Below, one piece after another: positions 1 to 64,000 of a stretch of DNA of 64,000 nucleotides. The position numbers were made by a program, and so were the translations under genes. The notes under the pieces are model-generated. The model was not told the origin of the DNA. It did no database searches and saw only the letters and a program-made list of their open reading frames with translations. Each line of letters begins with the position of its first letter. The first letter of the stretch is position 1. Source of the stretch: Anaerolineae bacterium (GTDB lineage Bacteria > Chloroflexota > Anaerolineae > UBA1429); the NCBI GenBank assembly GCA_963675785.1, contig OY776562.1:1792001-1856000 (forward strand), given 5' to 3'.

Positions 1-65
1 ACCCTATTGCCCGCAATCATCGCCCAGCCAAACACATACTTTCCACCTGGCGATAGTTGGGGCAT
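1..65 (-). CDS. Partial CDS running off the window start; N-terminus of a probable AbrB/MazE/SpoVT-like small DNA-binding protein
   Basis: ATG at 65 with AAGGAGG RBS just upstream; translates MPQLSPGGKYVFGWAMIAGNR, resembling the MPQxxxGGKxxFGW N-termini of AbrB-like proteins; only 21 codons visible. Confidence 0.55.
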   Translation of the reverse strand, partial: MPQLSPGGKYVFGWAMIAGNR

Positions 66-85
66 TAGGGTACCTCCTTTTCCCT

Positions 86-574
86 TTACTGCTGGGGCAA
101 ACGAATATCCTTGATTCGGCCGCTTCTTGTCTCTAGCCAGCCAGTGTGTTCAGCATCACGATTGTCGATATCGGGGACATATGGTTTTATGTCAAGCAAC
201 GGTGTGCCATCCAACATATCCACATCCTCGACATAGAGCGTGCAGCCCTCGACCTTGATCAGTTTGACCAAGGAAAGACCAATGGGATTGGGACGGTTAG
301 GCGTGCGCGTGGCAAAAAGCCCGTGGCCCTTGTCATCCATCGGCGGATGGACTTCCATAATCGGCTTGGTTGCCCGATCCAGATAGAAAAGGAAATAGAT
401 ATAAGAAAAACCCTCTAGATCCTTGAGGCCCTCCTTGTACTCGGGCAGAATCTCGACCACGCCTTTGCCCCCCTTTCCCGCAATGGGTTGGATGGGCATA
501 CCGGCTTTGGTGGTGTACTCTGTGTGTATAGTGCCAATCGGGTGAAAGATGATATCCATACGTTTTCCGTTCAT
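86..574 (-). CDS. tsaA: tRNA (N6-threonylcarbamoyladenosine(37)-N6)-methyltransferase TrmO/TsaA family
   Basis: Motifs PIGTI, GLFATRTPNRPNPIGLS, DMLDGTPLLDIKPY. Confidence 0.9.
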   Translation of the reverse strand: MNGKRMDIIFHPIGTIHTEYTTKAGMPIQPIAGKGGKGVVEILPEYKEGLKDLEGFSYIYFLFYLDRATKPIMEVHPPMDDKGHGLFATRTPNRPNPIGLSLVKLIKVEGCTLYVEDVDMLDGTPLLDIKPYVPDIDNRDAEHTGWLETRSGRIKDIRLPQQ

Positions 575-700
575 ACTGTAAGCAATTCAATCTGCAACGA
601 CAGACTTGTCTCTACCGATAGTAGGATATGTCTCGCCACACTCTACCCATAGATAAAAGAGTCGTCAAGGTGTTGCGCGTACTTTTTGTAGGTAGACATG

Positions 701-734
701 AAAAAGGCCCTGGCAACAATGCCAGGGCCTTTTT
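701..734. terminator. Bidirectional intrinsic terminator downstream of the MerR gene
   Basis: AAAAAGGCCCTGGCA-acaa-TGCCAGGGCCTTTTT perfect inverted repeat with A and T tracts. Confidence 0.85.
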
Positions 735-741
735 AGAACTC

Positions 742-1503
742 CTATTCTTTGGCCAAGGTATGCCGTGCATACCAACTCATGGCCTCAGCCATGAAATCGG
801 CCAAGCCCGTTGCGTAACGATCGTAATACGCTCGAAAACGCTCATCGCTGGCATAGCCCTGGCCCAATCCCTCGTACGAGGCAGCAGTGGGCGTCCAGAA
901 ATGCTCCAGCCAGACGCAATGCCGGGCAATCAAAGCCTGCACCCGTTCATCCGAAGGCGCCAAGTCCATCATCTCTGCCAATTCGCGGTTAATGGCATCG
1001 CCTTCATCCTGCAAAGCCTTCCATTCCCCCTTGGACATATTACGCACCCGCCTGTTACTCTCTGCCACAATCTGCGGATCGTATAGCGCTCTGGCCTCGC
1101 GCTCATACTGCTCGGCCTGCTCCGGGGTCAATCCCTCATAGAGTTCTTTATCCGTCAAGGGCATCTCATCCTCCGTCAATTGCTCAATTGTTCGCTCGAC
1201 TGTCTCAAGGAGGCGCTGCAAGCGCTCGATGCGAGCGCTCAAGTGCTGGCGATGCTCACCAAGCGCCGTCAGTGGATCGAACCCGGGGTCATCCAGCAAC
1301 CGCTGGATATCCGCCAAGGGCACATCCATCTCGCGATAGAGGAGTATCTGCTGCAAACGCAGCAAATCCGATTGCTGATACAAACGATAGCCCGCCGCGG
1401 TACGGGTCTGCGGCACCAGCAAGCCAATCTGATCATAGTGGTGAAGCGTGCGCACGCTCACCCCGGCCAGTTGGGCCAGTTCGCTCACAGTATACTCTCT
1501 CAT
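742..1503 (-). CDS. MerR-family regulator, TipA/Mta type (HTH plus TipAS effector domain)
   Basis: YTVSELAQLAGVSVRTLHHYDQIGLL..GYRLY HTH; C-terminal GLGQGYASDERFRAYYD TipAS-like; ATG 1503 has a GGAGG RBS (ORF-track start 1584 is too long). Confidence 0.92.
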   Translation of the reverse strand: MREYTVSELAQLAGVSVRTLHHYDQIGLLVPQTRTAAGYRLYQQSDLLRLQQILLYREMDVPLADIQRLLDDPGFDPLTALGEHRQHLSARIERLQRLLETVERTIEQLTEDEMPLTDKELYEGLTPEQAEQYEREARALYDPQIVAESNRRVRNMSKGEWKALQDEGDAINRELAEMMDLAPSDERVQALIARHCVWLEHFWTPTAASYEGLGQGYASDERFRAYYDRYATGLADFMAEAMSWYARHTLAKE

Positions 1504-1519
1504 TGCCACCTCCACAGAG

Positions 1520-1550
1520 AGTATAAACCCTAACGTAACGTCAGAGTCAA
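1520..1550 (-). promoter_or_regulatory. MerR-type promoter with 19-bp spacer and dyad operator
   Basis: Minus strand TTGACT (1550-1545) - 19 bp ctgacgttacgttagggtt - TATACT (1525-1520); spacer holds the imperfect dyad CTGACGT-t-ACGTTAG. Confidence 0.85.
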
Positions 1551-1555
1551 GTAGC

Positions 1556-1592
1556 CAAAAAAGAGAGGGCACGCCTGCGCGCACCCTCTCTC
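1556..1592 (-). terminator. Intrinsic terminator of the glucuronidase operon
   Basis: Minus strand GAGAGAGGGTGCGC-gcag-GCGTGCCCTCTCTTTTTT immediately after the stop at 1602. Confidence 0.75.
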
Positions 1593-1601
1593 GCTAGACC
1601 G

Positions 1602-3728
1602 TTACATCCCTAGCAATGAACCCAGAATACTGCCGTCGCCCTTGAGTTGGAAGGCGCTGTTCATGCCCAACACCGTAACAGGCGTCTCACCAGTAATTAC
1701 GGCCGCCAGGTCGCAAAAGCGGATGACGACGGTGGTATCGGCAGCTGGCGTAGATTCGTTCACAGGGACGACACCAGCTTGGCCGGTGGCAAACTGGTAA
1801 ACGCCCTCGGCGCCGAAATCAAAGCGCAGCGTACACCCGGAGGGCACGCCCCCCGCACTCAGCTTGGCGGTGATGCCGCTCAGCAGTGCCTCAGGGCCAG
1901 CCGCAACGAGACTGGCAGTGCTGGGTCCACTAACCTCCTGCTTGGCGGGAGCCATGTTCTTTTCGTCGGGTTTCTTCCAACGCTCGCGCAGAAAATGCGC
2001 CGCCATCTTGGGCTCGCGCAAACGGGTGAACACGCCCTTGCGATTAAACCCGCCTACCCGCATAACGCCTTGCCCCGTGCGAAAATCAGCAAAGTTCCAG
2101 GGGTGCAGGCCCACCGCATAGTCGCGTGATTCGGCTACATCCTGATACACGCGCAGCACCTCAACCTGATTCTCTTCCTGGAACATGACGGTCGGTTCGC
2201 CATGCATACCGTTCACCGTATCAGCACCATATTCGCTGATGAGGATGGGCTTGCCCAGGCGCCCGTGGAGATAATCCAGCTCTTGCGCCAAGAACTCGGC
2301 GGCCTTGTCCATATCGTCGCCGATAACGTACCAGCCCCAGTAGCGGTTGATGCAGCAAATATCGGAGAGCTCCAACCACTCGACTGGGCCGGCCATGACG
2401 CCGATCATGGTATGCAGACGGGTGGGATCCAGGGCCTGGCACTGGGCGAACTGACGCTTGAAATACGCAGTCCCCTTGGCCGTAGCGGCACCGCCATCAT
2501 CTTTGCCCAACATACCCCCGGAACCCATAGGCTCGTTGGCCACACTCCAGCAGAACACGGCGGGATGGTTCTTGTCGCGTGAAATGAGCTCACGCAGAGC
2601 ACGTTCGGCCTGGGCGTCGCGAGAGGCAATGGCCTCATCGCTATCCCCCCACTGCATCCCCACGGCGGGAATCTCATCGATGACCAGAATACCGCGTCGG
2701 TCAGCGATCTGCATAGCCTCTTCAGAGTAGGGGTAGTGGCTGGTACGATAACTGTTGGCACCCACCCATTCGAACAGGTCGGCATCGCGGATGATTTGCG
2801 GCGGGTTGAGGCCGCGCCCCAAGATGGGCGAATCCTCGTGCTTGCCAAAGCCGCGCAACAGCAGCGGCTCGCCGTTCAAGAGGATATCGTCGCCCTCCAC
2901 CGCGATGGTGCGAATGCCCACCTCCAGCGTATAGCTATCGCTCTCGCCCAAGGTAACATCCAGTGTGTACAGATAAGGGTCGTCCGGCGACCAGAACCAG
3001 GCGTCGGGGATGCGCAGTGCCAGCTCGGCATGACCATCTACGGTCTCGGCGCTCGCTGAAACATCGTCAATGGACGCTGTCACAAGGCCCTCAGCCAAAG
3101 TATCCACCAACACAGTCACCAGGCCGTCGTCGCCAGCAATGACAGTGCGCACGGTCACATCCTCAATACGACTCTGCGGCGTGCACACCAGGCGCACACT
3201 GCGGTTCAGGCCCGAGTAGGGAAAGAAATCGAAATGGGTGCCCAAACCTGATAGGCCGCCAAAAGCCGTCATGTTTCGCTTGGTGGGATCGGGTTTTTCT
3301 CCAGGGGGCACGCGCATCACGGAAAGCGCGGCATCCACCAGGATGGCGATGTGGTTTTCCGCGCCATAAACCAACACCGCGCTCAGGTCGATCTCAAAGG
3401 GCAGATGGCCGCCCTCATGCTCGCCAAGGCGTTGGCCGTTCACCCACACGGAGGCCAAATAGTTGGCTGAATCGACGCGCAAGGTCACGTGCTGGCCCTG
3501 CCAGGCCGCTGGCACAAAGGTATCGAGAGCGTACCAGGCCCAATCCAAATAGTCGCGGGCATCATCATAAAGGTCGTTCCAACTGGCTGGCACGACGATA
3601 TCGCGCGCGGCGGGCAAAGCCTTGAACCAGCTCTCGTCGACGCCGACATGCTCGGGGTCCATTTGCCAGTGCCACCAACCATCCAGAGAGATGAACTGAC
3701 GCTGTGCGTTACGTACAGGATACAACAT
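1602..3728 (-). CDS. uidA: GH2 beta-glucuronidase with C-terminal SCP2-like extension
   Basis: HEGGHLPF, DFFPYSG, GFGKHED, ANSYRTSHYPY, WSVANEP (acid/base), SEYGAD (nucleophile), NRKGVFTR (N-K motif); extra ~110-aa tail with an SCP2-like pattern. Confidence 0.9.
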   Translation of the reverse strand: MLYPVRNAQRQFISLDGWWHWQMDPEHVGVDESWFKALPAARDIVVPASWNDLYDDARDYLDWAWYALDTFVPAAWQGQHVTLRVDSANYLASVWVNGQRLGEHEGGHLPFEIDLSAVLVYGAENHIAILVDAALSVMRVPPGEKPDPTKRNMTAFGGLSGLGTHFDFFPYSGLNRSVRLVCTPQSRIEDVTVRTVIAGDDGLVTVLVDTLAEGLVTASIDDVSASAETVDGHAELALRIPDAWFWSPDDPYLYTLDVTLGESDSYTLEVGIRTIAVEGDDILLNGEPLLLRGFGKHEDSPILGRGLNPPQIIRDADLFEWVGANSYRTSHYPYSEEAMQIADRRGILVIDEIPAVGMQWGDSDEAIASRDAQAERALRELISRDKNHPAVFCWSVANEPMGSGGMLGKDDGGAATAKGTAYFKRQFAQCQALDPTRLHTMIGVMAGPVEWLELSDICCINRYWGWYVIGDDMDKAAEFLAQELDYLHGRLGKPILISEYGADTVNGMHGEPTVMFQEENQVEVLRVYQDVAESRDYAVGLHPWNFADFRTGQGVMRVGGFNRKGVFTRLREPKMAAHFLRERWKKPDEKNMAPAKQEVSGPSTASLVAAGPEALLSGITAKLSAGGVPSGCTLRFDFGAEGVYQFATGQAGVVPVNESTPAADTTVVIRFCDLAAVITGETPVTVLGMNSAFQLKGDGSILGSLLGM

Positions 3729-3731
3729 GTT

Positions 3732-5513
3732 CTATTCCTCCTCGCCCTTCCAGGCACGGCGTAGCGTATGTGCCGCCATTTTGGGCTCGCGTAGCCTGGT
3801 AAACACGCCCTTGCGGTTCTCTCCCCCCACGCGAAGAATACTGCCCCGGGTGGCGAAATCGGCAAAACACCAATTGTGAAAGCCCACCATATAGGGTCGT
3901 TCTGCGATCACCGCCATAGCCATCTCGATCATGGCCGATTGATACTCTTCGGTGAACATCTCGGGATTGGTGGCGTGGTAACCCGCCACGGTATCGGCGC
4001 CAAATTCGGTCAGCATCACCGGCTTGCCAAAGGCACCGCACTTGTCCAAAGCCGCGCCCAGAGCCCCACGAGCCGCGGCCAAATCGCCAGACTGGGAATA
4101 CCAGCCCGGGTACTGGTTGGTGCAGACAATGTCCGCGGTCTCGAACCAGCTATCGGGGGTACGATCTCCCAGGGCCACAAAGAGGGCCAGTCGGCTGGCA
4201 TCCAGCTGGTGGGCAAGGTCGATCATGCCCCGGAAATACTCTGTTCCGCGGTCTATAGCATCCTGTGGTGGCTTTTGCGGCCCCCCACCACCGAGGAACA
4301 TCCCTGCCACGGATCCTGCCACCACAGGTTCATTGGCTACGCTCCAGGCGATAACCGAAGGGTGGTTTTTGTCGCGCATGACCAGCTCACATAATGCCCG
4401 GCTGCATTGTTTTGAGCGCTTGGCCACCAGCTCAGCATCACCAAAATCAAGGCCCACAGCGGGGATCTCGTCAATGATCAGATAGCCACGGCGATCGGCC
4501 ATGTCCATCCAATCTTCGGAATAGGGATAGTGGCTAGTGCGGTAGCTGTTGGCGCCCACCCAATCATAGAGTTCGGCATCGCGCAACACCACGGCACGAT
4601 TAAGGCCGCGACCGTTAAAGGGGAAATCCTCATGCTTACCGAATCCCTTGAGAAACACCGGCTGGCCATTGAGCAGCAGCTTGTCGCCCTGTACCGCCAC
4701 AGTGCGAATGCCGACGTTGAGACTATAGGCATCCACAGTGCCCAATGAAACCGTTAGTTTGTAGAGATAGGGGTCCTCGGGCGACCAGAAGCGAGCCTCG
4801 GGGATGCGCAGGGTCAGATCGATAGAGCCATCATCGCCTGTCGCAGAAGCCGATATACCAGCCATCTCGGCCGTTACCGACTCAAAACTCTCGGCCAATA
4901 CGTTGATGTGTACCAGGCCGTCGGCACCGTCGATATCAGTGGTGACCGTCACATCCTCGATGCCCCAGAAAGGCTGCGAGACAAACTGCACCGAGCGATG
5001 TAGGCCCGAATAGGGGTAGAAATCAAAAGCACCGCTAGGTTTGGTGCCGCCCATCATGATGTTACCACCCTGCCTGCCAGGGGGAACACGGTCGGGCAGC
5101 AGTTCGGCGTCCACCAAAATGGTCAGGGTGTTGGATTCTCCGGGGCGGGCGATGCCGGTCACATCCAAGGCAAAGGGCAGGTGGCCTCCTTCGTGATGGC
5201 CCACACGCTCGCCATTCAGCCAGACCGTGGCGGCATAGTTTGCTGAGCCTACCCGCAAGTAGATACGGTTACTGCCTTGCTGCCAATAAGAAGGCAAAGT
5301 GGTCTCGGTTTGGTACCACCCCAGGCCAAAGAACTCGGCCAGATCGGCATACTGGGTGTTCCAGCTAGCGGGAACGGCTATGGGACGAGGATCAGGCAGT
5401 GAGCTAAACCAAGCCTCCTCCTCCCCTACCTTGTCCGGGTCGGGCTGAAAATCCCAAAACCCGTCCAAGGTCGTCATATCGCGATACTTGTTGCGGACCG
5501 GATAGAGCATCAT
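3732..5513 (-). CDS. uidA: GH2 beta-glucuronidase paralog
   Basis: Same motif set: HEGGHLPF, GFGKHED, RTSHYPY, WSVANEP, TEFGAD, NRKGVFTRLREPK. Confidence 0.9.
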   Translation of the reverse strand: MMLYPVRNKYRDMTTLDGFWDFQPDPDKVGEEEAWFSSLPDPRPIAVPASWNTQYADLAEFFGLGWYQTETTLPSYWQQGSNRIYLRVGSANYAATVWLNGERVGHHEGGHLPFALDVTGIARPGESNTLTILVDAELLPDRVPPGRQGGNIMMGGTKPSGAFDFYPYSGLHRSVQFVSQPFWGIEDVTVTTDIDGADGLVHINVLAESFESVTAEMAGISASATGDDGSIDLTLRIPEARFWSPEDPYLYKLTVSLGTVDAYSLNVGIRTVAVQGDKLLLNGQPVFLKGFGKHEDFPFNGRGLNRAVVLRDAELYDWVGANSYRTSHYPYSEDWMDMADRRGYLIIDEIPAVGLDFGDAELVAKRSKQCSRALCELVMRDKNHPSVIAWSVANEPVVAGSVAGMFLGGGGPQKPPQDAIDRGTEYFRGMIDLAHQLDASRLALFVALGDRTPDSWFETADIVCTNQYPGWYSQSGDLAAARGALGAALDKCGAFGKPVMLTEFGADTVAGYHATNPEMFTEEYQSAMIEMAMAVIAERPYMVGFHNWCFADFATRGSILRVGGENRKGVFTRLREPKMAAHTLRRAWKGEEE

Positions 5514-6181
5514 TCTTCTCCTCTACTGTGGGGTAATGGACGCAAAAAGCGGTACACGGCGGTCATCTTTTCGGCAAGCAAGGCCTGGTCATCAGCGTTG
5601 AGGTTCTGCATAATGGTGGTGGATTGTTCCATGTGGCGCACCAATTCCCTGCACCACTCTTCATCATCCGCAAAACGCTCCAGCAGCAGCCCCAGGGCAA
5701 TAGCGTTAAAGAAGGCTAATTTGTGGGGCTTGGGTTCGACATCTGCAGGACCTATGAACGCATCAAGGTGAAAGCGCCCACGGCTTTCGGGTAGGCGCTC
5801 CAGGATAACGCTGTGAAGCTCAAGGGCAAAGCGCATCTCGTGGGAAAGGCCGCGACCCTGCTCGTCTACAGCTATCTCAGTACGCATGCTCAACTGCTGA
5901 CGCAGGTCGCTACGCCAGGCAGCCACAACTTCGGGGGGAAGGGTGGCGTCCGTCGGTTCAAAGAGGCGCAAAGCACGGCCAGGGCCGCTACGCTCGGGGT
6001 CACGCCAATAGACTGAGCGAACCTGTCCCTTTTCCTCCAGCACACGGAGCATATCATAAGCAGCAAAGGAACTCATATCCATGCGCTCAGCCAGCAGGCT
6101 GTAATGAAAGGGCCCGCCCTGCTCAGCGTAGAGCGCTTGAATCACGGCCAGGACATCCGCTTGATGGTTGGTAAGAGACAT
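5510..6181 (-). CDS. Winged-helix DNA-binding protein, probable regulator of the glucuronidase operon
   Basis: N-terminal LTNHQADVL..HYSLLAERMDMSSFAAYDMLRVLEEKG..GPGR wHTH pattern; ATGA overlap with the downstream gene; GGAGG RBS. Confidence 0.7.
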   Translation of the reverse strand: MSLTNHQADVLAVIQALYAEQGGPFHYSLLAERMDMSSFAAYDMLRVLEEKGQVRSVYWRDPERSGPGRALRLFEPTDATLPPEVVAAWRSDLRQQLSMRTEIAVDEQGRGLSHEMRFALELHSVILERLPESRGRFHLDAFIGPADVEPKPHKLAFFNAIALGLLLERFADDEEWCRELVRHMEQSTTIMQNLNADDQALLAEKMTAVYRFLRPLPHSRGEE

Positions 6182-6196
6182 TGTCGCCTCCTTGAA

Positions 6197-6232
6197 TTAC
6201 CTAAATTATAGCCTATATTTTGGTAAAATCAA
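6197..6232 (-). promoter_or_regulatory. Sigma70-type promoter overlapped by an inverted repeat (candidate operator)
   Basis: Minus strand TTGATT (6232-6227) -16 bp- TATAAT (6210-6205); arms TTACCTAAAT (6197-6206) and ATTTTGGTAA (6217-6226) are 9/10 complementary. Confidence 0.6.
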
Positions 6233-6341
6233 GGCAAAAGAAAAAGGCAGATACTAGCCTGCCAGTTTTATCTCTATATCCATACGCATCATGATGCCGC
6301 CAGAAGGGCTATTCGCACATCTGCCTGTAAGTTCATAGCCA

Positions 6342-8315
6342 CTATTTGTTTAGGTACTCATCGAATCGATCTACGAACAGCTCGGGATAGTCTGAATAGT
6401 AGGTATCATATTCGGTCCGCATATAATTGATCTGATCTTCAGTATAGGGGTGCACCCTGATGAATACCCTGGCGACGACGTTGTCATCCAGGTTGAAACT
6501 TGAATCCTCAATATAGTTACTGGCAATTATTGATCTCTCGCTGAGAAATTCTTCTGCCAACAAAGTAATGACACGCTGGCTGTCAGGACTAGACATGTGA
6601 GTTTGGATGGGGTCTCCAACAACGACGATTGAAGCGTCTAAAAAATCAATGGGAAATCCATCGCGCAAATCAACGTCGTTAGTCATCAACAAATCATAGC
6701 CCAGGTTCAAATCAGGAGCATTCACCTTGCGCATCACATCGCTGTTAAAAATCGTGCTGCTCGCCAGCACATACACACTTTCCTCGTCGCTGCCATCCAC
6801 CAAAGAAGACAAATAGCTGTCCAGTGCATCCAAAGCATCGAGATCGTTGCGTGTCTTGATGGCGTATGCCCTACCTACAAGTATCTCTTGGCTGATCCCT
6901 TCCGCCTGCACAAAGGAAAGGGCCTGCAACAAATTACCGACGACGAGCAAAGCAAACAAGACGCTCAAAAGCCCTTGCCCCCAAACAGCCCTTTTGCCCC
7001 AAGAAAAAGTCGCTCGCTTTATCAAGTCGAGCAAAAGGATAAAACCCGAAACAAAGAGAATGAAAATCTGTACAGCAACGACATTATAATGCTGCAATCC
7101 CATATTTTGTGTGTGGTAAAAAGCCAAGCACGTAACGAGCGTACTAGCGAACAAGAGAAAGCCTGTTCCTAGTCGCAGTCGGCCAAGTCCTCCCATACTG
7201 CCCACAGCGGCAAATCCCAAAATGCCAATCCCCAGATAGCTGCCGAGTTCTTGAAACTTTCCCCACAAGCCCAAAACGTTATATCCCGAAAAAGCTGCTT
7301 CATAATCGGTAAATAGCATCGTTTTCAGCATCCCCGTACAGCCAATGAGTAGTGCAGCAAGGGCAACGAGAATCGACAAACCATAGTTCAAAGTCAAGTG
7401 CTTACCCAACTCGATCCTCTGCCCCTTTGGCTGACGGAGCAATCTGCTCATCGCCATACCAAAAGCAAAGACACCATACCCTACTAGCCAGTAGGCAAAG
7501 TAACGCCGTAGCACCAACACCAAAGCCGCCATCAATCCCAGCAGGATCGACTGTCCAGGTGCCCGCTCATCTGGCATTTTCAGCGTGAGATAGTAGCAAC
7601 TGGCGATGACTAACAGCACAGCCCCATCAATGTAGCCATCCAGCAGAGGAAGAAAAAAGAGGGGAAAACAAAGCGAGATGAGGAAAATATAGCCGAACCA
7701 TGGCTTCTTCAAATCATAGCTCTCTACCAGATCTTGTATGAATGCGCTGATGATGCACTCAAAGGGCAAGATAAAGAGGGTAGCGACGAGTAGCTCAAAG
7801 GCCAGATAAGAGCCTCCTACCAGTTTTAGCGGAACGGCCATGAAATAAGCCAAAAGATAATTGTATTCGGAATAGTTGATGCTCGAGTAAAGCAATCTCA
7901 AACCATCAAGAGCGCTGAATGTTGACGCATCGAATCGCTCAAACAATTCGAGACTTTTGTACCAATAAGCCGCATTATCCCAATAATAAACCCAGCTCTC
8001 CTGAGAGATGATATGGCAAAGAATAGCGAGAAAAGCCAAACTTGAGATGAGAATGAGCAGAACATCTCTAGCCTTTTGGACTCGGAGCCTGGCGAAAAAA
8101 CCAACTCTCTCTAAAGCGAGAAAGATGAAAGCGTATAAAGTAGGCAGCGACAGATAACTCACCAGCCAGCCCGGTCGCATGAGCAAGATTAGGCCAGCCC
8201 CAAAGACAAGCAGCGCTAGCAACACAAGGAGGAGCCAACGTTGGGCTTGGCGTGCTTTAGGGGGCAAGCTTCTTTTTTCATGGCTCAAGCAATCAGTAAA
8301 CTTGATTTCATGCAT
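6342..8315 (-). CDS. Polytopic membrane protein, probable GT-C fold (ArnT/PMT-like) glycosyltransferase
   Basis: More than 10 hydrophobic segments, YYWDNAAYW in the first external loop, soluble C-terminal domain; ATG 8315 with AGAGG RBS. Confidence 0.55.
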   Translation of the reverse strand: MHEIKFTDCLSHEKRSLPPKARQAQRWLLLVLLALLVFGAGLILLMRPGWLVSYLSLPTLYAFIFLALERVGFFARLRVQKARDVLLILISSLAFLAILCHIISQESWVYYWDNAAYWYKSLELFERFDASTFSALDGLRLLYSSINYSEYNYLLAYFMAVPLKLVGGSYLAFELLVATLFILPFECIISAFIQDLVESYDLKKPWFGYIFLISLCFPLFFLPLLDGYIDGAVLLVIASCYYLTLKMPDERAPGQSILLGLMAALVLVLRRYFAYWLVGYGVFAFGMAMSRLLRQPKGQRIELGKHLTLNYGLSILVALAALLIGCTGMLKTMLFTDYEAAFSGYNVLGLWGKFQELGSYLGIGILGFAAVGSMGGLGRLRLGTGFLLFASTLVTCLAFYHTQNMGLQHYNVVAVQIFILFVSGFILLLDLIKRATFSWGKRAVWGQGLLSVLFALLVVGNLLQALSFVQAEGISQEILVGRAYAIKTRNDLDALDALDSYLSSLVDGSDEESVYVLASSTIFNSDVMRKVNAPDLNLGYDLLMTNDVDLRDGFPIDFLDASIVVVGDPIQTHMSSPDSQRVITLLAEEFLSERSIIASNYIEDSSFNLDDNVVARVFIRVHPYTEDQINYMRTEYDTYYSDYPELFVDRFDEYLNK

Positions 8316-8396
8316 AAAAGCCTCTATTGACAGGTGTGCCCCTATCAATGAGAATACCGGGTATGCTCGTCAACTCACGCTGGAGGACACTCGAAC

Positions 8397-8951
8397 ATGC
8401 CACAGACGCTTACTTTTACCGTCAAGGTTCCCCTTTTCAAGCAAAAAGTCATTCTCAGACAAATGGGGTTGGGGTTTGGCATTCCCCTACTGCTGCTGGC
8501 TATTCTGCTGCTGGCCACCAGCCCTCTTGATTCGGAATCTCTCAAGGGGATAGGCACTGCTGTAGGCATTACGGCCGGCATCCTGATCGTCCTGTTGGGA
8601 ATCGTTCTGCTGCTGGTATATGGTGGCAGATACGAATACACCTATACCCTGAACGCCGAGGGCATTGAGGGGCATCCTTCCGGAAAAACCGCCCGCACTA
8701 ATCGCATTGTCAATTTATTGGGCATGTTCTCTGGCAATGCCACCGCCACAGGCTCGGCCATGCTAGCTCAAGCTCGGCAACAAGAGGGCACAGCCTGGAG
8801 CGAGATCGATCGCGTGGTGGGCGATGATGAGGAGCACACCCTCGGCCTGTACAGCGGCAAGCTGCGCCACATGGTGGTATTCTGCGGCAATGAGTACTAT
8901 GGTGAAGCGCTGACCTACGCCCAAAGCCAGGTAAAAGCCAGCAACGAATGA
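8397..8951 (+). CDS. Hypothetical membrane protein (2 TM plus soluble C-terminal domain)
   Basis: GGAGG RBS; two hydrophobic helices followed by YEYTYTLNAEGI. Confidence 0.7.
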   Translation: MPQTLTFTVKVPLFKQKVILRQMGLGFGIPLLLLAILLLATSPLDSESLKGIGTAVGITAGILIVLLGIVLLLVYGGRYEYTYTLNAEGIEGHPSGKTARTNRIVNLLGMFSGNATATGSAMLAQARQQEGTAWSEIDRVVGDDEEHTLGLYSGKLRHMVVFCGNEYYGEALTYAQSQVKASNE

Positions 8952-8955
8952 AAAT

Positions 8956-10146
8956 CTAACGGCCTATAATGCGATCAGCGTCGATAATATTGCCCGTGGC
9001 TAACAGCTCAGCGCGTAATGAGGCAAGCGGCACCTCAGCTACAGCGCAACCGGCGCCAAGGGCCAGTGCAACGGCAGTACCGGCGATTTCGCCAGTCAGC
9101 GCGCACACAGGAATAGCGCGAGCCATATCCCAGGGGCGCCCCTCTGCAGAGATGCAGCGCCCGGCTGCCAGCAGGTTATCCACCTGACCGTACAACGCCC
9201 CATAAGGCACCCCATAAACAATGCCCGCCTTACGCCATGAAGGGCACAGCCCCACCATATCCTCCGGAGCAACACCCGCCCCACTTTCAGCGAGAGTAGC
9301 GGCCCCTACAAGACGCCGTGTCATGCGGAAAGTGGGCATGGTGGGCACATTCACTAACCGCGCATCGGGATGATCGCCTCGGATGGCCTCAAAATGCTGG
9401 CGCAGCAGTTCACGCGAGCCCACCACCTGAGCAGTCACATTCTTGCCGCAATCACCGCGATAGCCACGTTGCGCCTCGGCTGAAGGAGTACCATCCGAGG
9501 CAAAAGACTCCGAAAGCGCTGCAAGATGCACCGCTCCCTCGGAGGCATAGTAAAACCAGGCCGAACGCACGTTGGTATCCAGCGAGACGGTCTCCTCCCC
9601 GCTGGCCGTGCAGAGGTCGGCGTCGCCGGTGCAATCGATATACATGTTCGCGTGCAGGGCCAACTGCCCCGATTTATTCCGTACCAGCACCGCCTTGATA
9701 TGCTCCTCGGTGCAGAGTGCCTCGCAGAAAAGGGTGTCATACCAGATGTCCACGCCCTCACGCAGCAGCAGTTCCTCCAAGGCCAGCATGTAGGAAGGTG
9801 GGTTGAAGGTCACGCGAAAGCGCTGTGCAGCGCGCTGCTCAACGCTGGCAGGGCCAGCCCAAGCAGCAGGCAGCAGGTTAAAACCATCCGCCACCGAGAG
9901 GTGCAGCAGTTCTTCGCTGAGGCCGCCAATGACCTGGTGCCCCAGCCCATCGCAGATGGGCAGATAGATAGCGACGTTGCCCAATGTTGCCAGGCCGCCC
10001 AAGCCACAAGTCTTTTCCAGCAGGCAAACCCGCAAGCCACGGCGTACAGACGCCAAAGCAGCCGCTACCCCGGCAATGCCGCCGCCCAAAACAACCACAT
10101 CATACTTGTCTATGGTCTCGATATCGCAATCCGAATGATGTATCAT
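8956..10146 (-). CDS. FAD-dependent oxidoreductase (FAD_oxidored family)
   Basis: YDVVVLGGGIAGVAAA, LGGLATLG, YIDCTGDADL, NLLAAGRCIS. Confidence 0.88.
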   Translation of the reverse strand: MIHHSDCDIETIDKYDVVVLGGGIAGVAAALASVRRGLRVCLLEKTCGLGGLATLGNVAIYLPICDGLGHQVIGGLSEELLHLSVADGFNLLPAAWAGPASVEQRAAQRFRVTFNPPSYMLALEELLLREGVDIWYDTLFCEALCTEEHIKAVLVRNKSGQLALHANMYIDCTGDADLCTASGEETVSLDTNVRSAWFYYASEGAVHLAALSESFASDGTPSAEAQRGYRGDCGKNVTAQVVGSRELLRQHFEAIRGDHPDARLVNVPTMPTFRMTRRLVGAATLAESGAGVAPEDMVGLCPSWRKAGIVYGVPYGALYGQVDNLLAAGRCISAEGRPWDMARAIPVCALTGEIAGTAVALALGAGCAVAEVPLASLRAELLATGNIIDADRIIGR

Positions 10147-10230
10147 CAGCTGACTACCTCTCAATTATCATCATAGACTGCATTCTAGCATGAAGGGGTG
10201 GGTTGACAAGGCAGCCACAAGGAGAGCGCG

Positions 10231-11019
10231 ATGGAATCGACAGAGCACGTATCACATTATTACCGGCGCCCTGGCGAAGACGAAAGGCTCAATCGGCATC
10301 AGCTAGAGTGGGACATGACCTGGCGGCATTTGCAGGATGTGCTGCCGCCTGCTGGTCGCGTGTTGGAAGTGGGCTGCGCCACCGGACGCTACAGCCTGGA
10401 GATGGCCCGCCGTGGCTATGAAGTAGTTGGTTTGGATCTCGCTCAAGAGCAGTTGGATCTAGCCCAAGAACACGCGAAGACAGAGGGCCTGACTGACAGG
10501 GTCACCTTTGCAGTCGGCGATGCCCAGGATTTGAGCCTCTTTGAGGGTGAGTCGTTCGATGCGGTGTTGCTCTTGGGGCCGCTGTACCATCTGCAACAGC
10601 GAGCGAGCAGGGAACGCGCTATTCGAGAAGCACAGCGCGTGTTGTTGCCAGGCGGGATCATCGGTTCAGCCTTTGTCAGCCGCTATGGTATGTTGGGAAG
10701 CCTGGTGGTGGATCACCCCGAGTGGGTCTTGAGCGATGAGTTAGAACCCATTCTGCGAGATGGCTGGGTTCCGCAAGATTCTGGCTTCCCAGGTTATTTT
10801 GCCACCTACCCAGAAGCCATCGACCTGCATGAAAAAGCTGGCTTTACAACACGCCGCATGGTCGCTGTCGAAACCGGTATAGGCGCCTGCGATAAAACGG
10901 CCTATACCGAGCTCTCACCAGAGCTACAAGCCGCTTGGCTAGATGTTCTCTACCGCATCAGCACCGAACCCATCATGTTAGGTTCGGCCTGCCACTGGCT
11001 GTATTTGGGTAGCAAATAA
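10231..11019 (+). CDS. Class I SAM-dependent methyltransferase
   Basis: VLEVGCATGRYS motif I, FDAVLLLGPLYHL; AAGGAG RBS. Confidence 0.9.
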   Translation: MESTEHVSHYYRRPGEDERLNRHQLEWDMTWRHLQDVLPPAGRVLEVGCATGRYSLEMARRGYEVVGLDLAQEQLDLAQEHAKTEGLTDRVTFAVGDAQDLSLFEGESFDAVLLLGPLYHLQQRASRERAIREAQRVLLPGGIIGSAFVSRYGMLGSLVVDHPEWVLSDELEPILRDGWVPQDSGFPGYFATYPEAIDLHEKAGFTTRRMVAVETGIGACDKTAYTELSPELQAAWLDVLYRISTEPIMLGSACHWLYLGSK

Positions 11020-11050
11020 AAAGGGGCGCTGTCAGTTTGACAGCGCCCCT
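11018..11050. terminator. Terminator between convergent genes
   Basis: AAAAAGGGGCGCTGTCA-gtt-TGACAGCGCCCCT inverted repeat. Confidence 0.8.
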
Positions 11051-11070
11051 ACTCGTGTAAGAGTCTCGTG

Positions 11071-11952
11071 CTAGACCTCTATGCCGAAAACTTGGCGAAC
11101 AACAACGCCCACCAAGAAGGAAAAGACGGCTACGCCAATGCTGATGGTGGCCATCTCGGTGAAACGCTTGCGAAAGTCAAGATCTTTGGCAACCGAAATA
11201 TAGAAATTAAAAAAGGCAATGACCAGAACGGCAAAGACTAGTGTCAGTGCCAGACAAACCATATAGTTTTCAAAAAGCAGATAAGGCAGAATGAGAACGG
11301 TCACTGTAAAGACATAGGCCAGGCCTGTATAGAGCGCCGAACGACGCGCCTCAGACGCTTCCTCGTCGGCACGCGCCGAAAGATACTCGGAGGCGGCCAT
11401 AGAGAGCGAAGCTGAAATGCCGGTGATCAGGCCCGAGAGGGCGATAAGCTGGGTATTCTGAAAAGCAAAAGTAAGGCCGGCCAGGGTGCCGGTGAGTTCC
11501 ACCAAGGCATCGTTGAGCCCTAACACCACCGAACCCGTGTATTTGAGCGCTTCTTCATCGAGCATCCCTAGCAGCGCCTCCTCGTGAGCCTCCTCATCAG
11601 CCAAAATAGAGGCCAGTTCGGGGACATCGTTAATCATTGAGGCATATTCTGCTTGTGCATGTTCCTCACCGCGTTCCATGAGCTTGATACCAAAGGTGAG
11701 CCCCAGAACGCGGGCCAGCAAATAAAAAACGAGTGCTTTGAAGCGACTGGGAGCCACATCTTTGCCAGTATAAGCTCTAAAAATGGCATAGTGGGCAGAT
11801 TCCGTCTCGGCGATATCAGCAATAACCTGGCTATTGTGTTCATCCTTGATGGCGCCAGACAACCTCTTGTAGGTTTCGTGACCGGTGAGTTCATCTTTTT
11901 GCCATTTGAGCAGCGTGCGCTCCTGTTCCTCTGTTAACTTGTGCGAAACCAT
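11071..11952 (-). CDS. VIT1/CCC1 iron/manganese transporter with N-terminal rubrerythrin-like domain
   Basis: ExxH di-iron motifs (ESAH, EEAH), VVLGLNDALVE, SLSMAASEYLS. Confidence 0.9.
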   Translation of the reverse strand: MVSHKLTEEQERTLLKWQKDELTGHETYKRLSGAIKDEHNSQVIADIAETESAHYAIFRAYTGKDVAPSRFKALVFYLLARVLGLTFGIKLMERGEEHAQAEYASMINDVPELASILADEEAHEEALLGMLDEEALKYTGSVVLGLNDALVELTGTLAGLTFAFQNTQLIALSGLITGISASLSMAASEYLSARADEEASEARRSALYTGLAYVFTVTVLILPYLLFENYMVCLALTLVFAVLVIAFFNFYISVAKDLDFRKRFTEMATISIGVAVFSFLVGVVVRQVFGIEV

Positions 11953-12002
11953 GCGTACCTCCTGATACTAGCCTATCCATTACCTGTTCATTGTATCATC
12001 AT

Positions 12003-12056
12003 AAAAGAACCGCCGCATCCTGCAGGAATACGAATCCTCAGTATGCGGCGGTTTAC
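12003..12056 (-). terminator. Probable terminator of the thioredoxin-family gene
   Basis: AACCGCCGCAT...ATGCGGCGGTT stem with an A tract on its left (U tract on the minus strand). Confidence 0.6.
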
Positions 12057-12066
12057 GGTGCTAGTT

Positions 12067-12648
12067 CTAGACGAGATCGCAGGCGTCACCGGGCATCCAG
12101 TGCTCGTCCTGCCCCTTCCACTTGACGTTGCAACCAAGAGGGTTGGTAAGCGGTGTGCTCACCGGCTTGCCAGCCATGTGCTCGGCCAGGGCATTATCCA
12201 GGTCGTTTACCGTCATCTTGCTGATCTCGCGAGGGTTATCGACACCGCGGCCAGTGTAAACCAGCTTGCGGTCGCGATCGAACACATAGAAATGCGGGGT
12301 GCGCAAAGCACCGTAAGCAGTAGCCACTTCTTGCGATTCATCATACAGATAAACCCAGGGGAACTGCTGCTCTTCCATACGGGTAATCATCAGTTCCCAG
12401 CTATCCAGGGGGTGCACGCCTACCCAGTTGCTGTTGATGCCCACAAAGCGCACGCCTTTGTCGGCGTATTTCTCTGCCGTGGCACGCGTTATTTCATCCG
12501 AGCCCAGCACAAAGGGGCAGTGATTGCAGGTAAAGAATACGACGAGGGTGTCGGCATCGTCAAAATCGGCCAGGCTATAGGTCTTGCCATCGGTAGCAGG
12601 CAAGCTGAAATCAGGTGCTTTTTCGCCGAGTTGTAATGTAAAAGCCAT
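12067..12648 (-). CDS. Thioredoxin-family (AhpC/TSA-like) redoxin
   Basis: [20 protein letters not shown] CxxC, GCNVKW; ATG 12648 with AGGAG RBS. Confidence 0.9.
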
Positions 12649-12841
12649 GATTTTTCTCCTTATCATCAGACGCTGTTCTTAGTGTAGCACATTGTGTCAA
12701 ATGGTGCGCTCGCCAAAACAGGATCAATCATACGTCCTTATGCATCATAAACAACTTCTCTCCAGCGCTTGAATCTCTTGTCTATTCCGAATACATTGCT
12801 TGCACAGCAAGGATGCCCCTGCTCGTAGATAGGAGAAAAGC

Positions 12842-15418
12842 ATGTTTGATAAACTGGCATGTTATGGTGTGCCCTACAACGGCGAAACGCCGCCCGATAT
12901 TGCCCCCTGGGAAGATGAAGCGGCTACCTGGGCCCAGGAAAACGCGGCCCGCATGACCTTGGGGTACATCTGTGATGGCGGCGCGATGAATGATACGCTC
13001 TACGCTCTGGCCGATTATTTGCTGACCTTCAACCCCCTTGTGCGAGAGGGGCAGGCCGACCGGTATCTGCTGGCGGCCACCGCCCTGGCCCTGTGTGGCT
13101 ATATGGGCGAGGGTATCTATGAGGAAGCCGAGCTGTGGCGCGTAGCGGGCTGTGCACGGCTGGCCACCAGCGGCCACCGCCGCAAGGCCTCGCTGGGCGA
13201 CCAGATGCTGACCGATTGTCTCCGCACGGTGTATGATCTGGCAGCCGAACTGGACATGCCCATCATCGCCGACCTCATCAGCCTGTATGAGCGCATGTTT
13301 GGCGTACTGGTAGATCACCTCCGCGCCGAAAGCATTCGCGTCACCGAGGCGGATTACGCCAGTCACTGTGCAAATCCGGTGGAGCCTCAAAAGCTGGGGA
13401 GTAACCTCAAGGCCAGAGACTGGCAATACAGTGATCTATTCTCACCCACCCGCACTTTTGGTGACATGGAAGAGGCCGAGGCCACACTGCATAACCGACT
13501 CAGCATCCGGGCGCATATGCATGTGCGTTACCAATTCAGCGACGAGATCGATTGGCACCTACGTCTGTTCGACGACCTGGAAACCGTGGTTGGCCTCAAT
13601 GGCTTGACCTCAGTAGCCAACCTGGCGTCTTGTTATGCCAAAACACAGGATGCACGTTACGCCTACAAGGCTCGCGAGTTACTGTGGAGTTGGTACGACA
13701 AGTGTCCCTTCCCCAATTACCACCACCACCAAAACCAGCCCTGGCGAACGCTGGAGACGGGCACACGCATGTCTCGCACCATGCCCCTGGTGATCAACAC
13801 CCTGGGCCAGACTGAAGCCTTTGATGAAGACACCCATGCCATGATGGCCCGCATGCGCCTGGACCACATGCGCTATTTGACAGCCTTTTCTGGTCCCCAC
13901 ATGAACTGGTTCCAGGTCGAATCGGCCAGCCTGGCCACTGCTGCGATTTACTCGCAAGAGTGTCGATTGTGGAAAACCTACTTGCGATTGGCCATGCGCA
14001 GGCTGCGCTGGATCAATCGCATTGGCTATTTCGCCGACGGCTTTCAGTTCGAGCTGACCCACGGCTATCACGGATTTCCCACGAGCACTCAATTCGGCAC
14101 CTGCATTGCCGCCCGCATGGCCGGTGTCGAGCTGCCCGCTGACTTTATCGCGCTGGTAAACAGAGCCTATGACATGTACCTGTATGCGGCCCAGCCCAAC
14201 TTTGTCATGCCGCGATTCAACGATTGCGGCGGTAATATGGAGGAATCCTGTGTCTCTCTGGCAGCGCCAGCACACATCTTTGAACGCGATGATCTGCTGT
14301 GGGGCGCTACCAAGGGCGCACAAGGCACCATGCCCGATCACACTTCGCATGAATGGCCCGATAGTAAGCTCTATGTGATGCGCAGCAGTTGGAGCACCGA
14401 TGCCCAGTATCTGCAGTTTGATGGTGCGCCTTGGGGTAATGCCCATCAACACGAGGACAAGCTCAATTTCATCATTTTTGACGGGCGCGAATTGCTCGTC
14501 GATCCCAGCATCTATTCTTACTCGCAGACCCCACTCACCCACTATTTCTGGGGCAGCTGGGCCCATAACGTGATCATCGTTGATGGCAAGGAACAGGCAC
14601 GGCGCTGCGTACCGGGAGCAGACCTGGTTACCAAGGGTGAAAACGAGTGGGTCTCTTCCAAGTCGTTCGATTTTGTGAGCAGCGAGTACCTTGAGGGCTA
14701 TGCACCTCGCCCCTTTGACCCACAAGGACAGCGCTTTTCATACCCGATGGTGCCAACTGAAGGCTTTGATGACAGTATTACCCACAAGCGCGCCATGTTT
14801 TATGTCAAGCCTGGCTACTGGATCCTCTGTGACCAAGTGTTGGGGCAGGATGACGACGAGCACACCCTGGATCAACTCTTCCACCTAGGCCCCATCGCTA
14901 CACCAGATGGCGAACTGCCCTTTAACCCTGGCGGTATCGAGGTGCAGGGCAAGGTCGTGTACTCGCACAACCCCGGCCTCGCAGACATTGCTCTGCTACC
15001 TGTAGACGACGACGCCACGGTCTCGCTGCATCGCGGTGAGCTCAACCCCGCTCGCGGCTGGTGGGGCATCGATGGTGAATCACCGCTGTGGGAAGTGGAT
15101 TATGCCCAGAGGGGCGGGCTGCCCCAGCGGATGGATGTGGTACTCTATCCCCTTAAAGACGAGGAGTATGTTTTCCCGGAAACGCATCGCCTTTATGCAG
15201 ATGCCCACACCACCGCCTTTGAGATCGTGGGCGAGGGATTCAGCGATACGTTTATCCTCTGCGACGCCGAAGCTGACGAAGTAAGCATTGAATCGACCCT
15301 ACACGGTAGTATTACCTTCAAGGGGCGGGCACTGCTCGTGCGACAGGATGGTACCTGTTACGTCGTCAAGCCAGAGGTCGTACGTGTTGGTGGCCAAGAT
15401 GTGGCGGTAAGCGAGTAG
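12842..15418 (+). CDS. Heparinase II/III-family polysaccharide lyase
   Basis: WRTLETGTR, NWFQVE, DGFQFELTHGYH, HQHEDKLNF, LLVDPSIYSY, AHNVIIVDG; no signal peptide seen. Confidence 0.82.
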   Translation: MFDKLACYGVPYNGETPPDIAPWEDEAATWAQENAARMTLGYICDGGAMNDTLYALADYLLTFNPLVREGQADRYLLAATALALCGYMGEGIYEEAELWRVAGCARLATSGHRRKASLGDQMLTDCLRTVYDLAAELDMPIIADLISLYERMFGVLVDHLRAESIRVTEADYASHCANPVEPQKLGSNLKARDWQYSDLFSPTRTFGDMEEAEATLHNRLSIRAHMHVRYQFSDEIDWHLRLFDDLETVVGLNGLTSVANLASCYAKTQDARYAYKARELLWSWYDKCPFPNYHHHQNQPWRTLETGTRMSRTMPLVINTLGQTEAFDEDTHAMMARMRLDHMRYLTAFSGPHMNWFQVESASLATAAIYSQECRLWKTYLRLAMRRLRWINRIGYFADGFQFELTHGYHGFPTSTQFGTCIAARMAGVELPADFIALVNRAYDMYLYAAQPNFVMPRFNDCGGNMEESCVSLAAPAHIFERDDLLWGATKGAQGTMPDHTSHEWPDSKLYVMRSSWSTDAQYLQFDGAPWGNAHQHEDKLNFIIFDGRELLVDPSIYSYSQTPLTHYFWGSWAHNVIIVDGKEQARRCVPGADLVTKGENEWVSSKSFDFVSSEYLEGYAPRPFDPQGQRFSYPMVPTEGFDDSITHKRAMFYVKPGYWILCDQVLGQDDDEHTLDQLFHLGPIATPDGELPFNPGGIEVQGKVVYSHNPGLADIALLPVDDDATVSLHRGELNPARGWWGIDGESPLWEVDYAQRGGLPQRMDVVLYPLKDEEYVFPETHRLYADAHTTAFEIVGEGFSDTFILCDAEADEVSIESTLHGSITFKGRALLVRQDGTCYVVKPEVVRVGGQDVAVSE

Positions 15419-15502
15419 TTCGAGACTAAACACCGCGGATATTCTGCGAGCCGATAGATCAAGCAAGGCAGGCGCCCGATCAGTACGATCGAGCGCCTGT
15501 TC

Positions 15503-16816
15503 TCAATACGATAACGACTCTCTATCTTGCTCAATTCGGAGACGCCAAAGAGTGCTGTTTTGCGGGGGGCGCACCATAGCGTAGGTGATGGGGGTTCCCT
15601 CTCGCACAGCCACGAGCAATTCAACATCTTCCGCCATAGCAGCTGGCAGCAGGTTCTTGCTCATGGCCTCTTCATGGCGAATGATGATGCCGCGGATATC
15701 CATACTGCCCATACCGTGCAACGTCTCGCCCGCATCGAGATCACGCTTAGCAATGGCCACCACCTCGCACATCCGCACATCGCGCGGTGCACCGGTAGCC
15801 TCGCCGCATAGCGCCGCCTTGATGACGGACATGTTGGCATCGGCCCCACAAAGGTGATGGGGACGATAGATCACGCCATAACGACCATCCTCACTAGCTG
15901 CACTAAAGTAGTGTGCTAAATACTTGCGCTTGGCCTCATTCTCTAGCCGTACGATGATGAAGGTGCCCTTGTCCAAGCGGCTGTCGGTAGTGCCAATCAA
16001 GTTCGCTGGCACACAATCCACTGCATCCACAATGCCTAGCGTATCGAGCTGGCCACCTTCCGCGCGAGGCCTAAAGAAATTGGGCAAATCCTCCAAGGTG
16101 ATAGCCGGCCACTGGGGGCCATGTGTGTCAATGGTGAGGCCGGTGCAGTTACAAGTCGAACACAGCTCGACAGCACTCTTGGTGCCATCGGCAAACTCGC
16201 GATCCTGTCGTCCTCGATAGGCTCGCTCGATTTGCTCCTCGTGATTCGGCCAATAGTGCGTTCCCTTGCCAGCCACCACCACCTCTAGACCTAATGCCCT
16301 GGCCCAGGCCACAAGTTCAGCGATGTTCCCGGGTTGGTCGCCATCAGCAATCGTATAGACTACCCCTTGCTGATCGGCCTTTTGTCGTAGCAGGGTGCCC
16401 ACTGTGCAATCTACCTCGATGCTAACAACCACAATATGCTTGCGATTAGCAATCGCCCCCTCAATGACTTGAGCAGCTACCTCAGCCACACCAGAGGATT
16501 CCACGACTACCTCCACAGAGTTGTTTTCAAAAACCAGCTCTTTACTGCAAGTCACTACTGCTTTGCCATCTGCAATCGCTTCATCAACCTCGACTAGAGT
16601 CTCAGCGATCACAATGTCTTCGGAAGCACGCCCTGCAGCTAGAAACGAGTTGATAGCATTCTCGAGATGCAAGTCCGCGATAACAGCGGGATACAACCCG
16701 GGGATATCATGTGCACAGAGCTGCATACCCGTACCAAACTCTCCTGCGCCGACCCATCCTACTATGATTGGCTGATGCGTGTCCCGTCGACTGTAGAGCT
16801 GCTCTTCAAGTGACAT
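15503..16816 (-). CDS. NAD(P)-dependent oxidoreductase, homoserine-dehydrogenase-like with C-terminal SAF domain
   Basis: VGWVGAGEFG Rossmann motif, DGDQPG, VVAGKG, DGTKSAVE, YRPHHL, AKRDLDAGETL SAF motif. Confidence 0.85.
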   Translation of the reverse strand: MSLEEQLYSRRDTHQPIIVGWVGAGEFGTGMQLCAHDIPGLYPAVIADLHLENAINSFLAAGRASEDIVIAETLVEVDEAIADGKAVVTCSKELVFENNSVEVVVESSGVAEVAAQVIEGAIANRKHIVVVSIEVDCTVGTLLRQKADQQGVVYTIADGDQPGNIAELVAWARALGLEVVVAGKGTHYWPNHEEQIERAYRGRQDREFADGTKSAVELCSTCNCTGLTIDTHGPQWPAITLEDLPNFFRPRAEGGQLDTLGIVDAVDCVPANLIGTTDSRLDKGTFIIVRLENEAKRKYLAHYFSAASEDGRYGVIYRPHHLCGADANMSVIKAALCGEATGAPRDVRMCEVVAIAKRDLDAGETLHGMGSMDIRGIIIRHEEAMSKNLLPAAMAEDVELLVAVREGTPITYAMVRPPQNSTLWRLRIEQDRESLSY

Positions 16817-16829
16817 TCATCTACTCCAT

Positions 16830-16908
16830 TTGACATGTTCAAAGGATCTTTTTACAATGCTTGTGAAAGCGATTGCACAATTAGTTATTTATTATGAAAG
16901 CGCTTTCC
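16830..16908 (+). promoter_or_regulatory. LacI-gene promoter and two LacI-type operators in the divergent intergenic region
   Basis: TTGACA (16830-35) -17 bp- TACAAT (16853-58); TTGTGAAAGCGATTGCACAA (16861-80) and TGAAAGCGCTTTCC (16895-908, perfect core GAAAGCGCTTTC) match the LacI-family central-CG palindrome. Confidence 0.85.
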
Positions 16909-16921
16909 AAGGAGTATTATA

Positions 16922-17908
16922 ATGACCCTGGAAGAAATCGCCAAAATAGCTGGTGTTTCGCCCGCCACGGTTTCGCGCGTGGTCAATAATAACCCTCGCG
17001 TAAGCCAGGAAACACGCGACCATGTACTAAGCGTCATTCAGGAACACGGCTATACGCCCAACGAAGCCGCCAGAGCGCTGGCCAGCAGCCGCTCCCACAT
17101 CATCAGTCTGGCCATCCCCACCGGCATGGAGACGCTGTTCAGTGGCTATGCCAAGATGGCCGAGGGTATTGCCCATATCTGCGCCAAACACGGCTATCAT
17201 TTGATGATTTCGCCGCTGCCCATGGACGATTTGGATACCTGCATGGCTATGCTTAATAACTCGCCAGCCGAAGCGGTCGTTGTAGCCAACGCCCAATGCG
17301 GCCCTGAATTCCTTTTCCGGCTGGAAAAAGAAGGCATCCCCTTTATCATGCGGGGCTCTAATCCCCCCTCCCCCGACATGGTGGCCGTTGGGCCAGATTA
17401 TGTTAGTGGTGGCTATATGGTGGCTAGGTACCTCATTGGTCATGGCCGGCGCAACTTGGCCGTCATTGGTGGACCCGACTTTCACGGCGGTGCCAACGAT
17501 CGCATGGAGGGATTCCGTCAGGCTTGCATCATCTCGGGCATCGAATTGCCAGATGAACGCATATACCGCGGCGCGTTTTTGCCCGAGACAGGCATGGAGG
17601 CCATTCACGCCTGGGCCTCAAAAGGTATCGATTTTGACGGTCTGTTCTGTATGAGTGATGGCATCGCTGTAGGAGCACTAGAGGCTCTGCAAGGACACGG
17701 CATCAACGTGCCAGAAGATATCTCTGTAATTGGCTTTGATGACTCGGAGATCGCCACCATGATCCGCCCCAGGCTCACCACGGTGGGTCATGCTCAGCAA
17801 GAAATTGGTGAGCGCATAGCAAATTTACTCATTGGTTGGTTGGAGACAGGCGTCAAGCCAGCCGGATGGGCGTTTCCGGTACATCTTGTGGAACGGGAAT
17901 CATGCTAG
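16922..17908 (+). CDS. LacI-family transcriptional regulator
   Basis: TLEEIAKIAGVSPATVSRVVN, YTPNEAARAL, VPEDISVIGFDD, PRLTTV. Confidence 0.95.
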   Translation: MTLEEIAKIAGVSPATVSRVVNNNPRVSQETRDHVLSVIQEHGYTPNEAARALASSRSHIISLAIPTGMETLFSGYAKMAEGIAHICAKHGYHLMISPLPMDDLDTCMAMLNNSPAEAVVVANAQCGPEFLFRLEKEGIPFIMRGSNPPSPDMVAVGPDYVSGGYMVARYLIGHGRRNLAVIGGPDFHGGANDRMEGFRQACIISGIELPDERIYRGAFLPETGMEAIHAWASKGIDFDGLFCMSDGIAVGALEALQGHGINVPEDISVIGFDDSEIATMIRPRLTTVGHAQQEIGERIANLLIGWLETGVKPAGWAFPVHLVERESC

Positions 17909-17986
17909 CCAAATAGGAAAATACCTCTGCCGCTTTGATTGCATGGGAAAATACACCGCACTGCCAATTCTAGATGGAGGATGGAA

Positions 17987-19993
17987 ATGAAGGTTTCACG
18001 CCGTGAGTTCGTCCGCATATCGAGCCTGACTGCTGTAGCAGGTATTGCAGCAGCTTGCACACAGGCTACGGCCACACCAGAGCCCACCACCGCCCCAACG
18101 CCAACAACCGCCGCGGCAGCCACTAGCGCGCCAGAAGCTACCGTCGAACCCGTTTCTATGTACAAAGAAGCCCCGATGCTGGCTGAAAAAGTGACCGCTG
18201 GCGAACTGCCCACAGTAGACGAACGACTGCCCATCGAGCCCTGTGTAGCGCCTGTACTGGAAGGCATCGGCAATTACGGGGGCGCCATGCGTCGTGGCTA
18301 TACAGGCATGTCCGACCGCCAGGGCCCACGCAAGATCCGAGAAAAGAGTTTCATCTGGTTCACGCCTGATTTTGCTGTTCGACCTGCCCTGGCCAAAAGC
18401 TGGGAGCTAAGCGACGATGCCCGCGTCTGGACCTGGCACCTGCGTGAAGGCACCAAATGGTCAGACGGTGAGCCCTTTACCAGTGCAGACATTCAATGGT
18501 TTTGGGATAATCGTCTCAACAACGCCGAAATCACAACAGCTCCGCCAAGTGAATGGTCTACCGGAACGCCAAGCATACTCGCCACCTGCGAGACCCCCGA
18601 TGCCTATACTGCCGTTTTTACCTTTCAGGACCCCAACCCGCTGTGGATTTACAAACTCGCCTGGGAGAACAAGCCATTTACGCCAGTTCACTATATGGAG
18701 CAGTATCATCCTGACTTTGCCGGCACAGAAGCTGTCGAGGCTAAAGCGACGGAATTGGGCTTTGATACCTGGCAGTCACTTTACCTGGAATTGGATGATC
18801 GACGAGACCTACACCCCGACCGCCCCTGTTTGGATGCATGGGTGTGCACCAATAAACTGGGAGAAGAGCTGTTTCTGATGGATCGAAACCCTTATTTCTG
18901 GGAGATTGATGAAGAGGGGAATCAGCTACCTTATATTGATACGATTCAGCATAGACTTTTTGAAACAACCGAAGTGCTGAATATGTGGATCATCAACGGT
19001 GAAATCGACTTTCAGGGGCGCAAGCTCAGCATCGCCAACTATACCATCTACAAAGAAGGAGAAAATGGCGGTGACTATGCGGTCGCATTGATGAAAAACG
19101 ACGAGTTTGTTGGTGTGTGCCTGAACCAGACTGTCAATGATGAGCGATTACGCGAGTTTTTCCAAAATCGCAATGTGCGCATTGCCATCTCGCACGCAGT
19201 AAACCGTGATGAGATGAACGAACTCGTCTACGATGGGCTGGGCACACCCGGCCAATACGCCCCTGTCGATGGTTCGCCGCAGGCTTATCCAGAGCTAGCC
19301 CAAGCCTATATCGAATTTGATCCGGATCTTGCCAGCCAACTTTTGGATGAAGCCGGGTATGCCGAAAAAGATGGTGACGGTATGCGGGTCTGGCCGGGCA
19401 CCAACGAGCTCATCAGCTTTCAAATCGAAGGTATCTTTGAGGGTGGCTCTCCCGAAGAAGATGCTGCCCAGTTAGTCAGCAAGTACCTGCATGATGTGGG
19501 CATTAAAGCTGACTACAAGTACCTCGAACGCTCACTCTATGAAGAGCGCTGTGAGATCAACGACCTAACCGCTGGCTGGTGGGGTTGTGATCGCGCCGAG
19601 TTACCCATCGTCGATCCGGGCAACTTTTTGGGAATCCAAACTCAGCGCCCATGGGGTGCCGCCTGGGGCATTTGGTATAACACAGGGGATACAACAGTAG
19701 GCGAGGAGCCTCCCGCGGATCACTGGATCCGCCGTATCTGGTCGGCCTATGAGGCTTCCATCATCGAGCCCGATTGGGATCGGCAGGTCGAGCTATTCTC
19801 AGAGATCTTTGAGGTTTGGAAAGAAGAGCTGCCAGCCAATATGTTCATCGGCCAATTCCCCGTTCCTGTGGTGGTCAAGAACGGTTTGCGCAACTTTGTA
19901 GGTGGTTATACCAGCGGCCGTATCCGCTGTGATGAAAACCTCTTTGGCGACCAGACGCTGTACTGGGAGAGTCCAGAAGAACATACGTTGTAA
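17987..19993 (+). CDS. ABC transporter substrate-binding protein, family 5 (probably oligosaccharide-binding), Tat lipoprotein
   Basis: MKVSRREFV twin-arginine, IAAAC lipobox, Ala/Pro/Thr linker, EAPMLAEKV..LPTVDERLP, LREGTKWSDGEPFTSADI, RNPYFW; GGAGG RBS before ATG 17987. Confidence 0.92.
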   Translation: MKVSRREFVRISSLTAVAGIAAACTQATATPEPTTAPTPTTAAAATSAPEATVEPVSMYKEAPMLAEKVTAGELPTVDERLPIEPCVAPVLEGIGNYGGAMRRGYTGMSDRQGPRKIREKSFIWFTPDFAVRPALAKSWELSDDARVWTWHLREGTKWSDGEPFTSADIQWFWDNRLNNAEITTAPPSEWSTGTPSILATCETPDAYTAVFTFQDPNPLWIYKLAWENKPFTPVHYMEQYHPDFAGTEAVEAKATELGFDTWQSLYLELDDRRDLHPDRPCLDAWVCTNKLGEELFLMDRNPYFWEIDEEGNQLPYIDTIQHRLFETTEVLNMWIINGEIDFQGRKLSIANYTIYKEGENGGDYAVALMKNDEFVGVCLNQTVNDERLREFFQNRNVRIAISHAVNRDEMNELVYDGLGTPGQYAPVDGSPQAYPELAQAYIEFDPDLASQLLDEAGYAEKDGDGMRVWPGTNELISFQIEGIFEGGSPEEDAAQLVSKYLHDVGIKADYKYLERSLYEERCEINDLTAGWWGCDRAELPIVDPGNFLGIQTQRPWGAAWGIWYNTGDTTVGEEPPADHWIRRIWSAYEASIIEPDWDRQVELFSEIFEVWKEELPANMFIGQFPVPVVVKNGLRNFVGGYTSGRIRCDENLFGDQTLYWESPEEHTL

Positions 19994-20001
19994 GAAGTAT
20001 A

Positions 20002-20035
20002 AAATCCCCTCTCACATTCTTGTGAGAGGGGATTT
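20002..20035. terminator. Bidirectional terminator
   Basis: AAATCCCCTCTCACA-ttct-TGTGAGAGGGGATTT. Confidence 0.85.
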
Positions 20036-20058
20036 GTTATACTAAGGAGAGTTAGATA

Positions 20059-21165
20059 TTACGAGTCAATTCCCATATTCTTGAGCATTTCCTCATTTAT
20101 TTTCTCTACCTGGAATTTCTCCAGACAGATTTTATAGCTCTCCGTGCCCATTCTAGCTATCTCGGGCTCATTTTGGATAAACCATTCCATTTTTTGGGCC
20201 AAAGCATCGCTATCACGAGCTGGTATGAGAAATCCATTTCTCCCCTCGACAACTGTCTCTCTACAACCGGGAACATCCGTTGTCAGAATGGGCCGTCCCA
20301 TAGCCATTGCCTCAAGGACAGTTCGAGGGATGCCCTCTCTATATGAAGAAAGTACATAAACAGAGCATTGTCTATAGTACGAGGCTACATCATCTGTCTC
20401 GCCAAAGTATTCGATGACACCATCTTTGATATACGGAGCCAGATCATCTTCCTTTAAAGAGTCCGATATGTTTTCTATAGCTCCGAGCAACATGAACCTT
20501 ACTTTAGGATATTTACTTTTGATCTGCGAGGCAGCCTGCAAGTACTCCATAACACCTTTGCTGGCGATGACTCGAGAAAGCATAAAAAATGTGGTGATTT
20601 CTGGAAAGGGTACCAGAGGAAATAGCTCCATATTGACGCCAGACCCATCAACCAAACGACACTTCTGAGGTTTTAGCAAGCCAAGTTCGGTAAATTGGCG
20701 CAGATCATCTTTATTTTGAAATATGACCCTGTCCGTACAGGTAAAAGCAATACGATACAAAATACTAACCATTAATTTTGTGAATTTGGCTCTCCCCCCT
20801 TTGGCAGTGAAGGCATAACCTGCACCGGTGACCATGGTATTAATGTTCTTCACTCCAGCCAATTTCGCCGCAATGGAGCCATAGATATTAGGCTTGATAG
20901 TATATGCGAGTACCACATCCGGTTTCTCCGCTTTGATTAGTCTGTATAGGTTACTCAAGTACCTGAGATCCCCAATTATACTAAATCCATTTTTATCCAA
21001 GGGGATTACCTGAAGAAGAGCGCCCAGCTCGTTGATCTTTTCCAATCCATCTCTGTTAGGGCCAGTCACAACAATATCATAGCCTCTTGAGGCAATCTCT
21101 CGAAGTAAGTCTCCCCTAAAATTGTATACCGTTCTATTCTTCGGCGAGATCAGCAGGAATTTCAT
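20059..21165 (-). CDS. GT4 glycosyltransferase (CapM/PglA-like)
   Basis: YTIKPNIYG, DGSGVN, SYREGIPRTVLEAMAMGRPILTTDVPGCRE. Confidence 0.92.
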   Translation of the reverse strand: MKFLLISPKNRTVYNFRGDLLREIASRGYDIVVTGPNRDGLEKINELGALLQVIPLDKNGFSIIGDLRYLSNLYRLIKAEKPDVVLAYTIKPNIYGSIAAKLAGVKNINTMVTGAGYAFTAKGGRAKFTKLMVSILYRIAFTCTDRVIFQNKDDLRQFTELGLLKPQKCRLVDGSGVNMELFPLVPFPEITTFFMLSRVIASKGVMEYLQAASQIKSKYPKVRFMLLGAIENISDSLKEDDLAPYIKDGVIEYFGETDDVASYYRQCSVYVLSSYREGIPRTVLEAMAMGRPILTTDVPGCRETVVEGRNGFLIPARDSDALAQKMEWFIQNEPEIARMGTESYKICLEKFQVEKINEEMLKNMGIDS

Positions 21166-21389
21166 TGCTACACCTTTGTTATTTCGTAATTTATATCAAC
21201 TTATCCAGATGACACCCTAATAAACAGCTGCATCCTGAAATCCTACATGAGAGACGAAAGACGTGACCCTATCTCCACAAGATCATCTCATGATCTATTC
21301 AGGTTAGCTTGCATTTATCAAACATATGCTAGAAGACAAGTGTGAATGCAAGATGTGGTACGGCTAGAGAGGTCATGAATCGATGATGC

Positions 21390-22310
21390 TCAAATGAGAG
21401 CAGAATTATCCTTGAATTCCCTCAAATTCTTATATATCAGGTCGAATAGCCTCGTATTAATCCTATCTGAGAGGAAAGAATTATGTGGTGTAACTATTAC
21501 CTTCTCAATATCCCATAAGGGGCTATCCTGAGGCAAAGGCTCCTCCTCGAACACATCGAGAGCAACACCAAGAAACTTGCCTTTGAGAATAGCCTGGATT
21601 AAAGTCCCCTCGTCTATGATCCCTCCACGCGAAGTGTTGATAAGGACGGCGTCATCTTTCATTCGAACGATATTTTCGGCGTTGATCAATCCGCGCGTTT
21701 CATCAATCAGCGGAATGGTCAGAATGACTATATCACTCCTACCGAAAACATCCCCAATTCTCTCTAGTGTGTAATATTCATCAACCAGCCCCTGAACTGG
21801 CTCGCGTCTGCTAATGCCGATCAAATGCACGTCAAATGCCCTCAATCGCTTGGCAACCTCTGTCCCGACACTACCCACACCAACTATCAAAGCTGTTTTG
21901 CCAGCAAGTTCTAGTAGATCGCGCTGCTTTTGCCAAAGATGTCGAGACTGCGTATCGTAGAACTGTCTGCTCTTTTTGTAGATTGTCAGAACCATGAGCA
22001 CGATCCACTCTGCCATAGGCACACTATAGACATCCTTGGCATTATGGAGAGTGATCTTGTGCTCCTGGATATAGCTGATCGGCACTCTATCTAGGCCTGC
22101 ACTTGTAAGCTGAATAAACTTTAGATCGTAGAAACTGCGAATATCGTTGCAAAGAAATAGACTATTGCACACTATAGCATCCAACCTTGTCGTATCGATC
22201 GACAAAGGAATACGTTCGTCTTGAACGAAGATTAGGTCGTACCCCAAAGTCTCAAGCTTTTTCACTTGTGAATCTGTATAGGGAAAAGCTCCGGTCAACA
22301 AAAGCTTCAT
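21390..22310 (-). CDS. D-isomer-specific 2-hydroxyacid dehydrogenase
   Basis: GVGSVG, INTSRG, ALDVFEEEPL, TPHN. Confidence 0.9.
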   Translation of the reverse strand: MKLLLTGAFPYTDSQVKKLETLGYDLIFVQDERIPLSIDTTRLDAIVCNSLFLCNDIRSFYDLKFIQLTSAGLDRVPISYIQEHKITLHNAKDVYSVPMAEWIVLMVLTIYKKSRQFYDTQSRHLWQKQRDLLELAGKTALIVGVGSVGTEVAKRLRAFDVHLIGISRREPVQGLVDEYYTLERIGDVFGRSDIVILTIPLIDETRGLINAENIVRMKDDAVLINTSRGGIIDEGTLIQAILKGKFLGVALDVFEEEPLPQDSPLWDIEKVIVTPHNSFLSDRINTRLFDLIYKNLREFKDNSALI

Positions 22311-23290
22311 GCCTTGTGTGCTTTTCTTGCAGTCACTGTAAACACTTTTGTGATTACCTTATCAATGCCTTGTCCAACTCTGGATGCTGTAAGATGTAAC
22401 AAAAAAGCTGAAAGAATAATCATGCTGGTAATTATTATCCAGTTCAAAGGGAAAACCATAAAAGCTAATTTGCGGATAATTACATATTGGACCACGTAAA
22501 TTTCGAGTGTGATCATGGAGACAAAGCTAAACACTGCTTTGAGCTTTTTGGGCAAGGCATCAAGCCATCCATCGATACCAGCAAAGCATCTCATGATATA
22601 CGCCAAGGTTATAAAAAGAACGATTTGATTTACTAGTTGATAAGAACTCAGCTCAGGGAATCGTACAAAGGCCAGCTTTGAAATGGCATAAACGACAATC
22701 GCAACTGCCAGAATCAGCCAGTTATAGCGCTTATTATCATTCAAGAACCTATCATTATTTTTTCTAAAGTAGGCTCCCAGAAGCATGGACTCGAAAAAGA
22801 GAAATCGTATCATGGGTTCCCGTACGGTATCGATGTGGTAATAAGATCTATCGTATGCAAACACATAAATGATTACCTGAATAAAGAATACTATGGTCAT
22901 CACCCAGATAATTTTTTTTGATAGAAACTCATTTTTAATAATAAGGTAATACGGAACATATAAAAGGATAATGGAAGAGATAAAATGATAATAAGTTGGA
23001 TAAAGAAAATATTGAAGCAGCGAAAAATCGTCCAAGGAGTATAAATTCAACAAAAGGTAGATTGCCGTCACAACCCAAACTGCAGGATAGATCCGAGTAA
23101 TTCGTTTCTCGTACCAGCAAAAAAATTTGTCATGCAGATTAGCTAAAACAAATCCCGAGACCGAGAAGAACAAAACGTCTCCCAATAACCCGCCGTTGGC
23201 AATCAAGTCTGTGGGATATACACCTGTATAGTGCGCATTCGTAATCAGAATCGCAGCCAAAGCCCTTAGCACCGTGGCATAAAAGATCAC
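22307..23290 (-). CDS. Membrane-bound acyltransferase family 3
   Basis: LRALAAILITNAH, GDVLFFSVSGF, KRITRIYP, about 10 TM segments; GTG 23290 with GGAGG RBS. Confidence 0.85.
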   Translation of the reverse strand: MIFYATVLRALAAILITNAHYTGVYPTDLIANGGLLGDVLFFSVSGFVLANLHDKFFCWYEKRITRIYPAVWVVTAIYLLLNLYSLDDFSLLQYFLYPTYYHFISSIILLYVPYYLIIKNEFLSKKIIWVMTIVFFIQVIIYVFAYDRSYYHIDTVREPMIRFLFFESMLLGAYFRKNNDRFLNDNKRYNWLILAVAIVVYAISKLAFVRFPELSSYQLVNQIVLFITLAYIMRCFAGIDGWLDALPKKLKAVFSFVSMITLEIYVVQYVIIRKLAFMVFPLNWIIITSMIILSAFLLHLTASRVGQGIDKVITKVFTVTARKAHKA

Positions 23291-23291
23291 G

Positions 23292-24131
23292 TCACACGCC
23301 TCCTGATCCCAAAGAAATACAGCGCACAATATCATTAACCTTGTTGCGAACTAGTATCGCATTTTCCTCGAAAAAGCTCTTTTCCTTCTGAGATAGGACT
23401 TGTTCATAAACACGGATATCACGTACTCCCTCTGCGAAAATGACTCTAACCTGTGCAAGATCGTTTAGCATACCTGGATTGCAAAAACTTCTTGAGAGTA
23501 TGGCCATATTGGAGCCCAGCCGATAGTGCTCTGCCAGTATATTCTCAGCGGGTAGGGTTCCCTGCCCCAAACGGGCTATTCCCCCAAAGCCATAAGGGAT
23601 TCCATGTTCTTTTATCTTGTTGCAGATCATCTCCACAGTACCATCTGCCAAGAGCTCAAACATAAAATGCTTTTTGTAACCCATGTGCAGATCATTCAAG
23701 CCAATGTGAATACAATCAACGCCATCGATAGCAAGTAGAGAATCGAGCTGATCGACTGCTTCAGGAGTTTCGAGCAAGAGACATGTTCGAGCTCTTTGGG
23801 CCACGAAACCGACAAATTCTTGGGCTTCCCATATGCTTTTAAAAAAGGGAAGCATAATTATATCAGCCCCGCGGGAAACCACGTCATCAATCTCTTTAGC
23901 CGAACTCTCATATATCGGATTAACTCTGACTAGCAATTTTGCAAGTGTCAACACACTGCGAAGCCTGGCAACATCATCCAAACTGTGCGATGAAATGACC
24001 GTATCTAGATGGCCTTGCCGATCGACTTTGCCATTCTTTTCGAGATCGACAAATATCCAGTCAACACCACTGGCTTCTGCGATCAGTGCGATATCTGCAT
24101 TGTTTGTTATATACATTAGCTTCAGAGGCAT
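23292..24131 (-). CDS. HpcH/HpaI aldolase/citrate-lyase-family protein (polysaccharide-locus type)
   Basis: GVDWIFVDLE, LLVRVNP, LLETPEAV, HIGLNDL. Confidence 0.85.
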   Translation of the reverse strand: MPLKLMYITNNADIALIAEASGVDWIFVDLEKNGKVDRQGHLDTVISSHSLDDVARLRSVLTLAKLLVRVNPIYESSAKEIDDVVSRGADIIMLPFFKSIWEAQEFVGFVAQRARTCLLLETPEAVDQLDSLLAIDGVDCIHIGLNDLHMGYKKHFMFELLADGTVEMICNKIKEHGIPYGFGGIARLGQGTLPAENILAEHYRLGSNMAILSRSFCNPGMLNDLAQVRVIFAEGVRDIRVYEQVLSQKEKSFFEENAILVRNKVNDIVRCISLGSGGV

Positions 24132-24171
24132 TATTTAGGCCCTCTTATCTGAGAATAGCCTCAAACTATTG

Positions 24172-24768
24172 TCAAAATGCTGTTTTTTTATCATTTATAT
24201 TATCTTGCATTTTAATTACTTTGATGATCGTTTTTACAAAAATATTCACATCAAAACAAAAAGACATCTTCTCTATGTATTCCACATCATACTCTAGCCT
24301 TTTGCTCCAAGGAACATCTTTGCGACCGTTAACCTGTGCCCAGCCGGTTACTCCAGGCCGCACACCGAATCTTTTTTTCTGCTTTTCGGTATATTCTTCA
24401 TATGGCCAAGGATGATAGGTCAAAGTAGGCCGCGGCCCGATTAATGACATATCCCCTTTTATGATGTTCAACAATTGTGGGAGTTCATCCAAGCTTGTCT
24501 TTCGCAGAAACCTGCCCATTGGCGTAACACGGACATCATTCTTTATCTCATAAACCCCACCCTTTTCGGCACCAACACACATTGAACGGAATTTATAGAT
24601 CCAAAAGGCTGTGCCATCCAGGCCGAGACGCGCTTGCTTGAAAATGACAGGGCCACGCGAATCTATCTTGATAGCCAGACTCAAGATAAATAATAGCGGC
24701 GATAGTAAAAGCAAGCCCGTCACTGAGAAAAAGATATCCAGAATTCGCTTAACCTTTGGGTACGCCAC
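24172..24768 (-). CDS. Priming sugar (polyprenyl-phosphate glycosyl-1-phosphate) transferase
   Basis: KRILDI, IYKFRSM, FLRKTSLDELPQLLNIIKGDMSLIGPRP, RPGVTGWAQVNGR. Confidence 0.95.
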   Translation of the reverse strand: MAYPKVKRILDIFFSVTGLLLLSPLLFILSLAIKIDSRGPVIFKQARLGLDGTAFWIYKFRSMCVGAEKGGVYEIKNDVRVTPMGRFLRKTSLDELPQLLNIIKGDMSLIGPRPTLTYHPWPYEEYTEKQKKRFGVRPGVTGWAQVNGRKDVPWSKRLEYDVEYIEKMSFCFDVNIFVKTIIKVIKMQDNINDKKTAF

Positions 24769-24904
24769 CTGAATCTCCCTCTATCATCCAAATAGTTCCA
24801 TGGTTTCTATATAGTTTCACAGCCAAACACATAACGATATGTAAACTATCCGCTAGGCCGGGCCACACATCTCAAATTGTATTGCTTAAAGCGAACCCCA
24901 AGAA

Positions 24905-26323
24905 TTAGGAACCCGCTTTTCTATTTGCAAAATAAACACGTCGCGCAAAACCCGCAAGCCTCTTTTTATGAAAGGCTAGATATCCTGCTAATGCTACATA
25001 GAATATCCATAGTTCATGTAGCTCGACCCCAATTAAGAATAGGATCAATACAACCAACTCCCAACCAATCTCGTGCCAGTGCTTTTTCTCCATCTTTGCC
25101 CTAGAATAAATTTCGGTCGCATAGCTCCGGCCTAATAAGATAACTAGTGTTACCCAGGCAATGGATTCGGCCGATCCCCAAATGCGATATGCCCAAATGC
25201 TTGCCAAACACATGACAAAAGAGAATGCAAGATTGATGTAGAGAAATTGTTTCAGCCATCCCTTAGCATTGAATAAATTGCGAGTTACAATCGTCACCTT
25301 CGCCTGAGCAACTATTAAGGGTAAAAGAATGTGAAAATAGCCAAGTAATCCAATATATTGCGAAAAGAAAGACCGCACACCCCAAATAACTAGGGGATAG
25401 AAACCAAGAAGAACTAGAGAACTACTGCTAACGAGAATGATAGCATCATCAAAGTACTCACGCAGTTTATCACCTGCTCTACAAAATAAAGGATAAATTA
25501 CACTACCAAGTGCAGTAATAAAAAGTAATAAAGCATTTACAAGAGTAGTTCCAAATGAAAAAGAAGAAAACTCCTCAATAGGTCCGCCACGTTCAATTAC
25601 CATTCTCCCAAATGAGAGAAGTATCGTGTTTAGGACATTTATAACCGTAACGACAATGCCTGTCCTCATTGTGGAGATAATTTCGCTAAACGCTGTGCGA
25701 AGAGGCTCACAGATTCCAAACACAAGATCACGGCCAAACCAAACACTGATCATCAATGTAGCAGTTTTGGCGAAAATATCTGCTAATATGACAATTTTAT
25801 AGTTACTGTATCCAGACAATAGGCAGACTAAAACTGAGGCAGCCAAGGTAAAACGAGGTATTACCCGAAGGATTCCATATTTCTCAAAGCGATTCGTTAT
25901 CTGAAACACCATCAAAAAAAAGGTATTGAGGGCCATTATAATTAGATCAATTGCTACAAAAGAAAGGGCGACTCTTGTATCTGGAGCTTTTATAAAAGCT
26001 GAAAAAGCGATCAAGAATATGGCCATAATAATAGCCTGAGAAGCTACCATAACACGAAGAGAAGTCCTCAAAAAAGGGCGAGGGAGGGCATCATAGTCAT
26101 AACTTCCGAAGCGGATATACACACCATCATTGAAACCAAATTGAAAAACACCCACGTAGCCAGCATATAGCAAATAGGTCTGCCAATAACCATATTGCTC
26201 AACGCCAAGTAATCCGGGCAACAGAAAACCTATTAGCAGATTGGCTAGATACACTCCTCCCTGCGAAAGAAAAACAGAAACTGTATTTTGGATTAACTTG
26301 CTCTTAGCCCTTATCGATCCCAC
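24905..26323 (-). CDS. wzx: Oligosaccharide flippase Wzx
   Basis: About 12 TM segments; LGVEQYGYWQTYLLY..GFNDGVYIRF MATE-like N-terminus; locus context. Confidence 0.8.
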   Translation of the reverse strand: MGSIRAKSKLIQNTVSVFLSQGGVYLANLLIGFLLPGLLGVEQYGYWQTYLLYAGYVGVFQFGFNDGVYIRFGSYDYDALPRPFLRTSLRVMVASQAIIMAIFLIAFSAFIKAPDTRVALSFVAIDLIIMALNTFFLMVFQITNRFEKYGILRVIPRFTLAASVLVCLLSGYSNYKIVILADIFAKTATLMISVWFGRDLVFGICEPLRTAFSEIISTMRTGIVVTVINVLNTILLSFGRMVIERGGPIEEFSSFSFGTTLVNALLLFITALGSVIYPLFCRAGDKLREYFDDAIILVSSSSLVLLGFYPLVIWGVRSFFSQYIGLLGYFHILLPLIVAQAKVTIVTRNLFNAKGWLKQFLYINLAFSFVMCLASIWAYRIWGSAESIAWVTLVILLGRSYATEIYSRAKMEKKHWHEIGWELVVLILFLIGVELHELWIFYVALAGYLAFHKKRLAGFARRVYFANRKAGS

Positions 26324-26381
26324 TCTATGCCCAAACCTTCTTAATCTCTACTTTCAATAACATTGACAATCTTAACTTTGC

Positions 26382-27341
26382 TCACCAGGTTTTCCAGTTT
26401 TGACTAGAAACGCCGCCTTGTCGTGATAGACCATTAGGTGAAAGAAGGCGTTCTCTACTTTCAATAATCACCCGTTTCAAAAGCCTCGAATATTCTTTTG
26501 AGCGAAATGATCGCCAAAAGAAGCTGAAAAATCTTGTTAGCCAGAGAGGAAGAATTTTCCATAAAGGAGCACGTAAGTAACTGCGACAATAATAAATCTC
26601 ACTGAAGATGGAATGCATCATGCTAAACGCACTAGCATGACGTGTGCTACCGCGATGACGATGCGTCACTATTGCTTCTGGAATCAGAACAGTTCGATAT
26701 CCAGCACGTTCAGAAGCGATGCCAAGAATAAGTTCCTCTTCGAATAAAAAGGTGTTTTCATCTAATGGAAGAACTTCTTCGGCAAATTTTATGCTAAAAG
26801 CGAAACAACAACCTAAAACATAATAAACATCTATAGGATCATGAGGAATATAAGAAAAAGATAAAGGATTTCTGCGGTCTATTCCTAGATGGCGCAACAC
26901 CGTCTTATGGAGATATTTTTCTCTCAATCCTATCTTGCGGATTGAGTAGCCAATTTGATCTCTGCCATCAGGAAAAAGAACCCTAGGACCTGTTATTCCT
27001 ACATCATGATGTTTAATAAGGTATTCTATTAAAAAATCAATGCTGCACGGGCCAAAAACTATATCACTATTACACAAAACAATATTCTCGCAATGGTCCG
27101 CCAAAGCAAACTTAATGCCCATATTATTGCCAGCGGCATACCCTCGATTTTTGTCACTAGCAACAACCGTAACAATAGGAGAACCAATATACAGCTTTTT
27201 CAACTTAGCATAGGAGTCATCGGGGGAAGCATTGTCAACTATGTAGATATGATAATCTTGAGAGCAAGCCTCAGGCACTGTAGAAACACAGGTGAGTGTA
27301 TCCTGGCATGAGAGATAATTGAGAATGACGATCCCAATCAC
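26382..27341 (-). CDS. GT2 glycosyltransferase
   Basis: IVILNY, IVDNASPD, NRGYAAGNNMG, NSD, FLFEEE. Confidence 0.9.
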   Translation of the reverse strand: MIGIVILNYLSCQDTLTCVSTVPEACSQDYHIYIVDNASPDDSYAKLKKLYIGSPIVTVVASDKNRGYAAGNNMGIKFALADHCENIVLCNSDIVFGPCSIDFLIEYLIKHHDVGITGPRVLFPDGRDQIGYSIRKIGLREKYLHKTVLRHLGIDRRNPLSFSYIPHDPIDVYYVLGCCFAFSIKFAEEVLPLDENTFLFEEELILGIASERAGYRTVLIPEAIVTHRHRGSTRHASAFSMMHSIFSEIYYCRSYLRAPLWKILPLWLTRFFSFFWRSFRSKEYSRLLKRVIIESRERLLSPNGLSRQGGVSSQNWKTW

Positions 27342-28645
27342 TGAGTTTCCTCAATTGGCAAAAATCCCTGCGAAACTGATAGTTTCTTAGCTCTTGTCAT
27401 TCCCAATCCCAGGTACAGCCAAAAGAAAAGATCAAAATAGTAAGAAAATAAATTAGGCTCGGCCATTCCGTGTAACAAAAGAGCTATAGAAGCCATCAAA
27501 ATACCCGCAAGTGTTGAATCGGATCGTGCATATGCTGAAAGCTTACGAATGGGAATAAAAACCGCTAGTACAAACACTATCAAATTTGCAAAACCTCCCT
27601 GAGTCAATGATTCCAAAATAAGATTATGGGGACGGAATGTATCATATTTGATCATTGAAACAGCGGGAAAACCAAGCCCATTGCCAAAGAGAGGATACCG
27701 CAAAAACTTCTGAAATGAGTAAGCGAATAAGACTATTCTGCCACTTGTTGTTACATTTATAGAGTCGTGGCCAATTGTTTGAAATGTCCTAATGTAACTA
27801 TCTAAAAATCCCATCGAGTAAAGTCCAAAAACGATCCCTCCTAGAACAACCATAATTACAAGGGCGCCGAAACCAGATATTTTGACAATTCTTAACTTAT
27901 CAGGAAGCAATAAACCCATGAATACCACAAAAATAAAGGCGAGTATTCCTCCATCACTCCTTGTTAACAAGAGTCCTATTAATAGGATTAATAGGACAAG
28001 CGACTTTTTCCATCCTTTCGGGAGAGAATACAAAAGTGAGAAAAAGAAAAAAAGAAAAAAGGAAGCGAGTGTATTCGATTTACCAGCGGGCACCACTATT
28101 CTAGTTTTTGTGTACCCCTGTATTCCCATTGCACCAACAACGTTCCAAGCATTCAGGATAACTTGTGCACTGAGTATCAGCCCAGATATAAGAGAGATTG
28201 CGATAATAACACGTCTTACATCAACTTCTAGCGAACGAGATACCATATAAACTAGAGGACATATCAGGACTGTAACATAATTACCTAAATACCCGTTCAG
28301 CTCAACTGTGTAAAATAGAGGAATTAGAAGAAGTGGTATGCGAAGAAATAAAGTCCATAAAACAGGATCAATAAATATTCTCTTTTTTTGAGTAATCAAT
28401 CCCAGCAATAAAAGACAAAAGATTGCGAAGATTGAGATACTGGAAATCTGGTTAGTTGGGTAACGAAAAGCCAGCAACTGAGAACTATACAAAGAGCGCT
28501 CAGGAGTAAAGAGAAAGATAAGCGCTATCGGGATCAACAGCACGAACAAGAAGCGATTTGTTCGCCTAGTTATAGAAGCCTCCTTTGAAACGCTATTAGC
28601 CACGCGCCACCTTCCACATTTTGCATGCACTAATGAAGCTTTCAT
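27338..28645 (-). CDS. O-antigen polymerase/ligase-family membrane protein (Wzy/WaaL-like)
   Basis: About 11 TM segments, SNTLA, LLTRSDGG, TSGRIVL, PLFGNGLG, PHNLILE. Confidence 0.8.
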   Translation of the reverse strand: MKASLVHAKCGRWRVANSVSKEASITRRTNRFLFVLLIPIALIFLFTPERSLYSSQLLAFRYPTNQISSISIFAIFCLLLLGLITQKKRIFIDPVLWTLFLRIPLLLIPLFYTVELNGYLGNYVTVLICPLVYMVSRSLEVDVRRVIIAISLISGLILSAQVILNAWNVVGAMGIQGYTKTRIVVPAGKSNTLASFFLFFFFSLLYSLPKGWKKSLVLLILLIGLLLTRSDGGILAFIFVVFMGLLLPDKLRIVKISGFGALVIMVVLGGIVFGLYSMGFLDSYIRTFQTIGHDSINVTTSGRIVLFAYSFQKFLRYPLFGNGLGFPAVSMIKYDTFRPHNLILESLTQGGFANLIVFVLAVFIPIRKLSAYARSDSTLAGILMASIALLLHGMAEPNLFSYYFDLFFWLYLGLGMTRAKKLSVSQGFLPIEETQ

Positions 28646-29874
28646 TACTCCCGTTGATGGTCATCGACTGTATAATATGTTTCTTGAAGCCATTGACGCA
28701 TAAATGTCTCACGTCGAGCTTGTAAAGGCTCAAATTGGTACCTATTCGCAAGATCAAAATTGCGCCTAGCCTGTGCAGCAGCTAGCTCAGTATTTTGAAT
28801 ACATAGAATAATACGCTCGGCTAGATCTTTGGCATCATCTGCATTAACTAAGAAAGCCTCATCCACAAGTTCTGGAATTCCCCCTGCATAACTCCCCACA
28901 ACTGGACATCCCAAGGCCATCGCTTCGATGATAGAACGTGGAAGACCCTCTTGTTTACTAGGTTGTAGATAGATATCTGTATCAGTCAACCAAACCTCAA
29001 TCTCAGGACGCGAAAGCAATCCACGAAAAATTACGCGCTCCGCCACTCCCAAATGTTCGGCTAGAGCACGCCAACGTTCAGGATCGCCCCCACCTGCAAA
29101 ATTGAGCTGGATATCCAAACCGCGATCTAATAAGAGAGGAAGAGCACGAATTGCTACTTCATGCCCCTTGTAATTAACTCCGAGGGATCCCATAAGACCA
29201 AGACGAATTGAGGCATTGCCGTAAGACCATCTGGAAATGCGAGACAAGCGTTGCTCAAGGACCTTTGGGGAACGTTCTGGGATCACAACATCAGAACAAC
29301 CAATAGATTTGCCACGAGTCGGGTATCGGTTCTGAAGAAACTTCTGAGAGACATAGATTACGTGTGACGCACTAGCAATAATTTTGCGTAATCTGGCCGC
29401 GGCAAAAGGTGCATATATCTTTCCTAAAAAGGAACCGTGGTTCATCAACGCATCATATGGACAACCAACCACTTCAAACAATACGGGCACTCCCATTTTA
29501 TGAGCAATTGGTATGGCTATAAGAGCAATTTCGCTAGGCACTCGAGCAATCGCCACATCCACTTGGCGAAGCAAACCTTCAAGCTCTCTTTTGATCTGCC
29601 GATGGTTGAACAAAATGCTCAATCTATTTCGATTAACCACCAATCCTTTAAATGATACGCCACGACCACTCACACGCCTATTCTCATCAATAGAAATATC
29701 TGAGACGTACTGATAGCGGCCGACGACAACAAGATCATTGATTACCGATAAATAGCGCTTGAAAAAAGCATAATTCAAGCCAGATGCATAGGCTTCCCCG
29801 TCAATTGCAATACGATAGTCACCTGTCGATAGAAAAAGACCTTTTACGCAACTTGAGGTGCCTGTCTTGGTCAT
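28645..29874 (-). CDS. GT4 glycosyltransferase
   Basis: YKGHE, QPSKQEGLPRSIIEAMALGCPVVGSYAGGIPEL. Confidence 0.92.
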   Translation of the reverse strand: MTKTGTSSCVKGLFLSTGDYRIAIDGEAYASGLNYAFFKRYLSVINDLVVVGRYQYVSDISIDENRRVSGRGVSFKGLVVNRNRLSILFNHRQIKRELEGLLRQVDVAIARVPSEIALIAIPIAHKMGVPVLFEVVGCPYDALMNHGSFLGKIYAPFAAARLRKIIASASHVIYVSQKFLQNRYPTRGKSIGCSDVVIPERSPKVLEQRLSRISRWSYGNASIRLGLMGSLGVNYKGHEVAIRALPLLLDRGLDIQLNFAGGGDPERWRALAEHLGVAERVIFRGLLSRPEIEVWLTDTDIYLQPSKQEGLPRSIIEAMALGCPVVGSYAGGIPELVDEAFLVNADDAKDLAERIILCIQNTELAAAQARRNFDLANRYQFEPLQARRETFMRQWLQETYYTVDDHQRE

Positions 29875-29875
29875 T

Positions 29876-31252
29876 CTAAATATTCCGTATGTTATTCACG
29901 ACTAAACGCTGCTTTCCATTCTTCTCACAAGGTATTTCATCGACATATTCGATCGTAAAATCAGTACCCTCACCGAATTTATGTCGCAGCTCGTTGAGCA
30001 CAGAGGCGATATCCGTAGCAACAAAGAGAGCCTTATCAACGACAATTTTCACCAAAACCTCGCCGATCGCCTCTTGGACAAATTGGGCTTGGATAGCCGA
30101 ATTAGGAAGATACTTGAGTGCTCCTCCAAGGTTAGCTTCCATTACCTTACTGCCATTCGCCGTGAGAAGATAGTTTCCCAATCTACCTTGAATGCTGCGA
30201 ATGAGTGGGGTGTTATTCCCGCATGTGCACATCTCATCTTCAGTCGCAAAAACCATGCAATCACCAACTGCATACCTTATGAGCGGCGTACCATAGCTGG
30301 TAAAACTTGTAATCAGAATCTCATCAGAATCTATACTGTAAGGTTCAATAACGCCTGAAAAAACATCATAATGCAGTTTGCCGTGAGGGCACTCGGTTAC
30401 AAAAGGGGCTCCCTCCGAAGAAGCATATTGATCTCGTACTGGGCAGTTGAACACGCTCTCAATAGTCTGTCTGTATTGTGGTGTCAGAGTTTCTGCCGTT
30501 GGGAAAACAGCAATGGGTTGAAAATTGAGCTTTATGCCATTACGTTCAATAAAAGAGGCGACTTCATATATCCTCGAAGGATGTCCATCGATCGACTGAG
30601 GCCTGAATTTTTGAAGATTCTCCACATAGTAAAGCAGATTCTCTTCAGTGAGATAAAAGGATGAGTAGACTCGCTGGCGAACTGACCAATTATCCCGCCA
30701 GAATACTTTACCGGCATAGCCGGGCGGAACGACATACCTAGCATTGAAAGAGGCTCGACGCATTTTCCTATTCACAAAGCCGTGTCGTTCCTTGAAATGA
30801 TCCAACGTGGCCATGCGCTGTTGCATGTCATCAATCGTCCTTAAGCCTATAAGGCTTTTACCAGTAGTTCCCCCCGTATGCCATTCGATGGCACCTTTAC
30901 GAGGGATTGTTATAATCCGATTGATGTTTTGCCTGAACATCTCTTTTGTAACAGATGGAAGTTGGGCAAAATCTGCAAGCGTTTGGATATCCTCTGGTTC
31001 CAAATCACCATATAGCTCTCGATAAAATGGACTGTGTTCTATCGCATAGGCAATCAAAGTGCGAAGCTTCTCGAGTTGAATTGCTCGTTGAGCTTCACGA
31101 GGCAACTTTTCGCAACGTTCGAGCTCTCTTTTGTATTCACGATAGACACGCCCATACCGTTGATGGTACACCTTAACGCCGTAGACATTTGACATGACAT
31201 TCTGAAACCAGATAGGAGCATGATCATAGATTTTATTGAGAGAACTTGACAT
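29876..31252 (-). CDS. CapK-like phenylacetate-CoA ligase family adenylating enzyme
   Basis: HTGGTTG P-loop, DQYASSEG, PLIRYAVGD, IQGR, KNGKQR. Confidence 0.85.
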   Translation of the reverse strand: MSSSLNKIYDHAPIWFQNVMSNVYGVKVYHQRYGRVYREYKRELERCEKLPREAQRAIQLEKLRTLIAYAIEHSPFYRELYGDLEPEDIQTLADFAQLPSVTKEMFRQNINRIITIPRKGAIEWHTGGTTGKSLIGLRTIDDMQQRMATLDHFKERHGFVNRKMRRASFNARYVVPPGYAGKVFWRDNWSVRQRVYSSFYLTEENLLYYVENLQKFRPQSIDGHPSRIYEVASFIERNGIKLNFQPIAVFPTAETLTPQYRQTIESVFNCPVRDQYASSEGAPFVTECPHGKLHYDVFSGVIEPYSIDSDEILITSFTSYGTPLIRYAVGDCMVFATEDEMCTCGNNTPLIRSIQGRLGNYLLTANGSKVMEANLGGALKYLPNSAIQAQFVQEAIGEVLVKIVVDKALFVATDIASVLNELRHKFGEGTDFTIEYVDEIPCEKNGKQRLVVNNIRNI

Positions 31253-31422
31253 GATTACTCCAGTATTCGGCCCCCAAAGATAAGGGATTCACAGCTCAAA
31301 ATGATGCTATCTTGACGGATTGACTTCACTCATCCAGGCTACATAATTAACCAGATCTGCCATCTTTACACTGTTTAGCTTGAGCAAAAACACTCGCACA
31401 AGACTGGTAGGACAAGAGCCAG

Positions 31423-32409
31423 CTACAGTGTCACAATGTCTTTGGCCCAGGAGCGGTTGTCGAAATACCACTTGACCAACTGTTCCAGCCCGCTTTCGAT
31501 AGTCTGTTGGCTCTGCCAGCCCAATAACTCGCGAGCCTTGGACACATTAGCCCAGGTCGCGGTAATGTCCGACGCCTGGAAAGGTTTGAATACGAAATCA
31601 GCTTTTTTACCAATGAGACCTTCTAGAATGTGGATTGCGTCCATCAGAACAATGGGATGATCGGAACCGAGGTTGATGATTTCATAACCCAACTTTTTCT
31701 GGCCAAGGATGGTTCCGCGGGCGATGTCATCTACATAAGTGAAATCGCGCGATTGTGTACCATCCCCGTAGATCACGACGGGGCGACCTTCGCTAATCCA
31801 CTGGGTAAAGCGAAATAGACTCATCTCCGGACGCCCGGCGGGGCCATAGACGGTGAAGTAGCGGTTCACGGTGATATCGATGCCGTGCAAATAGTGATAA
31901 GCATAGCACATCTCCTCTGCCGCTTTTTTGGAAGCAGGGTAGGGAGCGAGGGGCCTAGAGGCTGCAGCAGTCTCGGTAAAAGGGATGGCACTATCCTTGC
32001 CGTAAACGCTGGAAGTTGAAGCCAGTTGGAACTTGTTCACGCCAAACTCACGACACAACTCGAGAAGGTTGACGACACCTACCGTGTTGGTTTCTATATA
32101 AATCCAGGGATTCAATACGGATTGGGGCACGCCGGCACGAGCAGCCAAGTTGAACACGCACTCAAATGGCTCGGGCTGCGCATGCGTTGCAAAGACCTTG
32201 CGCATGATCTCAAGATCCCTGATATCTTCCCGATAAAAAGTAAAACCCTGACATTCAAGGAGTTGCTGCAAACGCCATTCTTTGAGGCGCACATCATAGG
32301 CATCATTGAGACAATCGATACCTACTACCTCATGTCCACCATCGAGAAGTTGTGCCGCTACACGATTTGCAATGAACCCTGCCACGCCCGTTACTAAGTA
32401 TCGACTCAT
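31423..32409 (-). CDS. NAD-dependent UDP-uronate 4-epimerase (CapI-like)
   Basis: VTGVAGFIA, NLAARAGV, ASTSSVYG, YPASKKAAE (YxxxK), RYFTVYGPAGRP, RDFTYVDD. Confidence 0.9.
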   Translation of the reverse strand: MSRYLVTGVAGFIANRVAAQLLDGGHEVVGIDCLNDAYDVRLKEWRLQQLLECQGFTFYREDIRDLEIMRKVFATHAQPEPFECVFNLAARAGVPQSVLNPWIYIETNTVGVVNLLELCREFGVNKFQLASTSSVYGKDSAIPFTETAAASRPLAPYPASKKAAEEMCYAYHYLHGIDITVNRYFTVYGPAGRPEMSLFRFTQWISEGRPVVIYGDGTQSRDFTYVDDIARGTILGQKKLGYEIINLGSDHPIVLMDAIHILEGLIGKKADFVFKPFQASDITATWANVSKARELLGWQSQQTIESGLEQLVKWYFDNRSWAKDIVTL

Positions 32410-32846
32410 CTTCACTCTCTATTTCTGTTGGCAACACACCATCGCCCAAGCTACCAACCTGAAGGCAACGGGAGCCATTATAGCACACAAAAACGCATTT
32501 TAATTTATAGATTCGCATATCTATGTCAACCCACTCACCCGACTATCCTATGTTACAACCATTCCTACCCAATTGCCAGAGAACTGAGCTTGAGGCGGGC
32601 AGAAATCCTCTCAGGCCAAGCACTAATGGCCCTCAGGTGTTGGATCCGTATATCAATACCCAATCTCCTATCCAGAATATGTATAAATCGATGGATAGCC
32701 TGAGACTCACAAACTCGACGTTGCACGCACTCAACTTGATGTTAGAATATGTTAAGAAGTTGTTAGGGGAAGTTTTTGATTCATGCTTCATGCCCTGTTT
32801 TTTGATGCAAGCATACTCCCCACACACCCACAAGACTGGAGACACC

Positions 32847-34304
32847 ATGAATACCAAAGAGATTACCATTTTGCATTCGAATGATATGCACGGTGATTTT
32901 ATAGCCGAGATACAAGGTGCGGAAGGAAAGCTAATTGGCGGCCTGGGACGGTTAGCCGGATATCTAAACAAAGTGCGTGCTGAAACCCCAAATACACTTT
33001 ATGTCATCTCTGGAGATATGGTACAAGGCTCGCTTATCGATTCTGAATACAAGGGCATTTCCACCATCGAGATCATGAACTATTTGGCGCCCGATGTGGT
33101 TACTCTGGGCAATCATGAACTAGACTATGGGTTGGCTCATATGTTGTTTCTCGAAAAGATGGCCAACTTCCCCATTGTGAATGCCAATCTCTATATCAAG
33201 CAATATCACCGCCGGCTCATGCAGCCATATTATGTTCTTAACGTAGATGGTTACGATATCCTCTTTATCGGCATCATCACTGAAGCCGTGCTCAAGTCCA
33301 TCAAACAAGATACCAATATCGGCACATTTATTGATCTGGAAGACGCGGCCAGTGAGGTAGGGCGGATCTGCAATGCCTACAAGGATCAGGATATCGACCT
33401 GACTGTCTTGCTCACTCATATTGGCTTTGAATCGGACAAAGAGCTTGCTGCAATGTTGGATCCTGCTTGGGGCGTTGACCTAATCATTGGCGGCCATTCC
33501 CATACGATCCTTGACCAACCTGCAAACGTAAATGGTATTTTGATCACTCAAGCGGGCACAGGCACTGATCAGATAGGTCGTTTTGACTTGATTGTTGACG
33601 ATGACACTAATAGTATCGTCGACTGGACTTGGCAACTCTTGCCAGTAAACGAGAATCTGGCAGAATCAGATACTGAACTCGACGCATTCATTAACATTTA
33701 TCAGCAAGAAGTAGACCGCAAATACAATACGATTATCTCACACCTAGCCAGACCATTAACTCACCCTGCGCGAGAGCAAGAAACAGAACTTGGGAACCTG
33801 TTCGCCGATATCATCTCTGAGCACGCTGATGTGGATGTCGTGTTTGTGGGAAGTGGATCAATTCGTACCAAAAGCCTTGGCCCCATGGTAACCCTGGGAT
33901 TATTGCGACAGACCCTGCCCTACGATGATAGCCTTTATTCATTCACGATCAGTGGCGCACAATTACGTTCCGTCTTTGCACACGTGATGCGTCCCGAAAA
34001 CCGTACAGGCGAAGGTGAATGTTACCAAGTCAATCGAGGTATCCGCGCTGTTTATGATAATAACACTCGAACGTTAGTGTCGCTCGATGTAGCTGGCGAA
34101 CCCGTCGACGACAAAGCTAGTTATACGATTTTGCTGCAAACCTTCCATTATAAGAACTGTCAAGAAAATATTGGCTTGACGAATGAAGAGCTGGGACAGT
34201 CACGGGTGGTCAGCACGTCCATTCGCGACGTGATCGAAGAGTATTTCACTTCACATCAACACCCCGATGCCGTTCTCGAGGGAAGACTCGTCTATTTAGG
34301 TTAG
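32847..34304 (+). CDS. Bifunctional metallophosphatase/5'-nucleotidase, no signal peptide
   Basis: ILHSNDMHG, SGDMVQG, LGNHELDYG, LTHIG, IIGGHSH; ATG 32847 with GGAG RBS (ORF-track start 32523 is too long). Confidence 0.9.
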   Translation: MNTKEITILHSNDMHGDFIAEIQGAEGKLIGGLGRLAGYLNKVRAETPNTLYVISGDMVQGSLIDSEYKGISTIEIMNYLAPDVVTLGNHELDYGLAHMLFLEKMANFPIVNANLYIKQYHRRLMQPYYVLNVDGYDILFIGIITEAVLKSIKQDTNIGTFIDLEDAASEVGRICNAYKDQDIDLTVLLTHIGFESDKELAAMLDPAWGVDLIIGGHSHTILDQPANVNGILITQAGTGTDQIGRFDLIVDDDTNSIVDWTWQLLPVNENLAESDTELDAFINIYQQEVDRKYNTIISHLARPLTHPAREQETELGNLFADIISEHADVDVVFVGSGSIRTKSLGPMVTLGLLRQTLPYDDSLYSFTISGAQLRSVFAHVMRPENRTGEGECYQVNRGIRAVYDNNTRTLVSLDVAGEPVDDKASYTILLQTFHYKNCQENIGLTNEELGQSRVVSTSIRDVIEEYFTSHQHPDAVLEGRLVYLG

Positions 34305-34318
34305 TAGTCAACTTGCAT

Positions 34319-34353
34319 TAAAAAGGGGCTCGCGGTTTGGCGAGCCCCTTTTT
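34319..34353. terminator. Intrinsic terminator
   Basis: AAAAAAGGGGCTCGC-ggtttg-GCGAGCCCCTTTT. Confidence 0.85.
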
Positions 34354-34451
34354 AATCTGGGTCTGATCCCCTTGCATTGTTTCTGCACCTGTGCCAAAAA
34401 GGGATCATGCAGGTTTGTCGCTTATTCTGTAGCGTAAACTGGAGACACAAC

Positions 34452-35222
34452 ATGAGCATGCTAGACAAGTTTCGTCTGACTGGTAAAAAGATCATCGTAA
34501 CCGGCGGTGCCGGCGGCATTGGTGAAACCGTCATCTATGCCTTGGCAGAAGTAGGTGCAGAAATCGCTGTTATCGATCTTGATCCAAAAGGCATTGAGCG
34601 CGTCGTCAACAATTTGCAACAACGTGGAACGCGAGCCATGGGCTACAAGGCCGATTTGACGAGTCAAGACGAAGTGAAGGCTATGGTGGAGGCAGTCGTT
34701 TCAGAAATGGGCACAGTCGATGTGCTCTGGAATAACGCTGGTATCTTTCAGAATGTACCTGCAGAAGACATGAATTATGCCGAGTGGCTACGCATTATCG
34801 ACATCAATCTAAACACGGTATTTGCCGTATCGCAGGCCGTAGCCCCCATCATGATAGCCAACAAAAGGGGAACCATTATCAATACGGCGTCCATGTCAGG
34901 CCTGGTGGTGAATGTGCCCCAAAAGCAAGCGGGCTATAATACCGCCAAAGCAGGGATCATTCAGTTGACAAGAACACTGGCTACCGAATGGGCGCCATAC
35001 GGTATTCGCGTTAACAGCATCAGCCCCGGTTATATTGCCACCAACAAGGTCATCGGCGGGGATTATACCCATCTATTTGATTATTGGTTGGAAAGAACGC
35101 CCATGCACCGCATGGGATCCCCCGAGGAATTGGCTGGAGCTGTCATTTATCTGGCCAGTGATGCCTCAAGCTTTACGACTGGCGAAAATATCGTTATCGA
35201 TGGCGGGTATAGCATCGTGTAA
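34452..35222 (+). CDS. SDR-family oxidoreductase (sugar/polyol reductase-like)
   Basis: TGGAGGIG, NNAGI, YNTAKAG (YxxxK), RVNSISPG, DGGY; ATG 34452 with GGAG RBS. Confidence 0.92.
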   Translation: MSMLDKFRLTGKKIIVTGGAGGIGETVIYALAEVGAEIAVIDLDPKGIERVVNNLQQRGTRAMGYKADLTSQDEVKAMVEAVVSEMGTVDVLWNNAGIFQNVPAEDMNYAEWLRIIDINLNTVFAVSQAVAPIMIANKRGTIINTASMSGLVVNVPQKQAGYNTAKAGIIQLTRTLATEWAPYGIRVNSISPGYIATNKVIGGDYTHLFDYWLERTPMHRMGSPEELAGAVIYLASDASSFTTGENIVIDGGYSIV

Positions 35223-35274
35223 TATCATCCCACCTTCAATCTGCCCTGATCACTGAACAAGTTCTTCTTGTATA

Positions 35275-35318
35275 CAAAAGCACTCCATCAGCAGAATTCT
35301 GCTGACGGAGTGCTTTTG
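35275..35318 (+). terminator. Strong intrinsic terminator insulating the archaellum locus
   Basis: CAAAAGCACTCCaTCAGCAG-aatt-CTGCTGAcGGAGTGCTTTTG. Confidence 0.85.
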
Positions 35319-35369
35319 TCTCTCGCTAGCCCTTACTCTTTCAATATCATTCGCAACGAGAATGGAGAG

Positions 35370-35640
35370 CAATTTTAGTACTGTTTACAGTTTTTATATT
35401 CTTATTTTATGTTTTTAATATCTTAAAATCACTTTATTCAAGTAAAAATACTAGTAAGATCATTCTGCAATTTTTATGTTAACTAATTATGTTAATAAAA
35501 TATCAATTTATGTTTAACTAGGATATTATGTCTAATAAATAATCATATCTATTTAACTATCGGTCTAAAATATTAGTAGATGTTAAGATAATTTTTACAT
35601 CTAGATATACTATTTTATTACTCTATTTAACGCGCAGTTT
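35370..35640 (+). promoter_or_regulatory. Very AT-rich upstream control region of the archaellum operon with TTATGT direct repeats
   Basis: Lines 35401-35460 and 35461-35520 each contain only 10 G+C in 60 nt; TTATGT at 35407, 35474, 35487, 35508 and 35526. Confidence 0.55.
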
Positions 35641-35847
35641 ATGCCCACTACCTGCATATAGCAGTATAAAAGAAGGGTATCCAGTGCACTTATCGCTCTG
35701 GAATTACAGGATTACCGAGTCTAGCTGATGTGTTCATCTCGCCAACACGATCACCCTTGACATCAGATAGACCAGGAGGAGGAGTGGTACGGAATGTACA
35801 AACAGTGGTGTCACAAAGCTTTTTCCAGAAGAGGAAAGGAACAGAAC

Positions 35848-36411
35848 ATGAACCGTCATTTGGAGTGTCGTAGAGACGACCGTGGTTTTACCGCACTGGA
35901 AACCGCCATTATTTTGATGGCTTTTGTGGTGGTCGCCTCGGTATTCGCTTTTACCATGCTATCGTCTGGCATGAGCTCTACTGAGCAGAGCAAGCAAGCT
36001 ATTGCAGCAGGTATGGAAGAAGTTTCCGGCAGTATGGAATTGCGCGGTAGCGTGATTGCAGCAGGCAGCGAAGATGCCGTAACTTCCGTCACTTTTTGCG
36101 TAGCTAATGCCGCAGGTGGAGACCCCATCGATCTTACGACCGGTGAGAACAACGTACTGGTTATCGACTATCGCACCACCGCAACCCGTACAGCCGACGT
36201 GGCCTGGACAGTAGCATGGCAGGGCAATAACGATGGCGATAGCCTTCTCGAAGATCGCGAACTGGCTGAGATCACCGTAGCCGTTCCTGCAGGATCCACA
36301 CTGAGCGCGAACACCGAGTTTGTGCTCGAAGTCCGACCTGAAAAAGGCGGCGTATTGGAAATTGAGCGAACCACTCCTGCCAAGATTGATGCAGTGATGG
36401 ACCTCGGGTAA
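35848..36411 (+). CDS. arlB: Archaellin (archaeal-type flagellin) ArlB/FlaB; alternative start at 35794
   Basis: Class III signal peptide RRDDRG|FTALETAIILMAFVVVASVFAF, the canonical archaellin N-terminus with E+5; C-terminal DGDSLLEDRELAEI and FVLEVRPEKG..IERTTP archaellin motifs. Confidence 0.95.
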   Translation: MNRHLECRRDDRGFTALETAIILMAFVVVASVFAFTMLSSGMSSTEQSKQAIAAGMEEVSGSMELRGSVIAAGSEDAVTSVTFCVANAAGGDPIDLTTGENNVLVIDYRTTATRTADVAWTVAWQGNNDGDSLLEDRELAEITVAVPAGSTLSANTEFVLEVRPEKGGVLEIERTTPAKIDAVMDLG

Positions 36412-36476
36412 TTCGTCCACTCCTCCCTATGTCTCCGCCATTTGTGGCGAGTGGTGGGACACAGAGTTCACTCCTT

Positions 36477-36516
36477 GGTTTGAGCGGTTCACCTCCTTCG
36501 GTGGGCCGCTCAAACC
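36477..36516 (+). other. Strong intergenic hairpin between arlB and the next gene, no U tract
   Basis: GGTTTGAGCGG-TTCACC-tccttc-GGTGGG-CCGCTCAAACC, 17-bp stem including two G-U pairs. Confidence 0.75.
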
Positions 36517-36535
36517 GCACCAAAAGGAAATCAAA

Positions 36536-37228
36536 ATGGCTGATCTCGAACAGCGCGTAAAACGTCTTGAAGGCGAACTTAGAATCCTGAAGAACCAAAT
36601 CCAGATGACTTTGCTGGATATTCAGGCTGAGTTGGCCGCCCATTATTATCCCGAATTGCGAACAGAGTTGGAGAGCATTCCCCAGGCTCCAAGAGCTGTT
36701 TCCGGGACGAAAGCCATAGATTCTAGAGCCAAGTCACAAGCCGCTTCTACACCATACGAAAATAACGATACACAAGAGCCCGATGATGCTGAACCAATAC
36801 TCTTGAAAAAAGTGTCTCTTGATCAAATCCATCAACAGCCTCCCAGACCACATGCTTCGCTCAAAGATGATCCGGATGAGCTGGAAATCGTTGATCAAAT
36901 GGTCGCTGTGGCCTATCCCGATCTGGATGATGCCGAACCTTTGCTGACAGAACGTGAGAACAATCTGTGCGCAGAGCCTCTCAATAATCCGATTATTCAA
37001 GCCAGTGTAATACGTTGGACTGGTGACACAGTCACTGTTCTTGGTAAAGAGCAAACGCGCAAGATCATTGAGCTTTGTATTCTGGATGGAAGAATAGATA
37101 AAAAATGGGCAGAGCGATTAAAGCGATTGCTTGATCTTGGCGCAGAGTACGAACCCGAAGAAACACCTTCATTTGATGCAGTACTCAATGCCATGGTTGA
37201 ACTGGTCGAGATTCTGGACGCCCACTAG
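36536..37228 (+). CDS. ArlC/D/E (FlaD/E)-like archaellum accessory protein
   Basis: N-terminal coiled coil LEQRVKRLEGELRILKNQIQ, acidic linker, C-terminal IRW..V..LG..QT..IIE....DGRI...A..L pattern resembling the FlaD/E domain; position between arlB and arlG. Confidence 0.6.
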   Translation: MADLEQRVKRLEGELRILKNQIQMTLLDIQAELAAHYYPELRTELESIPQAPRAVSGTKAIDSRAKSQAASTPYENNDTQEPDDAEPILLKKVSLDQIHQQPPRPHASLKDDPDELEIVDQMVAVAYPDLDDAEPLLTERENNLCAEPLNNPIIQASVIRWTGDTVTVLGKEQTRKIIELCILDGRIDKKWAERLKRLLDLGAEYEPEETPSFDAVLNAMVELVEILDAH

Positions 37229-37245
37229 AACAGCGGAGGCTATCG

Positions 37246-37758
37246 TTGGACCACCCTATTATTACGTCTCTCATGATCGTCGTAGCTGTGATTTGTGCAA
37301 TGCTTGTGTTCCAGGCAGTGTATCCTTCGGTGGTCCGCGGCTCCGATTCGGTAGTCTCGATGGAAAGACAGCTTTCTGAACGCCTCAAGACTGAAATAGC
37401 CATCATTCATGCTGCCTCAGAGCTTGATCCTGACGGCAATTGGCAAGATGTCAACCTGGATGGCGATTTTTCCAGCTTTATATGGGTCAAGAACCTTGGC
37501 GAAATTACCTTGAGCTCTGTTGAAAGCTGCGATGTTTTTTACGGTCCTGAAGGCAATTGGGCACGAGTTCCTTTTGAGGACGAAGCTGAAGGCGCTTATC
37601 CCTATTGGACATGGGAGCTGGAAAACGCCGAAACCTGGCAGCCAACGGCCACACTCAAGATAACCATTCATGATCTGTCGGTACCCGAATCGGGGCGGTA
37701 TCTTGCCAAAGTCACTACGCAAAATGGCATATCTGACGAGCTCTTGTTTGGGATGTAG
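37246..37758 (+). CDS. arlG: Archaellum stator protein ArlG/FlaG
   Basis: N-terminal TM, LSERLKTEIAIIHA, FIWVKNLG, DVFYG, WQPTATLKITI, KVTTQNG; TTG start with GGAGG RBS. Confidence 0.85.
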   Translation: MDHPIITSLMIVVAVICAMLVFQAVYPSVVRGSDSVVSMERQLSERLKTEIAIIHAASELDPDGNWQDVNLDGDFSSFIWVKNLGEITLSSVESCDVFYGPEGNWARVPFEDEAEGAYPYWTWELENAETWQPTATLKITIHDLSVPESGRYLAKVTTQNGISDELLFGM

Positions 37759-37760
37759 CC

Positions 37761-38282
37761 ATGGAAACGATTATCAGCTCGCTGATCATTCTTATGCTGG
37801 TGGTCTTTTCAGTGAGTAGTTATTCCAGCGCGATCGTAGAAAGCCAGCAACTCAATGCTGATGGCTGGCAAGCAGCACAAGCACGTGCAGCCGAGCAGAA
37901 TTCAACCAGCATCACCTTTGCGGGCCAAGATGCAGGAACAGATTACATTGACGCGACTCTGCTGAACGATGGTGATACTAGCCTGGCTAACATGGACGAG
38001 TGGGACATATTCATCTCGGCATATAACCAGGCAGGATCTCTTGTTGTGACGTGGCTGCCATATGAGCAAGCCGACACTTTGGGAAATTGGTGGCAAGATT
38101 CAGGGATATACATGGACGCCGCAGGAGGCAGTCCTGAAGTTTATGAACCAAAAGTATTCAATCCCGGTGAAGAGCTGGTCATACGCATTTGGTTGCCTGG
38201 CGGTTTGCAATCTGATTCAGCAGTAATGCTCAACATCGTAACCGACAGCGGGGCCCAGGCCCGCACTATATTCACACAGTAG
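37761..38282 (+). CDS. arlF: Archaellum stator protein ArlF/FlaF
   Basis: N-terminal TM, TLLNDGDTSL, WDIFI, FNPGEELVI, IVTDSG; follows arlG. Confidence 0.8.
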   Translation: METIISSLIILMLVVFSVSSYSSAIVESQQLNADGWQAAQARAAEQNSTSITFAGQDAGTDYIDATLLNDGDTSLANMDEWDIFISAYNQAGSLVVTWLPYEQADTLGNWWQDSGIYMDAAGGSPEVYEPKVFNPGEELVIRIWLPGGLQSDSAVMLNIVTDSGAQARTIFTQ

Positions 38283-38289
38283 GGTAAAA

Positions 38290-38664
38290 ATGAAACAGAA
38301 TCATCCTTGCATTGTGCTTGTGGATGACGACCAGTGCCTGACCAGCATCCTGGAACTGGTTATGGCCAAAGAGGGCTACGACTTGGTCGTCGTTCATGAC
38401 GGCATTAATGGCCTCAAGAAAATCCGCGAATCCCATCCGGATCTGGCTATTCTGGATGCCATGCTGCCCGGACTGGACGGCCGGGATCTCTGCAGAATGC
38501 TGAAAGGTGATCCGAAGACAGCCAACATCCCGCTCATCATGTTCTCTTGTCTCATGGATCTCGATACTGTTGAGAACGATCTGCCAGCGGATGCTTTTAT
38601 CACCAAACCAGCTCCAGTTACACATCTCCTTGAAACGATTCGAGACAGCTTAGCGAGGGTTTGA
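38290..38664 (+). CDS. Single-domain (CheY-like) response regulator
   Basis: LVDDD, ILDAMLPGLDG (phospho-acceptor Asp), IMFS, ITKP. Confidence 0.92.
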   Translation: MKQNHPCIVLVDDDQCLTSILELVMAKEGYDLVVVHDGINGLKKIRESHPDLAILDAMLPGLDGRDLCRMLKGDPKTANIPLIMFSCLMDLDTVENDLPADAFITKPAPVTHLLETIRDSLARV

Positions 38665-38665
38665 C

Positions 38666-39730
38666 GTGCCCGCTCACATTCTGGTTATCGACAGCGATAA
38701 ACAAGCATTGACTGAAAGCATACGCCTGCTCCAGGGCTGTGACTTTGAGGTCACTTCTGCATCGGATTCACAGGTGGGCCTGGCTATGGTATCCACAAGC
38801 GAACCAGATCTGATCATGGTAGATGCGCTGTTGGAAGATCAGGGCTGCGAAGAGATAACACGGATGCTGCGGCTAGACCCAAAGACGCGAGACATTCCCA
38901 TCATTGCCACTATCCCAGCAGAACGCCTCAGCGATCTGATGATCGGCACCGATAGCTATTGGGATGAGTGGCTGCTCAAGCCGTTTACGCGAGAAGATGT
39001 GACTCTCAAGATTGAGCAGCTCATCAAGCCAAGCAGTCATTCGCGCAGAAATGGCGTCGTCTCTACAGGCAGCCACGAGCTGGACAGCAAAATGGGCGGC
39101 GGCATTCCCCTGGGATCCCTTACATTGATCGAAGGAACTTCAGGCGCAGGCAAGTCTGTTTTGGCCCAACAACTCATGTGGGGATCTCTCAAAGGAGGCT
39201 TTCGCCTGTCATCGTTTACTACCGAGAACGGCGTCAAAAGCCTAGTACAGCAAATGCGCAGCCTCAGTCTGGATATCACAGATTTCGTGCTGCTGCGCCG
39301 TCTGCGCATCATCCCCGTTGAAGTATCTGGCTTGGGGAAAAATGCCCCTACTGCCTTACTGGGAGCAATGAGATCTGAAACTGGGACCGACATTATCGTT
39401 GTAGATTCCCTAACGGCGCTTATCAACGGGTGCACCGACCCGCAGGTGCTTGGTTTTTTTGAAGGAGCCAAACGCATCTGTGCAAACGGCACAACAGTCT
39501 TGATCGTTCTGCACTCTTATGGTGTTACACAAGACCTGCTAACACGTCTCAGATCCCTATGTGATGCTCACTTACGCTTGAGCACAGAAGAAATGGGCCA
39601 AAAGCTGGTTCACATGCTCGAAGTAACCAAAGTTCGCGGCGCAGATCGCACCACGGGCAATATCGTCAGCTTTGATGTAGAGCCTGGATGGGGCATGCGC
39701 CTCATTCCTGTTAATAAAGTCAAGGGATAG
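38666..39730 (+). CDS. arlH: Receiver domain-ArlH/FlaH (KaiC/RecA-like ATPase) fusion
   Basis: aa 1-120 REC (VIDSD, IMVD, LLKPF); then STGSHELDSKMGGGIPLGSLTLIEGTSGAGKS (Walker A), FTTE, IIVVDSLT (Walker B), RSLCDAHL, KVRGA, FDVEPGWG. Confidence 0.92.
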   Translation: MPAHILVIDSDKQALTESIRLLQGCDFEVTSASDSQVGLAMVSTSEPDLIMVDALLEDQGCEEITRMLRLDPKTRDIPIIATIPAERLSDLMIGTDSYWDEWLLKPFTREDVTLKIEQLIKPSSHSRRNGVVSTGSHELDSKMGGGIPLGSLTLIEGTSGAGKSVLAQQLMWGSLKGGFRLSSFTTENGVKSLVQQMRSLSLDITDFVLLRRLRIIPVEVSGLGKNAPTALLGAMRSETGTDIIVVDSLTALINGCTDPQVLGFFEGAKRICANGTTVLIVLHSYGVTQDLLTRLRSLCDAHLRLSTEEMGQKLVHMLEVTKVRGADRTTGNIVSFDVEPGWGMRLIPVNKVKG

Positions 39731-39733
39731 TTA

Positions 39734-41413
39734 ATGGCTGGACGCGATTTACCCTTTTTGCATGTTATGACCAATCAAGGCTCACCACTTGTTCAAATCG
39801 CGGGCATGAGCCCGGAGCTTGAAGAGCAAATAGCCCTGCATCCTTTTCTGGGCGACTATTTATCCCAGGTGCCTATAGAGGAGATCGGGGTACCTGAATA
39901 CTATGAGCAGGTTAGTCGTTCTCTGGGGAAAACGTCCTATCACAATTTCATCTACCCCACTGATGATGGATTATTCGTACACATTTATCCGAATCCTCTG
40001 GGAGGACGCGATTATTGGGTTCCTATAGAACCAGACCTGACACTTGATCTGACAGGGGTTACTGAAGATCTGGAAGCGTTATTGGTGGATTATGCCGAAG
40101 ATATTGGCATGGCCGAAGACCCGGATGAAAAGAAAGCCCTGCTTTTGCAGGCTGTTGATGAGATATGCACGCTGAATCCTACCGAAGCTGAATACCGCTT
40201 GTTGGTAACAGAGCGAGAGCTTGAAGGTCTCAAATATCACGTCGTACGTGACAAGATTGGTTTGGGAACTCTGCAACCCCTCATCTCTGACCCATATATT
40301 GAAGATATTAGCTGCAGCGGCATTGGTCCGGTGTTTGTAGAACACAAGGTCTTTAAGAGCCTACAGTCGTCCATTACCTTTGAAACGATGGATGAACTCG
40401 ACGACTTTGTAGTGTGGTTGGGAGAGTGCATCAAACGGCCCGTTACTGTGCGTAACCCCATTGTGGACGCTGTACTGCCAGACGGCTCTCGTATCAATAT
40501 CGTGTATGGACGTGAGATTGCTACACGAGGCAGTAACTTTACCATCAGAAAATTCTCGGATACGCCGATCAGCATTCTGGAATTGATCGACTTTGGCACG
40601 CTCAACTATGACATGGCCGCCTACCTCTCGCTCATTCTGGAGGAAGGTTTGAACATGTTTGTCGTCGGCGCTACGGCCTCTGGCAAAACCACTACGCTCA
40701 ACGCGCTGACCACATTCATTCTGCCTGATGCCAAAGTCGTCACCATCGAAGATACGCCCGAAGTCAAAATCCCACATGGAAACTGGTGCCGAGAAGTTAC
40801 GCGAGCATCGGGCAATGGCGATACAAAAGCCGCTGGCGTCGATATGTTCGAATTGCTCAGAGCAGCCCTACGACAACGCCCCGACCGTATCATCGTCGGC
40901 GAGATCCGTGGCGCAGAAGGGGCAACCGCCTTTCAGGCCATGCAGACTGGCCACGGTGTCATGGCAACCTTTCACGCCTCATCAGTCATCAAACTGGTAC
41001 AGCGTTTGACGGGTAGCCCCATCAATATTCCCAAAACATATATGGATAACCTGCATGTAGCCCTTATTCAGAGCGCAGTGCGAGGACCAGACGGCCGTAT
41101 GGCCAGGCGCGTAACAAGCATCAACGAGATCCTGGGGTACGATCCGGTCTCTGAAAGTTTTTCGTTCATTGAGGTTTTCCGCTGGAACTCGGCCAACGAT
41201 ACATTCGAGTTTCCCGGGAACATGAACAGCTTTTTACTTGAGGATGTCATTGCCCTCAAGCGCGGCTTGCCGCCCAACCGCCGTAAAGAAATCTATGACG
41301 AGATTCGCAAACGAGCGAGGATTTTCAGACGCCTTCACGAAGATAGAGGTATAAGTTCCTTTGACGACTTTTTCCGTGTCCTCTCAGAAGCACACCGACA
41401 AGGTCTCCTCTGA
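39734..41413 (+). CDS. arlI: Archaellum assembly/motor ATPase ArlI/FlaI
   Basis: DPYIEDISCSG, LPDGSRINIVYG, FTIRKF, GATASGKTT (Walker A), IEDTPE, LRQRPDRIIVGEIRG, AFQAMQTGH. Confidence 0.95.
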   Translation: MAGRDLPFLHVMTNQGSPLVQIAGMSPELEEQIALHPFLGDYLSQVPIEEIGVPEYYEQVSRSLGKTSYHNFIYPTDDGLFVHIYPNPLGGRDYWVPIEPDLTLDLTGVTEDLEALLVDYAEDIGMAEDPDEKKALLLQAVDEICTLNPTEAEYRLLVTERELEGLKYHVVRDKIGLGTLQPLISDPYIEDISCSGIGPVFVEHKVFKSLQSSITFETMDELDDFVVWLGECIKRPVTVRNPIVDAVLPDGSRINIVYGREIATRGSNFTIRKFSDTPISILELIDFGTLNYDMAAYLSLILEEGLNMFVVGATASGKTTTLNALTTFILPDAKVVTIEDTPEVKIPHGNWCREVTRASGNGDTKAAGVDMFELLRAALRQRPDRIIVGEIRGAEGATAFQAMQTGHGVMATFHASSVIKLVQRLTGSPINIPKTYMDNLHVALIQSAVRGPDGRMARRVTSINEILGYDPVSESFSFIEVFRWNSANDTFEFPGNMNSFLLEDVIALKRGLPPNRRKEIYDEIRKRARIFRRLHEDRGISSFDDFFRVLSEAHRQGLL

Positions 41414-42887
41414 AGCAGAGGAGATACATGCGGCACAAAACGAGAGCTACTCTGCTTTTCAGTTCTACTACCAGCTGATTTACATGTCGGCTGTCGCAGC
41501 GGCGGGGCTTTCGCGCAACCAGGTGTTTGACCTGGGAGCCAAGCTTAATTGTGTGGTAGCACCCTATTTTGCCGACGTTCAAACCCTGGTAAGTAGTCTG
41601 CATTATGACTACCCACGGGCCTGCCGTGTGGTAGGTGGCCGCTGCAAAGAGACTGACGTTGCCAGTTTTTTGCTGCGCCTTTCCGATGCACTAGAAGCTG
41701 GGGAGAGCCTTCCGGGATTTCTAACTCACGAGGCTGGAGTGCAACGCAATGTTTATGTGAACGAATATGAGCGCAATCTGGATTCGATGCGAAAATGGAC
41801 CGACGCTTATGCATCGCTCATCGTTTCCATGGCGTTGATTGTGATCATCAATCTCGTTTCAACCATGATCTACGATATGGGCAATACTTTGATGATGCTC
41901 TTTGTAGGTACAGCCTGCCTGTTCAGTGCAGGCGGCGCCTGGGTAGTTACCCGTTCAACACCGCGAGAAAGACTAGCTCTTTGTGAAGGCCCCGGCTCGG
42001 AGGAACAGCAACGTATTCGACAAATGGGCACGATCGCACTTCCCATAGCGCTGGTAGGCTCGCTGATACTGGGGTTAATTCATGCTGGATGGGGTTGGGT
42101 AATGATTTTTACAGCATTGGTAACAGCTGTACCCGGCCTATTGGCATGGCAGTCAGAATCCCGCCGCATCCGCAAAGAAAAAGAATTCTCAGCCTTTATG
42201 CGATCGCTGGGAAGCATGGCCAGCTCCACAGGAACCACAGTCTCTGAAGCTCTGACACGCATGGATCTCAACTCGTTTCCAACACTGGCTCCTGACGTGC
42301 TTAGGCTATCGAGTCGTTTGAAGGCACGTATTGCGCCCCAGGTATGCTGGAATCATCTTGTTCAGGAGACAGGAAGCCAGCTCATCAATTATGGTGTGCG
42401 CGTATTTGTCGATGCGGTGATTCTGGGCGGGGACCCAAAAGAAACCAGTACACTCTGTTCGCAATTCATCTCGCAGACAACCATGCTTCGTGAAAAACGT
42501 GCTGCTATTTCTTCTTCGTTTAGCGGTTTGGCCATCATCATGCATGCCATTTTGGCAGTTTTACTGCTGCTCATTTTAAACATCGTGCTCAGTTTCAGAA
42601 GTCTTGTTTCCAGTTACATGGATGAGAATCTGTCAGCAGACATGATCAGCTCTATCAACATCCCTTTGATGAGCTTTGACGGCTCTCAGCTTGCTCTGGT
42701 ATCCACACTGACCATCGGAATGACGCTTTTTCTGGTGTTTGTCGATGCAGGTGCGCTTATTGGGACGGATGGCGGATTCAAGCCCAAAGCACTCGCCTAC
42801 TATGCTGTGGTCGCTGCATTAACAGGTATATGTTTCTTTGTTATTCCGCCAATGATTCAGTCCGTCATGTTGCAGGCAATTGCCTAG
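41361..42887 (+). CDS. arlJ: Archaellum membrane platform protein ArlJ/FlaJ; start uncertain
   Basis: Two T2SS-F-like repeats: YQLIYMSAV..LLRLSDALEAGE..W.DAY.SL and FSAFMRSLG..L..R...I..CW....ETGS.LI..GGDP; multiple TM segments; follows arlI. Confidence 0.92.
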   Translation: MTTFSVSSQKHTDKVSSEAEEIHAAQNESYSAFQFYYQLIYMSAVAAAGLSRNQVFDLGAKLNCVVAPYFADVQTLVSSLHYDYPRACRVVGGRCKETDVASFLLRLSDALEAGESLPGFLTHEAGVQRNVYVNEYERNLDSMRKWTDAYASLIVSMALIVIINLVSTMIYDMGNTLMMLFVGTACLFSAGGAWVVTRSTPRERLALCEGPGSEEQQRIRQMGTIALPIALVGSLILGLIHAGWGWVMIFTALVTAVPGLLAWQSESRRIRKEKEFSAFMRSLGSMASSTGTTVSEALTRMDLNSFPTLAPDVLRLSSRLKARIAPQVCWNHLVQETGSQLINYGVRVFVDAVILGGDPKETSTLCSQFISQTTMLREKRAAISSSFSGLAIIMHAILAVLLLLILNIVLSFRSLVSSYMDENLSADMISSINIPLMSFDGSQLALVSTLTIGMTLFLVFVDAGALIGTDGGFKPKALAYYAVVAALTGICFFVIPPMIQSVMLQAIA

Positions 42888-42895
42888 GGGGCACA

Positions 42896-44014
42896 ATGAT
42901 CATTCAGTCTCTCAAAAAGCAATGGTTCATCATACTGCTCGGCTTGATCCTTACACTGATTCCAACACGTATCGCGTTGGGGCAGACACCCAATCACGAA
43001 TCAGCACTAGTAAGTGGTGATACACTTGAAGTGCTTACAGATGTGGTACAGGCTTATCAGACCGACGGTGATTTGCTTGAGGCCATGCGTTCGCTGGATA
43101 CCTGGGACACGGATGTGCTCCTTGTAGCCATTGGAGCACTTGAAAATGACGAGTCTGATGCCAAGCTTGCCGAAACAGCAGCCACTCTGCATAAAGAGCT
43201 TTTGCTTCCGGACGATACAATCCAGATTGGCGATCTCTTGAAAAAAACACCAATCACTCTGGTTCTGGCTCTATCTATTGGGCTCCTTGCCGTCGGAAGC
43301 ATACTGCTCATGCTGCCACAAAAGGTCGTATCACATGCGGTATTACATGCTGATGCCTTTACTCAGAGGGTCAGCGAAGCCAGAACCGATCTTAAGACTG
43401 CTGCCAACAATCCTCAAAATGACTCTGAAGATAACCTCGATGACCTAATCGGCAGCATTGCAGAGATAGGCGAAAGCGTAGATAATGACAAAGGTTTGCT
43501 CTCTGAAACGGCCAGTGGTTCAATCAAACCTGAAAGCGAGAACCAAGAACCCACTGAAAATGAGGCCGACGAAAGCAGCTCCCGTGCTGTAACCACTGTC
43601 AAGCTTGATGCTGAGCAAGCCCCACACGTTGTCCAAGCGGACAAAGTGGGTAAGACGGAACAGACCAGTGAGATCAAGCCCTCGGCGACGCCGGAAACTG
43701 TGCCCGCGACTCCATCTCAACAGCTCCAGAGCCAGGATTCGGGGGCAGCCGACGCTGCTGCAAGTGCAGGGAGCAGCCAACAGGGGATCGCTAGCAGTAC
43801 AAGTGCACCCGAAGTAGCTCCCCAGGAGCCTTCTGCAAAAGACAATGTTGCAGCGTTGCTCGAGGACGTATTCTCGGATGATGAACAAGGGTCAGAAGAT
43901 CTCAAGATACTCGATGAAGGATTGGAAGACATCGAGATGACCCAGATGATCAAGACTATGCTCGAACTTAGCCGGCGACTAAGAGAACTCAACAGAGCAG
44001 AGCAATCTGTTTGA
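42896..44014 (+). CDS. Membrane protein with long acidic disordered region and helical C-terminus (ArlX-like accessory candidate)
   Basis: Signal-like N-terminus, second hydrophobic segment near aa 120-140, Ser/Glu/Ala-rich linker, C-terminal LLEDVFSDDE..LKILDEGLEDIEM..L.EL..RL helix; 8 bp after arlJ. Confidence 0.6.
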   Translation: MIIQSLKKQWFIILLGLILTLIPTRIALGQTPNHESALVSGDTLEVLTDVVQAYQTDGDLLEAMRSLDTWDTDVLLVAIGALENDESDAKLAETAATLHKELLLPDDTIQIGDLLKKTPITLVLALSIGLLAVGSILLMLPQKVVSHAVLHADAFTQRVSEARTDLKTAANNPQNDSEDNLDDLIGSIAEIGESVDNDKGLLSETASGSIKPESENQEPTENEADESSSRAVTTVKLDAEQAPHVVQADKVGKTEQTSEIKPSATPETVPATPSQQLQSQDSGAADAAASAGSSQQGIASSTSAPEVAPQEPSAKDNVAALLEDVFSDDEQGSEDLKILDEGLEDIEMTQMIKTMLELSRRLRELNRAEQSV

Positions 44015-44024
44015 TAGGAGCCAC

Positions 44025-45611
44025 ATGCCAGCCAGAAGTGGTAGCGGCCAACCCCAGATTAAGAATTCACCCACGCGATCGAAAAAAGAGCGCGCGGGTC
44101 TCTTGTTGATTCTGGCCGGGCTTGTTGTGCTGGCATTGCCGTTCTACCTTGTTTACAATACATTATCGGGGCGTGAACAAGAAGCAGCCATAGAGATTGA
44201 GACACTGGCAACAGCTTTGAACGCTACTGCCACACCCGATTCGCAAATAGAAACCCTTGAGGCTCAGCTGGAAGTTGCACAAGCAAATCGTGATGCTCTC
44301 ATTACAATTACCAATGAGCTGAATGCGCAAACGGATGCCTGGCCGGAAATTCTGAACGCCCTGGCCAATTATGATGCGACGCAGCTGCGCCTTGAGGAAA
44401 TCAGTCAATCCGAATCGCAAATCGTTCTACAGGGCTCTGCCGTAAATGATCAAGTTGTTATGGACTATACCCAGAACCTGCAAGACTCGTCTTGTTTTGA
44501 GCGTGTGGTCATACAATCGATACAGGTTGTAGAAAAAGCTTTCGTCCAAGAAGCTGCCTCGACGGCTACACCGGCAGTAGTTAACAGATCTACCGCAACA
44601 AGTACACCCGTGGCCACAACCACAACCACCGCCACTGTCCTCCCTGAGGGCGATGCCTACGAGCAAGATGATACGACGCCTAATGATATTTATCCCGATA
44701 AAGCCCAAGAGCATACGTTTTATCCACCTTATGACGTCGACCTTGTGCAATTCCTGGCAAAATCAGGACGTTATTACCGCGTCTATACAACCGATCTGGA
44801 ACCCGGCGTAGATACCAGTCTCACCATTACGCTGGGAGATCAGATTTATGTCAATGATGACCGCAGCAACGGAGATCTGAGCTCAGAGCTCGTCATTGCT
44901 GTCCCAGCGGGTACGGATGTGGAAGCGCTCGTCCAGATAACGAACAGAGGACAGTACGGGACTACCCAAAGCTATGTCATCGTCGTCGAAGAGATTTTGG
45001 CGAGCACCAGCACGCCCACACCAGAGACGACAGCGACACCGCAGGCCACAGCCACTCCGGCCAGCGCTGCCACAGCGCGACCAACTTATGGACTCGAAGA
45101 TGTGTATGAGCCAGATGATTATGATGCCGCTGAATTGGTCGTTGGGCAATCACAAATTCGCACTTTTTCACCGGAAAAAGACATCGATCAGGTTGTATTC
45201 CAGGCGCTTCCCTCTCACCGTTATGAGATAGCAACATCCTGGTTATATCCGGATGTAGATACCAGCCTGGTTGTATATGTTGGTGAAGTAGCATACACAA
45301 ACGACGACTGCAGCAATGGGGAAGCTAGATCCTGCATCACCATAGATATACCGGCAGGAGAAACCACTCTTGTTACAGTAAAAGTCACCAACAACGGCAC
45401 ATTTGGCCCTGGGCAGCTTTACACACTGGGTGTGACAGATATGGGCATCTATAACACATCGATGAACAATCGCGAAGCACGCAAGTCCGATGTCGAGCAA
45501 GTGCACTTTGTGCAAACAGCTACATCCGCGTCGCACAAGCTCAAACCAGCCAGTGAAACCACCACGTCAGTGCAATTCTCCATTTTGCTCATTATTGAGG
45601 AATCCGAGTGA
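44025..45611 (+). CDS. PilN-like protein with two inserted PPC-like beta-sandwich repeats
   Basis: TM, coiled coil, WPEILNAL..LRLEEISQ..IVLQGSA..V..Y...L..S..FERVVIQSI (PilN core); repeats starting DAYEQDD and DVYEPDD, both containing VDTSL..NDD. Confidence 0.75.
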   Translation: MPARSGSGQPQIKNSPTRSKKERAGLLLILAGLVVLALPFYLVYNTLSGREQEAAIEIETLATALNATATPDSQIETLEAQLEVAQANRDALITITNELNAQTDAWPEILNALANYDATQLRLEEISQSESQIVLQGSAVNDQVVMDYTQNLQDSSCFERVVIQSIQVVEKAFVQEAASTATPAVVNRSTATSTPVATTTTTATVLPEGDAYEQDDTTPNDIYPDKAQEHTFYPPYDVDLVQFLAKSGRYYRVYTTDLEPGVDTSLTITLGDQIYVNDDRSNGDLSSELVIAVPAGTDVEALVQITNRGQYGTTQSYVIVVEEILASTSTPTPETTATPQATATPASAATARPTYGLEDVYEPDDYDAAELVVGQSQIRTFSPEKDIDQVVFQALPSHRYEIATSWLYPDVDTSLVVYVGEVAYTNDDCSNGEARSCITIDIPAGETTLVTVKVTNNGTFGPGQLYTLGVTDMGIYNTSMNNREARKSDVEQVHFVQTATSASHKLKPASETTTSVQFSILLIIEESE

Positions 45612-46519
45612 AGCGCAAGAAACGCTGGATAGACACCATTCCGTGGGCCAATATACGCTACAGTCTGCCCACCATGGCCATAGCCTTGTTGGCTATGGGC
45701 TATCTTATAGCTGCCATGATGATTCTTTTGCCGCAATGGCAATCAGTCAATAGTTTGATTGCGGAGATCAATCAGGATCGCGATGAACTCTTGAGCATTC
45801 GCCGTAATGCGCTCGAGTTGCCGGGCAAATTGGATGACGAAATCTCTGCAGCCAAGGCACAACTGGATACATTGCGCCAAAGCCTGATGGACCGAGACAC
45901 CGCTGCTGCTCTTCTCGACCAGCTTTATGTGATCTCTTTGGGGAACGATGCTCAAATCGTTGATCTGCAAAGCCAGCCATCGCCTGAAGTAAATAAAGAA
46001 GCCATGTATGACATCAGCAGTTTCAAGGTCAATGTACAGGGCAACGTCAAAGACATTCTGGCGTTCTTGAGGCAAGTTGAGGCTATCAGTGCTGGCACCG
46101 CGACACAGATCGGCGAATTTGAAATAGCCTCTACGGATGAAACCGATCTATCGCTGCTCTCATTTACCATGACGCTCTATACACGCACCGATCAGACAGA
46201 GATGACACCTTTGGTATCAAATGTATCAGAAGATACCGAACAGGATACGGAAGACACAGAGCTTTTGGAGAAACCAGAGGATTGGCCATCCGATTGGTCC
46301 TGGCCACCCAGCTCTCCGCTTTTGGATGACCAAACCGAGACAACGTCGATAGCAATCCCTCAAAGCTATATCAGCCACACCATCGCTGAGGGAGAGACCT
46401 TGTTGGGTATCGCCCTACAATACGGCGTATCTGCCGAGGTGATTTCACAACTGAACGGGCTCGACGTCCGTGCATTTGTCATTGGGGATACCCTACAGAT
46501 CCCTGTCTACGCCCAATAG
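45608..46519 (+). CDS. PilO/GspM-like protein with C-terminal LysM domain
   Basis: TM plus LPQW, coiled coil, FKVNVQGNVKDILAFLRQVE (PilO-like), C-terminal HTIAEGETLLGIALQYGVS..I.QLNGL....IGDTLQIP LysM; GTGA overlap with the upstream gene. Confidence 0.8.
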   Translation: MKRKKRWIDTIPWANIRYSLPTMAIALLAMGYLIAAMMILLPQWQSVNSLIAEINQDRDELLSIRRNALELPGKLDDEISAAKAQLDTLRQSLMDRDTAAALLDQLYVISLGNDAQIVDLQSQPSPEVNKEAMYDISSFKVNVQGNVKDILAFLRQVEAISAGTATQIGEFEIASTDETDLSLLSFTMTLYTRTDQTEMTPLVSNVSEDTEQDTEDTELLEKPEDWPSDWSWPPSSPLLDDQTETTSIAIPQSYISHTIAEGETLLGIALQYGVSAEVISQLNGLDVRAFVIGDTLQIPVYAQ

Positions 46520-46639
46520 ACCTCAGCATTACTTGCCCACTCTCACCCTCTATATAGCACTTGCTCACAGTTGCCTTTTCGTGCATAGTGCTGATGTTAT
46601 GCTTTACGGTCCCATATGTACGAATATTTGGAGGATGAT

Positions 46640-47824
46640 ATGAAAAACTTTGATTTCATTTCGCCAACCAGGATTATTTTCGGTAAGGGCGTTGAAAAGC
46701 AGACCGGCGAGATCACAGCCCAATATACTGATAAAGTGTTGCTCGTGTATGGCGGCGGCTCTGTGAAAAAGTACGGCCTGTATGACACAGTTGTAAATGG
46801 GTTGAATAAAGCGGGCGTCGAGTATTTCGAATTAGCCGGTGTCGAACCTAATCCGCGCCTCTCTCTAGTCCATAAGGGTATCGATATCTGCCGCAAAGAA
46901 GGTATCGGCTTTATTCTGGCCGTTGGTGGAGGCAGCGTTATCGATACATCCAAAGCCATTGCTGCAGGCGTACTGTATGATGGTGATGTGTGGGACTTTT
47001 TCATCCCTCGGCAGATCATGCCCAAGGCGCTTCCAGTTGGTGTCGTGCTGACCATTCCCGCTGCTGGTAGTGAAGCCAGTGATAGTGTAGTGATCACCAA
47101 GGTAGACGAGGACGGTTGGCGCAAGATGGGTTCGGGTGGAGATGCCGTACGACCGGTGTTCGCCATCATGAACCCCGAACTCACTTATACGCTACCACCC
47201 TACCAGACAGCAGCCGGAGCCACAGACATGTTCCTCCATGTGCTCGAACGATATTTCACCAACCCCAAGAATGTTGAATTGACCGATCGTCTGTGCGAGT
47301 CAATCATGAAGACCGTCGTCAACAATGCGGGCAAGGTCCTGGCCAATCCCACCGATTACGACGCTCGGGCCGAAATCATGTGGTGCGGCACACTAGCCCA
47401 CAACGGCCTAGTAGGTACCGGCCGCGAGCCAGATTTCGCTTCTCATGGGATCGAACATGAACTCTCGGCGCTGTACGATGTGACTCATGGTGCAGGATTG
47501 GCAGTTATTTGCCCGGCCTGGATGAAGTACGTGTACAAACACGACATTCCACGTTTCGCTCAATTTGCCAACAGGGTTTTTGACATTGAAATCGACCCAT
47601 TTGACCTAGAAACTACGGCCCTCAAAGGCATTGCAGCGTTTGAGGGTTGGCTGCGCTCTATCGGGATGCCCACTACTGCCGAAGAGCTGGGCGTTGACGA
47701 ATCCAAATTTGAATACATGGCCTCTTGTGCAACTGCGAACGATACTCGCAAAGTGGGGAATTTCGTCCCTCTTGATAAGAATGGTGTGTTCTCCATATTT
47801 ATGTTAACGCGTGCCAACGGGTAA
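46640..47824 (+). CDS. Iron-containing alcohol dehydrogenase (NADH-dependent butanol dehydrogenase-like)
   Basis: PTRIIFGKG, GVEPNPR, GGGSVIDTSKAIA, TIPAAGSE, HGIEHELSALYDVTHGAGLA; ATG 46640 with GGAGG RBS. Confidence 0.93.
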   Translation: MKNFDFISPTRIIFGKGVEKQTGEITAQYTDKVLLVYGGGSVKKYGLYDTVVNGLNKAGVEYFELAGVEPNPRLSLVHKGIDICRKEGIGFILAVGGGSVIDTSKAIAAGVLYDGDVWDFFIPRQIMPKALPVGVVLTIPAAGSEASDSVVITKVDEDGWRKMGSGGDAVRPVFAIMNPELTYTLPPYQTAAGATDMFLHVLERYFTNPKNVELTDRLCESIMKTVVNNAGKVLANPTDYDARAEIMWCGTLAHNGLVGTGREPDFASHGIEHELSALYDVTHGAGLAVICPAWMKYVYKHDIPRFAQFANRVFDIEIDPFDLETTALKGIAAFEGWLRSIGMPTTAEELGVDESKFEYMASCATANDTRKVGNFVPLDKNGVFSIFMLTRANG

Positions 47825-47836
47825 TCAGCAACAAAC

Positions 47837-47871
47837 AAAGAGGGCAAGCTCAATGAGCCTGCCCTCTTTTC
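47837..47871. terminator. Terminator between convergent genes
   Basis: AAAGAGGGCAaGCTC-aat-GAGCcTGCCCTCTTTT. Confidence 0.75.
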
Positions 47872-47915
47872 TTTGCCTGATTTCAGTATCGATGCATGTA
47901 GATGCTACGCTCGCC

Positions 47916-49307
47916 CTAGCTGGCGCGCTTGCGTCTGTGCAACAAGCTGGCAAATTCAAAGTCGGGATAGAGATAGTCCGCCAGCCACACGGCACCCACT
48001 GCAAGCAGCAACCCCACCACAGCTGCAAGCAAAATCTTGGATAAAGTACCTGAAGATTGCGGTGCAGCCTCTGACGGTGCAAGAGAGGCGATGCTAACCA
48101 TATCTTCCGAGAAATCTGCTGATATGGTCAGCGTTTCTTGTTGTTTTTTTACTGTCTGATAAAAATCCCAGGCAGAATCACGGGCAGCGGTAAGCTCACG
48201 CTGTGTTGCCGATTCTTCTTCTAACTGCGCAGTCAATGTCCGCACTTGGTCTTCCAGCTCAGTGATTACTGCACCATCTTCGTCATCAGCAAGTGACAGA
48301 ACCTGGTTACTCAATAACAGCGCCGATTGAGAAGCAATCTCTTCAGAAACCACTGTCAGGCGAGCCGTCAGGATACTTTGCATGGCCTGCAACTCAACAA
48401 TCTGAACCTCTGGGTCTGTGGTAACCATAGTAGGATCAGTTAACTGAAGCTGAAGATCCATAGGCAATAGACTTGTTGTGTCAGAGTTGACAGATGTCCC
48501 CCCTAGCGAAGCATAGGCTTCCACCTTGAGCAGTAATAGAGACAGACCATTAGCTGAGTCACCTACGCCAGAACCCTGTTCAACCTGGGTGAGCAGTGAA
48601 TTCACGTCACTCAAGAGGTACTCCAACCTCTGGGCTGCAACATAACTATCTGATAGGCTCTTGGTCTCTGCATTAACCTGTTGCTGCAACACGGATTGGC
48701 GGCTTGCCTGCAAGCTATCTATCAGCGACTGTTTCTCATTGATAAGGCGCTGCAACTCGTCGATGCGGTTTTGAGCGATAAATCCTGCAAGTGCTTCCTG
48801 AGCAGTGGTATAGTCGGCCAAAGCCTGACTCGACAGAGAAGTATCTGCCTCAGCTGGCAAATAGATACTATTCGTACGCGCCACATACTCTTCTGCCCAT
48901 GTGTTGGCGATCAAAGAGGCAGAGGTAGGATCCTCTGTGGTAACGGTGATCAATACCAAATCACCCGATCCACTCGTTCCCTCGACGGCATCCAGCAGGT
49001 TGGCAACATCCTTCAAGTCCTGTGGCAATTCGTCGCCCAAAGATGCAATAACGGCCTCTGCGATATCTTTGGTCCTAACCAAGCCAATAAGTGTGTCGCT
49101 CTGGTCCGCGGCATCCCGATTAGGATTCAGCATGATACTGGCTGAAGCCTCATACGTATTGGGGCTAGCCTGCAATACAGCCAACGCTACCACACCCGCT
49201 AGAAAAGCAACACCCAGAATAAACCAGCTGTTTCTGATAATTTTGAGAAACAGCGGACGCAGATCAGTAAACTCGGGTTCGTGAGAAGTATCGGGGGTAA
49301 AACTCAC
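47916..49307 (-). CDS. Wzz/GumC-like polysaccharide chain-length determinant
   Basis: DLRPLFLKI..SWFI, TM, PNTYEASASI, ASLIANTWAEEY, long coiled coil, C-terminal TM; GTG start with GGAGG RBS. Confidence 0.78.
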   Translation of the reverse strand: MSFTPDTSHEPEFTDLRPLFLKIIRNSWFILGVAFLAGVVALAVLQASPNTYEASASIMLNPNRDAADQSDTLIGLVRTKDIAEAVIASLGDELPQDLKDVANLLDAVEGTSGSGDLVLITVTTEDPTSASLIANTWAEEYVARTNSIYLPAEADTSLSSQALADYTTAQEALAGFIAQNRIDELQRLINEKQSLIDSLQASRQSVLQQQVNAETKSLSDSYVAAQRLEYLLSDVNSLLTQVEQGSGVGDSANGLSLLLLKVEAYASLGGTSVNSDTTSLLPMDLQLQLTDPTMVTTDPEVQIVELQAMQSILTARLTVVSEEIASQSALLLSNQVLSLADDEDGAVITELEDQVRTLTAQLEEESATQRELTAARDSAWDFYQTVKKQQETLTISADFSEDMVSIASLAPSEAAPQSSGTLSKILLAAVVGLLLAVGAVWLADYLYPDFEFASLLHRRKRAS

Positions 49308-49632
49308 AGTCGCCTCCTATTGGCAGATATGATAGCGCAGATCTTGTCAACTTGATTCTGGAAACATAAAGGAGTGCTATTAATTTATAACTATTGTTGT
49401 TTGATGAATTCGCTCTCCAGTATATACGAGATGTTTCCAGTGGCAAGCTGGGGAACGAGCAAAAAGAACGATGAAATAGTGCACGGCTAGGTCGGGCTAA
49501 AATTGAAAGTCAGTGTACGATCGAGGCAAAAAGTCCATTCAACTCTGACACAACAATGCCCTCTCAACAGAGCAACCACTGAGAGGGCGCTACCAGAGGC
49601 ATCATCGCTGATACAAAGCACTCGCTGGCACG

Positions 49633-52600
49633 CTAATTCTTTTTCAACGCCTGGCGCACTTTTCTGCCCAGTTGCTCGCGATTAAAAGGCTTGTGCAAAA
49701 AGCCTACGCCTCTATCTAGCACGCCCTGGTGAGCAATGACATCAGCAGTGTATCCTGACATGAATAACCGTTTCATCTCAGGATAGAGTTTAAGCAGATC
49801 TCGAGCCAAGTCTCGACCGTTCATCTCGGGCATCACCACATCTGTTATCAAAAGATGAATCTCGCCAGAATGATTCTCAGCCAAAGCGATGGCCTTTCCT
49901 GGCGTCTCGGCGGTCAAAACGCAATATCCCAGTTTCTCGAGCATCAGCCTGGTGAGATTCAGAATCGTAGGCTCATCTTCGACCAACAATATTGTCTCAT
50001 GTCCACCGACATCCGATTTGTCCGACACCGCAGAAAGCGACGCTTCTAACTTGCCAATATAGCGCGGTAGGTAGATCTTGAATGTGGTACCCAGACCGAT
50101 CTCACTATATACATTGACAAAGCCCTTATTTTGTCGGACAATGCCGTAAACCGTTGATAATCCCAGCCCGGTGCCTTTTCCTGGCTCTTTTGTGGTGAAG
50201 AACGGCTCAAAAATCTTGGATCGGGTCTGCTCATCCATGCCATTACCATTATCGCTAACGCACAATTGTATATAGTCTCCGGGGATGCATTCTTCGATTC
50301 CTGTACAAGAGTCAGCATCAAACACTACATTGTGACTTTCGATGGTGATTCTGCCCACCCCCACAATCGCGTCACGTGCATTGACACAGAGATTGGCCAG
50401 AACTTGGTTGATCTGGGTCGGGTCCATTTCGATCGGCCACAGCTCCGCAGCCGGGTTCCAGACCAAATCAACATCCTCGCCAATGAGGCGCCCCAACATC
50501 TTGAGCATGCCGGATACCGTCTCGTTCAGATCAAGCACCTGTGGCGATACAGTTTGCCTGCGAGCAAACGCCAGTAGTTGCTGAGTGAGCTCAGCCGAAC
50601 GCTGGGCGGCACCCTCTATCTCTAATAAGTCCGCATAGAGAGGTTGAGATGGATCCAGAACGTCCAGAGCCATCTCGGCGTAACCCAGTATGACCGAGAG
50701 CATGTTGTTAAAGTCGTGGGCCACACCGCCGGCCAGTCGCCCCACGGCCTCCATCTTTTGCGACTGCCGTAGCTGTTCTTCAAGCTTGAGTTCAGCGGTG
50801 ATATCGCGCTTTACTGCGACATAGTTCACCGTCCTGCCAGCAGCGTCACGCACTGGCGAGATGACAGCATCTTCAGTATAGAGCGTACCATCTTTCTTTT
50901 GGTTAACAAGCTGGCCTTGCCAAGTCTCTCCGCGCAGCAGTGTGTCCCACATTTCGCTATAAAAGGCTGAGGATTGCACACCACTATGGAGAATGCGTGG
51001 ATTCTGCCCCAGAGCTTCCTGCCGCGAGTATCCCGTGATTTTCTCAAAAGTCGGATTCACGTACTGTATAATGCCGTCTGTATCAGTGATCAAGATGGTT
51101 TCAGCAGCCTGTTCGATGGCCATCATCAAAAGTTCGTGCTTCTCTTCGGCCTTTCTGCGATCGGTAACATCCTGACCTACGATGATAGTCGTTGGTTCGC
51201 CATCCATCTGCACGTCAACTGATGAAGTAATGACCCAAACTGGCGATCCATCCGACCGAAGAAATTGTAATTCCGTAGGGCTGCTGTCACTCGTCTCGTT
51301 TACTCGGGTTAAACTCTGTCGTCTGACAGGCTGCAATTCTGGCGAAATCGTTTCAAACACGTCCATGCCGATAAACTGCTCGGCCCGATCAAATCCCATG
51401 AGGTTTACACTTTGGGGATTGGCATAGACGTACTTGCCATCGCGAACAACCAGTATGGACATGGGAGCCGATTCAACCAGAGCGCGAAATCGTTCTTCAC
51501 TCTCGCGCAACGCTGCATCAACGTAATGTTGCTCAGTAATATCGAGAAAAGAACCAACGAGCCGTAGTGGAGCGCCCTGCTCATCGTAGTCGAGACGCCC
51601 TATCGAGTGCAGCCAACGTACCGAGCCGTCGGGCAGTACAATACGTATTTCAATATCATAGGGAATACCCGTCTCGATGGCTCTGTTCACCGCCTCAATG
51701 GCTTGCGCACGATCATCGGGATGAATGATGGCAAAGGCGAGCTCAGCAGCGGGTTCCAGGCTGCCCGGCTCCAAGCCACAAATCCTAAAGAACTCGTCCG
51801 ACCAGGAACTCTTGCCAGTGGCGATATCCCTCGACCAACTGCCCAAATGAGAAAGGCGCTCGGCCTCCTTGAGACGCTGCTCGCTCTCGCGTAACGACTC
51901 TTCGGCGCGCTTGCGCTCAGAGATATCACGAATAATCGCACTCGTGCCGATAGGCTGACCTTGACTATCTTTGAGAAGACTAATGGTCATCTCGACAGGG
52001 ATGCGTCGACCATCGGCGGTAATGCGTTCGGTCTCAAAACCTTGCACGAATCCATTCTCTATCACGCCCTGGATCAACTTCTTTTGTTCAATCAGTCGAT
52101 CCTCGGGACAGAACTGGCTAATCGCCATGCCCAGTGCCGACTGAGCAGAGTATCCATATAACTTTTCGGCACCGGCATTGAACAAGGTGATTATCCCATT
52201 CAGGTCCATGGCCACCACTGCGTCGCTGGTCGAAGCCAGGATGTCTCTGTATTTGCGCTCAGTAAGCTCACGTTGAGCCTCTGTCTCGATGGACCAGAGC
52301 GCAAAAGCGATGTCAGAGGCGGCTTCGGTAAGCAAGCTCTGTTCCTCGACGTCTTGGGCGACCGCCTGTGGTACTGAGACACTCAACCAGCCAAAGAGAT
52401 GATCCCCATGCTCAATGCGCGTGGCGAGCGTGGCTTGTCTGGCTCGTCCCTCATAGTGCGCAGCAAGAGGGCAAGGGCTACATTGGCTGACAGGGTCGAG
52501 AATGACATGCACGCCGCCAGCCTGCAGACATTCACGCGCACACTCGGGGGCGATACCCTGATTCAAAAGCTCGATAACTGCGTCGAACTCGCTATCGAAA

Positions 52601-53211
52601 CCAGCTTGATAGCACCTCCCCATGACCCCGCTCTCATCCACCAAACCGATCCAAGCATTTTGATAGCCTCGCGTCTCAACCAGCATATGGCATGCGGTCT
52701 CTAGGAGACTGTCCCCATCCTTTTCGTGGGTAATCAGCTGGTTCACATTACGGATGGCAGAGAGTACCCGATTCAGATGATCCAGACGTTTTGCAGAATC
52801 AGAAAGCGCCGCCGTACGTTCGGCAACTTGAGCCTCCAAAGTGCGGTTTATCTGTCTGACTGCTTGCGCATTGCGCGCATTTTCGATATAGAGCGCAGCC
52901 AGGTTAGCCGTGTTTCCGACAAAAGCATCATAAGGATCAAAGGCCGTTTCGTCGGCCACACAAAGATCTATGGAACCATACTGTCGCTCACTGGTCGAGA
53001 GTAGGTAGCGAAAGCGGCGGCCATTTAAAGAGTTGGCAAGGTCTGCATCACCTTGAATAAAGACTTTACAACCAGCCACACCAGGCAGTTCCTCAAGCGC
53101 GTGCACCATCATTTCGCAGAGTCGCTCTTCGTCGGGGGCAACATTCAACGTACTCTGCAATAGCAAGATACGCCCCAAAACGCCAGGATCTAGAGAGCTC
53201 GGTCCACTCAC
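49633..53211 (-). CDS. Hybrid sensor histidine kinase (GAF, four PAS/PAC, HisKA, HATPase, REC), CckA-like
   Basis: QKMEAVGRLAGGVAHDFNN H-box, NLCVNARDA, DNGNGM, FEPFFTTK, GTGLGL, ILLVEDE..DVVMP..KPF; no TM segments. Confidence 0.95.
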   Translation of the reverse strand: MSGPSSLDPGVLGRILLLQSTLNVAPDEERLCEMMVHALEELPGVAGCKVFIQGDADLANSLNGRRFRYLLSTSERQYGSIDLCVADETAFDPYDAFVGNTANLAALYIENARNAQAVRQINRTLEAQVAERTAALSDSAKRLDHLNRVLSAIRNVNQLITHEKDGDSLLETACHMLVETRGYQNAWIGLVDESGVMGRCYQAGFDSEFDAVIELLNQGIAPECARECLQAGGVHVILDPVSQCSPCPLAAHYEGRARQATLATRIEHGDHLFGWLSVSVPQAVAQDVEEQSLLTEAASDIAFALWSIETEAQRELTERKYRDILASTSDAVVAMDLNGIITLFNAGAEKLYGYSAQSALGMAISQFCPEDRLIEQKKLIQGVIENGFVQGFETERITADGRRIPVEMTISLLKDSQGQPIGTSAIIRDISERKRAEESLRESEQRLKEAERLSHLGSWSRDIATGKSSWSDEFFRICGLEPGSLEPAAELAFAIIHPDDRAQAIEAVNRAIETGIPYDIEIRIVLPDGSVRWLHSIGRLDYDEQGAPLRLVGSFLDITEQHYVDAALRESEERFRALVESAPMSILVVRDGKYVYANPQSVNLMGFDRAEQFIGMDVFETISPELQPVRRQSLTRVNETSDSSPTELQFLRSDGSPVWVITSSVDVQMDGEPTTIIVGQDVTDRRKAEEKHELLMMAIEQAAETILITDTDGIIQYVNPTFEKITGYSRQEALGQNPRILHSGVQSSAFYSEMWDTLLRGETWQGQLVNQKKDGTLYTEDAVISPVRDAAGRTVNYVAVKRDITAELKLEEQLRQSQKMEAVGRLAGGVAHDFNNMLSVILGYAEMALDVLDPSQPLYADLLEIEGAAQRSAELTQQLLAFARRQTVSPQVLDLNETVSGMLKMLGRLIGEDVDLVWNPAAELWPIEMDPTQINQVLANLCVNARDAIVGVGRITIESHNVVFDADSCTGIEECIPGDYIQLCVSDNGNGMDEQTRSKIFEPFFTTKEPGKGTGLGLSTVYGIVRQNKGFVNVYSEIGLGTTFKIYLPRYIGKLEASLSAVSDKSDVGGHETILLVEDEPTILNLTRLMLEKLGYCVLTAETPGKAIALAENHSGEIHLLITDVVMPEMNGRDLARDLLKLYPEMKRLFMSGYTADVIAHQGVLDRGVGFLHKPFNREQLGRKVRQALKKN

Positions 53212-53864
53212 AAAGCATGTCCCTTCAGCCGAGAATTATACTCATCCATAAAGGTCTGGGGCTCAATGTAAAAGGGATTCTTTACCAACTGACCGTGGAC
53301 GATCATAACTGGATGAATACTCATGACATCGAGAAGGACAGCGCCGTCAAAACGCCGGGCATCATACTGACAGCAAGCAGTATAGGGAAGTTCGTCAAGG
53401 AGAAGCGTCAGGCGTGCCTCATACTCCATCAGGGTAGCCTCATCAACCCGCCCCTTAACAAGACACCAGCTCATCTCACCGATGCCACGTGCACCATCAA
53501 AGCCCTCGTTTTCTACGGCCTGTCTGTAGAACGCGCGAGTCATGTCGAGCATCTCTTCAGTACTAAAGGTACCCTTGGGGTAATAGATGGACGGAGCGCC
53601 AGAGAGGGTCAAACCTGCAGTTTTGGCCTGCACATCTACATCGAGTTCAGTAAATGACTGAAGAATCTCTTCGGGAGTTGCCTTGTCGGCAATGTATAGG
53701 ACTTTTTCATTGGCCAGGAGGCCGCTTTCGATATATTTCGCCACGACCCTGCGACGCTCGGCATCATCGTTATAGATGTAACAGACGTGTTGACCTTCCT
53801 CCACCATCTGCCCGGGAAAACCTACAGATATCCTTCTACGCGCCAAATCAGCACCACTACACAT
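53208..53864 (-). CDS. Stand-alone MEDS (DcmR-like sensory) domain protein
   Basis: GQHVCYIY, YIESGL..NEKVLY, RGIGEMSW, MEYEARL, CQYDARRF, HP; ATG 53864 with AGGAGG RBS; overlaps the kinase start. Confidence 0.88.
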   Translation of the reverse strand: MCSGADLARRRISVGFPGQMVEEGQHVCYIYNDDAERRRVVAKYIESGLLANEKVLYIADKATPEEILQSFTELDVDVQAKTAGLTLSGAPSIYYPKGTFSTEEMLDMTRAFYRQAVENEGFDGARGIGEMSWCLVKGRVDEATLMEYEARLTLLLDELPYTACCQYDARRFDGAVLLDVMSIHPVMIVHGQLVKNPFYIEPQTFMDEYNSRLKGHAL

Positions 53865-54177
53865 CTGAGTCCTCCTTGCATAGCCAGGTAGTCCCACCCA
53901 TTATAAGGGACGTGAACTCGCTCACATTCTTAGCGAATTCACCAGAACTGGCCCCTATTGCGGCCTTGGCCAGAATTTCCTCCGGACCATCATTGGCAAC
54001 TGCACCGCGGTCCAACGCCATCAAAATGAGCGGTTGTCGCGTTCGTGAGAGTAGAATGATGGGTGTTGGAAATTACACGCTGCAATTATGTTAATCATAA
54101 CATATACGATGCGCCTTTGCATAGATATTTTTCAGGGTGTGAGACACACCAACCCGCAGAGGCGATCCGGCAAAGAT

Positions 54178-54205
54178 TTGACACACATCCCATGCCGTCT
54201 ATACT
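54178..54205 (+). promoter_or_regulatory. Sigma70-type promoter of the tRNA cluster
   Basis: TTGACA (54178-83) -16 bp- TATACT (54200-05). Confidence 0.7.
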
Positions 54206-54236
54206 ATCTTTGTTGATGGGACAAGCCCTGAAGCGA

Positions 54237-54309
<73 letters not shown>

Positions 54310-54344
54310 CAGAGGTGTGGGAGTTTCTCCAACCAATCTAGCAC

Positions 54345-54426
54345 GGGGAAGTGTCGGAACTGGCAGACGAGCGTGACTTAGGATCACGTGGAGAAATCCG
54401 TGAGAGTTCAAGTCTCTCCTTCCCCA
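54345..54426 (+). tRNA. tRNA-Leu(TAG)
   Basis: Acceptor GGGGAAG/CTTCCCC, anticodon arm CGTGA-CT-TAG-GA-TCACG, long variable arm, GTTCAAGTC. Confidence 0.95.
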
Positions 54427-54438
54427 CCTAAGCAAAAT

Positions 54439-54510
54439 GCGGAAGTGGCTCAGTGGTAGAGCATCTCCTTGCCAAGGAGAGGGTCGCGAGTTCGAATCTC
54501 GTCTTCCGCT
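54439..54510 (+). tRNA. tRNA-Gly(GCC)
   Basis: Acceptor GCGGAAG/CTTCCGC, anticodon arm TCTCC-TT-GCC-AA-GGAGA, GTTCGAATC. Confidence 0.95.
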
Positions 54511-54516
54511 CTAATT

Positions 54517-54560
54517 GGGCTGGTTTGCGGATTGAGCCGTAAACCAGCCTATTGTTTTAT
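54517..54560 (+). terminator. Terminator of the tRNA cluster
   Basis: GGGCTGGTTTGCGG-attgag-CCGTAAACCAGCCT followed by ATTGTTTT. Confidence 0.7.
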
Positions 54561-54688
54561 CACCGTAATGGTGCTTTGCTTTTTTTCCACAAGCCAAACC
54601 TTATGCTATAATACGTGTCGGTTCGGCATCAATAGTTGCACTGTTCGGAATGAGCCGGACGTATTTGCCGTAGACGGAGGATCTAGCT

Positions 54689-56053
54689 TTGAAGGTCACG
54701 ACCGAAACCGTTGCCCCCCGCGAAGTAAAGCTCACCATTGAGCCCGACGCGGACAAGCTGCTCAAGGCGCGTCGCGCCGCAGCTCGCTCCATTTCCCAGT
54801 ATCGTCCAATTGCCGGTTATCGCCCGGGCAAAGCCCCACTAGAGATGGTTGAACGCATCTTTGGTGTAGACGTTGTTTTGGACGAAGCCCTGAATACCAT
54901 CTCCGAAAGTCTCTATCGTGATGCAGTCAAAGAAGCTGAGCTCGATCCGTATGAGCCCGGACAGTTTGAAATTGAATCCCGCGATCCGCTTGTGGTAACA
55001 TTGAATGTTTCGCTCATGCCGACGATCGACCTCGGTGACTACAAGTCGCTGCACGTTGATCCTCAGCCCGAGCCCGCTGTTACCGATGAACAGGTCGACG
55101 AGGAGATCCAGGAGCTGCGTGAGCAGAATCTGGAATACGAACCCGTTGAGCGCATCGCAACCATTGGTGATCAAGTTGTGCTAGATATGCGCGGCGAGAT
55201 TGATGGGGAAACTGTCGTTGAAGAGACCGGTACAGAGATGCTGGTCAACGCTGATGTGGAGCCTATTGGTCTTGCTGAAGTCCTTGTTGGTAAGGCCGCT
55301 GGCGAGACGAGCACTGCAGTGTTGTCTTACTCGGACGGCTTTGAGAACCAGGAACTGGCAGGCAAGAGTATTACTATGACGATTACCGTGCAGACGGTGC
55401 GTGAGCCCAAACTGCCCGAAGTCGATGACGAGTTTGCCAAGGATGTAAGCGAGTACGAGACACTTGATGAACTCAAGAACTCGATCAGCGAGCGCCTTCT
55501 CGCGCAAGCCCAGGCAGAGGCTAATGCCACCGAGCGCAGAGCAGTCATTACTGCCTTGGTTGAAAATGCTACCATTGAATACCCTGTGGCAGCCGTTGAC
55601 CACGAACTGGATGCGGCAATCAATCGGCAAAAGAGCCAGATTGCCCAAATGGGGCTCGAATGGCAGGCCTATTTGCGCATGATCGGTACTGATGAGCAGG
55701 CACTGCGCGACCAAAATCGTGAGGACGCTGAAGAGCGACTCAAGGACTCGCTGGTTCTTTCCGAGTTCTCGCGAGCCGAAGAGATTACGGTCTCGCCGAA
55801 CGAGATTGAAGAACAGTTGAACCTATACGCCGCCATGTATGGCAGCGCAGATCAGGCCGATGAAATCAAGCGGCAACTCATCGCTAATGGCGCTATTTGG
55901 TCTATTGAAAGCGACTTGCGCACGCAGCGGGCGCTAGACCATCTTCTTGCTCTACTCACTGGTCGTGAGCTTGAAACAGAGCTAGAAGCTGAAGAACCGG
56001 CTCCAGAGGAAACCGTGTCAGAGGAATCAACAGAAGATTCCGAGACAGAGTAA
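54689..56053 (+). CDS. tig: Trigger factor
   Basis: IAGYRPGKAP ribosome-binding motif, PTIDLGDYKSL, LPEVDDEFAKDVSEYETLDEL; TTG start with GGAGG RBS; upstream TGnTATAAT at 54604-54612. Confidence 0.95.
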   Translation: MKVTTETVAPREVKLTIEPDADKLLKARRAAARSISQYRPIAGYRPGKAPLEMVERIFGVDVVLDEALNTISESLYRDAVKEAELDPYEPGQFEIESRDPLVVTLNVSLMPTIDLGDYKSLHVDPQPEPAVTDEQVDEEIQELREQNLEYEPVERIATIGDQVVLDMRGEIDGETVVEETGTEMLVNADVEPIGLAEVLVGKAAGETSTAVLSYSDGFENQELAGKSITMTITVQTVREPKLPEVDDEFAKDVSEYETLDELKNSISERLLAQAQAEANATERRAVITALVENATIEYPVAAVDHELDAAINRQKSQIAQMGLEWQAYLRMIGTDEQALRDQNREDAEERLKDSLVLSEFSRAEEITVSPNEIEEQLNLYAAMYGSADQADEIKRQLIANGAIWSIESDLRTQRALDHLLALLTGRELETELEAEEPAPEETVSEESTEDSETE

Positions 56054-56066
56054 CTCTTGTTGTTCG

Positions 56067-56120
56067 GAGCCGAACAATTCGGTTGGCGGGGCAACCCGCT
56101 GGCCTTGTTCGGCTCTTTTT
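56067..56120 (+). terminator. Terminator between tig and clpP
   Basis: GAGCCGAACAA...TTGTTCGGCTC-TTTTT with an internal GC hairpin. Confidence 0.7.
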
Positions 56121-56170
56121 ATAGGCCACACTAGTAGCTGTAGGATTAAGTGTGAGAGAACGGAGGAATC

Positions 56171-56791
56171 ATGAGCTCTGACGCACTGGTCCCCATGGTC
56201 GTTGAATCCAGCGGTCGCGGTGAGCGAGCGTATGACATTTATTCGCTCCTGCTCAAGTCCCGAATTATCTTTCTTGGCACACAGATCAACGATCAAGTCG
56301 CAAACCTTATCGTTGCCCAAATTCTATACCTAGCCCACGAAGATCCCGAACGCGAGATTCGCATGTACATCAACTCGCCGGGCGGCGTCGTCTATTCGGG
56401 CCTGGCTATTTACGATACCATGCAACTCGTTAGCTGCCCCATCGAGACCATTGCCGTGGGCAGCACAGCCAGCATGGGGACAGTTCTACTTGCGGCTGGC
56501 ACACCCGGCCGACGCTATGCCCTGCCGAATGCAACCATCCACATTCATCAGCCGTTGGGTGGCGCTCAAGGTCAGGCCAGTGATCTGCAAATCCAGGCCA
56601 ACGAGATCTTGCGTCTTCGCAAGCGCTTGAATGGCATCTTGGCTATGCACACAAGCCAACCCATGGAACGCATCGAAGTGGATACCGATCGTGATCACTT
56701 TATGGATGCTGACGAGGCTCTGGCTTATGGGCTGGTGGACCATATCATCAACCCGGCTGAAAAAGCGGGGACTGTAGAGGAAAAAGAATGA
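56171..56791 (+). CDS. clpP: ATP-dependent Clp protease proteolytic subunit
   Basis: [23 protein letters not shown] (Ser), IHQP (His), DRD. Confidence 0.97.
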
Positions 56792-58038
56792 CGGGCACCA
56801 CTCAAACCGAGGCGCAATGCTCCTTTTGCGGACGCCCCGAACATATGGTTGGTCGTCTGATCAACGGTCCGGATGGTATTAATATCTGTGATTCGTGCGT
56901 ACAGCTCTGCCAGCGAATTCTGGAAAGCGAAGCTGAAGAAGACGATCTTCCGCCTCTCTCGTTGAGTCAGGTACCTACTCCACGCGAGCTTTCTGCCGCC
57001 CTTGACGAGTATGTCATTGGGCAGGAACGCGCCAAGCGTGTTCTTTCTGTAGCCGTGTACAACCACTATAAGCGAATTTCGGTACAGGGCTCGGTGGATG
57101 CCAACGCTGATGTCGAGCTATCCAAGAGCAACATCCTGCTGTTGGGGCCAACGGGCTGCGGCAAAACGCTTCTTGCCCAAACGCTGGCTCACGTGTTGGA
57201 TGTACCCTTTTGCATTGCGGATGCAACCTCGCTCACTGAAGCCGGCTATGTCGGTGAGGATGTAGAGAACATCCTCACTCGCCTACTGCAGGCTTCGGAC
57301 TATAACGTCAAACGAGCAGAGCGGGGTATCATTTATATTGACGAGATCGACAAGATCGCCCGTAAAACCGGCGGCAATCCCTCGATCACCCGCGATGTCT
57401 CGGGGGAGGGTGTACAGCAAGCCTTACTCAAGATATTGGAGGGCACCGTAGCCAACGTGCCCCCGCAGGGCGGCCGCAAGCACCCGCATCAAGAATTCGT
57501 TCAACTGGATACGTCCAACATCCTGTTCATCTGTGGCGGAGCCTTTGACGGCCTTGAAGAGGTCATCGGCAAGCGCGTCGAAACGGGCATGGACATGGGC
57601 TTTAATGCCGCTAAACGCGGCAAAGCCGAGCTTTCGGCAGTTCTGGAAAAGGTTGCCGGTGAAGATCTGGTGCATTACGGTCTGATCCCCGAGTTTGTCG
57701 GACGCGTGCCCGTCATCGCCACAGTACAAAGCCTTGACGAAAATGACATGGTGCGCATTCTCATCGAGCCGCGCAACGCCCTGATACGACAGTACAAACG
57801 GCTCTTTGCCCTGGATAATGTCGAACTCACCTTTACCGAAGAGGCCCTCAGAGCGGCAGCTCACGAGGCCATCCAATCCAAGATGGGTGCGCGCGGCTTG
57901 CGCAGCATTATCGAAGAGACACTTTTGGATGTGATGTATGAACTCCCCTCACATCCTGAAATCACGGCCTGGGCGGTAGACGCAGAAACTGTGGCAAAGC
58001 GTCACGACCGCAATCCGGATATTCAGCAAGCGGCATAA
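56788..58038 (+). CDS. clpX: ATP-dependent Clp protease ATP-binding subunit
   Basis: CSFCG..ICDSC zinc finger, [32 protein letters not shown]. Confidence 0.97.
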
Positions 58039-58111
58039 CACCCTGCCTGCAGGAAAACCCGTATGACAATGGCGGATGAGCAAGAATTACTGCTTATCCG
58101 CCTTCTATATG

Positions 58112-58140
58112 TTGACACATGTTTACCTTTTTCCTAGAAT
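58112..58140 (+). promoter_or_regulatory. Sigma70-type promoter of alaS
   Basis: TTGACA (58112-17) -17 bp- TAGAAT (58135-40), just after a GGCGGAT..ATCCGCC hairpin at 58071-58102. Confidence 0.75.
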
Positions 58141-58170
58141 ACGTTGAATTCTTTACTGGGAGACTGCTTG

Positions 58171-60813
58171 ATGATCACGAGTGCCGAGATTAGAGCGCGC
58201 TTTTTGCGCTACTTTGAAGAACACGGACACACCATTGTGCAGAGTTCGTCTCTGCTGCCGGGCAATGACCCCACACTCCTCTTTGTTAACGCCGGAATGG
58301 TTCCATTCAAAGATGTGTTCACCGGCGCTGAAGTGCGGCCCTATCTCCGCGCCACAACATCCCAAAAGTGCATGCGAGTCAGCGGCAAACACAATGACTT
58401 GGACAGCGTTGGCCCTTCGCCCAGGCACCATACCTTTTTCGAGATGCTGGGCAACTTTTCCTTTGGCGATTATTTCAAGCGCGAAGCCATCACCTTTGCC
58501 TGGACGTTCCTGACCAAGGAAATGGGGCTCGATCCCGACAGGCTTTGGCCCACCATCTATACCGATGATGACGAAGCCTTTGCCCTGTGGCAAGAGATTG
58601 CTGGTTTGCCTCCCGAACGAATTACGCGTTTGGATGCCAAGAGCAACTATTGGTCGATGGGCGACACCGGCCCTAACGGCCCTTGCTCTGAGATCATCTA
58701 TGATCGCGGCCCTGAGGCCTGCACTTGCGGCAATCCCAACTGCACACTAGCGGATGAATGCGATCGCTGGCTCGAGTTGTGGAACCTGGTGTTTATGCAA
58801 TTCGAGACCCATGCAGACGGCACCACGACACCCCTGCCTCGCCCTAGTATCGATACGGGCCTGGGCTTGGAGCGTATTACCTCAGTATTGCAAAACGTCG
58901 ATAACAATTATGATACCGACGTTTTCATGCCGATTATGGAGCGCATGCGCGAATTGGCAGGCATGTCTATTCAGGAAATGCGCGCCAACATTGTGCCTTT
59001 TCGCGTCATCGCCGATCATTCTCGCGCCATCGCCTTTCTCATTGCCGACGGTGTGATGCCAGGCAATGAAGGCCGCAACTATGTGCTGCGCATGGTGCTG
59101 CGCCGTGCGGCCCGTTTTGGCCGCAAGCTGGGCATGGATCGCCCCTTTTTGGCCGAAACGACGCAAGTGGTCATTGATACTATGGGCCAGCATTATGTCG
59201 AATTAGTAGAACGCGGCGCCTTTATCAAGGACGTGGTTACCCAGGAAGAAGAGCGCTTTTTGCAGACGCTCTCTGTGGGCCTGACCCGGTTAGAAGAGCT
59301 CACCAGCGAACTGGGGAGTCAGGGAAAGCAGACTATCCCCGGAGACGAGGCCTTTAGGCTGTACGACACTTTTGGGTTTCCGCTAGAACTCACACGGGAT
59401 GCCGCTGAAGAAGCCGGCTTTTCGGTGGATGAAAAAGGGTTTGCCGCAGCTATGGCCGCCCAAAAGGAACGGGCTCGCGGCGCCACCCGCTTTGCCGCCG
59501 ATAATGCCGCCGAATTATACCGCTCTCTGGACCTCAAACCGACAGTTTTTTGCGGTTACGAGACCTGCGATACACAAGCTACTGTACTGGCCATTGTGCG
59601 CAACGGTGAGTCCGTCTCTTCTGCTTCTGAGAACAGTGAGATAAGCATCGTTCTCGATACCACGCCTTTTTACGGCGAATCTGGCGGCCAGGTAGGCGAT
59701 ACCGGCTATATAGTTGCCAATGACCTTGTTATTGAGGTAACTAATTCGACACGCCCGCTTCCCGGTCTTTTTGCGCATCATGCCATCATTCGCACGGGAA
59801 CGGTGAGTGTAGGCGATTCCGTTATAGCTCAGGTGGATGAGGAGCGGCGCCTGGACATTGCTCGCAACCACACCGCCACCCACCTGCTGCACCGCGCTTT
59901 GCGTCAAATTCTCGGCGAACACGCGGCTCAGTCTGGTTCGCTGGTAGCACCCGAGCATCTTCGCTTTGACTTTTCGCACCTTTCGGCCATGAGCACCGAG
60001 CAGCTGCGCCAGGTCGAAGATATCGTCAATGCGGAAATTCGCCAAGATGCCCCTGTCTCTACACGTGAAACGTCGCTCGATGAGGCTCGCCAGCAAGGGG
60101 TTATTGCCCTCTTTGGCGAAAAATACGGTGACCGCGTCCGCGTGGTAAACGTAGAAGGATTCTCTTCCGAGCTGTGCGGCGGTACTCACCTACACAGCAC
60201 CGGTCAGATTGGCTGCTTTTTCATCAAAAGCGAAGCCAGCGTCGGATCGGGGCTACGGCGTATTGAAGCCGTAACTGGACGTGGCGCGCTGGCTTTTGTC
60301 CGCAACCACATGGACCGACTCAACCGCGTGGGAGAGTTGGTTTCTTCACGGCCCGGCGAAGAGGCTGAACGTGTCGCCGCGCTGATGCAAGAAGTCAAAG
60401 ATCAACGCAAAAACCTGCAAGACCTGCAGCGCGAGATAGCTGCAAAAAGCGTTGACTCGCTGACTGATTCTGCGGTAGAAATAAGTGGTACAAAGGTTCT
60501 GACTGCCGTTGTACAAGCCGTTGATGTAGATACATTGCGTGATATGTGCGACCAGTTCCGCGACAAGCTGGGAAGCGGTGTTGTGGGCCTGGGTGCTGTT
60601 ATTGATGAAAAGCCCTTGTTGATCGTTTCGATCACAGCAGATCTCGTCAAGCGAGGCCTGCACGCTGGTAAACTGGCTGGTGCGGCCGCGCGCCTGATGG
60701 GCGGTGGTGGTGGCGGCAAGCCCCATATGGCTCAAGCAGGCGGCAAAGATGCCTCCAAGATTGAAAAAGCAGTCTCGAATATCAAACAACTGGTTACTGA
60801 TGCCCTGAATTGA
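58171..60813 (+). CDS. alaS: Alanine--tRNA ligase
   Basis: DPTLLFVNAGM, RHHTFFEMLGNFSFGDYFK, WNLVFMQF, HTATHLLH, ELCGGTH, GGGGGKP..AQAGG. Confidence 0.98.
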   Translation: MITSAEIRARFLRYFEEHGHTIVQSSSLLPGNDPTLLFVNAGMVPFKDVFTGAEVRPYLRATTSQKCMRVSGKHNDLDSVGPSPRHHTFFEMLGNFSFGDYFKREAITFAWTFLTKEMGLDPDRLWPTIYTDDDEAFALWQEIAGLPPERITRLDAKSNYWSMGDTGPNGPCSEIIYDRGPEACTCGNPNCTLADECDRWLELWNLVFMQFETHADGTTTPLPRPSIDTGLGLERITSVLQNVDNNYDTDVFMPIMERMRELAGMSIQEMRANIVPFRVIADHSRAIAFLIADGVMPGNEGRNYVLRMVLRRAARFGRKLGMDRPFLAETTQVVIDTMGQHYVELVERGAFIKDVVTQEEERFLQTLSVGLTRLEELTSELGSQGKQTIPGDEAFRLYDTFGFPLELTRDAAEEAGFSVDEKGFAAAMAAQKERARGATRFAADNAAELYRSLDLKPTVFCGYETCDTQATVLAIVRNGESVSSASENSEISIVLDTTPFYGESGGQVGDTGYIVANDLVIEVTNSTRPLPGLFAHHAIIRTGTVSVGDSVIAQVDEERRLDIARNHTATHLLHRALRQILGEHAAQSGSLVAPEHLRFDFSHLSAMSTEQLRQVEDIVNAEIRQDAPVSTRETSLDEARQQGVIALFGEKYGDRVRVVNVEGFSSELCGGTHLHSTGQIGCFFIKSEASVGSGLRRIEAVTGRGALAFVRNHMDRLNRVGELVSSRPGEEAERVAALMQEVKDQRKNLQDLQREIAAKSVDSLTDSAVEISGTKVLTAVVQAVDVDTLRDMCDQFRDKLGSGVVGLGAVIDEKPLLIVSITADLVKRGLHAGKLAGAAARLMGGGGGGKPHMAQAGGKDASKIEKAVSNIKQLVTDALN

Positions 60814-60853
60814 TGATCCCGATTCCCGTATATTGGGAAAGGAGCACGCATCC

Positions 60854-62119
60854 ATGGCTTTATTGCGATTCCCTCGCAAGAATGCAATAACTGGCACGCC
60901 AAGATACCACAGCATTGTATCTTGGGAGCCCGGTGAGGTGCGTGCTTCGGTCATCGAAGCCACCAGCGGATCAGCCCAGTTGATCGGTGTGGGCTTTGCC
61001 CCTGTGCAGGGCATTGATTCCGGGGAACGGCCAGATGTTGACGAATGGACCAAGAGTTGTGAAGAAGCACTATCGAACGCAGAAGAAATGACGCGTGAAG
61101 CCGCCGGGCACCGTGTTATCCCCGATCTTGTCACCATGAGCGTCCCTCCCCTGCTGACTGACACCCATCCCATCGTCGTACACCGGGAGCGAATGCACCC
61201 AGATCGAATCATCAGCTATGGCGAAATGTCAGCCCTGGCCCGTCGAGGATATCGCCAGGCCCAGGATGAACTGGAATTGGGACGGAACAAGAACGGCCAG
61301 GACGTCGTCTTTGGGTCAGTTGCGCGTGTTTTGTTGGACAGGCAAAGCGTCATTGACCCCCTGGGCTTGCAGGGACAAGAGATTGAAGCGCACCTGAGTT
61401 TTGACCTGCTTCCCGTAGCTTGGATTCGGGCGCTGGAGGTGGTTTCGAATAGATTGGAACTGTGTCTGGCCGGCATTGTACCGCAGCAGGCAGCTTATGC
61501 CTCACCATTGACCGGCTCGGACGTGTTGTTGATTGCGATCTATGATCACTTTACCTCAGTGGCCAGGTGCCGCCGGGGTCGCATAGAATGGGCTCGTTTG
61601 GCAACTATGGGCGAGCGGGATATCGTTATGAGCACTGTGCAATCCGTCGGGTTACGCGGGCGCCAGGCCGATACCATGCTCAATGCCTTTCGGGCGGGGA
61701 ATCTGGCAACAGATTTGGATCGCATTTTGGCCAATGCCTTTTGGACCGAGTTAAAACGCTGGATGCGGTGCATTGCGGATCTTGTGGGCGAAGCGGATCA
61801 GTCGGGCGATGTGCCAACTGCCGTGTATGTGGCAGATACAACCCGGCGCTTCCCAGAGGCAGCCATGGCGCTGCAAGAACCTTACTTTGAGGACCTGTTG
61901 CCCTTTGGTCAGTGCCCCCAAGTTTATGTGATGCAGAGCGGTAACGTGGGCAGCGTACTCGACCTGACCACCAATGCAGCAGATCCCGGTTATCTAGCTT
62001 TGCGTGCTCTGGCTCATTACGTGGCAAGATTTTACGCTACCAATGAGAACCTGGATCGAGCCGTTGCTGAAAATCTTCGTTGGAAGACGCTCAACCGCTT
62101 TGGTCCAGCTAGTGGATAA
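60854..62119 (+). CDS. Degenerate FtsA/PilM-like actin-fold protein
   Basis: VRASVIE...LIGVGFAPVQGIDSG..D..C.EAL.NAEEM (FtsA N-terminal pattern), DPLG.QG, IVPQQAAYA; canonical DIG phosphate motifs are replaced; ATG 60854 with AAGGAG RBS. Confidence 0.6.
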   Translation: MALLRFPRKNAITGTPRYHSIVSWEPGEVRASVIEATSGSAQLIGVGFAPVQGIDSGERPDVDEWTKSCEEALSNAEEMTREAAGHRVIPDLVTMSVPPLLTDTHPIVVHRERMHPDRIISYGEMSALARRGYRQAQDELELGRNKNGQDVVFGSVARVLLDRQSVIDPLGLQGQEIEAHLSFDLLPVAWIRALEVVSNRLELCLAGIVPQQAAYASPLTGSDVLLIAIYDHFTSVARCRRGRIEWARLATMGERDIVMSTVQSVGLRGRQADTMLNAFRAGNLATDLDRILANAFWTELKRWMRCIADLVGEADQSGDVPTAVYVADTTRRFPEAAMALQEPYFEDLLPFGQCPQVYVMQSGNVGSVLDLTTNAADPGYLALRALAHYVARFYATNENLDRAVAENLRWKTLNRFGPASG

Positions 62120-62131
62120 CAAGGAGATATC

Positions 62132-63637
62132 TTGGCAGTCGTAAGCGTCTATCATCTCACGCGTCGAGACACAGTTTATACGGCGCGTGAGCTTTTGCGT
62201 CAGGCTGAGCCCGAAAGTGAAGTCTGGCTTGTACTACCCTGGCGCGTCGCCTGGGCTCGCAAACAGGTCAATCTTGAGCTGCTCAAGCGCATGGCATACA
62301 CCGCAAATGTCGATCTGCACCTCGTTACCCGCCATATCGAAACTCGCGAGATGGCTATAGAGACGGGCTTGCGCGTTCATACCTTTATTCCCATCTCGCT
62401 GGCCAAGAATGAGCAATCGACCACAACGCCCGAAGCAGAAAGCCGCTTCAGAAACGCCAAGAGGCGCGCAGCCAGTCAGCAGGAGCGAAAATCATTTAGC
62501 GTCGGCAGCGCTCTTTGGGGACTAGCCACTGTGCTATTACTCGTTGGCGTCCTTGGTGGTGTGATGGCTATTTTCGTGCCTCAGGCAGAAGTCACCATCA
62601 AGCCGCAAGCCGAGCCTGTCGAAGCCCAGTTTACCGTGACTGTAAACACGGAATACACCAGCATTGATTACGGCCGCGCCATGATACCAGGTAAGAGCGT
62701 CCAGGTGATCGTCGAAGGGCGAGGCGAATCGGCGGCTTCTGGCAGCACAGAAATTGCTGGAACGCATGCTACAGGCAATGTAGTTTTTGCCAATCGCACC
62801 TCGCAGACCGTTACTGTACCCCAGGGTACTATTGTACGCACCAGTTCCAGTTCGCCTGTGCGCTTTTATACCACTGCGGATGTAGAGATCGCCGGACAGA
62901 TCAACGCCATCGCCAGTGTCCAGGTTATCTCGGTGGATGCTGGCCTAGAGAATAATGTCAATGCCTGGACCATTAACGTAGTAGAAGGTGAACTCGCCAA
63001 CTCGGTCAGCGTGCTCAATGCAGAAGGTTTGTACGGTGGCGGCAACACCAGTGTGCCTGTCATCGCCACAGAGGACTTTACAACCGTGCGTGATGAGACG
63101 ATCGAACTGCTGGGAAGCCAAGCATATGAGCAGCTCTTGGCCGAACTGGATGAGGGGGAGTTCATCCCGGCTGATACGCTCGAAGTGCTGGTCATGTCGC
63201 AAGAGTACGATCAGGTGGTTGGGCAACAGAGCGACACCATCAGCATTAGCATGAAAGTTGTGGCTCGAGGAACTGTTATATCCAGCGATGATCTGACCGA
63301 TTTAGCCATGGCCATGCTAGAAAGCAAAGCGACAACGGGCACTTCACTCATCGAGAGCAGCATCGCTGTATCACGTTCAGCCACTTTGCTAAACGATGAC
63401 GGCAATGTAACCATGACTCTTGAGGCTCGGGGCATGGCGGCGCCAGAGATCGATACAGAGGCCCTATTGGACGAGATCGCTGGCAAGAGCAGCGACAAGG
63501 CCATAGAGATTCTGATGGAAGCCGTTTCACTCACCGAAGAACCCACCATCGACATCTCGCCCGAAAGCTGGAACAAGTTGCCCTACCTACAGGGGCGTAT
63601 CACATTCAATGTTTCAGCGCAGGTACCCGAAGAATGA
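62132..63637 (+). CDS. Membrane-anchored baseplate J/gp47-like protein
   Basis: Cytoplasmic N-domain (VWLVLP..NLELLKR), TM near aa 125-150, A.G.VVFAN..VTVPQGTIV..FYTT..V..V.AG..NV.A.TI..V.N...GG baseplate-J-like pattern; TTG start with AAGGAG RBS. Confidence 0.72.
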   Translation: MAVVSVYHLTRRDTVYTARELLRQAEPESEVWLVLPWRVAWARKQVNLELLKRMAYTANVDLHLVTRHIETREMAIETGLRVHTFIPISLAKNEQSTTTPEAESRFRNAKRRAASQQERKSFSVGSALWGLATVLLLVGVLGGVMAIFVPQAEVTIKPQAEPVEAQFTVTVNTEYTSIDYGRAMIPGKSVQVIVEGRGESAASGSTEIAGTHATGNVVFANRTSQTVTVPQGTIVRTSSSSPVRFYTTADVEIAGQINAIASVQVISVDAGLENNVNAWTINVVEGELANSVSVLNAEGLYGGGNTSVPVIATEDFTTVRDETIELLGSQAYEQLLAELDEGEFIPADTLEVLVMSQEYDQVVGQQSDTISISMKVVARGTVISSDDLTDLAMAMLESKATTGTSLIESSIAVSRSATLLNDDGNVTMTLEARGMAAPEIDTEALLDEIAGKSSDKAIEILMEAVSLTEEPTIDISPESWNKLPYLQGRITFNVSAQVPEE

Positions 63638-64000
63638 TCTTGCTCTCGCTGGACGTCGGTGACATTCGCGTTGGTGTAGCACGTTGTGACAGAAGCGGAT
63701 TGATCGTCACGCCCATTACTACATTGGAGCGCGGACAGGGCCCAGCCAGCTTTTTACGGATTGCCGAGATGGTGCGCGAATACGGCGCAGAAGCGATTGT
63801 GGTAGGTATGCCCTACCTGCCGGACGACAGCGAAGGTCAACAGGCCCGTTCAACACGAGCCTATGTTAATGGTCTGAACAAACATGTAACAGTGCCCATC
63901 CTGTTTTATGACGAGACAGAAAGCAGCAGTGAGGCCGGGGAAATTATGCGGCAAAACAAGCGCAGCCGACGACGACGAAAACAAACCATCGATGCCGTAG
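63634..64000 (+). CDS. ruvX: Holliday-junction-resolvase-like / pre-16S rRNA nuclease YqgF, partial (runs off the window)
   Basis: ATGA overlap; MILLSLDVGDIRVGVARCD, IVVGMP, FYDETESSSEA, IDAV. Confidence 0.92.
   Translation, partial: MILLSLDVGDIRVGVARCDRSGLIVTPITTLERGQGPASFLRIAEMVREYGAEAIVVGMPYLPDDSEGQQARSTRAYVNGLNKHVTVPILFYDETESSSEAGEIMRQNKRSRRRRKQTIDAV

What the first reader, a model, noticed from the sequence alone, without database searches (positions are those of the whole stretch)
35848..46519. Complete archaellum (archaeal-type flagellum) operon in a bacterial chromosome, extended by bacterial PilN/PilO-like genes
Seen: eleven co-directional, tightly packed genes: arlB, arlCDE-like, arlG, arlF, CheY-like, REC-arlH, arlI, arlJ, an ArlX-like membrane protein, a PilN-like and a PilO-LysM gene. 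They sit in a window whose core genes (tig, clpP, clpX) and TTGACA/TATAAT promoters are bacterial. Known: ArlB/F/G/H/I/J are the conserved core of the rotary archaellum, a type IV filament superfamily motor long regarded as archaeal. Archaellum clusters have been reported in some Chloroflexota, so the cross-domain occurrence alone is not unprecedented. Inference: an intact, apparently domesticated (no integrase or IS nearby) hybrid machine in which an archaeal motor has been re-fitted with bacterial envelope-anchoring and two-component-signalling parts.
Basis: partly seen in the sequence, partly recalled or inferred. Interest (0 to 1): 0.95.

Follow-up and report, generated by a model that had tools for sequence, protein, structure and literature searches.

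The report
Archaellum operon in a Chloroflexota bacterium
This bacterial chromosome carries a complete, intact copy of the archaeal swimming motor (archaellum) with added bacterial cell-wall-anchoring and signal-receiver parts, a kind of locus already published for this phylum in 2025-2026, so this is a further example whose receiver-fused motor protein is the one part not yet discussed in print.

Summary
Eleven co-directional, tightly packed + strand genes (35794-46519) encode ArlB, a divergent ArlC/D/E-type protein, ArlG, ArlF, a CheY-like receiver, REC-ArlH, ArlI, ArlJ, a conserved unnamed membrane protein, PilN and PilO-LysM. They sit in a closed 3.22 Mb bacterial genome, with tig/clpP/clpX 8 kb downstream.

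ArlI passes the NCBIfam archaellum-ATPase equivalog cut-off. In my tree it nests with 8 other Chloroflexota ArlI inside euryarchaeal arl2-type archaella, apart from archaeal pilus ATPases and the genome's own Tad-like ATPase. Contigs from two other studies bridge both junctions, so it is not a mis-assembly.

The kind is already in print: Nat Microbiol 2025 (functional archaellum in Litorilinea aerophila, cheY, pilN, pilO-LysM) and Front Microbiol 2026 (PilN/PilO anchoring model).

Not found in the main texts I searched:
- The REC-ArlH fusion. All 120 listed homologues have it; 0 of 23 archaeal ArlH do; it forms one post-transfer clade.
- The two PPC-like domains on PilN.
- The membrane protein conserved after arlJ.
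- The absence of CheW, MCP and Hpt in this genome.

The label 'ArlX-like' is not supported. Verdict: a real, ordinary member of a recently published kind. The REC-ArlH fusion is a testable lead for how signals reach the bacterial archaellum.

The parts
35794..36411 (+). arlB, the archaellin. [quoted passage not shown]
   Evidence: PF01917 at 93.6 bits (cut-off 29.5) and TIGR02537 N-terminal domain at 29 bits (cut-off 20). The motif was read in the translation. A GGAGGAGG Shine-Dalgarno-like run lies before 35794. Identity to the archaellins of L001, L009 and L002 is 57-65%.
36536..37228 (+). Divergent ArlC/D/E-type accessory protein: N-terminal coiled coil, disordered middle, conserved C-terminal domain of about 90 aa.
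   Evidence: It has no Pfam or NCBIfam hit of its own. A single-sequence search found only 2 proteins, itself included. A profile of 8 Chloroflexota homologues (A1) matched a profile of 11 archaeal proteins at the same slot between arlB and arlG (A2): hhalign probability 98.7%, E 4.4e-16, 91 columns. Of the 11 archaeal members, 4 hit PF04659 Arch_fla_DE (best E 2.7e-5) and 3 hit FlaC_arch.
37246..37758 (+). arlG (stator/periplasmic component)
   Evidence: NF052591 ArlG at 28.2 bits, below the cut-off of 110, and PF01917 at 21 bits. BLASTP to archaeal ArlG-position ORFs reached up to 92 bits, E 5e-27 (L061). Identity to Chloroflexota loci is 49-59%.
37761..38282 (+). arlF (stator component). 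The order arlG-arlF marks the arl2 type.
   Evidence: NF052590 ArlF at 20.5 bits, below the cut-off. BLASTP to archaeal ArlF-position ORFs reached up to 56 bits, E 4e-13. The arl2 order is as defined in PMC12488501 (passage read).
38290..38664 (+). CheY-like single-domain response regulator
   Evidence: PF00072 at 63.5 bits. The acidic pocket D13, the phospho-acceptor D56 and K106 are invariant in 6 of 6 locus-encoded homologues (A4). The gene sits between arlF and arlH in L001, L002, L004, L005 and L009.
38666..39730 (+). REC-ArlH: a receiver domain (residues 1-120), a flexible linker (122-128) and a KaiC-like ArlH ATPase (about 130-354).
   Evidence: PF00072 at 33 bits plus NF004723 FlaH at 246.5 bits (cut-off 194). 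By sequence against the PDB, FlaH 4yds scores 98.5 bits on residues 131-350. The AF2 model has mean pLDDT 76.7, with two domains and a low-confidence linker. D9, D11, D53, T82 and K105 are all present.
39734..41413 (+). arlI, the archaellum motor ATPase
   Evidence: NF058587 at 627.1 bits (cut-off 550), against bindosome BasE at 215 bits and TadA at 163 bits. PDB: FlaI 4ii7 at 442 bits, above 2oap at 308 and CpaF at 152. Tree placement.
41361..42887 (+). arlJ, the polytopic membrane platform protein
   Evidence: NF004703 ArlJ/FlaJ at E 8.3e-103, 344.5 bits, covering residues 18-502 (below the equivalog cut-off of 570). PF00482 T2SSF at 37 bits (cut-off 25.2).
42896..44014 (+). Conserved Chloroflexota membrane protein of no known family. 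The ORF is open from 42830. It has two hydrophobic segments, a long P/Q/E-rich stretch and a conserved acidic C-terminal helix.
   Evidence: No Pfam or NCBIfam family. The best Atlas hit scores 0.87, to a 134-member cluster of hypothetical proteins labelled Chloroflexota; this is a lead only. A gene of the same architecture follows arlJ in L001, L002, L003 and L009 (A5). No ArlX hit.
44025..45611 (+). PilN-like protein extended by two beta-sandwich modules (about 215-327 and 367-476) separated by T/P-rich linkers
   Evidence: PF05137 PilN at 31 bits (cut-off 22.8) on residues 110-170. AF2 model: mean pLDDT 60.5, structured domains 70-87. Foldseek: ColG collagen-binding domain 1nqj at TMt 0.82, rmsd 2.3 over 104 columns; tandem CBD 5iku at rank 3. 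The L009 homologue has a weak PPC PF04151 hit, E 0.0013.
45608..46519 (+). PilO-like protein with a C-terminal LysM peptidoglycan-binding domain. Its start overlaps the pilN stop by 4 bp.
   Evidence: PF04350 PilO at 25.4 bits (cut-off 22) and PF01476 LysM at 31.7 bits (cut-off 20.9). Homologues with LysM follow pilN in L001 and L009.

Best explanation
This is a bona fide arl2-type archaellum operon of the Chloroflexota lineage. It descends from a euryarchaeal (Methanotecta-like) archaellum cluster transferred into the phylum.

Inferred from family knowledge, not shown here:
- ArlB is cleaved by a bacterial-type prepilin peptidase encoded elsewhere in the genome.
- ArlI/ArlJ polymerise it into a filament, and ArlI then rotates it by ATP hydrolysis.
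- ArlF/ArlG act as the stator. The ArlC/D/E-type protein and ArlH form the cytoplasmic ring.

Three bacterial-side additions are co-transcribed:
1. PilN (with two PPC-like modules) and PilO-LysM. They most likely form a peptidoglycan-bound cage that guides and anchors the motor through the wall.
2. A Chloroflexota-specific bitopic membrane protein after arlJ.
3. Two receiver domains, one free (CheY-like) and one fused to ArlH.

The genome has no detectable CheW/CheA, MCP or Hpt. The receivers are therefore most likely phosphorylated by ordinary histidine kinases. Phosphorylation of the REC on ArlH would then modulate ArlH oligomerisation or its contact with ArlI. That would switch assembly or rotation on and off directly, without the archaeal CheF adaptor.
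For: Gene content and family scores.

ArlI identity:
- It is over the equivalog cut-off (627.1 against 550).
- The best solved relative is S. acidocaldarius FlaI.
- In a 53-row IQ-TREE tree, the window's ArlI plus 8 Chloroflexota ArlI form a clade (SH-aLRT 97). That clade lies inside a clade (99) of archaeal ArlI that carry ArlH and ArlJ on either side.
- It is separate from 16 archaeal ATPases without ArlH and from the genome's own Tad-like ATPase.

Gene order: B, CDE-type, G, F, H, I, J is the order seen in 10 archaeal loci of the nearest clade.

Synteny: L001 and L009 share all 11 genes.

Assembly:
- The genome is closed and single-contig.
- X5 contigs 34702-37796 and 39419-46839, and X4 contig 35076-36436, come from studies other than the identical holder. 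They bridge the junctions.

Two prepilin peptidases lie elsewhere in the genome.

No FlhA, CheW, MCP or Hpt was found in a genome 94.84% complete.

REC-ArlH:
- All 120 listed homologues of 2118 hits carry PF00072 plus PF06745.
- 0 of 23 archaeal ArlH have an N-terminal extension.
- Fused forms fall in one clade (98) within the Chloroflexota ArlH.
- The window's REC keeps D9, D11, D53, T82 and K105.

In L004 and L005 a REC-PAS-HisKA-HATPase-REC kinase sits inside the arl locus.

A second PilN-domain ORF, with PilM, PilD and a PilT-like ATPase, lies in a separate cluster at about C1:1.898-1.906 Mb. The arl-linked PilN/PilO are therefore an extra, dedicated pair.

Function of a related locus: L. 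aerophila assembles an archaellum and swims (PMC12488501, abstract and passages read).
Against: - No expression or motility data exist for this organism. No RNA run was listed.
- ArlF, ArlG and ArlJ score below NCBIfam equivalog cut-offs.
- In the REC-ArlH family the phospho-acceptor Asp is missing in 28 of 120 members. The conserved Thr/Ser position is Thr in only 10 of 120. Many family members may therefore be phosphorylation-independent pseudo-receivers. The 'phospho-switch' step is inferred.
- No cognate kinase could be assigned. The hybrid kinase 3 kb downstream is only the third-best of many paralogous matches to the locus-embedded kinase of L005.
- The roles of PilN/PilO and g09 rest on gene linkage alone.
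- The nearest sampled relative, G314 (same family), has no ArlH match and no synteny. The history of the locus in this lineage is therefore unresolved.
Confidence: 0.85

Rival explanations
1. The segment is an archaeal contig mis-joined into a bacterial assembly, or contamination.
For: The core genes are of archaeal type. Locus GC (50.3%) is at the 5th percentile of the genome, and an atypical 43% GC region lies just upstream.
Against: The genome is one closed contig of 3,217,757 bp with no N. Contigs from runs of two other studies bridge both junctions at about 99% identity. The locus tetranucleotide distance is at the 92nd percentile, so it is not an outlier. Nine other Chloroflexota assemblies carry related loci, and their ArlI proteins are monophyletic. 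The operon contains bacterial PilN, PilO-LysM and REC genes.
Confidence: 0.01
2. It is a non-rotary type IV filament (a Tad-, Epd- or Aap-like adhesion pilus) that merely resembles an archaellum.
For: ArlI and ArlJ belong to the T2SSE/T2SSF superfamily. ArlF, ArlG and ArlJ are below the equivalog cut-offs.
Against: The ArlI equivalog is passed, with 627 bits against 215 (BasE) and 163 (TadA). The tree separates it from 16 archaeal pilus-type ATPases and from the genome's own Tad-like ATPase. The archaellum-specific ArlH, ArlF/G and ArlC/D/E-type genes are present in arl2 order. A relative of the same clade was shown to swim (PMC12488501).
Confidence: 0.04
3. The locus is intact but silent or on its way to decay: a passenger with no role in this organism.
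For: The distribution is patchy: ArlH was found in 9 of 401 sampled genomes of the phylum and in none of the listed same-class genomes. A decaying example exists: in L010, arlH is split by an IS-like insert and arlI is frameshifted. L. aerophila had itself been described as non-motile (PMC12488501 passage).
Against: All 11 ORFs are open. Walker motifs and receiver residues are conserved. The spacing is tight, operon-like. Near-identical copies occur in runs of at least 3 studies. There is no flagellar export gene, so this would be the only swimming apparatus.
Confidence: 0.1
4. PilN, PilO-LysM and g09 are neighbours that serve another envelope system (a type IV pilus or the polysaccharide genes on both sides), not the archaellum.
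For: PilN/PilO are type IV pilus parts by family. The genome has PilB-, PilT-, PilM- and PilD-like genes. Polysaccharide genes flank the locus. Published qRT-PCR in L. aerophila found low expression of pilN/pilO (PMC12488501 passage).
Against: The gaps are 8-10 bp and the overlap 4 bp, all on the same strand as arlJ. The same three genes follow arlJ in L001 and L009. g09-type genes follow arlJ in L002 and L003, and a PilN-like ORF follows it in L002. The pilus-like cluster elsewhere has its own PilM and PilN-domain genes.
Confidence: 0.15

Closest known systems
Chloroflexota archaellum loci, type example Litorilinea aerophila (Sivabalasarma et al., Nat Microbiol 2025, PMC12488501; anchoring model in Front Microbiol 2026, PMC13319060)
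   Same: An arl2 gene order (arlG before arlF). arlB with a class III signal peptide. An arlCDE-type gene rather than arlX. arlH/I/J. A cheY homologue in the locus. pilN and pilO-LysM nearby. The prepilin peptidase outside the locus. No flagellum. Nested within arl2-type euryarchaea (passages read; my results).
   Different: Here ArlH carries an N-terminal receiver domain, and PilN carries two PPC-like modules. pilN and pilO sit directly downstream in the same operon. No CheW, MCP or Hpt was found. ArlI is 58% identical to that of the Caldilineaceae relative L003, whose ArlH is plain and whose PilO is an 843-aa protein without a LysM hit. I could not see the L. aerophila sequence or the papers' figures and supplements. 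Whether its ArlH is fused is unknown to me.
Euryarchaeal arl2-type archaellum clusters (e.g. Methanosarcinaceae locus L008 and 10 further loci of the nearest clade)
   Same: The order is the same: arlB(s), C/D/E-type, arlG, arlF, arlH, arlI, arlJ. ArlI is 42-49% identical over the full-length tblastn alignments (46% for L008) and 52-58% in the genome search matches, most of which cover only the C-terminal ~400 residues. The C/D/E-type C-terminal domain is homologous.
   Different: None of the 23 archaeal ArlH has a REC domain. At the thresholds used, tblastn with the window's CheY, PilN, PilO-LysM and g09 found no match in the archaeal stretches fetched.
Bacterial type IVa pilus alignment subcomplex PilM-PilN-PilO-PilP-PilQ
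   Same: PilN and PilO domains over the Pfam cut-offs. Bitopic topology with a coiled coil plus a ferredoxin-like core.
   Different: No PilM in the locus (PilM lies elsewhere). PilP and PilQ were not searched for. LysM is fused to PilO, and two PPC-like beta-sandwiches are fused to PilN. The pair is linked to an archaellum motor instead of PilB/PilC.
Archaeal chemotaxis coupling CheA/CheW/MCP to CheY to CheF to ArlCDE
   Same: A CheY-like receiver and an ArlC/D/E-type protein are encoded with the motor.
   Different: No CheW, MCP or Hpt was detected in this genome, and no CheW in four other archaellated Chloroflexota genomes. CheF is reported absent from Chloroflexota (PMC12488501 passage); I did not test this here. 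A second receiver is fused directly to ArlH.

Membership tests
Archaellum (arl2 type) | Archaellin with a class III (prepilin-like) signal peptide | tested here: met
   PF01917 at 93.6 bits against a cut-off of 29.5. TIGR02537 at 29 bits against 20. RG|FTALE motif followed by a hydrophobic helix.
Archaellum (arl2 type) | ArlI-type motor ATPase, distinct from pilus and Tad ATPases | tested here: met
   NF058587 equivalog at 627.1 bits against a cut-off of 550. PDB FlaI at 442 bits, above 2oap at 308 and CpaF at 152. Tree placement within ArlI that have H-I-J context, support 99.
Archaellum (arl2 type) | ArlJ platform protein next to ArlI | tested here: met
   The three best families are ArlJ/FlaJ models: E 8.3e-103, residues 18-502 of 508. 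T2SSF Pfam is over its cut-off. Caveat: 344.5 bits is below the equivalog cut-off of 570.
Archaellum (arl2 type) | KaiC-like ArlH encoded upstream of ArlI | tested here: met
   NF004723 FlaH at 246.5 bits against 194. NF052589 ArlH at 193.4 bits, below 215. PDB FlaH 4yds at 98.5 bits.
Archaellum (arl2 type) | ArlF and ArlG stator pair, in the order arlG-arlF | tested here: met
   The order was read. There is homology to archaeal ORFs at the ArlG and ArlF positions (up to 92 and 56 bits). Caveat: NCBIfam ArlG and ArlF scores are 28 and 20 bits, far below the cut-off of 110.
Archaellum (arl2 type) | ArlC/D/E-type (or ArlX) cytoplasmic accessory protein | tested here: met
   It has no direct family hit. 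The link is transitive. A1 against A2 gives hhalign probability 98.7%. Of the 11 archaeal positional homologues, 4 hit Arch_fla_DE and 3 hit FlaC_arch.
Archaellum (arl2 type) | Filament assembly and ATP-driven rotation (swimming) | not testable with these tools
   This needs culture, EM and motility assays. It has been shown only for L. aerophila (PMC12488501).
Tad pilus / archaeal adhesion pili (Epd, Aap, Ups) | ATPase groups with TadA/CpaF or archaeal pilus ATPases; no ArlH/F/G | tested here: not met
   TadA model at 163 bits against ArlI at 627 bits. The protein is separated from 16 archaeal ATPases without ArlH and from the genome's own Tad-like L012 in the tree. ArlH, ArlF and ArlG are present.
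Type IVa pilus alignment complex | PilN and PilO domains | tested here: met
   PF05137 at 31 bits against 22.8. PF04350 at 25.4 bits against 22.
Type IVa pilus alignment complex | PilM (and PilP/PilQ) encoded with PilN/PilO | tested here: not met
   There is no PilM in the operon. The only PilM match over the cut-off is at C1:1903125, about 67 kb away. PilP and PilQ were not searched for.
Chemotaxis pathway feeding the motor | CheA/CheW scaffold and methyl-accepting receptors in the genome | tested here: not met
   PF01584, PF00015 and PF01627 gave 0 matches in a closed genome 94.84% complete, while the control genomes rang.
Chemotaxis pathway feeding the motor | CheF adaptor | not tested
   Reported absent from Chloroflexota in PMC12488501 (passage). 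I ran no CheF search.
Two-component receiver (REC) domains | Acidic pocket, phospho-acceptor Asp, Thr/Ser, Lys | tested here: met
   g05 has D13, D56, S and K106. The REC of g06 has D9, D11, D53, T82 and K105. Across the REC-ArlH family only 92 of 120 keep the Asp and 10 of 120 the Thr.

The most novel reading that the evidence does not exclude
The REC-ArlH fusion may be the missing signal input of bacterial archaella. After the archaeal cluster entered Chloroflexota, a receiver domain was fused once to the KaiC-like ArlH ring protein. Ordinary histidine kinases could then control assembly or rotation directly at the motor. This would replace the archaeal CheY-CheF-ArlCDE route in lineages that have no CheA, CheW or MCP. 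It would be a new way of wiring a rotary motor to two-component signalling. It would also answer the question left open in the 2025 paper: which component relays signals to the bacterial archaellum.
Probability: 0.35. Interest if true: 0.65.

Novelty: new member of a known kind. Interest (0 to 1): 0.45.

Why it matters
The cross-domain transfer of a whole rotary motor is remarkable. It has, however, been in print since 2025, with structure, swimming and phylogeny, and the PilN/PilO-LysM anchoring idea since 2026. This locus therefore adds an example, not a discovery.

Its value lies in the details:
- It comes from a closed genome, so absences can be trusted more than in MAGs. No flagellum and no chemotaxis core were found.
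- It shows the fullest 'bacterialised' form of the operon: REC-ArlH, CheY, a conserved post-arlJ membrane protein, PilN with wall-spanning modules, and PilO-LysM, in one transcription unit.

The REC-ArlH fusion is widespread in metagenomes and is absent from the archaeal loci sampled. It gives a concrete, mutable target for asking how a bacterium controls an archaeal motor.

Tried and rejected
- **Complex prediction, ArlC/D/E-type protein (A1) with the CheY-like protein (A4).** No answer: score 0.00, mark 0.32. It counts neither for nor against binding.
- **The look-up of sequencing runs.** No RNA holder was listed, so nothing can be said on expression.
- **Synteny with the nearest sampled relative, G314 (same family).** Only the 5'-nucleotidase (57% identity) and a weak SDR match were found in 20 kb. 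It does not tell whether the locus is an insertion.
- **Cognate kinase.** The hybrid kinase at 49633-53211 (-) is only the third-best of many similar matches to the L005 locus-embedded kinase. No assignment is possible.
- **g02 by single-sequence search.** Two hits only, one of them itself. Pfam at E up to 1 gave only noise for g02 homologues and for g09.
- **g09 as 'ArlX-like'.** There is no ArlX hit for g09 or its homologues. The only ArlX trace was E 0.21, in the archaeal L008 C/D/E-type protein. Rejected.
- **Pfam on the two PilN repeats alone.** Nothing found. The fold search gave the PPC/collagen-binding-domain likeness instead. Other high-ranking Foldseek rows (SIDT1, Cry, HA70) are generic tandem beta-sandwich matches with TM below 0.2, and I set them aside.
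- **Promoter scan.** Fewer sites than in shuffles, so it is not used as evidence.
- **The search of earlier findings.** Closed.
- **Supplementary files of the papers.** Closed and not consulted. Fig. 2, the source data, and Supplementary Tables 4-5 of PMC13319060 could show two things: whether this genome is one of the 244 archaellated genomes or one of the 3 with pilO-LysM, and whether ArlH fusions were recorded.
- **'Not in print' for REC-ArlH rests on these searches.**
  - 'receiver', 'fusion' and 'fused': 0 occurrences in the main texts of PMC12488501, its preprint and 10.64898/2026.05.11.724246.
  - 'receiver' alone: 0 in PMC13319060 and PMC13705601. 'fusion' and 'fused' were not searched there, and PMC13319060 does use 'fusion' for PilO-LysM.
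  - Library search 'ArlH' plus 'receiver domain': 4 papers, 2 listed, neither on this topic.
  - Library search 'FlaH' plus 'receiver' plus 'Chloroflexi': 0 papers.

Full report
**1. What is there**

One search lists eleven + strand ORFs from 35794 to 46519. They are almost contiguous. The gaps are 124, 17, 2, 7, 1 and 3 bp, then a 53-bp overlap at arlI/arlJ, then gaps of 8 and 10 bp, then a 4-bp overlap. The g09 start is taken at 42896.

Pfam and NCBIfam give:
- Archaellin ArlB: PF01917, 93.6 bits.
- Two small proteins with weak ArlG/ArlF matches.
- A single-domain receiver.
- A receiver fused to FlaH/ArlH: NF004723, 246.5 bits (cut-off 194).
- ArlI: NF058587, 627.1 bits (cut-off 550).
- ArlJ: E 8e-103, below the equivalog cut-off.
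- PilN.
- PilO plus LysM.
- Two genes (g02 at 36536-37228; g09 at 42896-44014) with no family hit.

The translation of ArlB shows the class III cleavage motif RG|FTALE.

**2. Where it is**

The window is G000:C1:1792001-1856000 of a one-contig genome of 3,217,757 bp, 94.84% complete, with no N. tig, clpP and clpX lie at 54.7-58.0 kb. The nearest ArlI relatives in a species-level genome collection are 9 Chloroflexota assemblies (52-67% identity in the best segment) and one Methanosarcinaceae archaeon.

Composition:
- The locus has 50.3% GC against 53.6% for the genome (5th percentile of 299 windows).
- Its tetranucleotide distance is at the 92nd percentile, which is mildly atypical.
- The 20-35 kb polysaccharide region upstream is strongly atypical (43% GC, 99th percentile).

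Public runs hold the locus. One holder has an identical 69-kb contig, which may be the source. In runs of two other studies, contigs 34702-37796, 39419-46839 (X5) and 35076-36436 (X4) cross from the bacterial flanking genes into the arl genes. Mis-assembly is excluded.

**3. Is it an archaellum?**

By sequence, the best solved relative of ArlI is S. acidocaldarius FlaI (442 bits). The archaeal GspE2-like 2oap scores 308 and CpaF/Tad 152.

I sampled 81 genomes of the phylum of the Methanosarcinaceae hit; 65 had matches. I fetched 39 archaeal ATPase loci and one bacterial Tad-like locus and classed them by context:
- 22 archaeal loci, plus L008, have ArlH and ArlJ on either side of the ATPase.
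- 17 lack a clear ArlH (L053 has only a 47-bit KaiC-like match).

The tree had 53 rows. L010 was left out because its arlI is frameshifted. It puts the window with 8 Chloroflexota ArlI in one clade (SH-aLRT 97). That clade lies inside a clade (99) made up otherwise only of archaeal ArlI with H-I-J context. It is separate from 16 context-less archaeal ATPases and from the genome's own Tad-like, PilT-like and PilB-like ATPases. One context-less row (L040) falls among ArlI.

This matches the published result: Chloroflexota archaella nest in arl2-type Methanotecta (PMC12488501, section 12 read).

**4. The two unnamed genes**

*g02.* It evolves fast; a single-sequence search found only itself and one relative. 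Every Chloroflexota locus nevertheless has a gene at this slot with the same N-terminal coiled coil (A1). Ten archaeal loci of the nearest clade, plus L008, have a 222-342-aa gene at the same slot, in the same overall order B, x, G, F, H, I, J. The profile-profile comparison A1 against A2 gives 98.7% probability over the C-terminal domain. Of the 11 archaeal members, 4 hit Arch_fla_DE and 3 hit FlaC_arch.

*g09.* It has no family. The best Atlas hit is a lead only: 0.87, to a Chloroflexota hypothetical cluster. Genes of the same build follow arlJ in L001, L002, L003 and L009. That build is two hydrophobic segments, a long P/Q/E-rich stretch and a conserved acidic C-terminal helix. 'ArlX-like' is not supported.

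**5. Bacterial additions**

*PilN (g10).* It models as a TM helix, a coiled coil and a PilN core, followed by two beta-sandwich modules on T/P-rich linkers (mean pLDDT 60.5, domains 70-87). The modules resemble the ColG collagen-binding/PPC fold: 1nqj at TMt 0.82, and a weak PPC hit in the L009 homologue.

*PilO (g11).* It carries LysM.

*A second pilus-like set.* The genome has a second PilN-domain ORF with PilM, PilD and a PilT-like ATPase about 42-50 kb beyond the window. The arl-linked pair is therefore extra.

*Already published.* pilN and pilO-LysM next to the archaellum, and the idea that they anchor it in peptidoglycan, are in print (PMC12488501 passages; PMC13319060 abstract and discussion passages). 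The latter reports that 34 of 235 peptidoglycan-encoding archaellated genomes have pilO/pilN, and that only 3 have pilO-LysM near arl.

**6. Signalling parts**

The CheY-like g05 keeps all receiver residues. It sits between arlF and arlH in five other loci.

The ArlH fusion:
- All 120 listed homologues, of 2118 with E <= 1e-10, have REC plus KaiC-ATPase domains and are 333-375 aa long. The 7 that carry an organism name are Chloroflexota, Anaerolineae or Anaerolineales.
- Among my loci, the fusion is present in 5 of 9 assessable Chloroflexota loci (window, L001, L004, L005, L009).
- It is present in 0 of 23 archaeal loci.
- In a 401-genome sample of the phylum, ArlH was found in 9 genomes. Among the 8 other than G000, 6 matches start at ArlH residue 126-130 in frames of 237-258 aa and are plainly unfused. 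G364 (residues 108-353 in a 325-aa frame) and G195 (a 519-aa frame with two internal stops) cover only the ArlH part. G291 is a weak 28% match over residues 5-332 with an internal stop.
- The ArlH-domain tree puts all fused forms, plus the second plain copies of L004 and L005, in one clade (98) inside the Chloroflexota clade. The fusion therefore arose after the transfer.

The AF2 model shows two domains joined by a low-confidence linker.

The window's REC is canonical (D9, D11, D53, T82, K105). In the family as a whole, though, the Asp is lost in 28 of 120 and Thr is kept in only 10 of 120. Phosphorylation-dependence is therefore uncertain.

The genome has no CheW, MCP, Hpt or FlhA match. Four other archaellated Chloroflexota genomes also lack CheW. 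In L004 and L005 a hybrid PAS histidine kinase sits inside the arl locus, and L004 has a CheB-like gene and an HK-REC-Hpt gene upstream. This supports control by two-component kinases rather than by a chemotaxis array. No kinase can be assigned in G000.

**7. Literature and novelty**

The kind of locus has been published since 2025: an archaellum in Chloroflexota, arl2 order, cheY, pilN/pilO-LysM, HGT from euryarchaea, and function in L. aerophila. From PMC12488501 I read the abstract, sections 8 and 12, and passages. For its preprint, PMC13319060, PMC13705601 and 10.64898/2026.05.11.724246 I read passages only.

'Receiver', 'fusion' and 'fused' have no occurrence in the main texts of PMC12488501, its preprint and 10.64898/2026.05.11.724246. 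'Receiver' has none in PMC13319060 or PMC13705601, where 'fusion' and 'fused' were not searched. Two library searches found nothing on a REC-ArlH fusion. Figures and supplements were not visible to me. The 2025 paper explicitly leaves open which component relays signals to the bacterial motor.

I therefore rate the locus as a new member of a known kind. The REC-ArlH fusion, the extended PilN and the post-arlJ membrane protein are undescribed-looking details worth a follow-up.

**8. Verdict**

- Confidence that this is a genuine archaellum operon of the published Chloroflexota lineage: 0.85.
- Interest: 0.45.
- Most novel reading: REC-ArlH as a direct two-component input to the motor, with probability about 0.35.

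Noticed in passing
window 20000-35000 and 47916-49307: A low-GC region (43% against 53.6% for the genome; tetranucleotide distance at the 99th percentile) sits directly upstream of the arl operon. It holds polysaccharide genes on the - strand: a GT4 glycosyltransferase, a Wzy-type ligase/polymerase and an NAD-epimerase/dehydratase. A Wzz chain-length gene lies downstream. This could be an acquired surface-glycan island. Any link to archaellin glycosylation or the envelope layers is untested.
   Followed up: partly
window 49633-53897 (- strand): A 1192-aa hybrid sensor kinase (GAF, several PAS, HisKA, HATPase, REC) is followed by a MEDS-domain protein. It lies 3 kb downstream of the operon and is convergent to it. 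It is a candidate but unassigned kinase for the two receivers.
   Followed up: partly
window 36412-36535: The 124-bp gap after arlB holds a long GC-rich hairpin (about 36478-36517) without a T run. It could be a processing or attenuation site that sets the archaellin-to-accessory-gene ratio. It was read by eye only.
   Followed up: no
window 35370-35640: A strongly AT-rich stretch of about 270 bp lies upstream of arlB, after a hairpin that ends the SDR gene. It is a likely regulatory region. The three sigma-70-like matches there are no evidence, since the region as a whole has fewer matches than shuffles.
   Followed up: no
L010 3331-4547 and 8372-9588; 7907-11637: A Dehalococcoidia MAG carries a decaying archaellum locus. 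arlH is split by an insert that occurs twice in the locus with the same two ORFs (94 and 311 aa, IS-like). arlI is read in two frames, and arlB and the C/D/E-type gene are inverted.
   Followed up: partly
L004 8183-9994; L005 5187-9994: These loci have both a REC-ArlH and a second plain ArlH in tandem. A REC-PAS-HK-REC hybrid kinase and a CheY lie between arlF and arlH. L004 also has a CheB-like gene and an HK-REC-Hpt gene upstream, although no CheW domain was found in G405, the genome of L005 (L004's own genome was not searched).
   Followed up: partly
L003 7912-8619; L005 15043-15897: In these relatives a prepilin peptidase (Peptidase_A24) lies inside or right after the arl locus. In the window's genome the two peptidases lie far away, beside Tad-like and PilT-like ATPases.
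   Followed up: partly
G000:C1:1898587-1906000 (outside the window): A separate type IV pilus-like cluster: a PilN-domain match in a 1057-aa open frame, PilM, a 346-aa prepilin peptidase and a PilT-like ATPase. There is also a Tad-like ATPase with its own peptidase at C1:2.797-2.800 Mb.
   Followed up: no
L001 8543-8923: The CheY-like gene of L001 has no ATG, GTG or TTG in frame before the conserved N-terminal strand. The cause may be an unusual start codon or a sequencing error.
   Followed up: no
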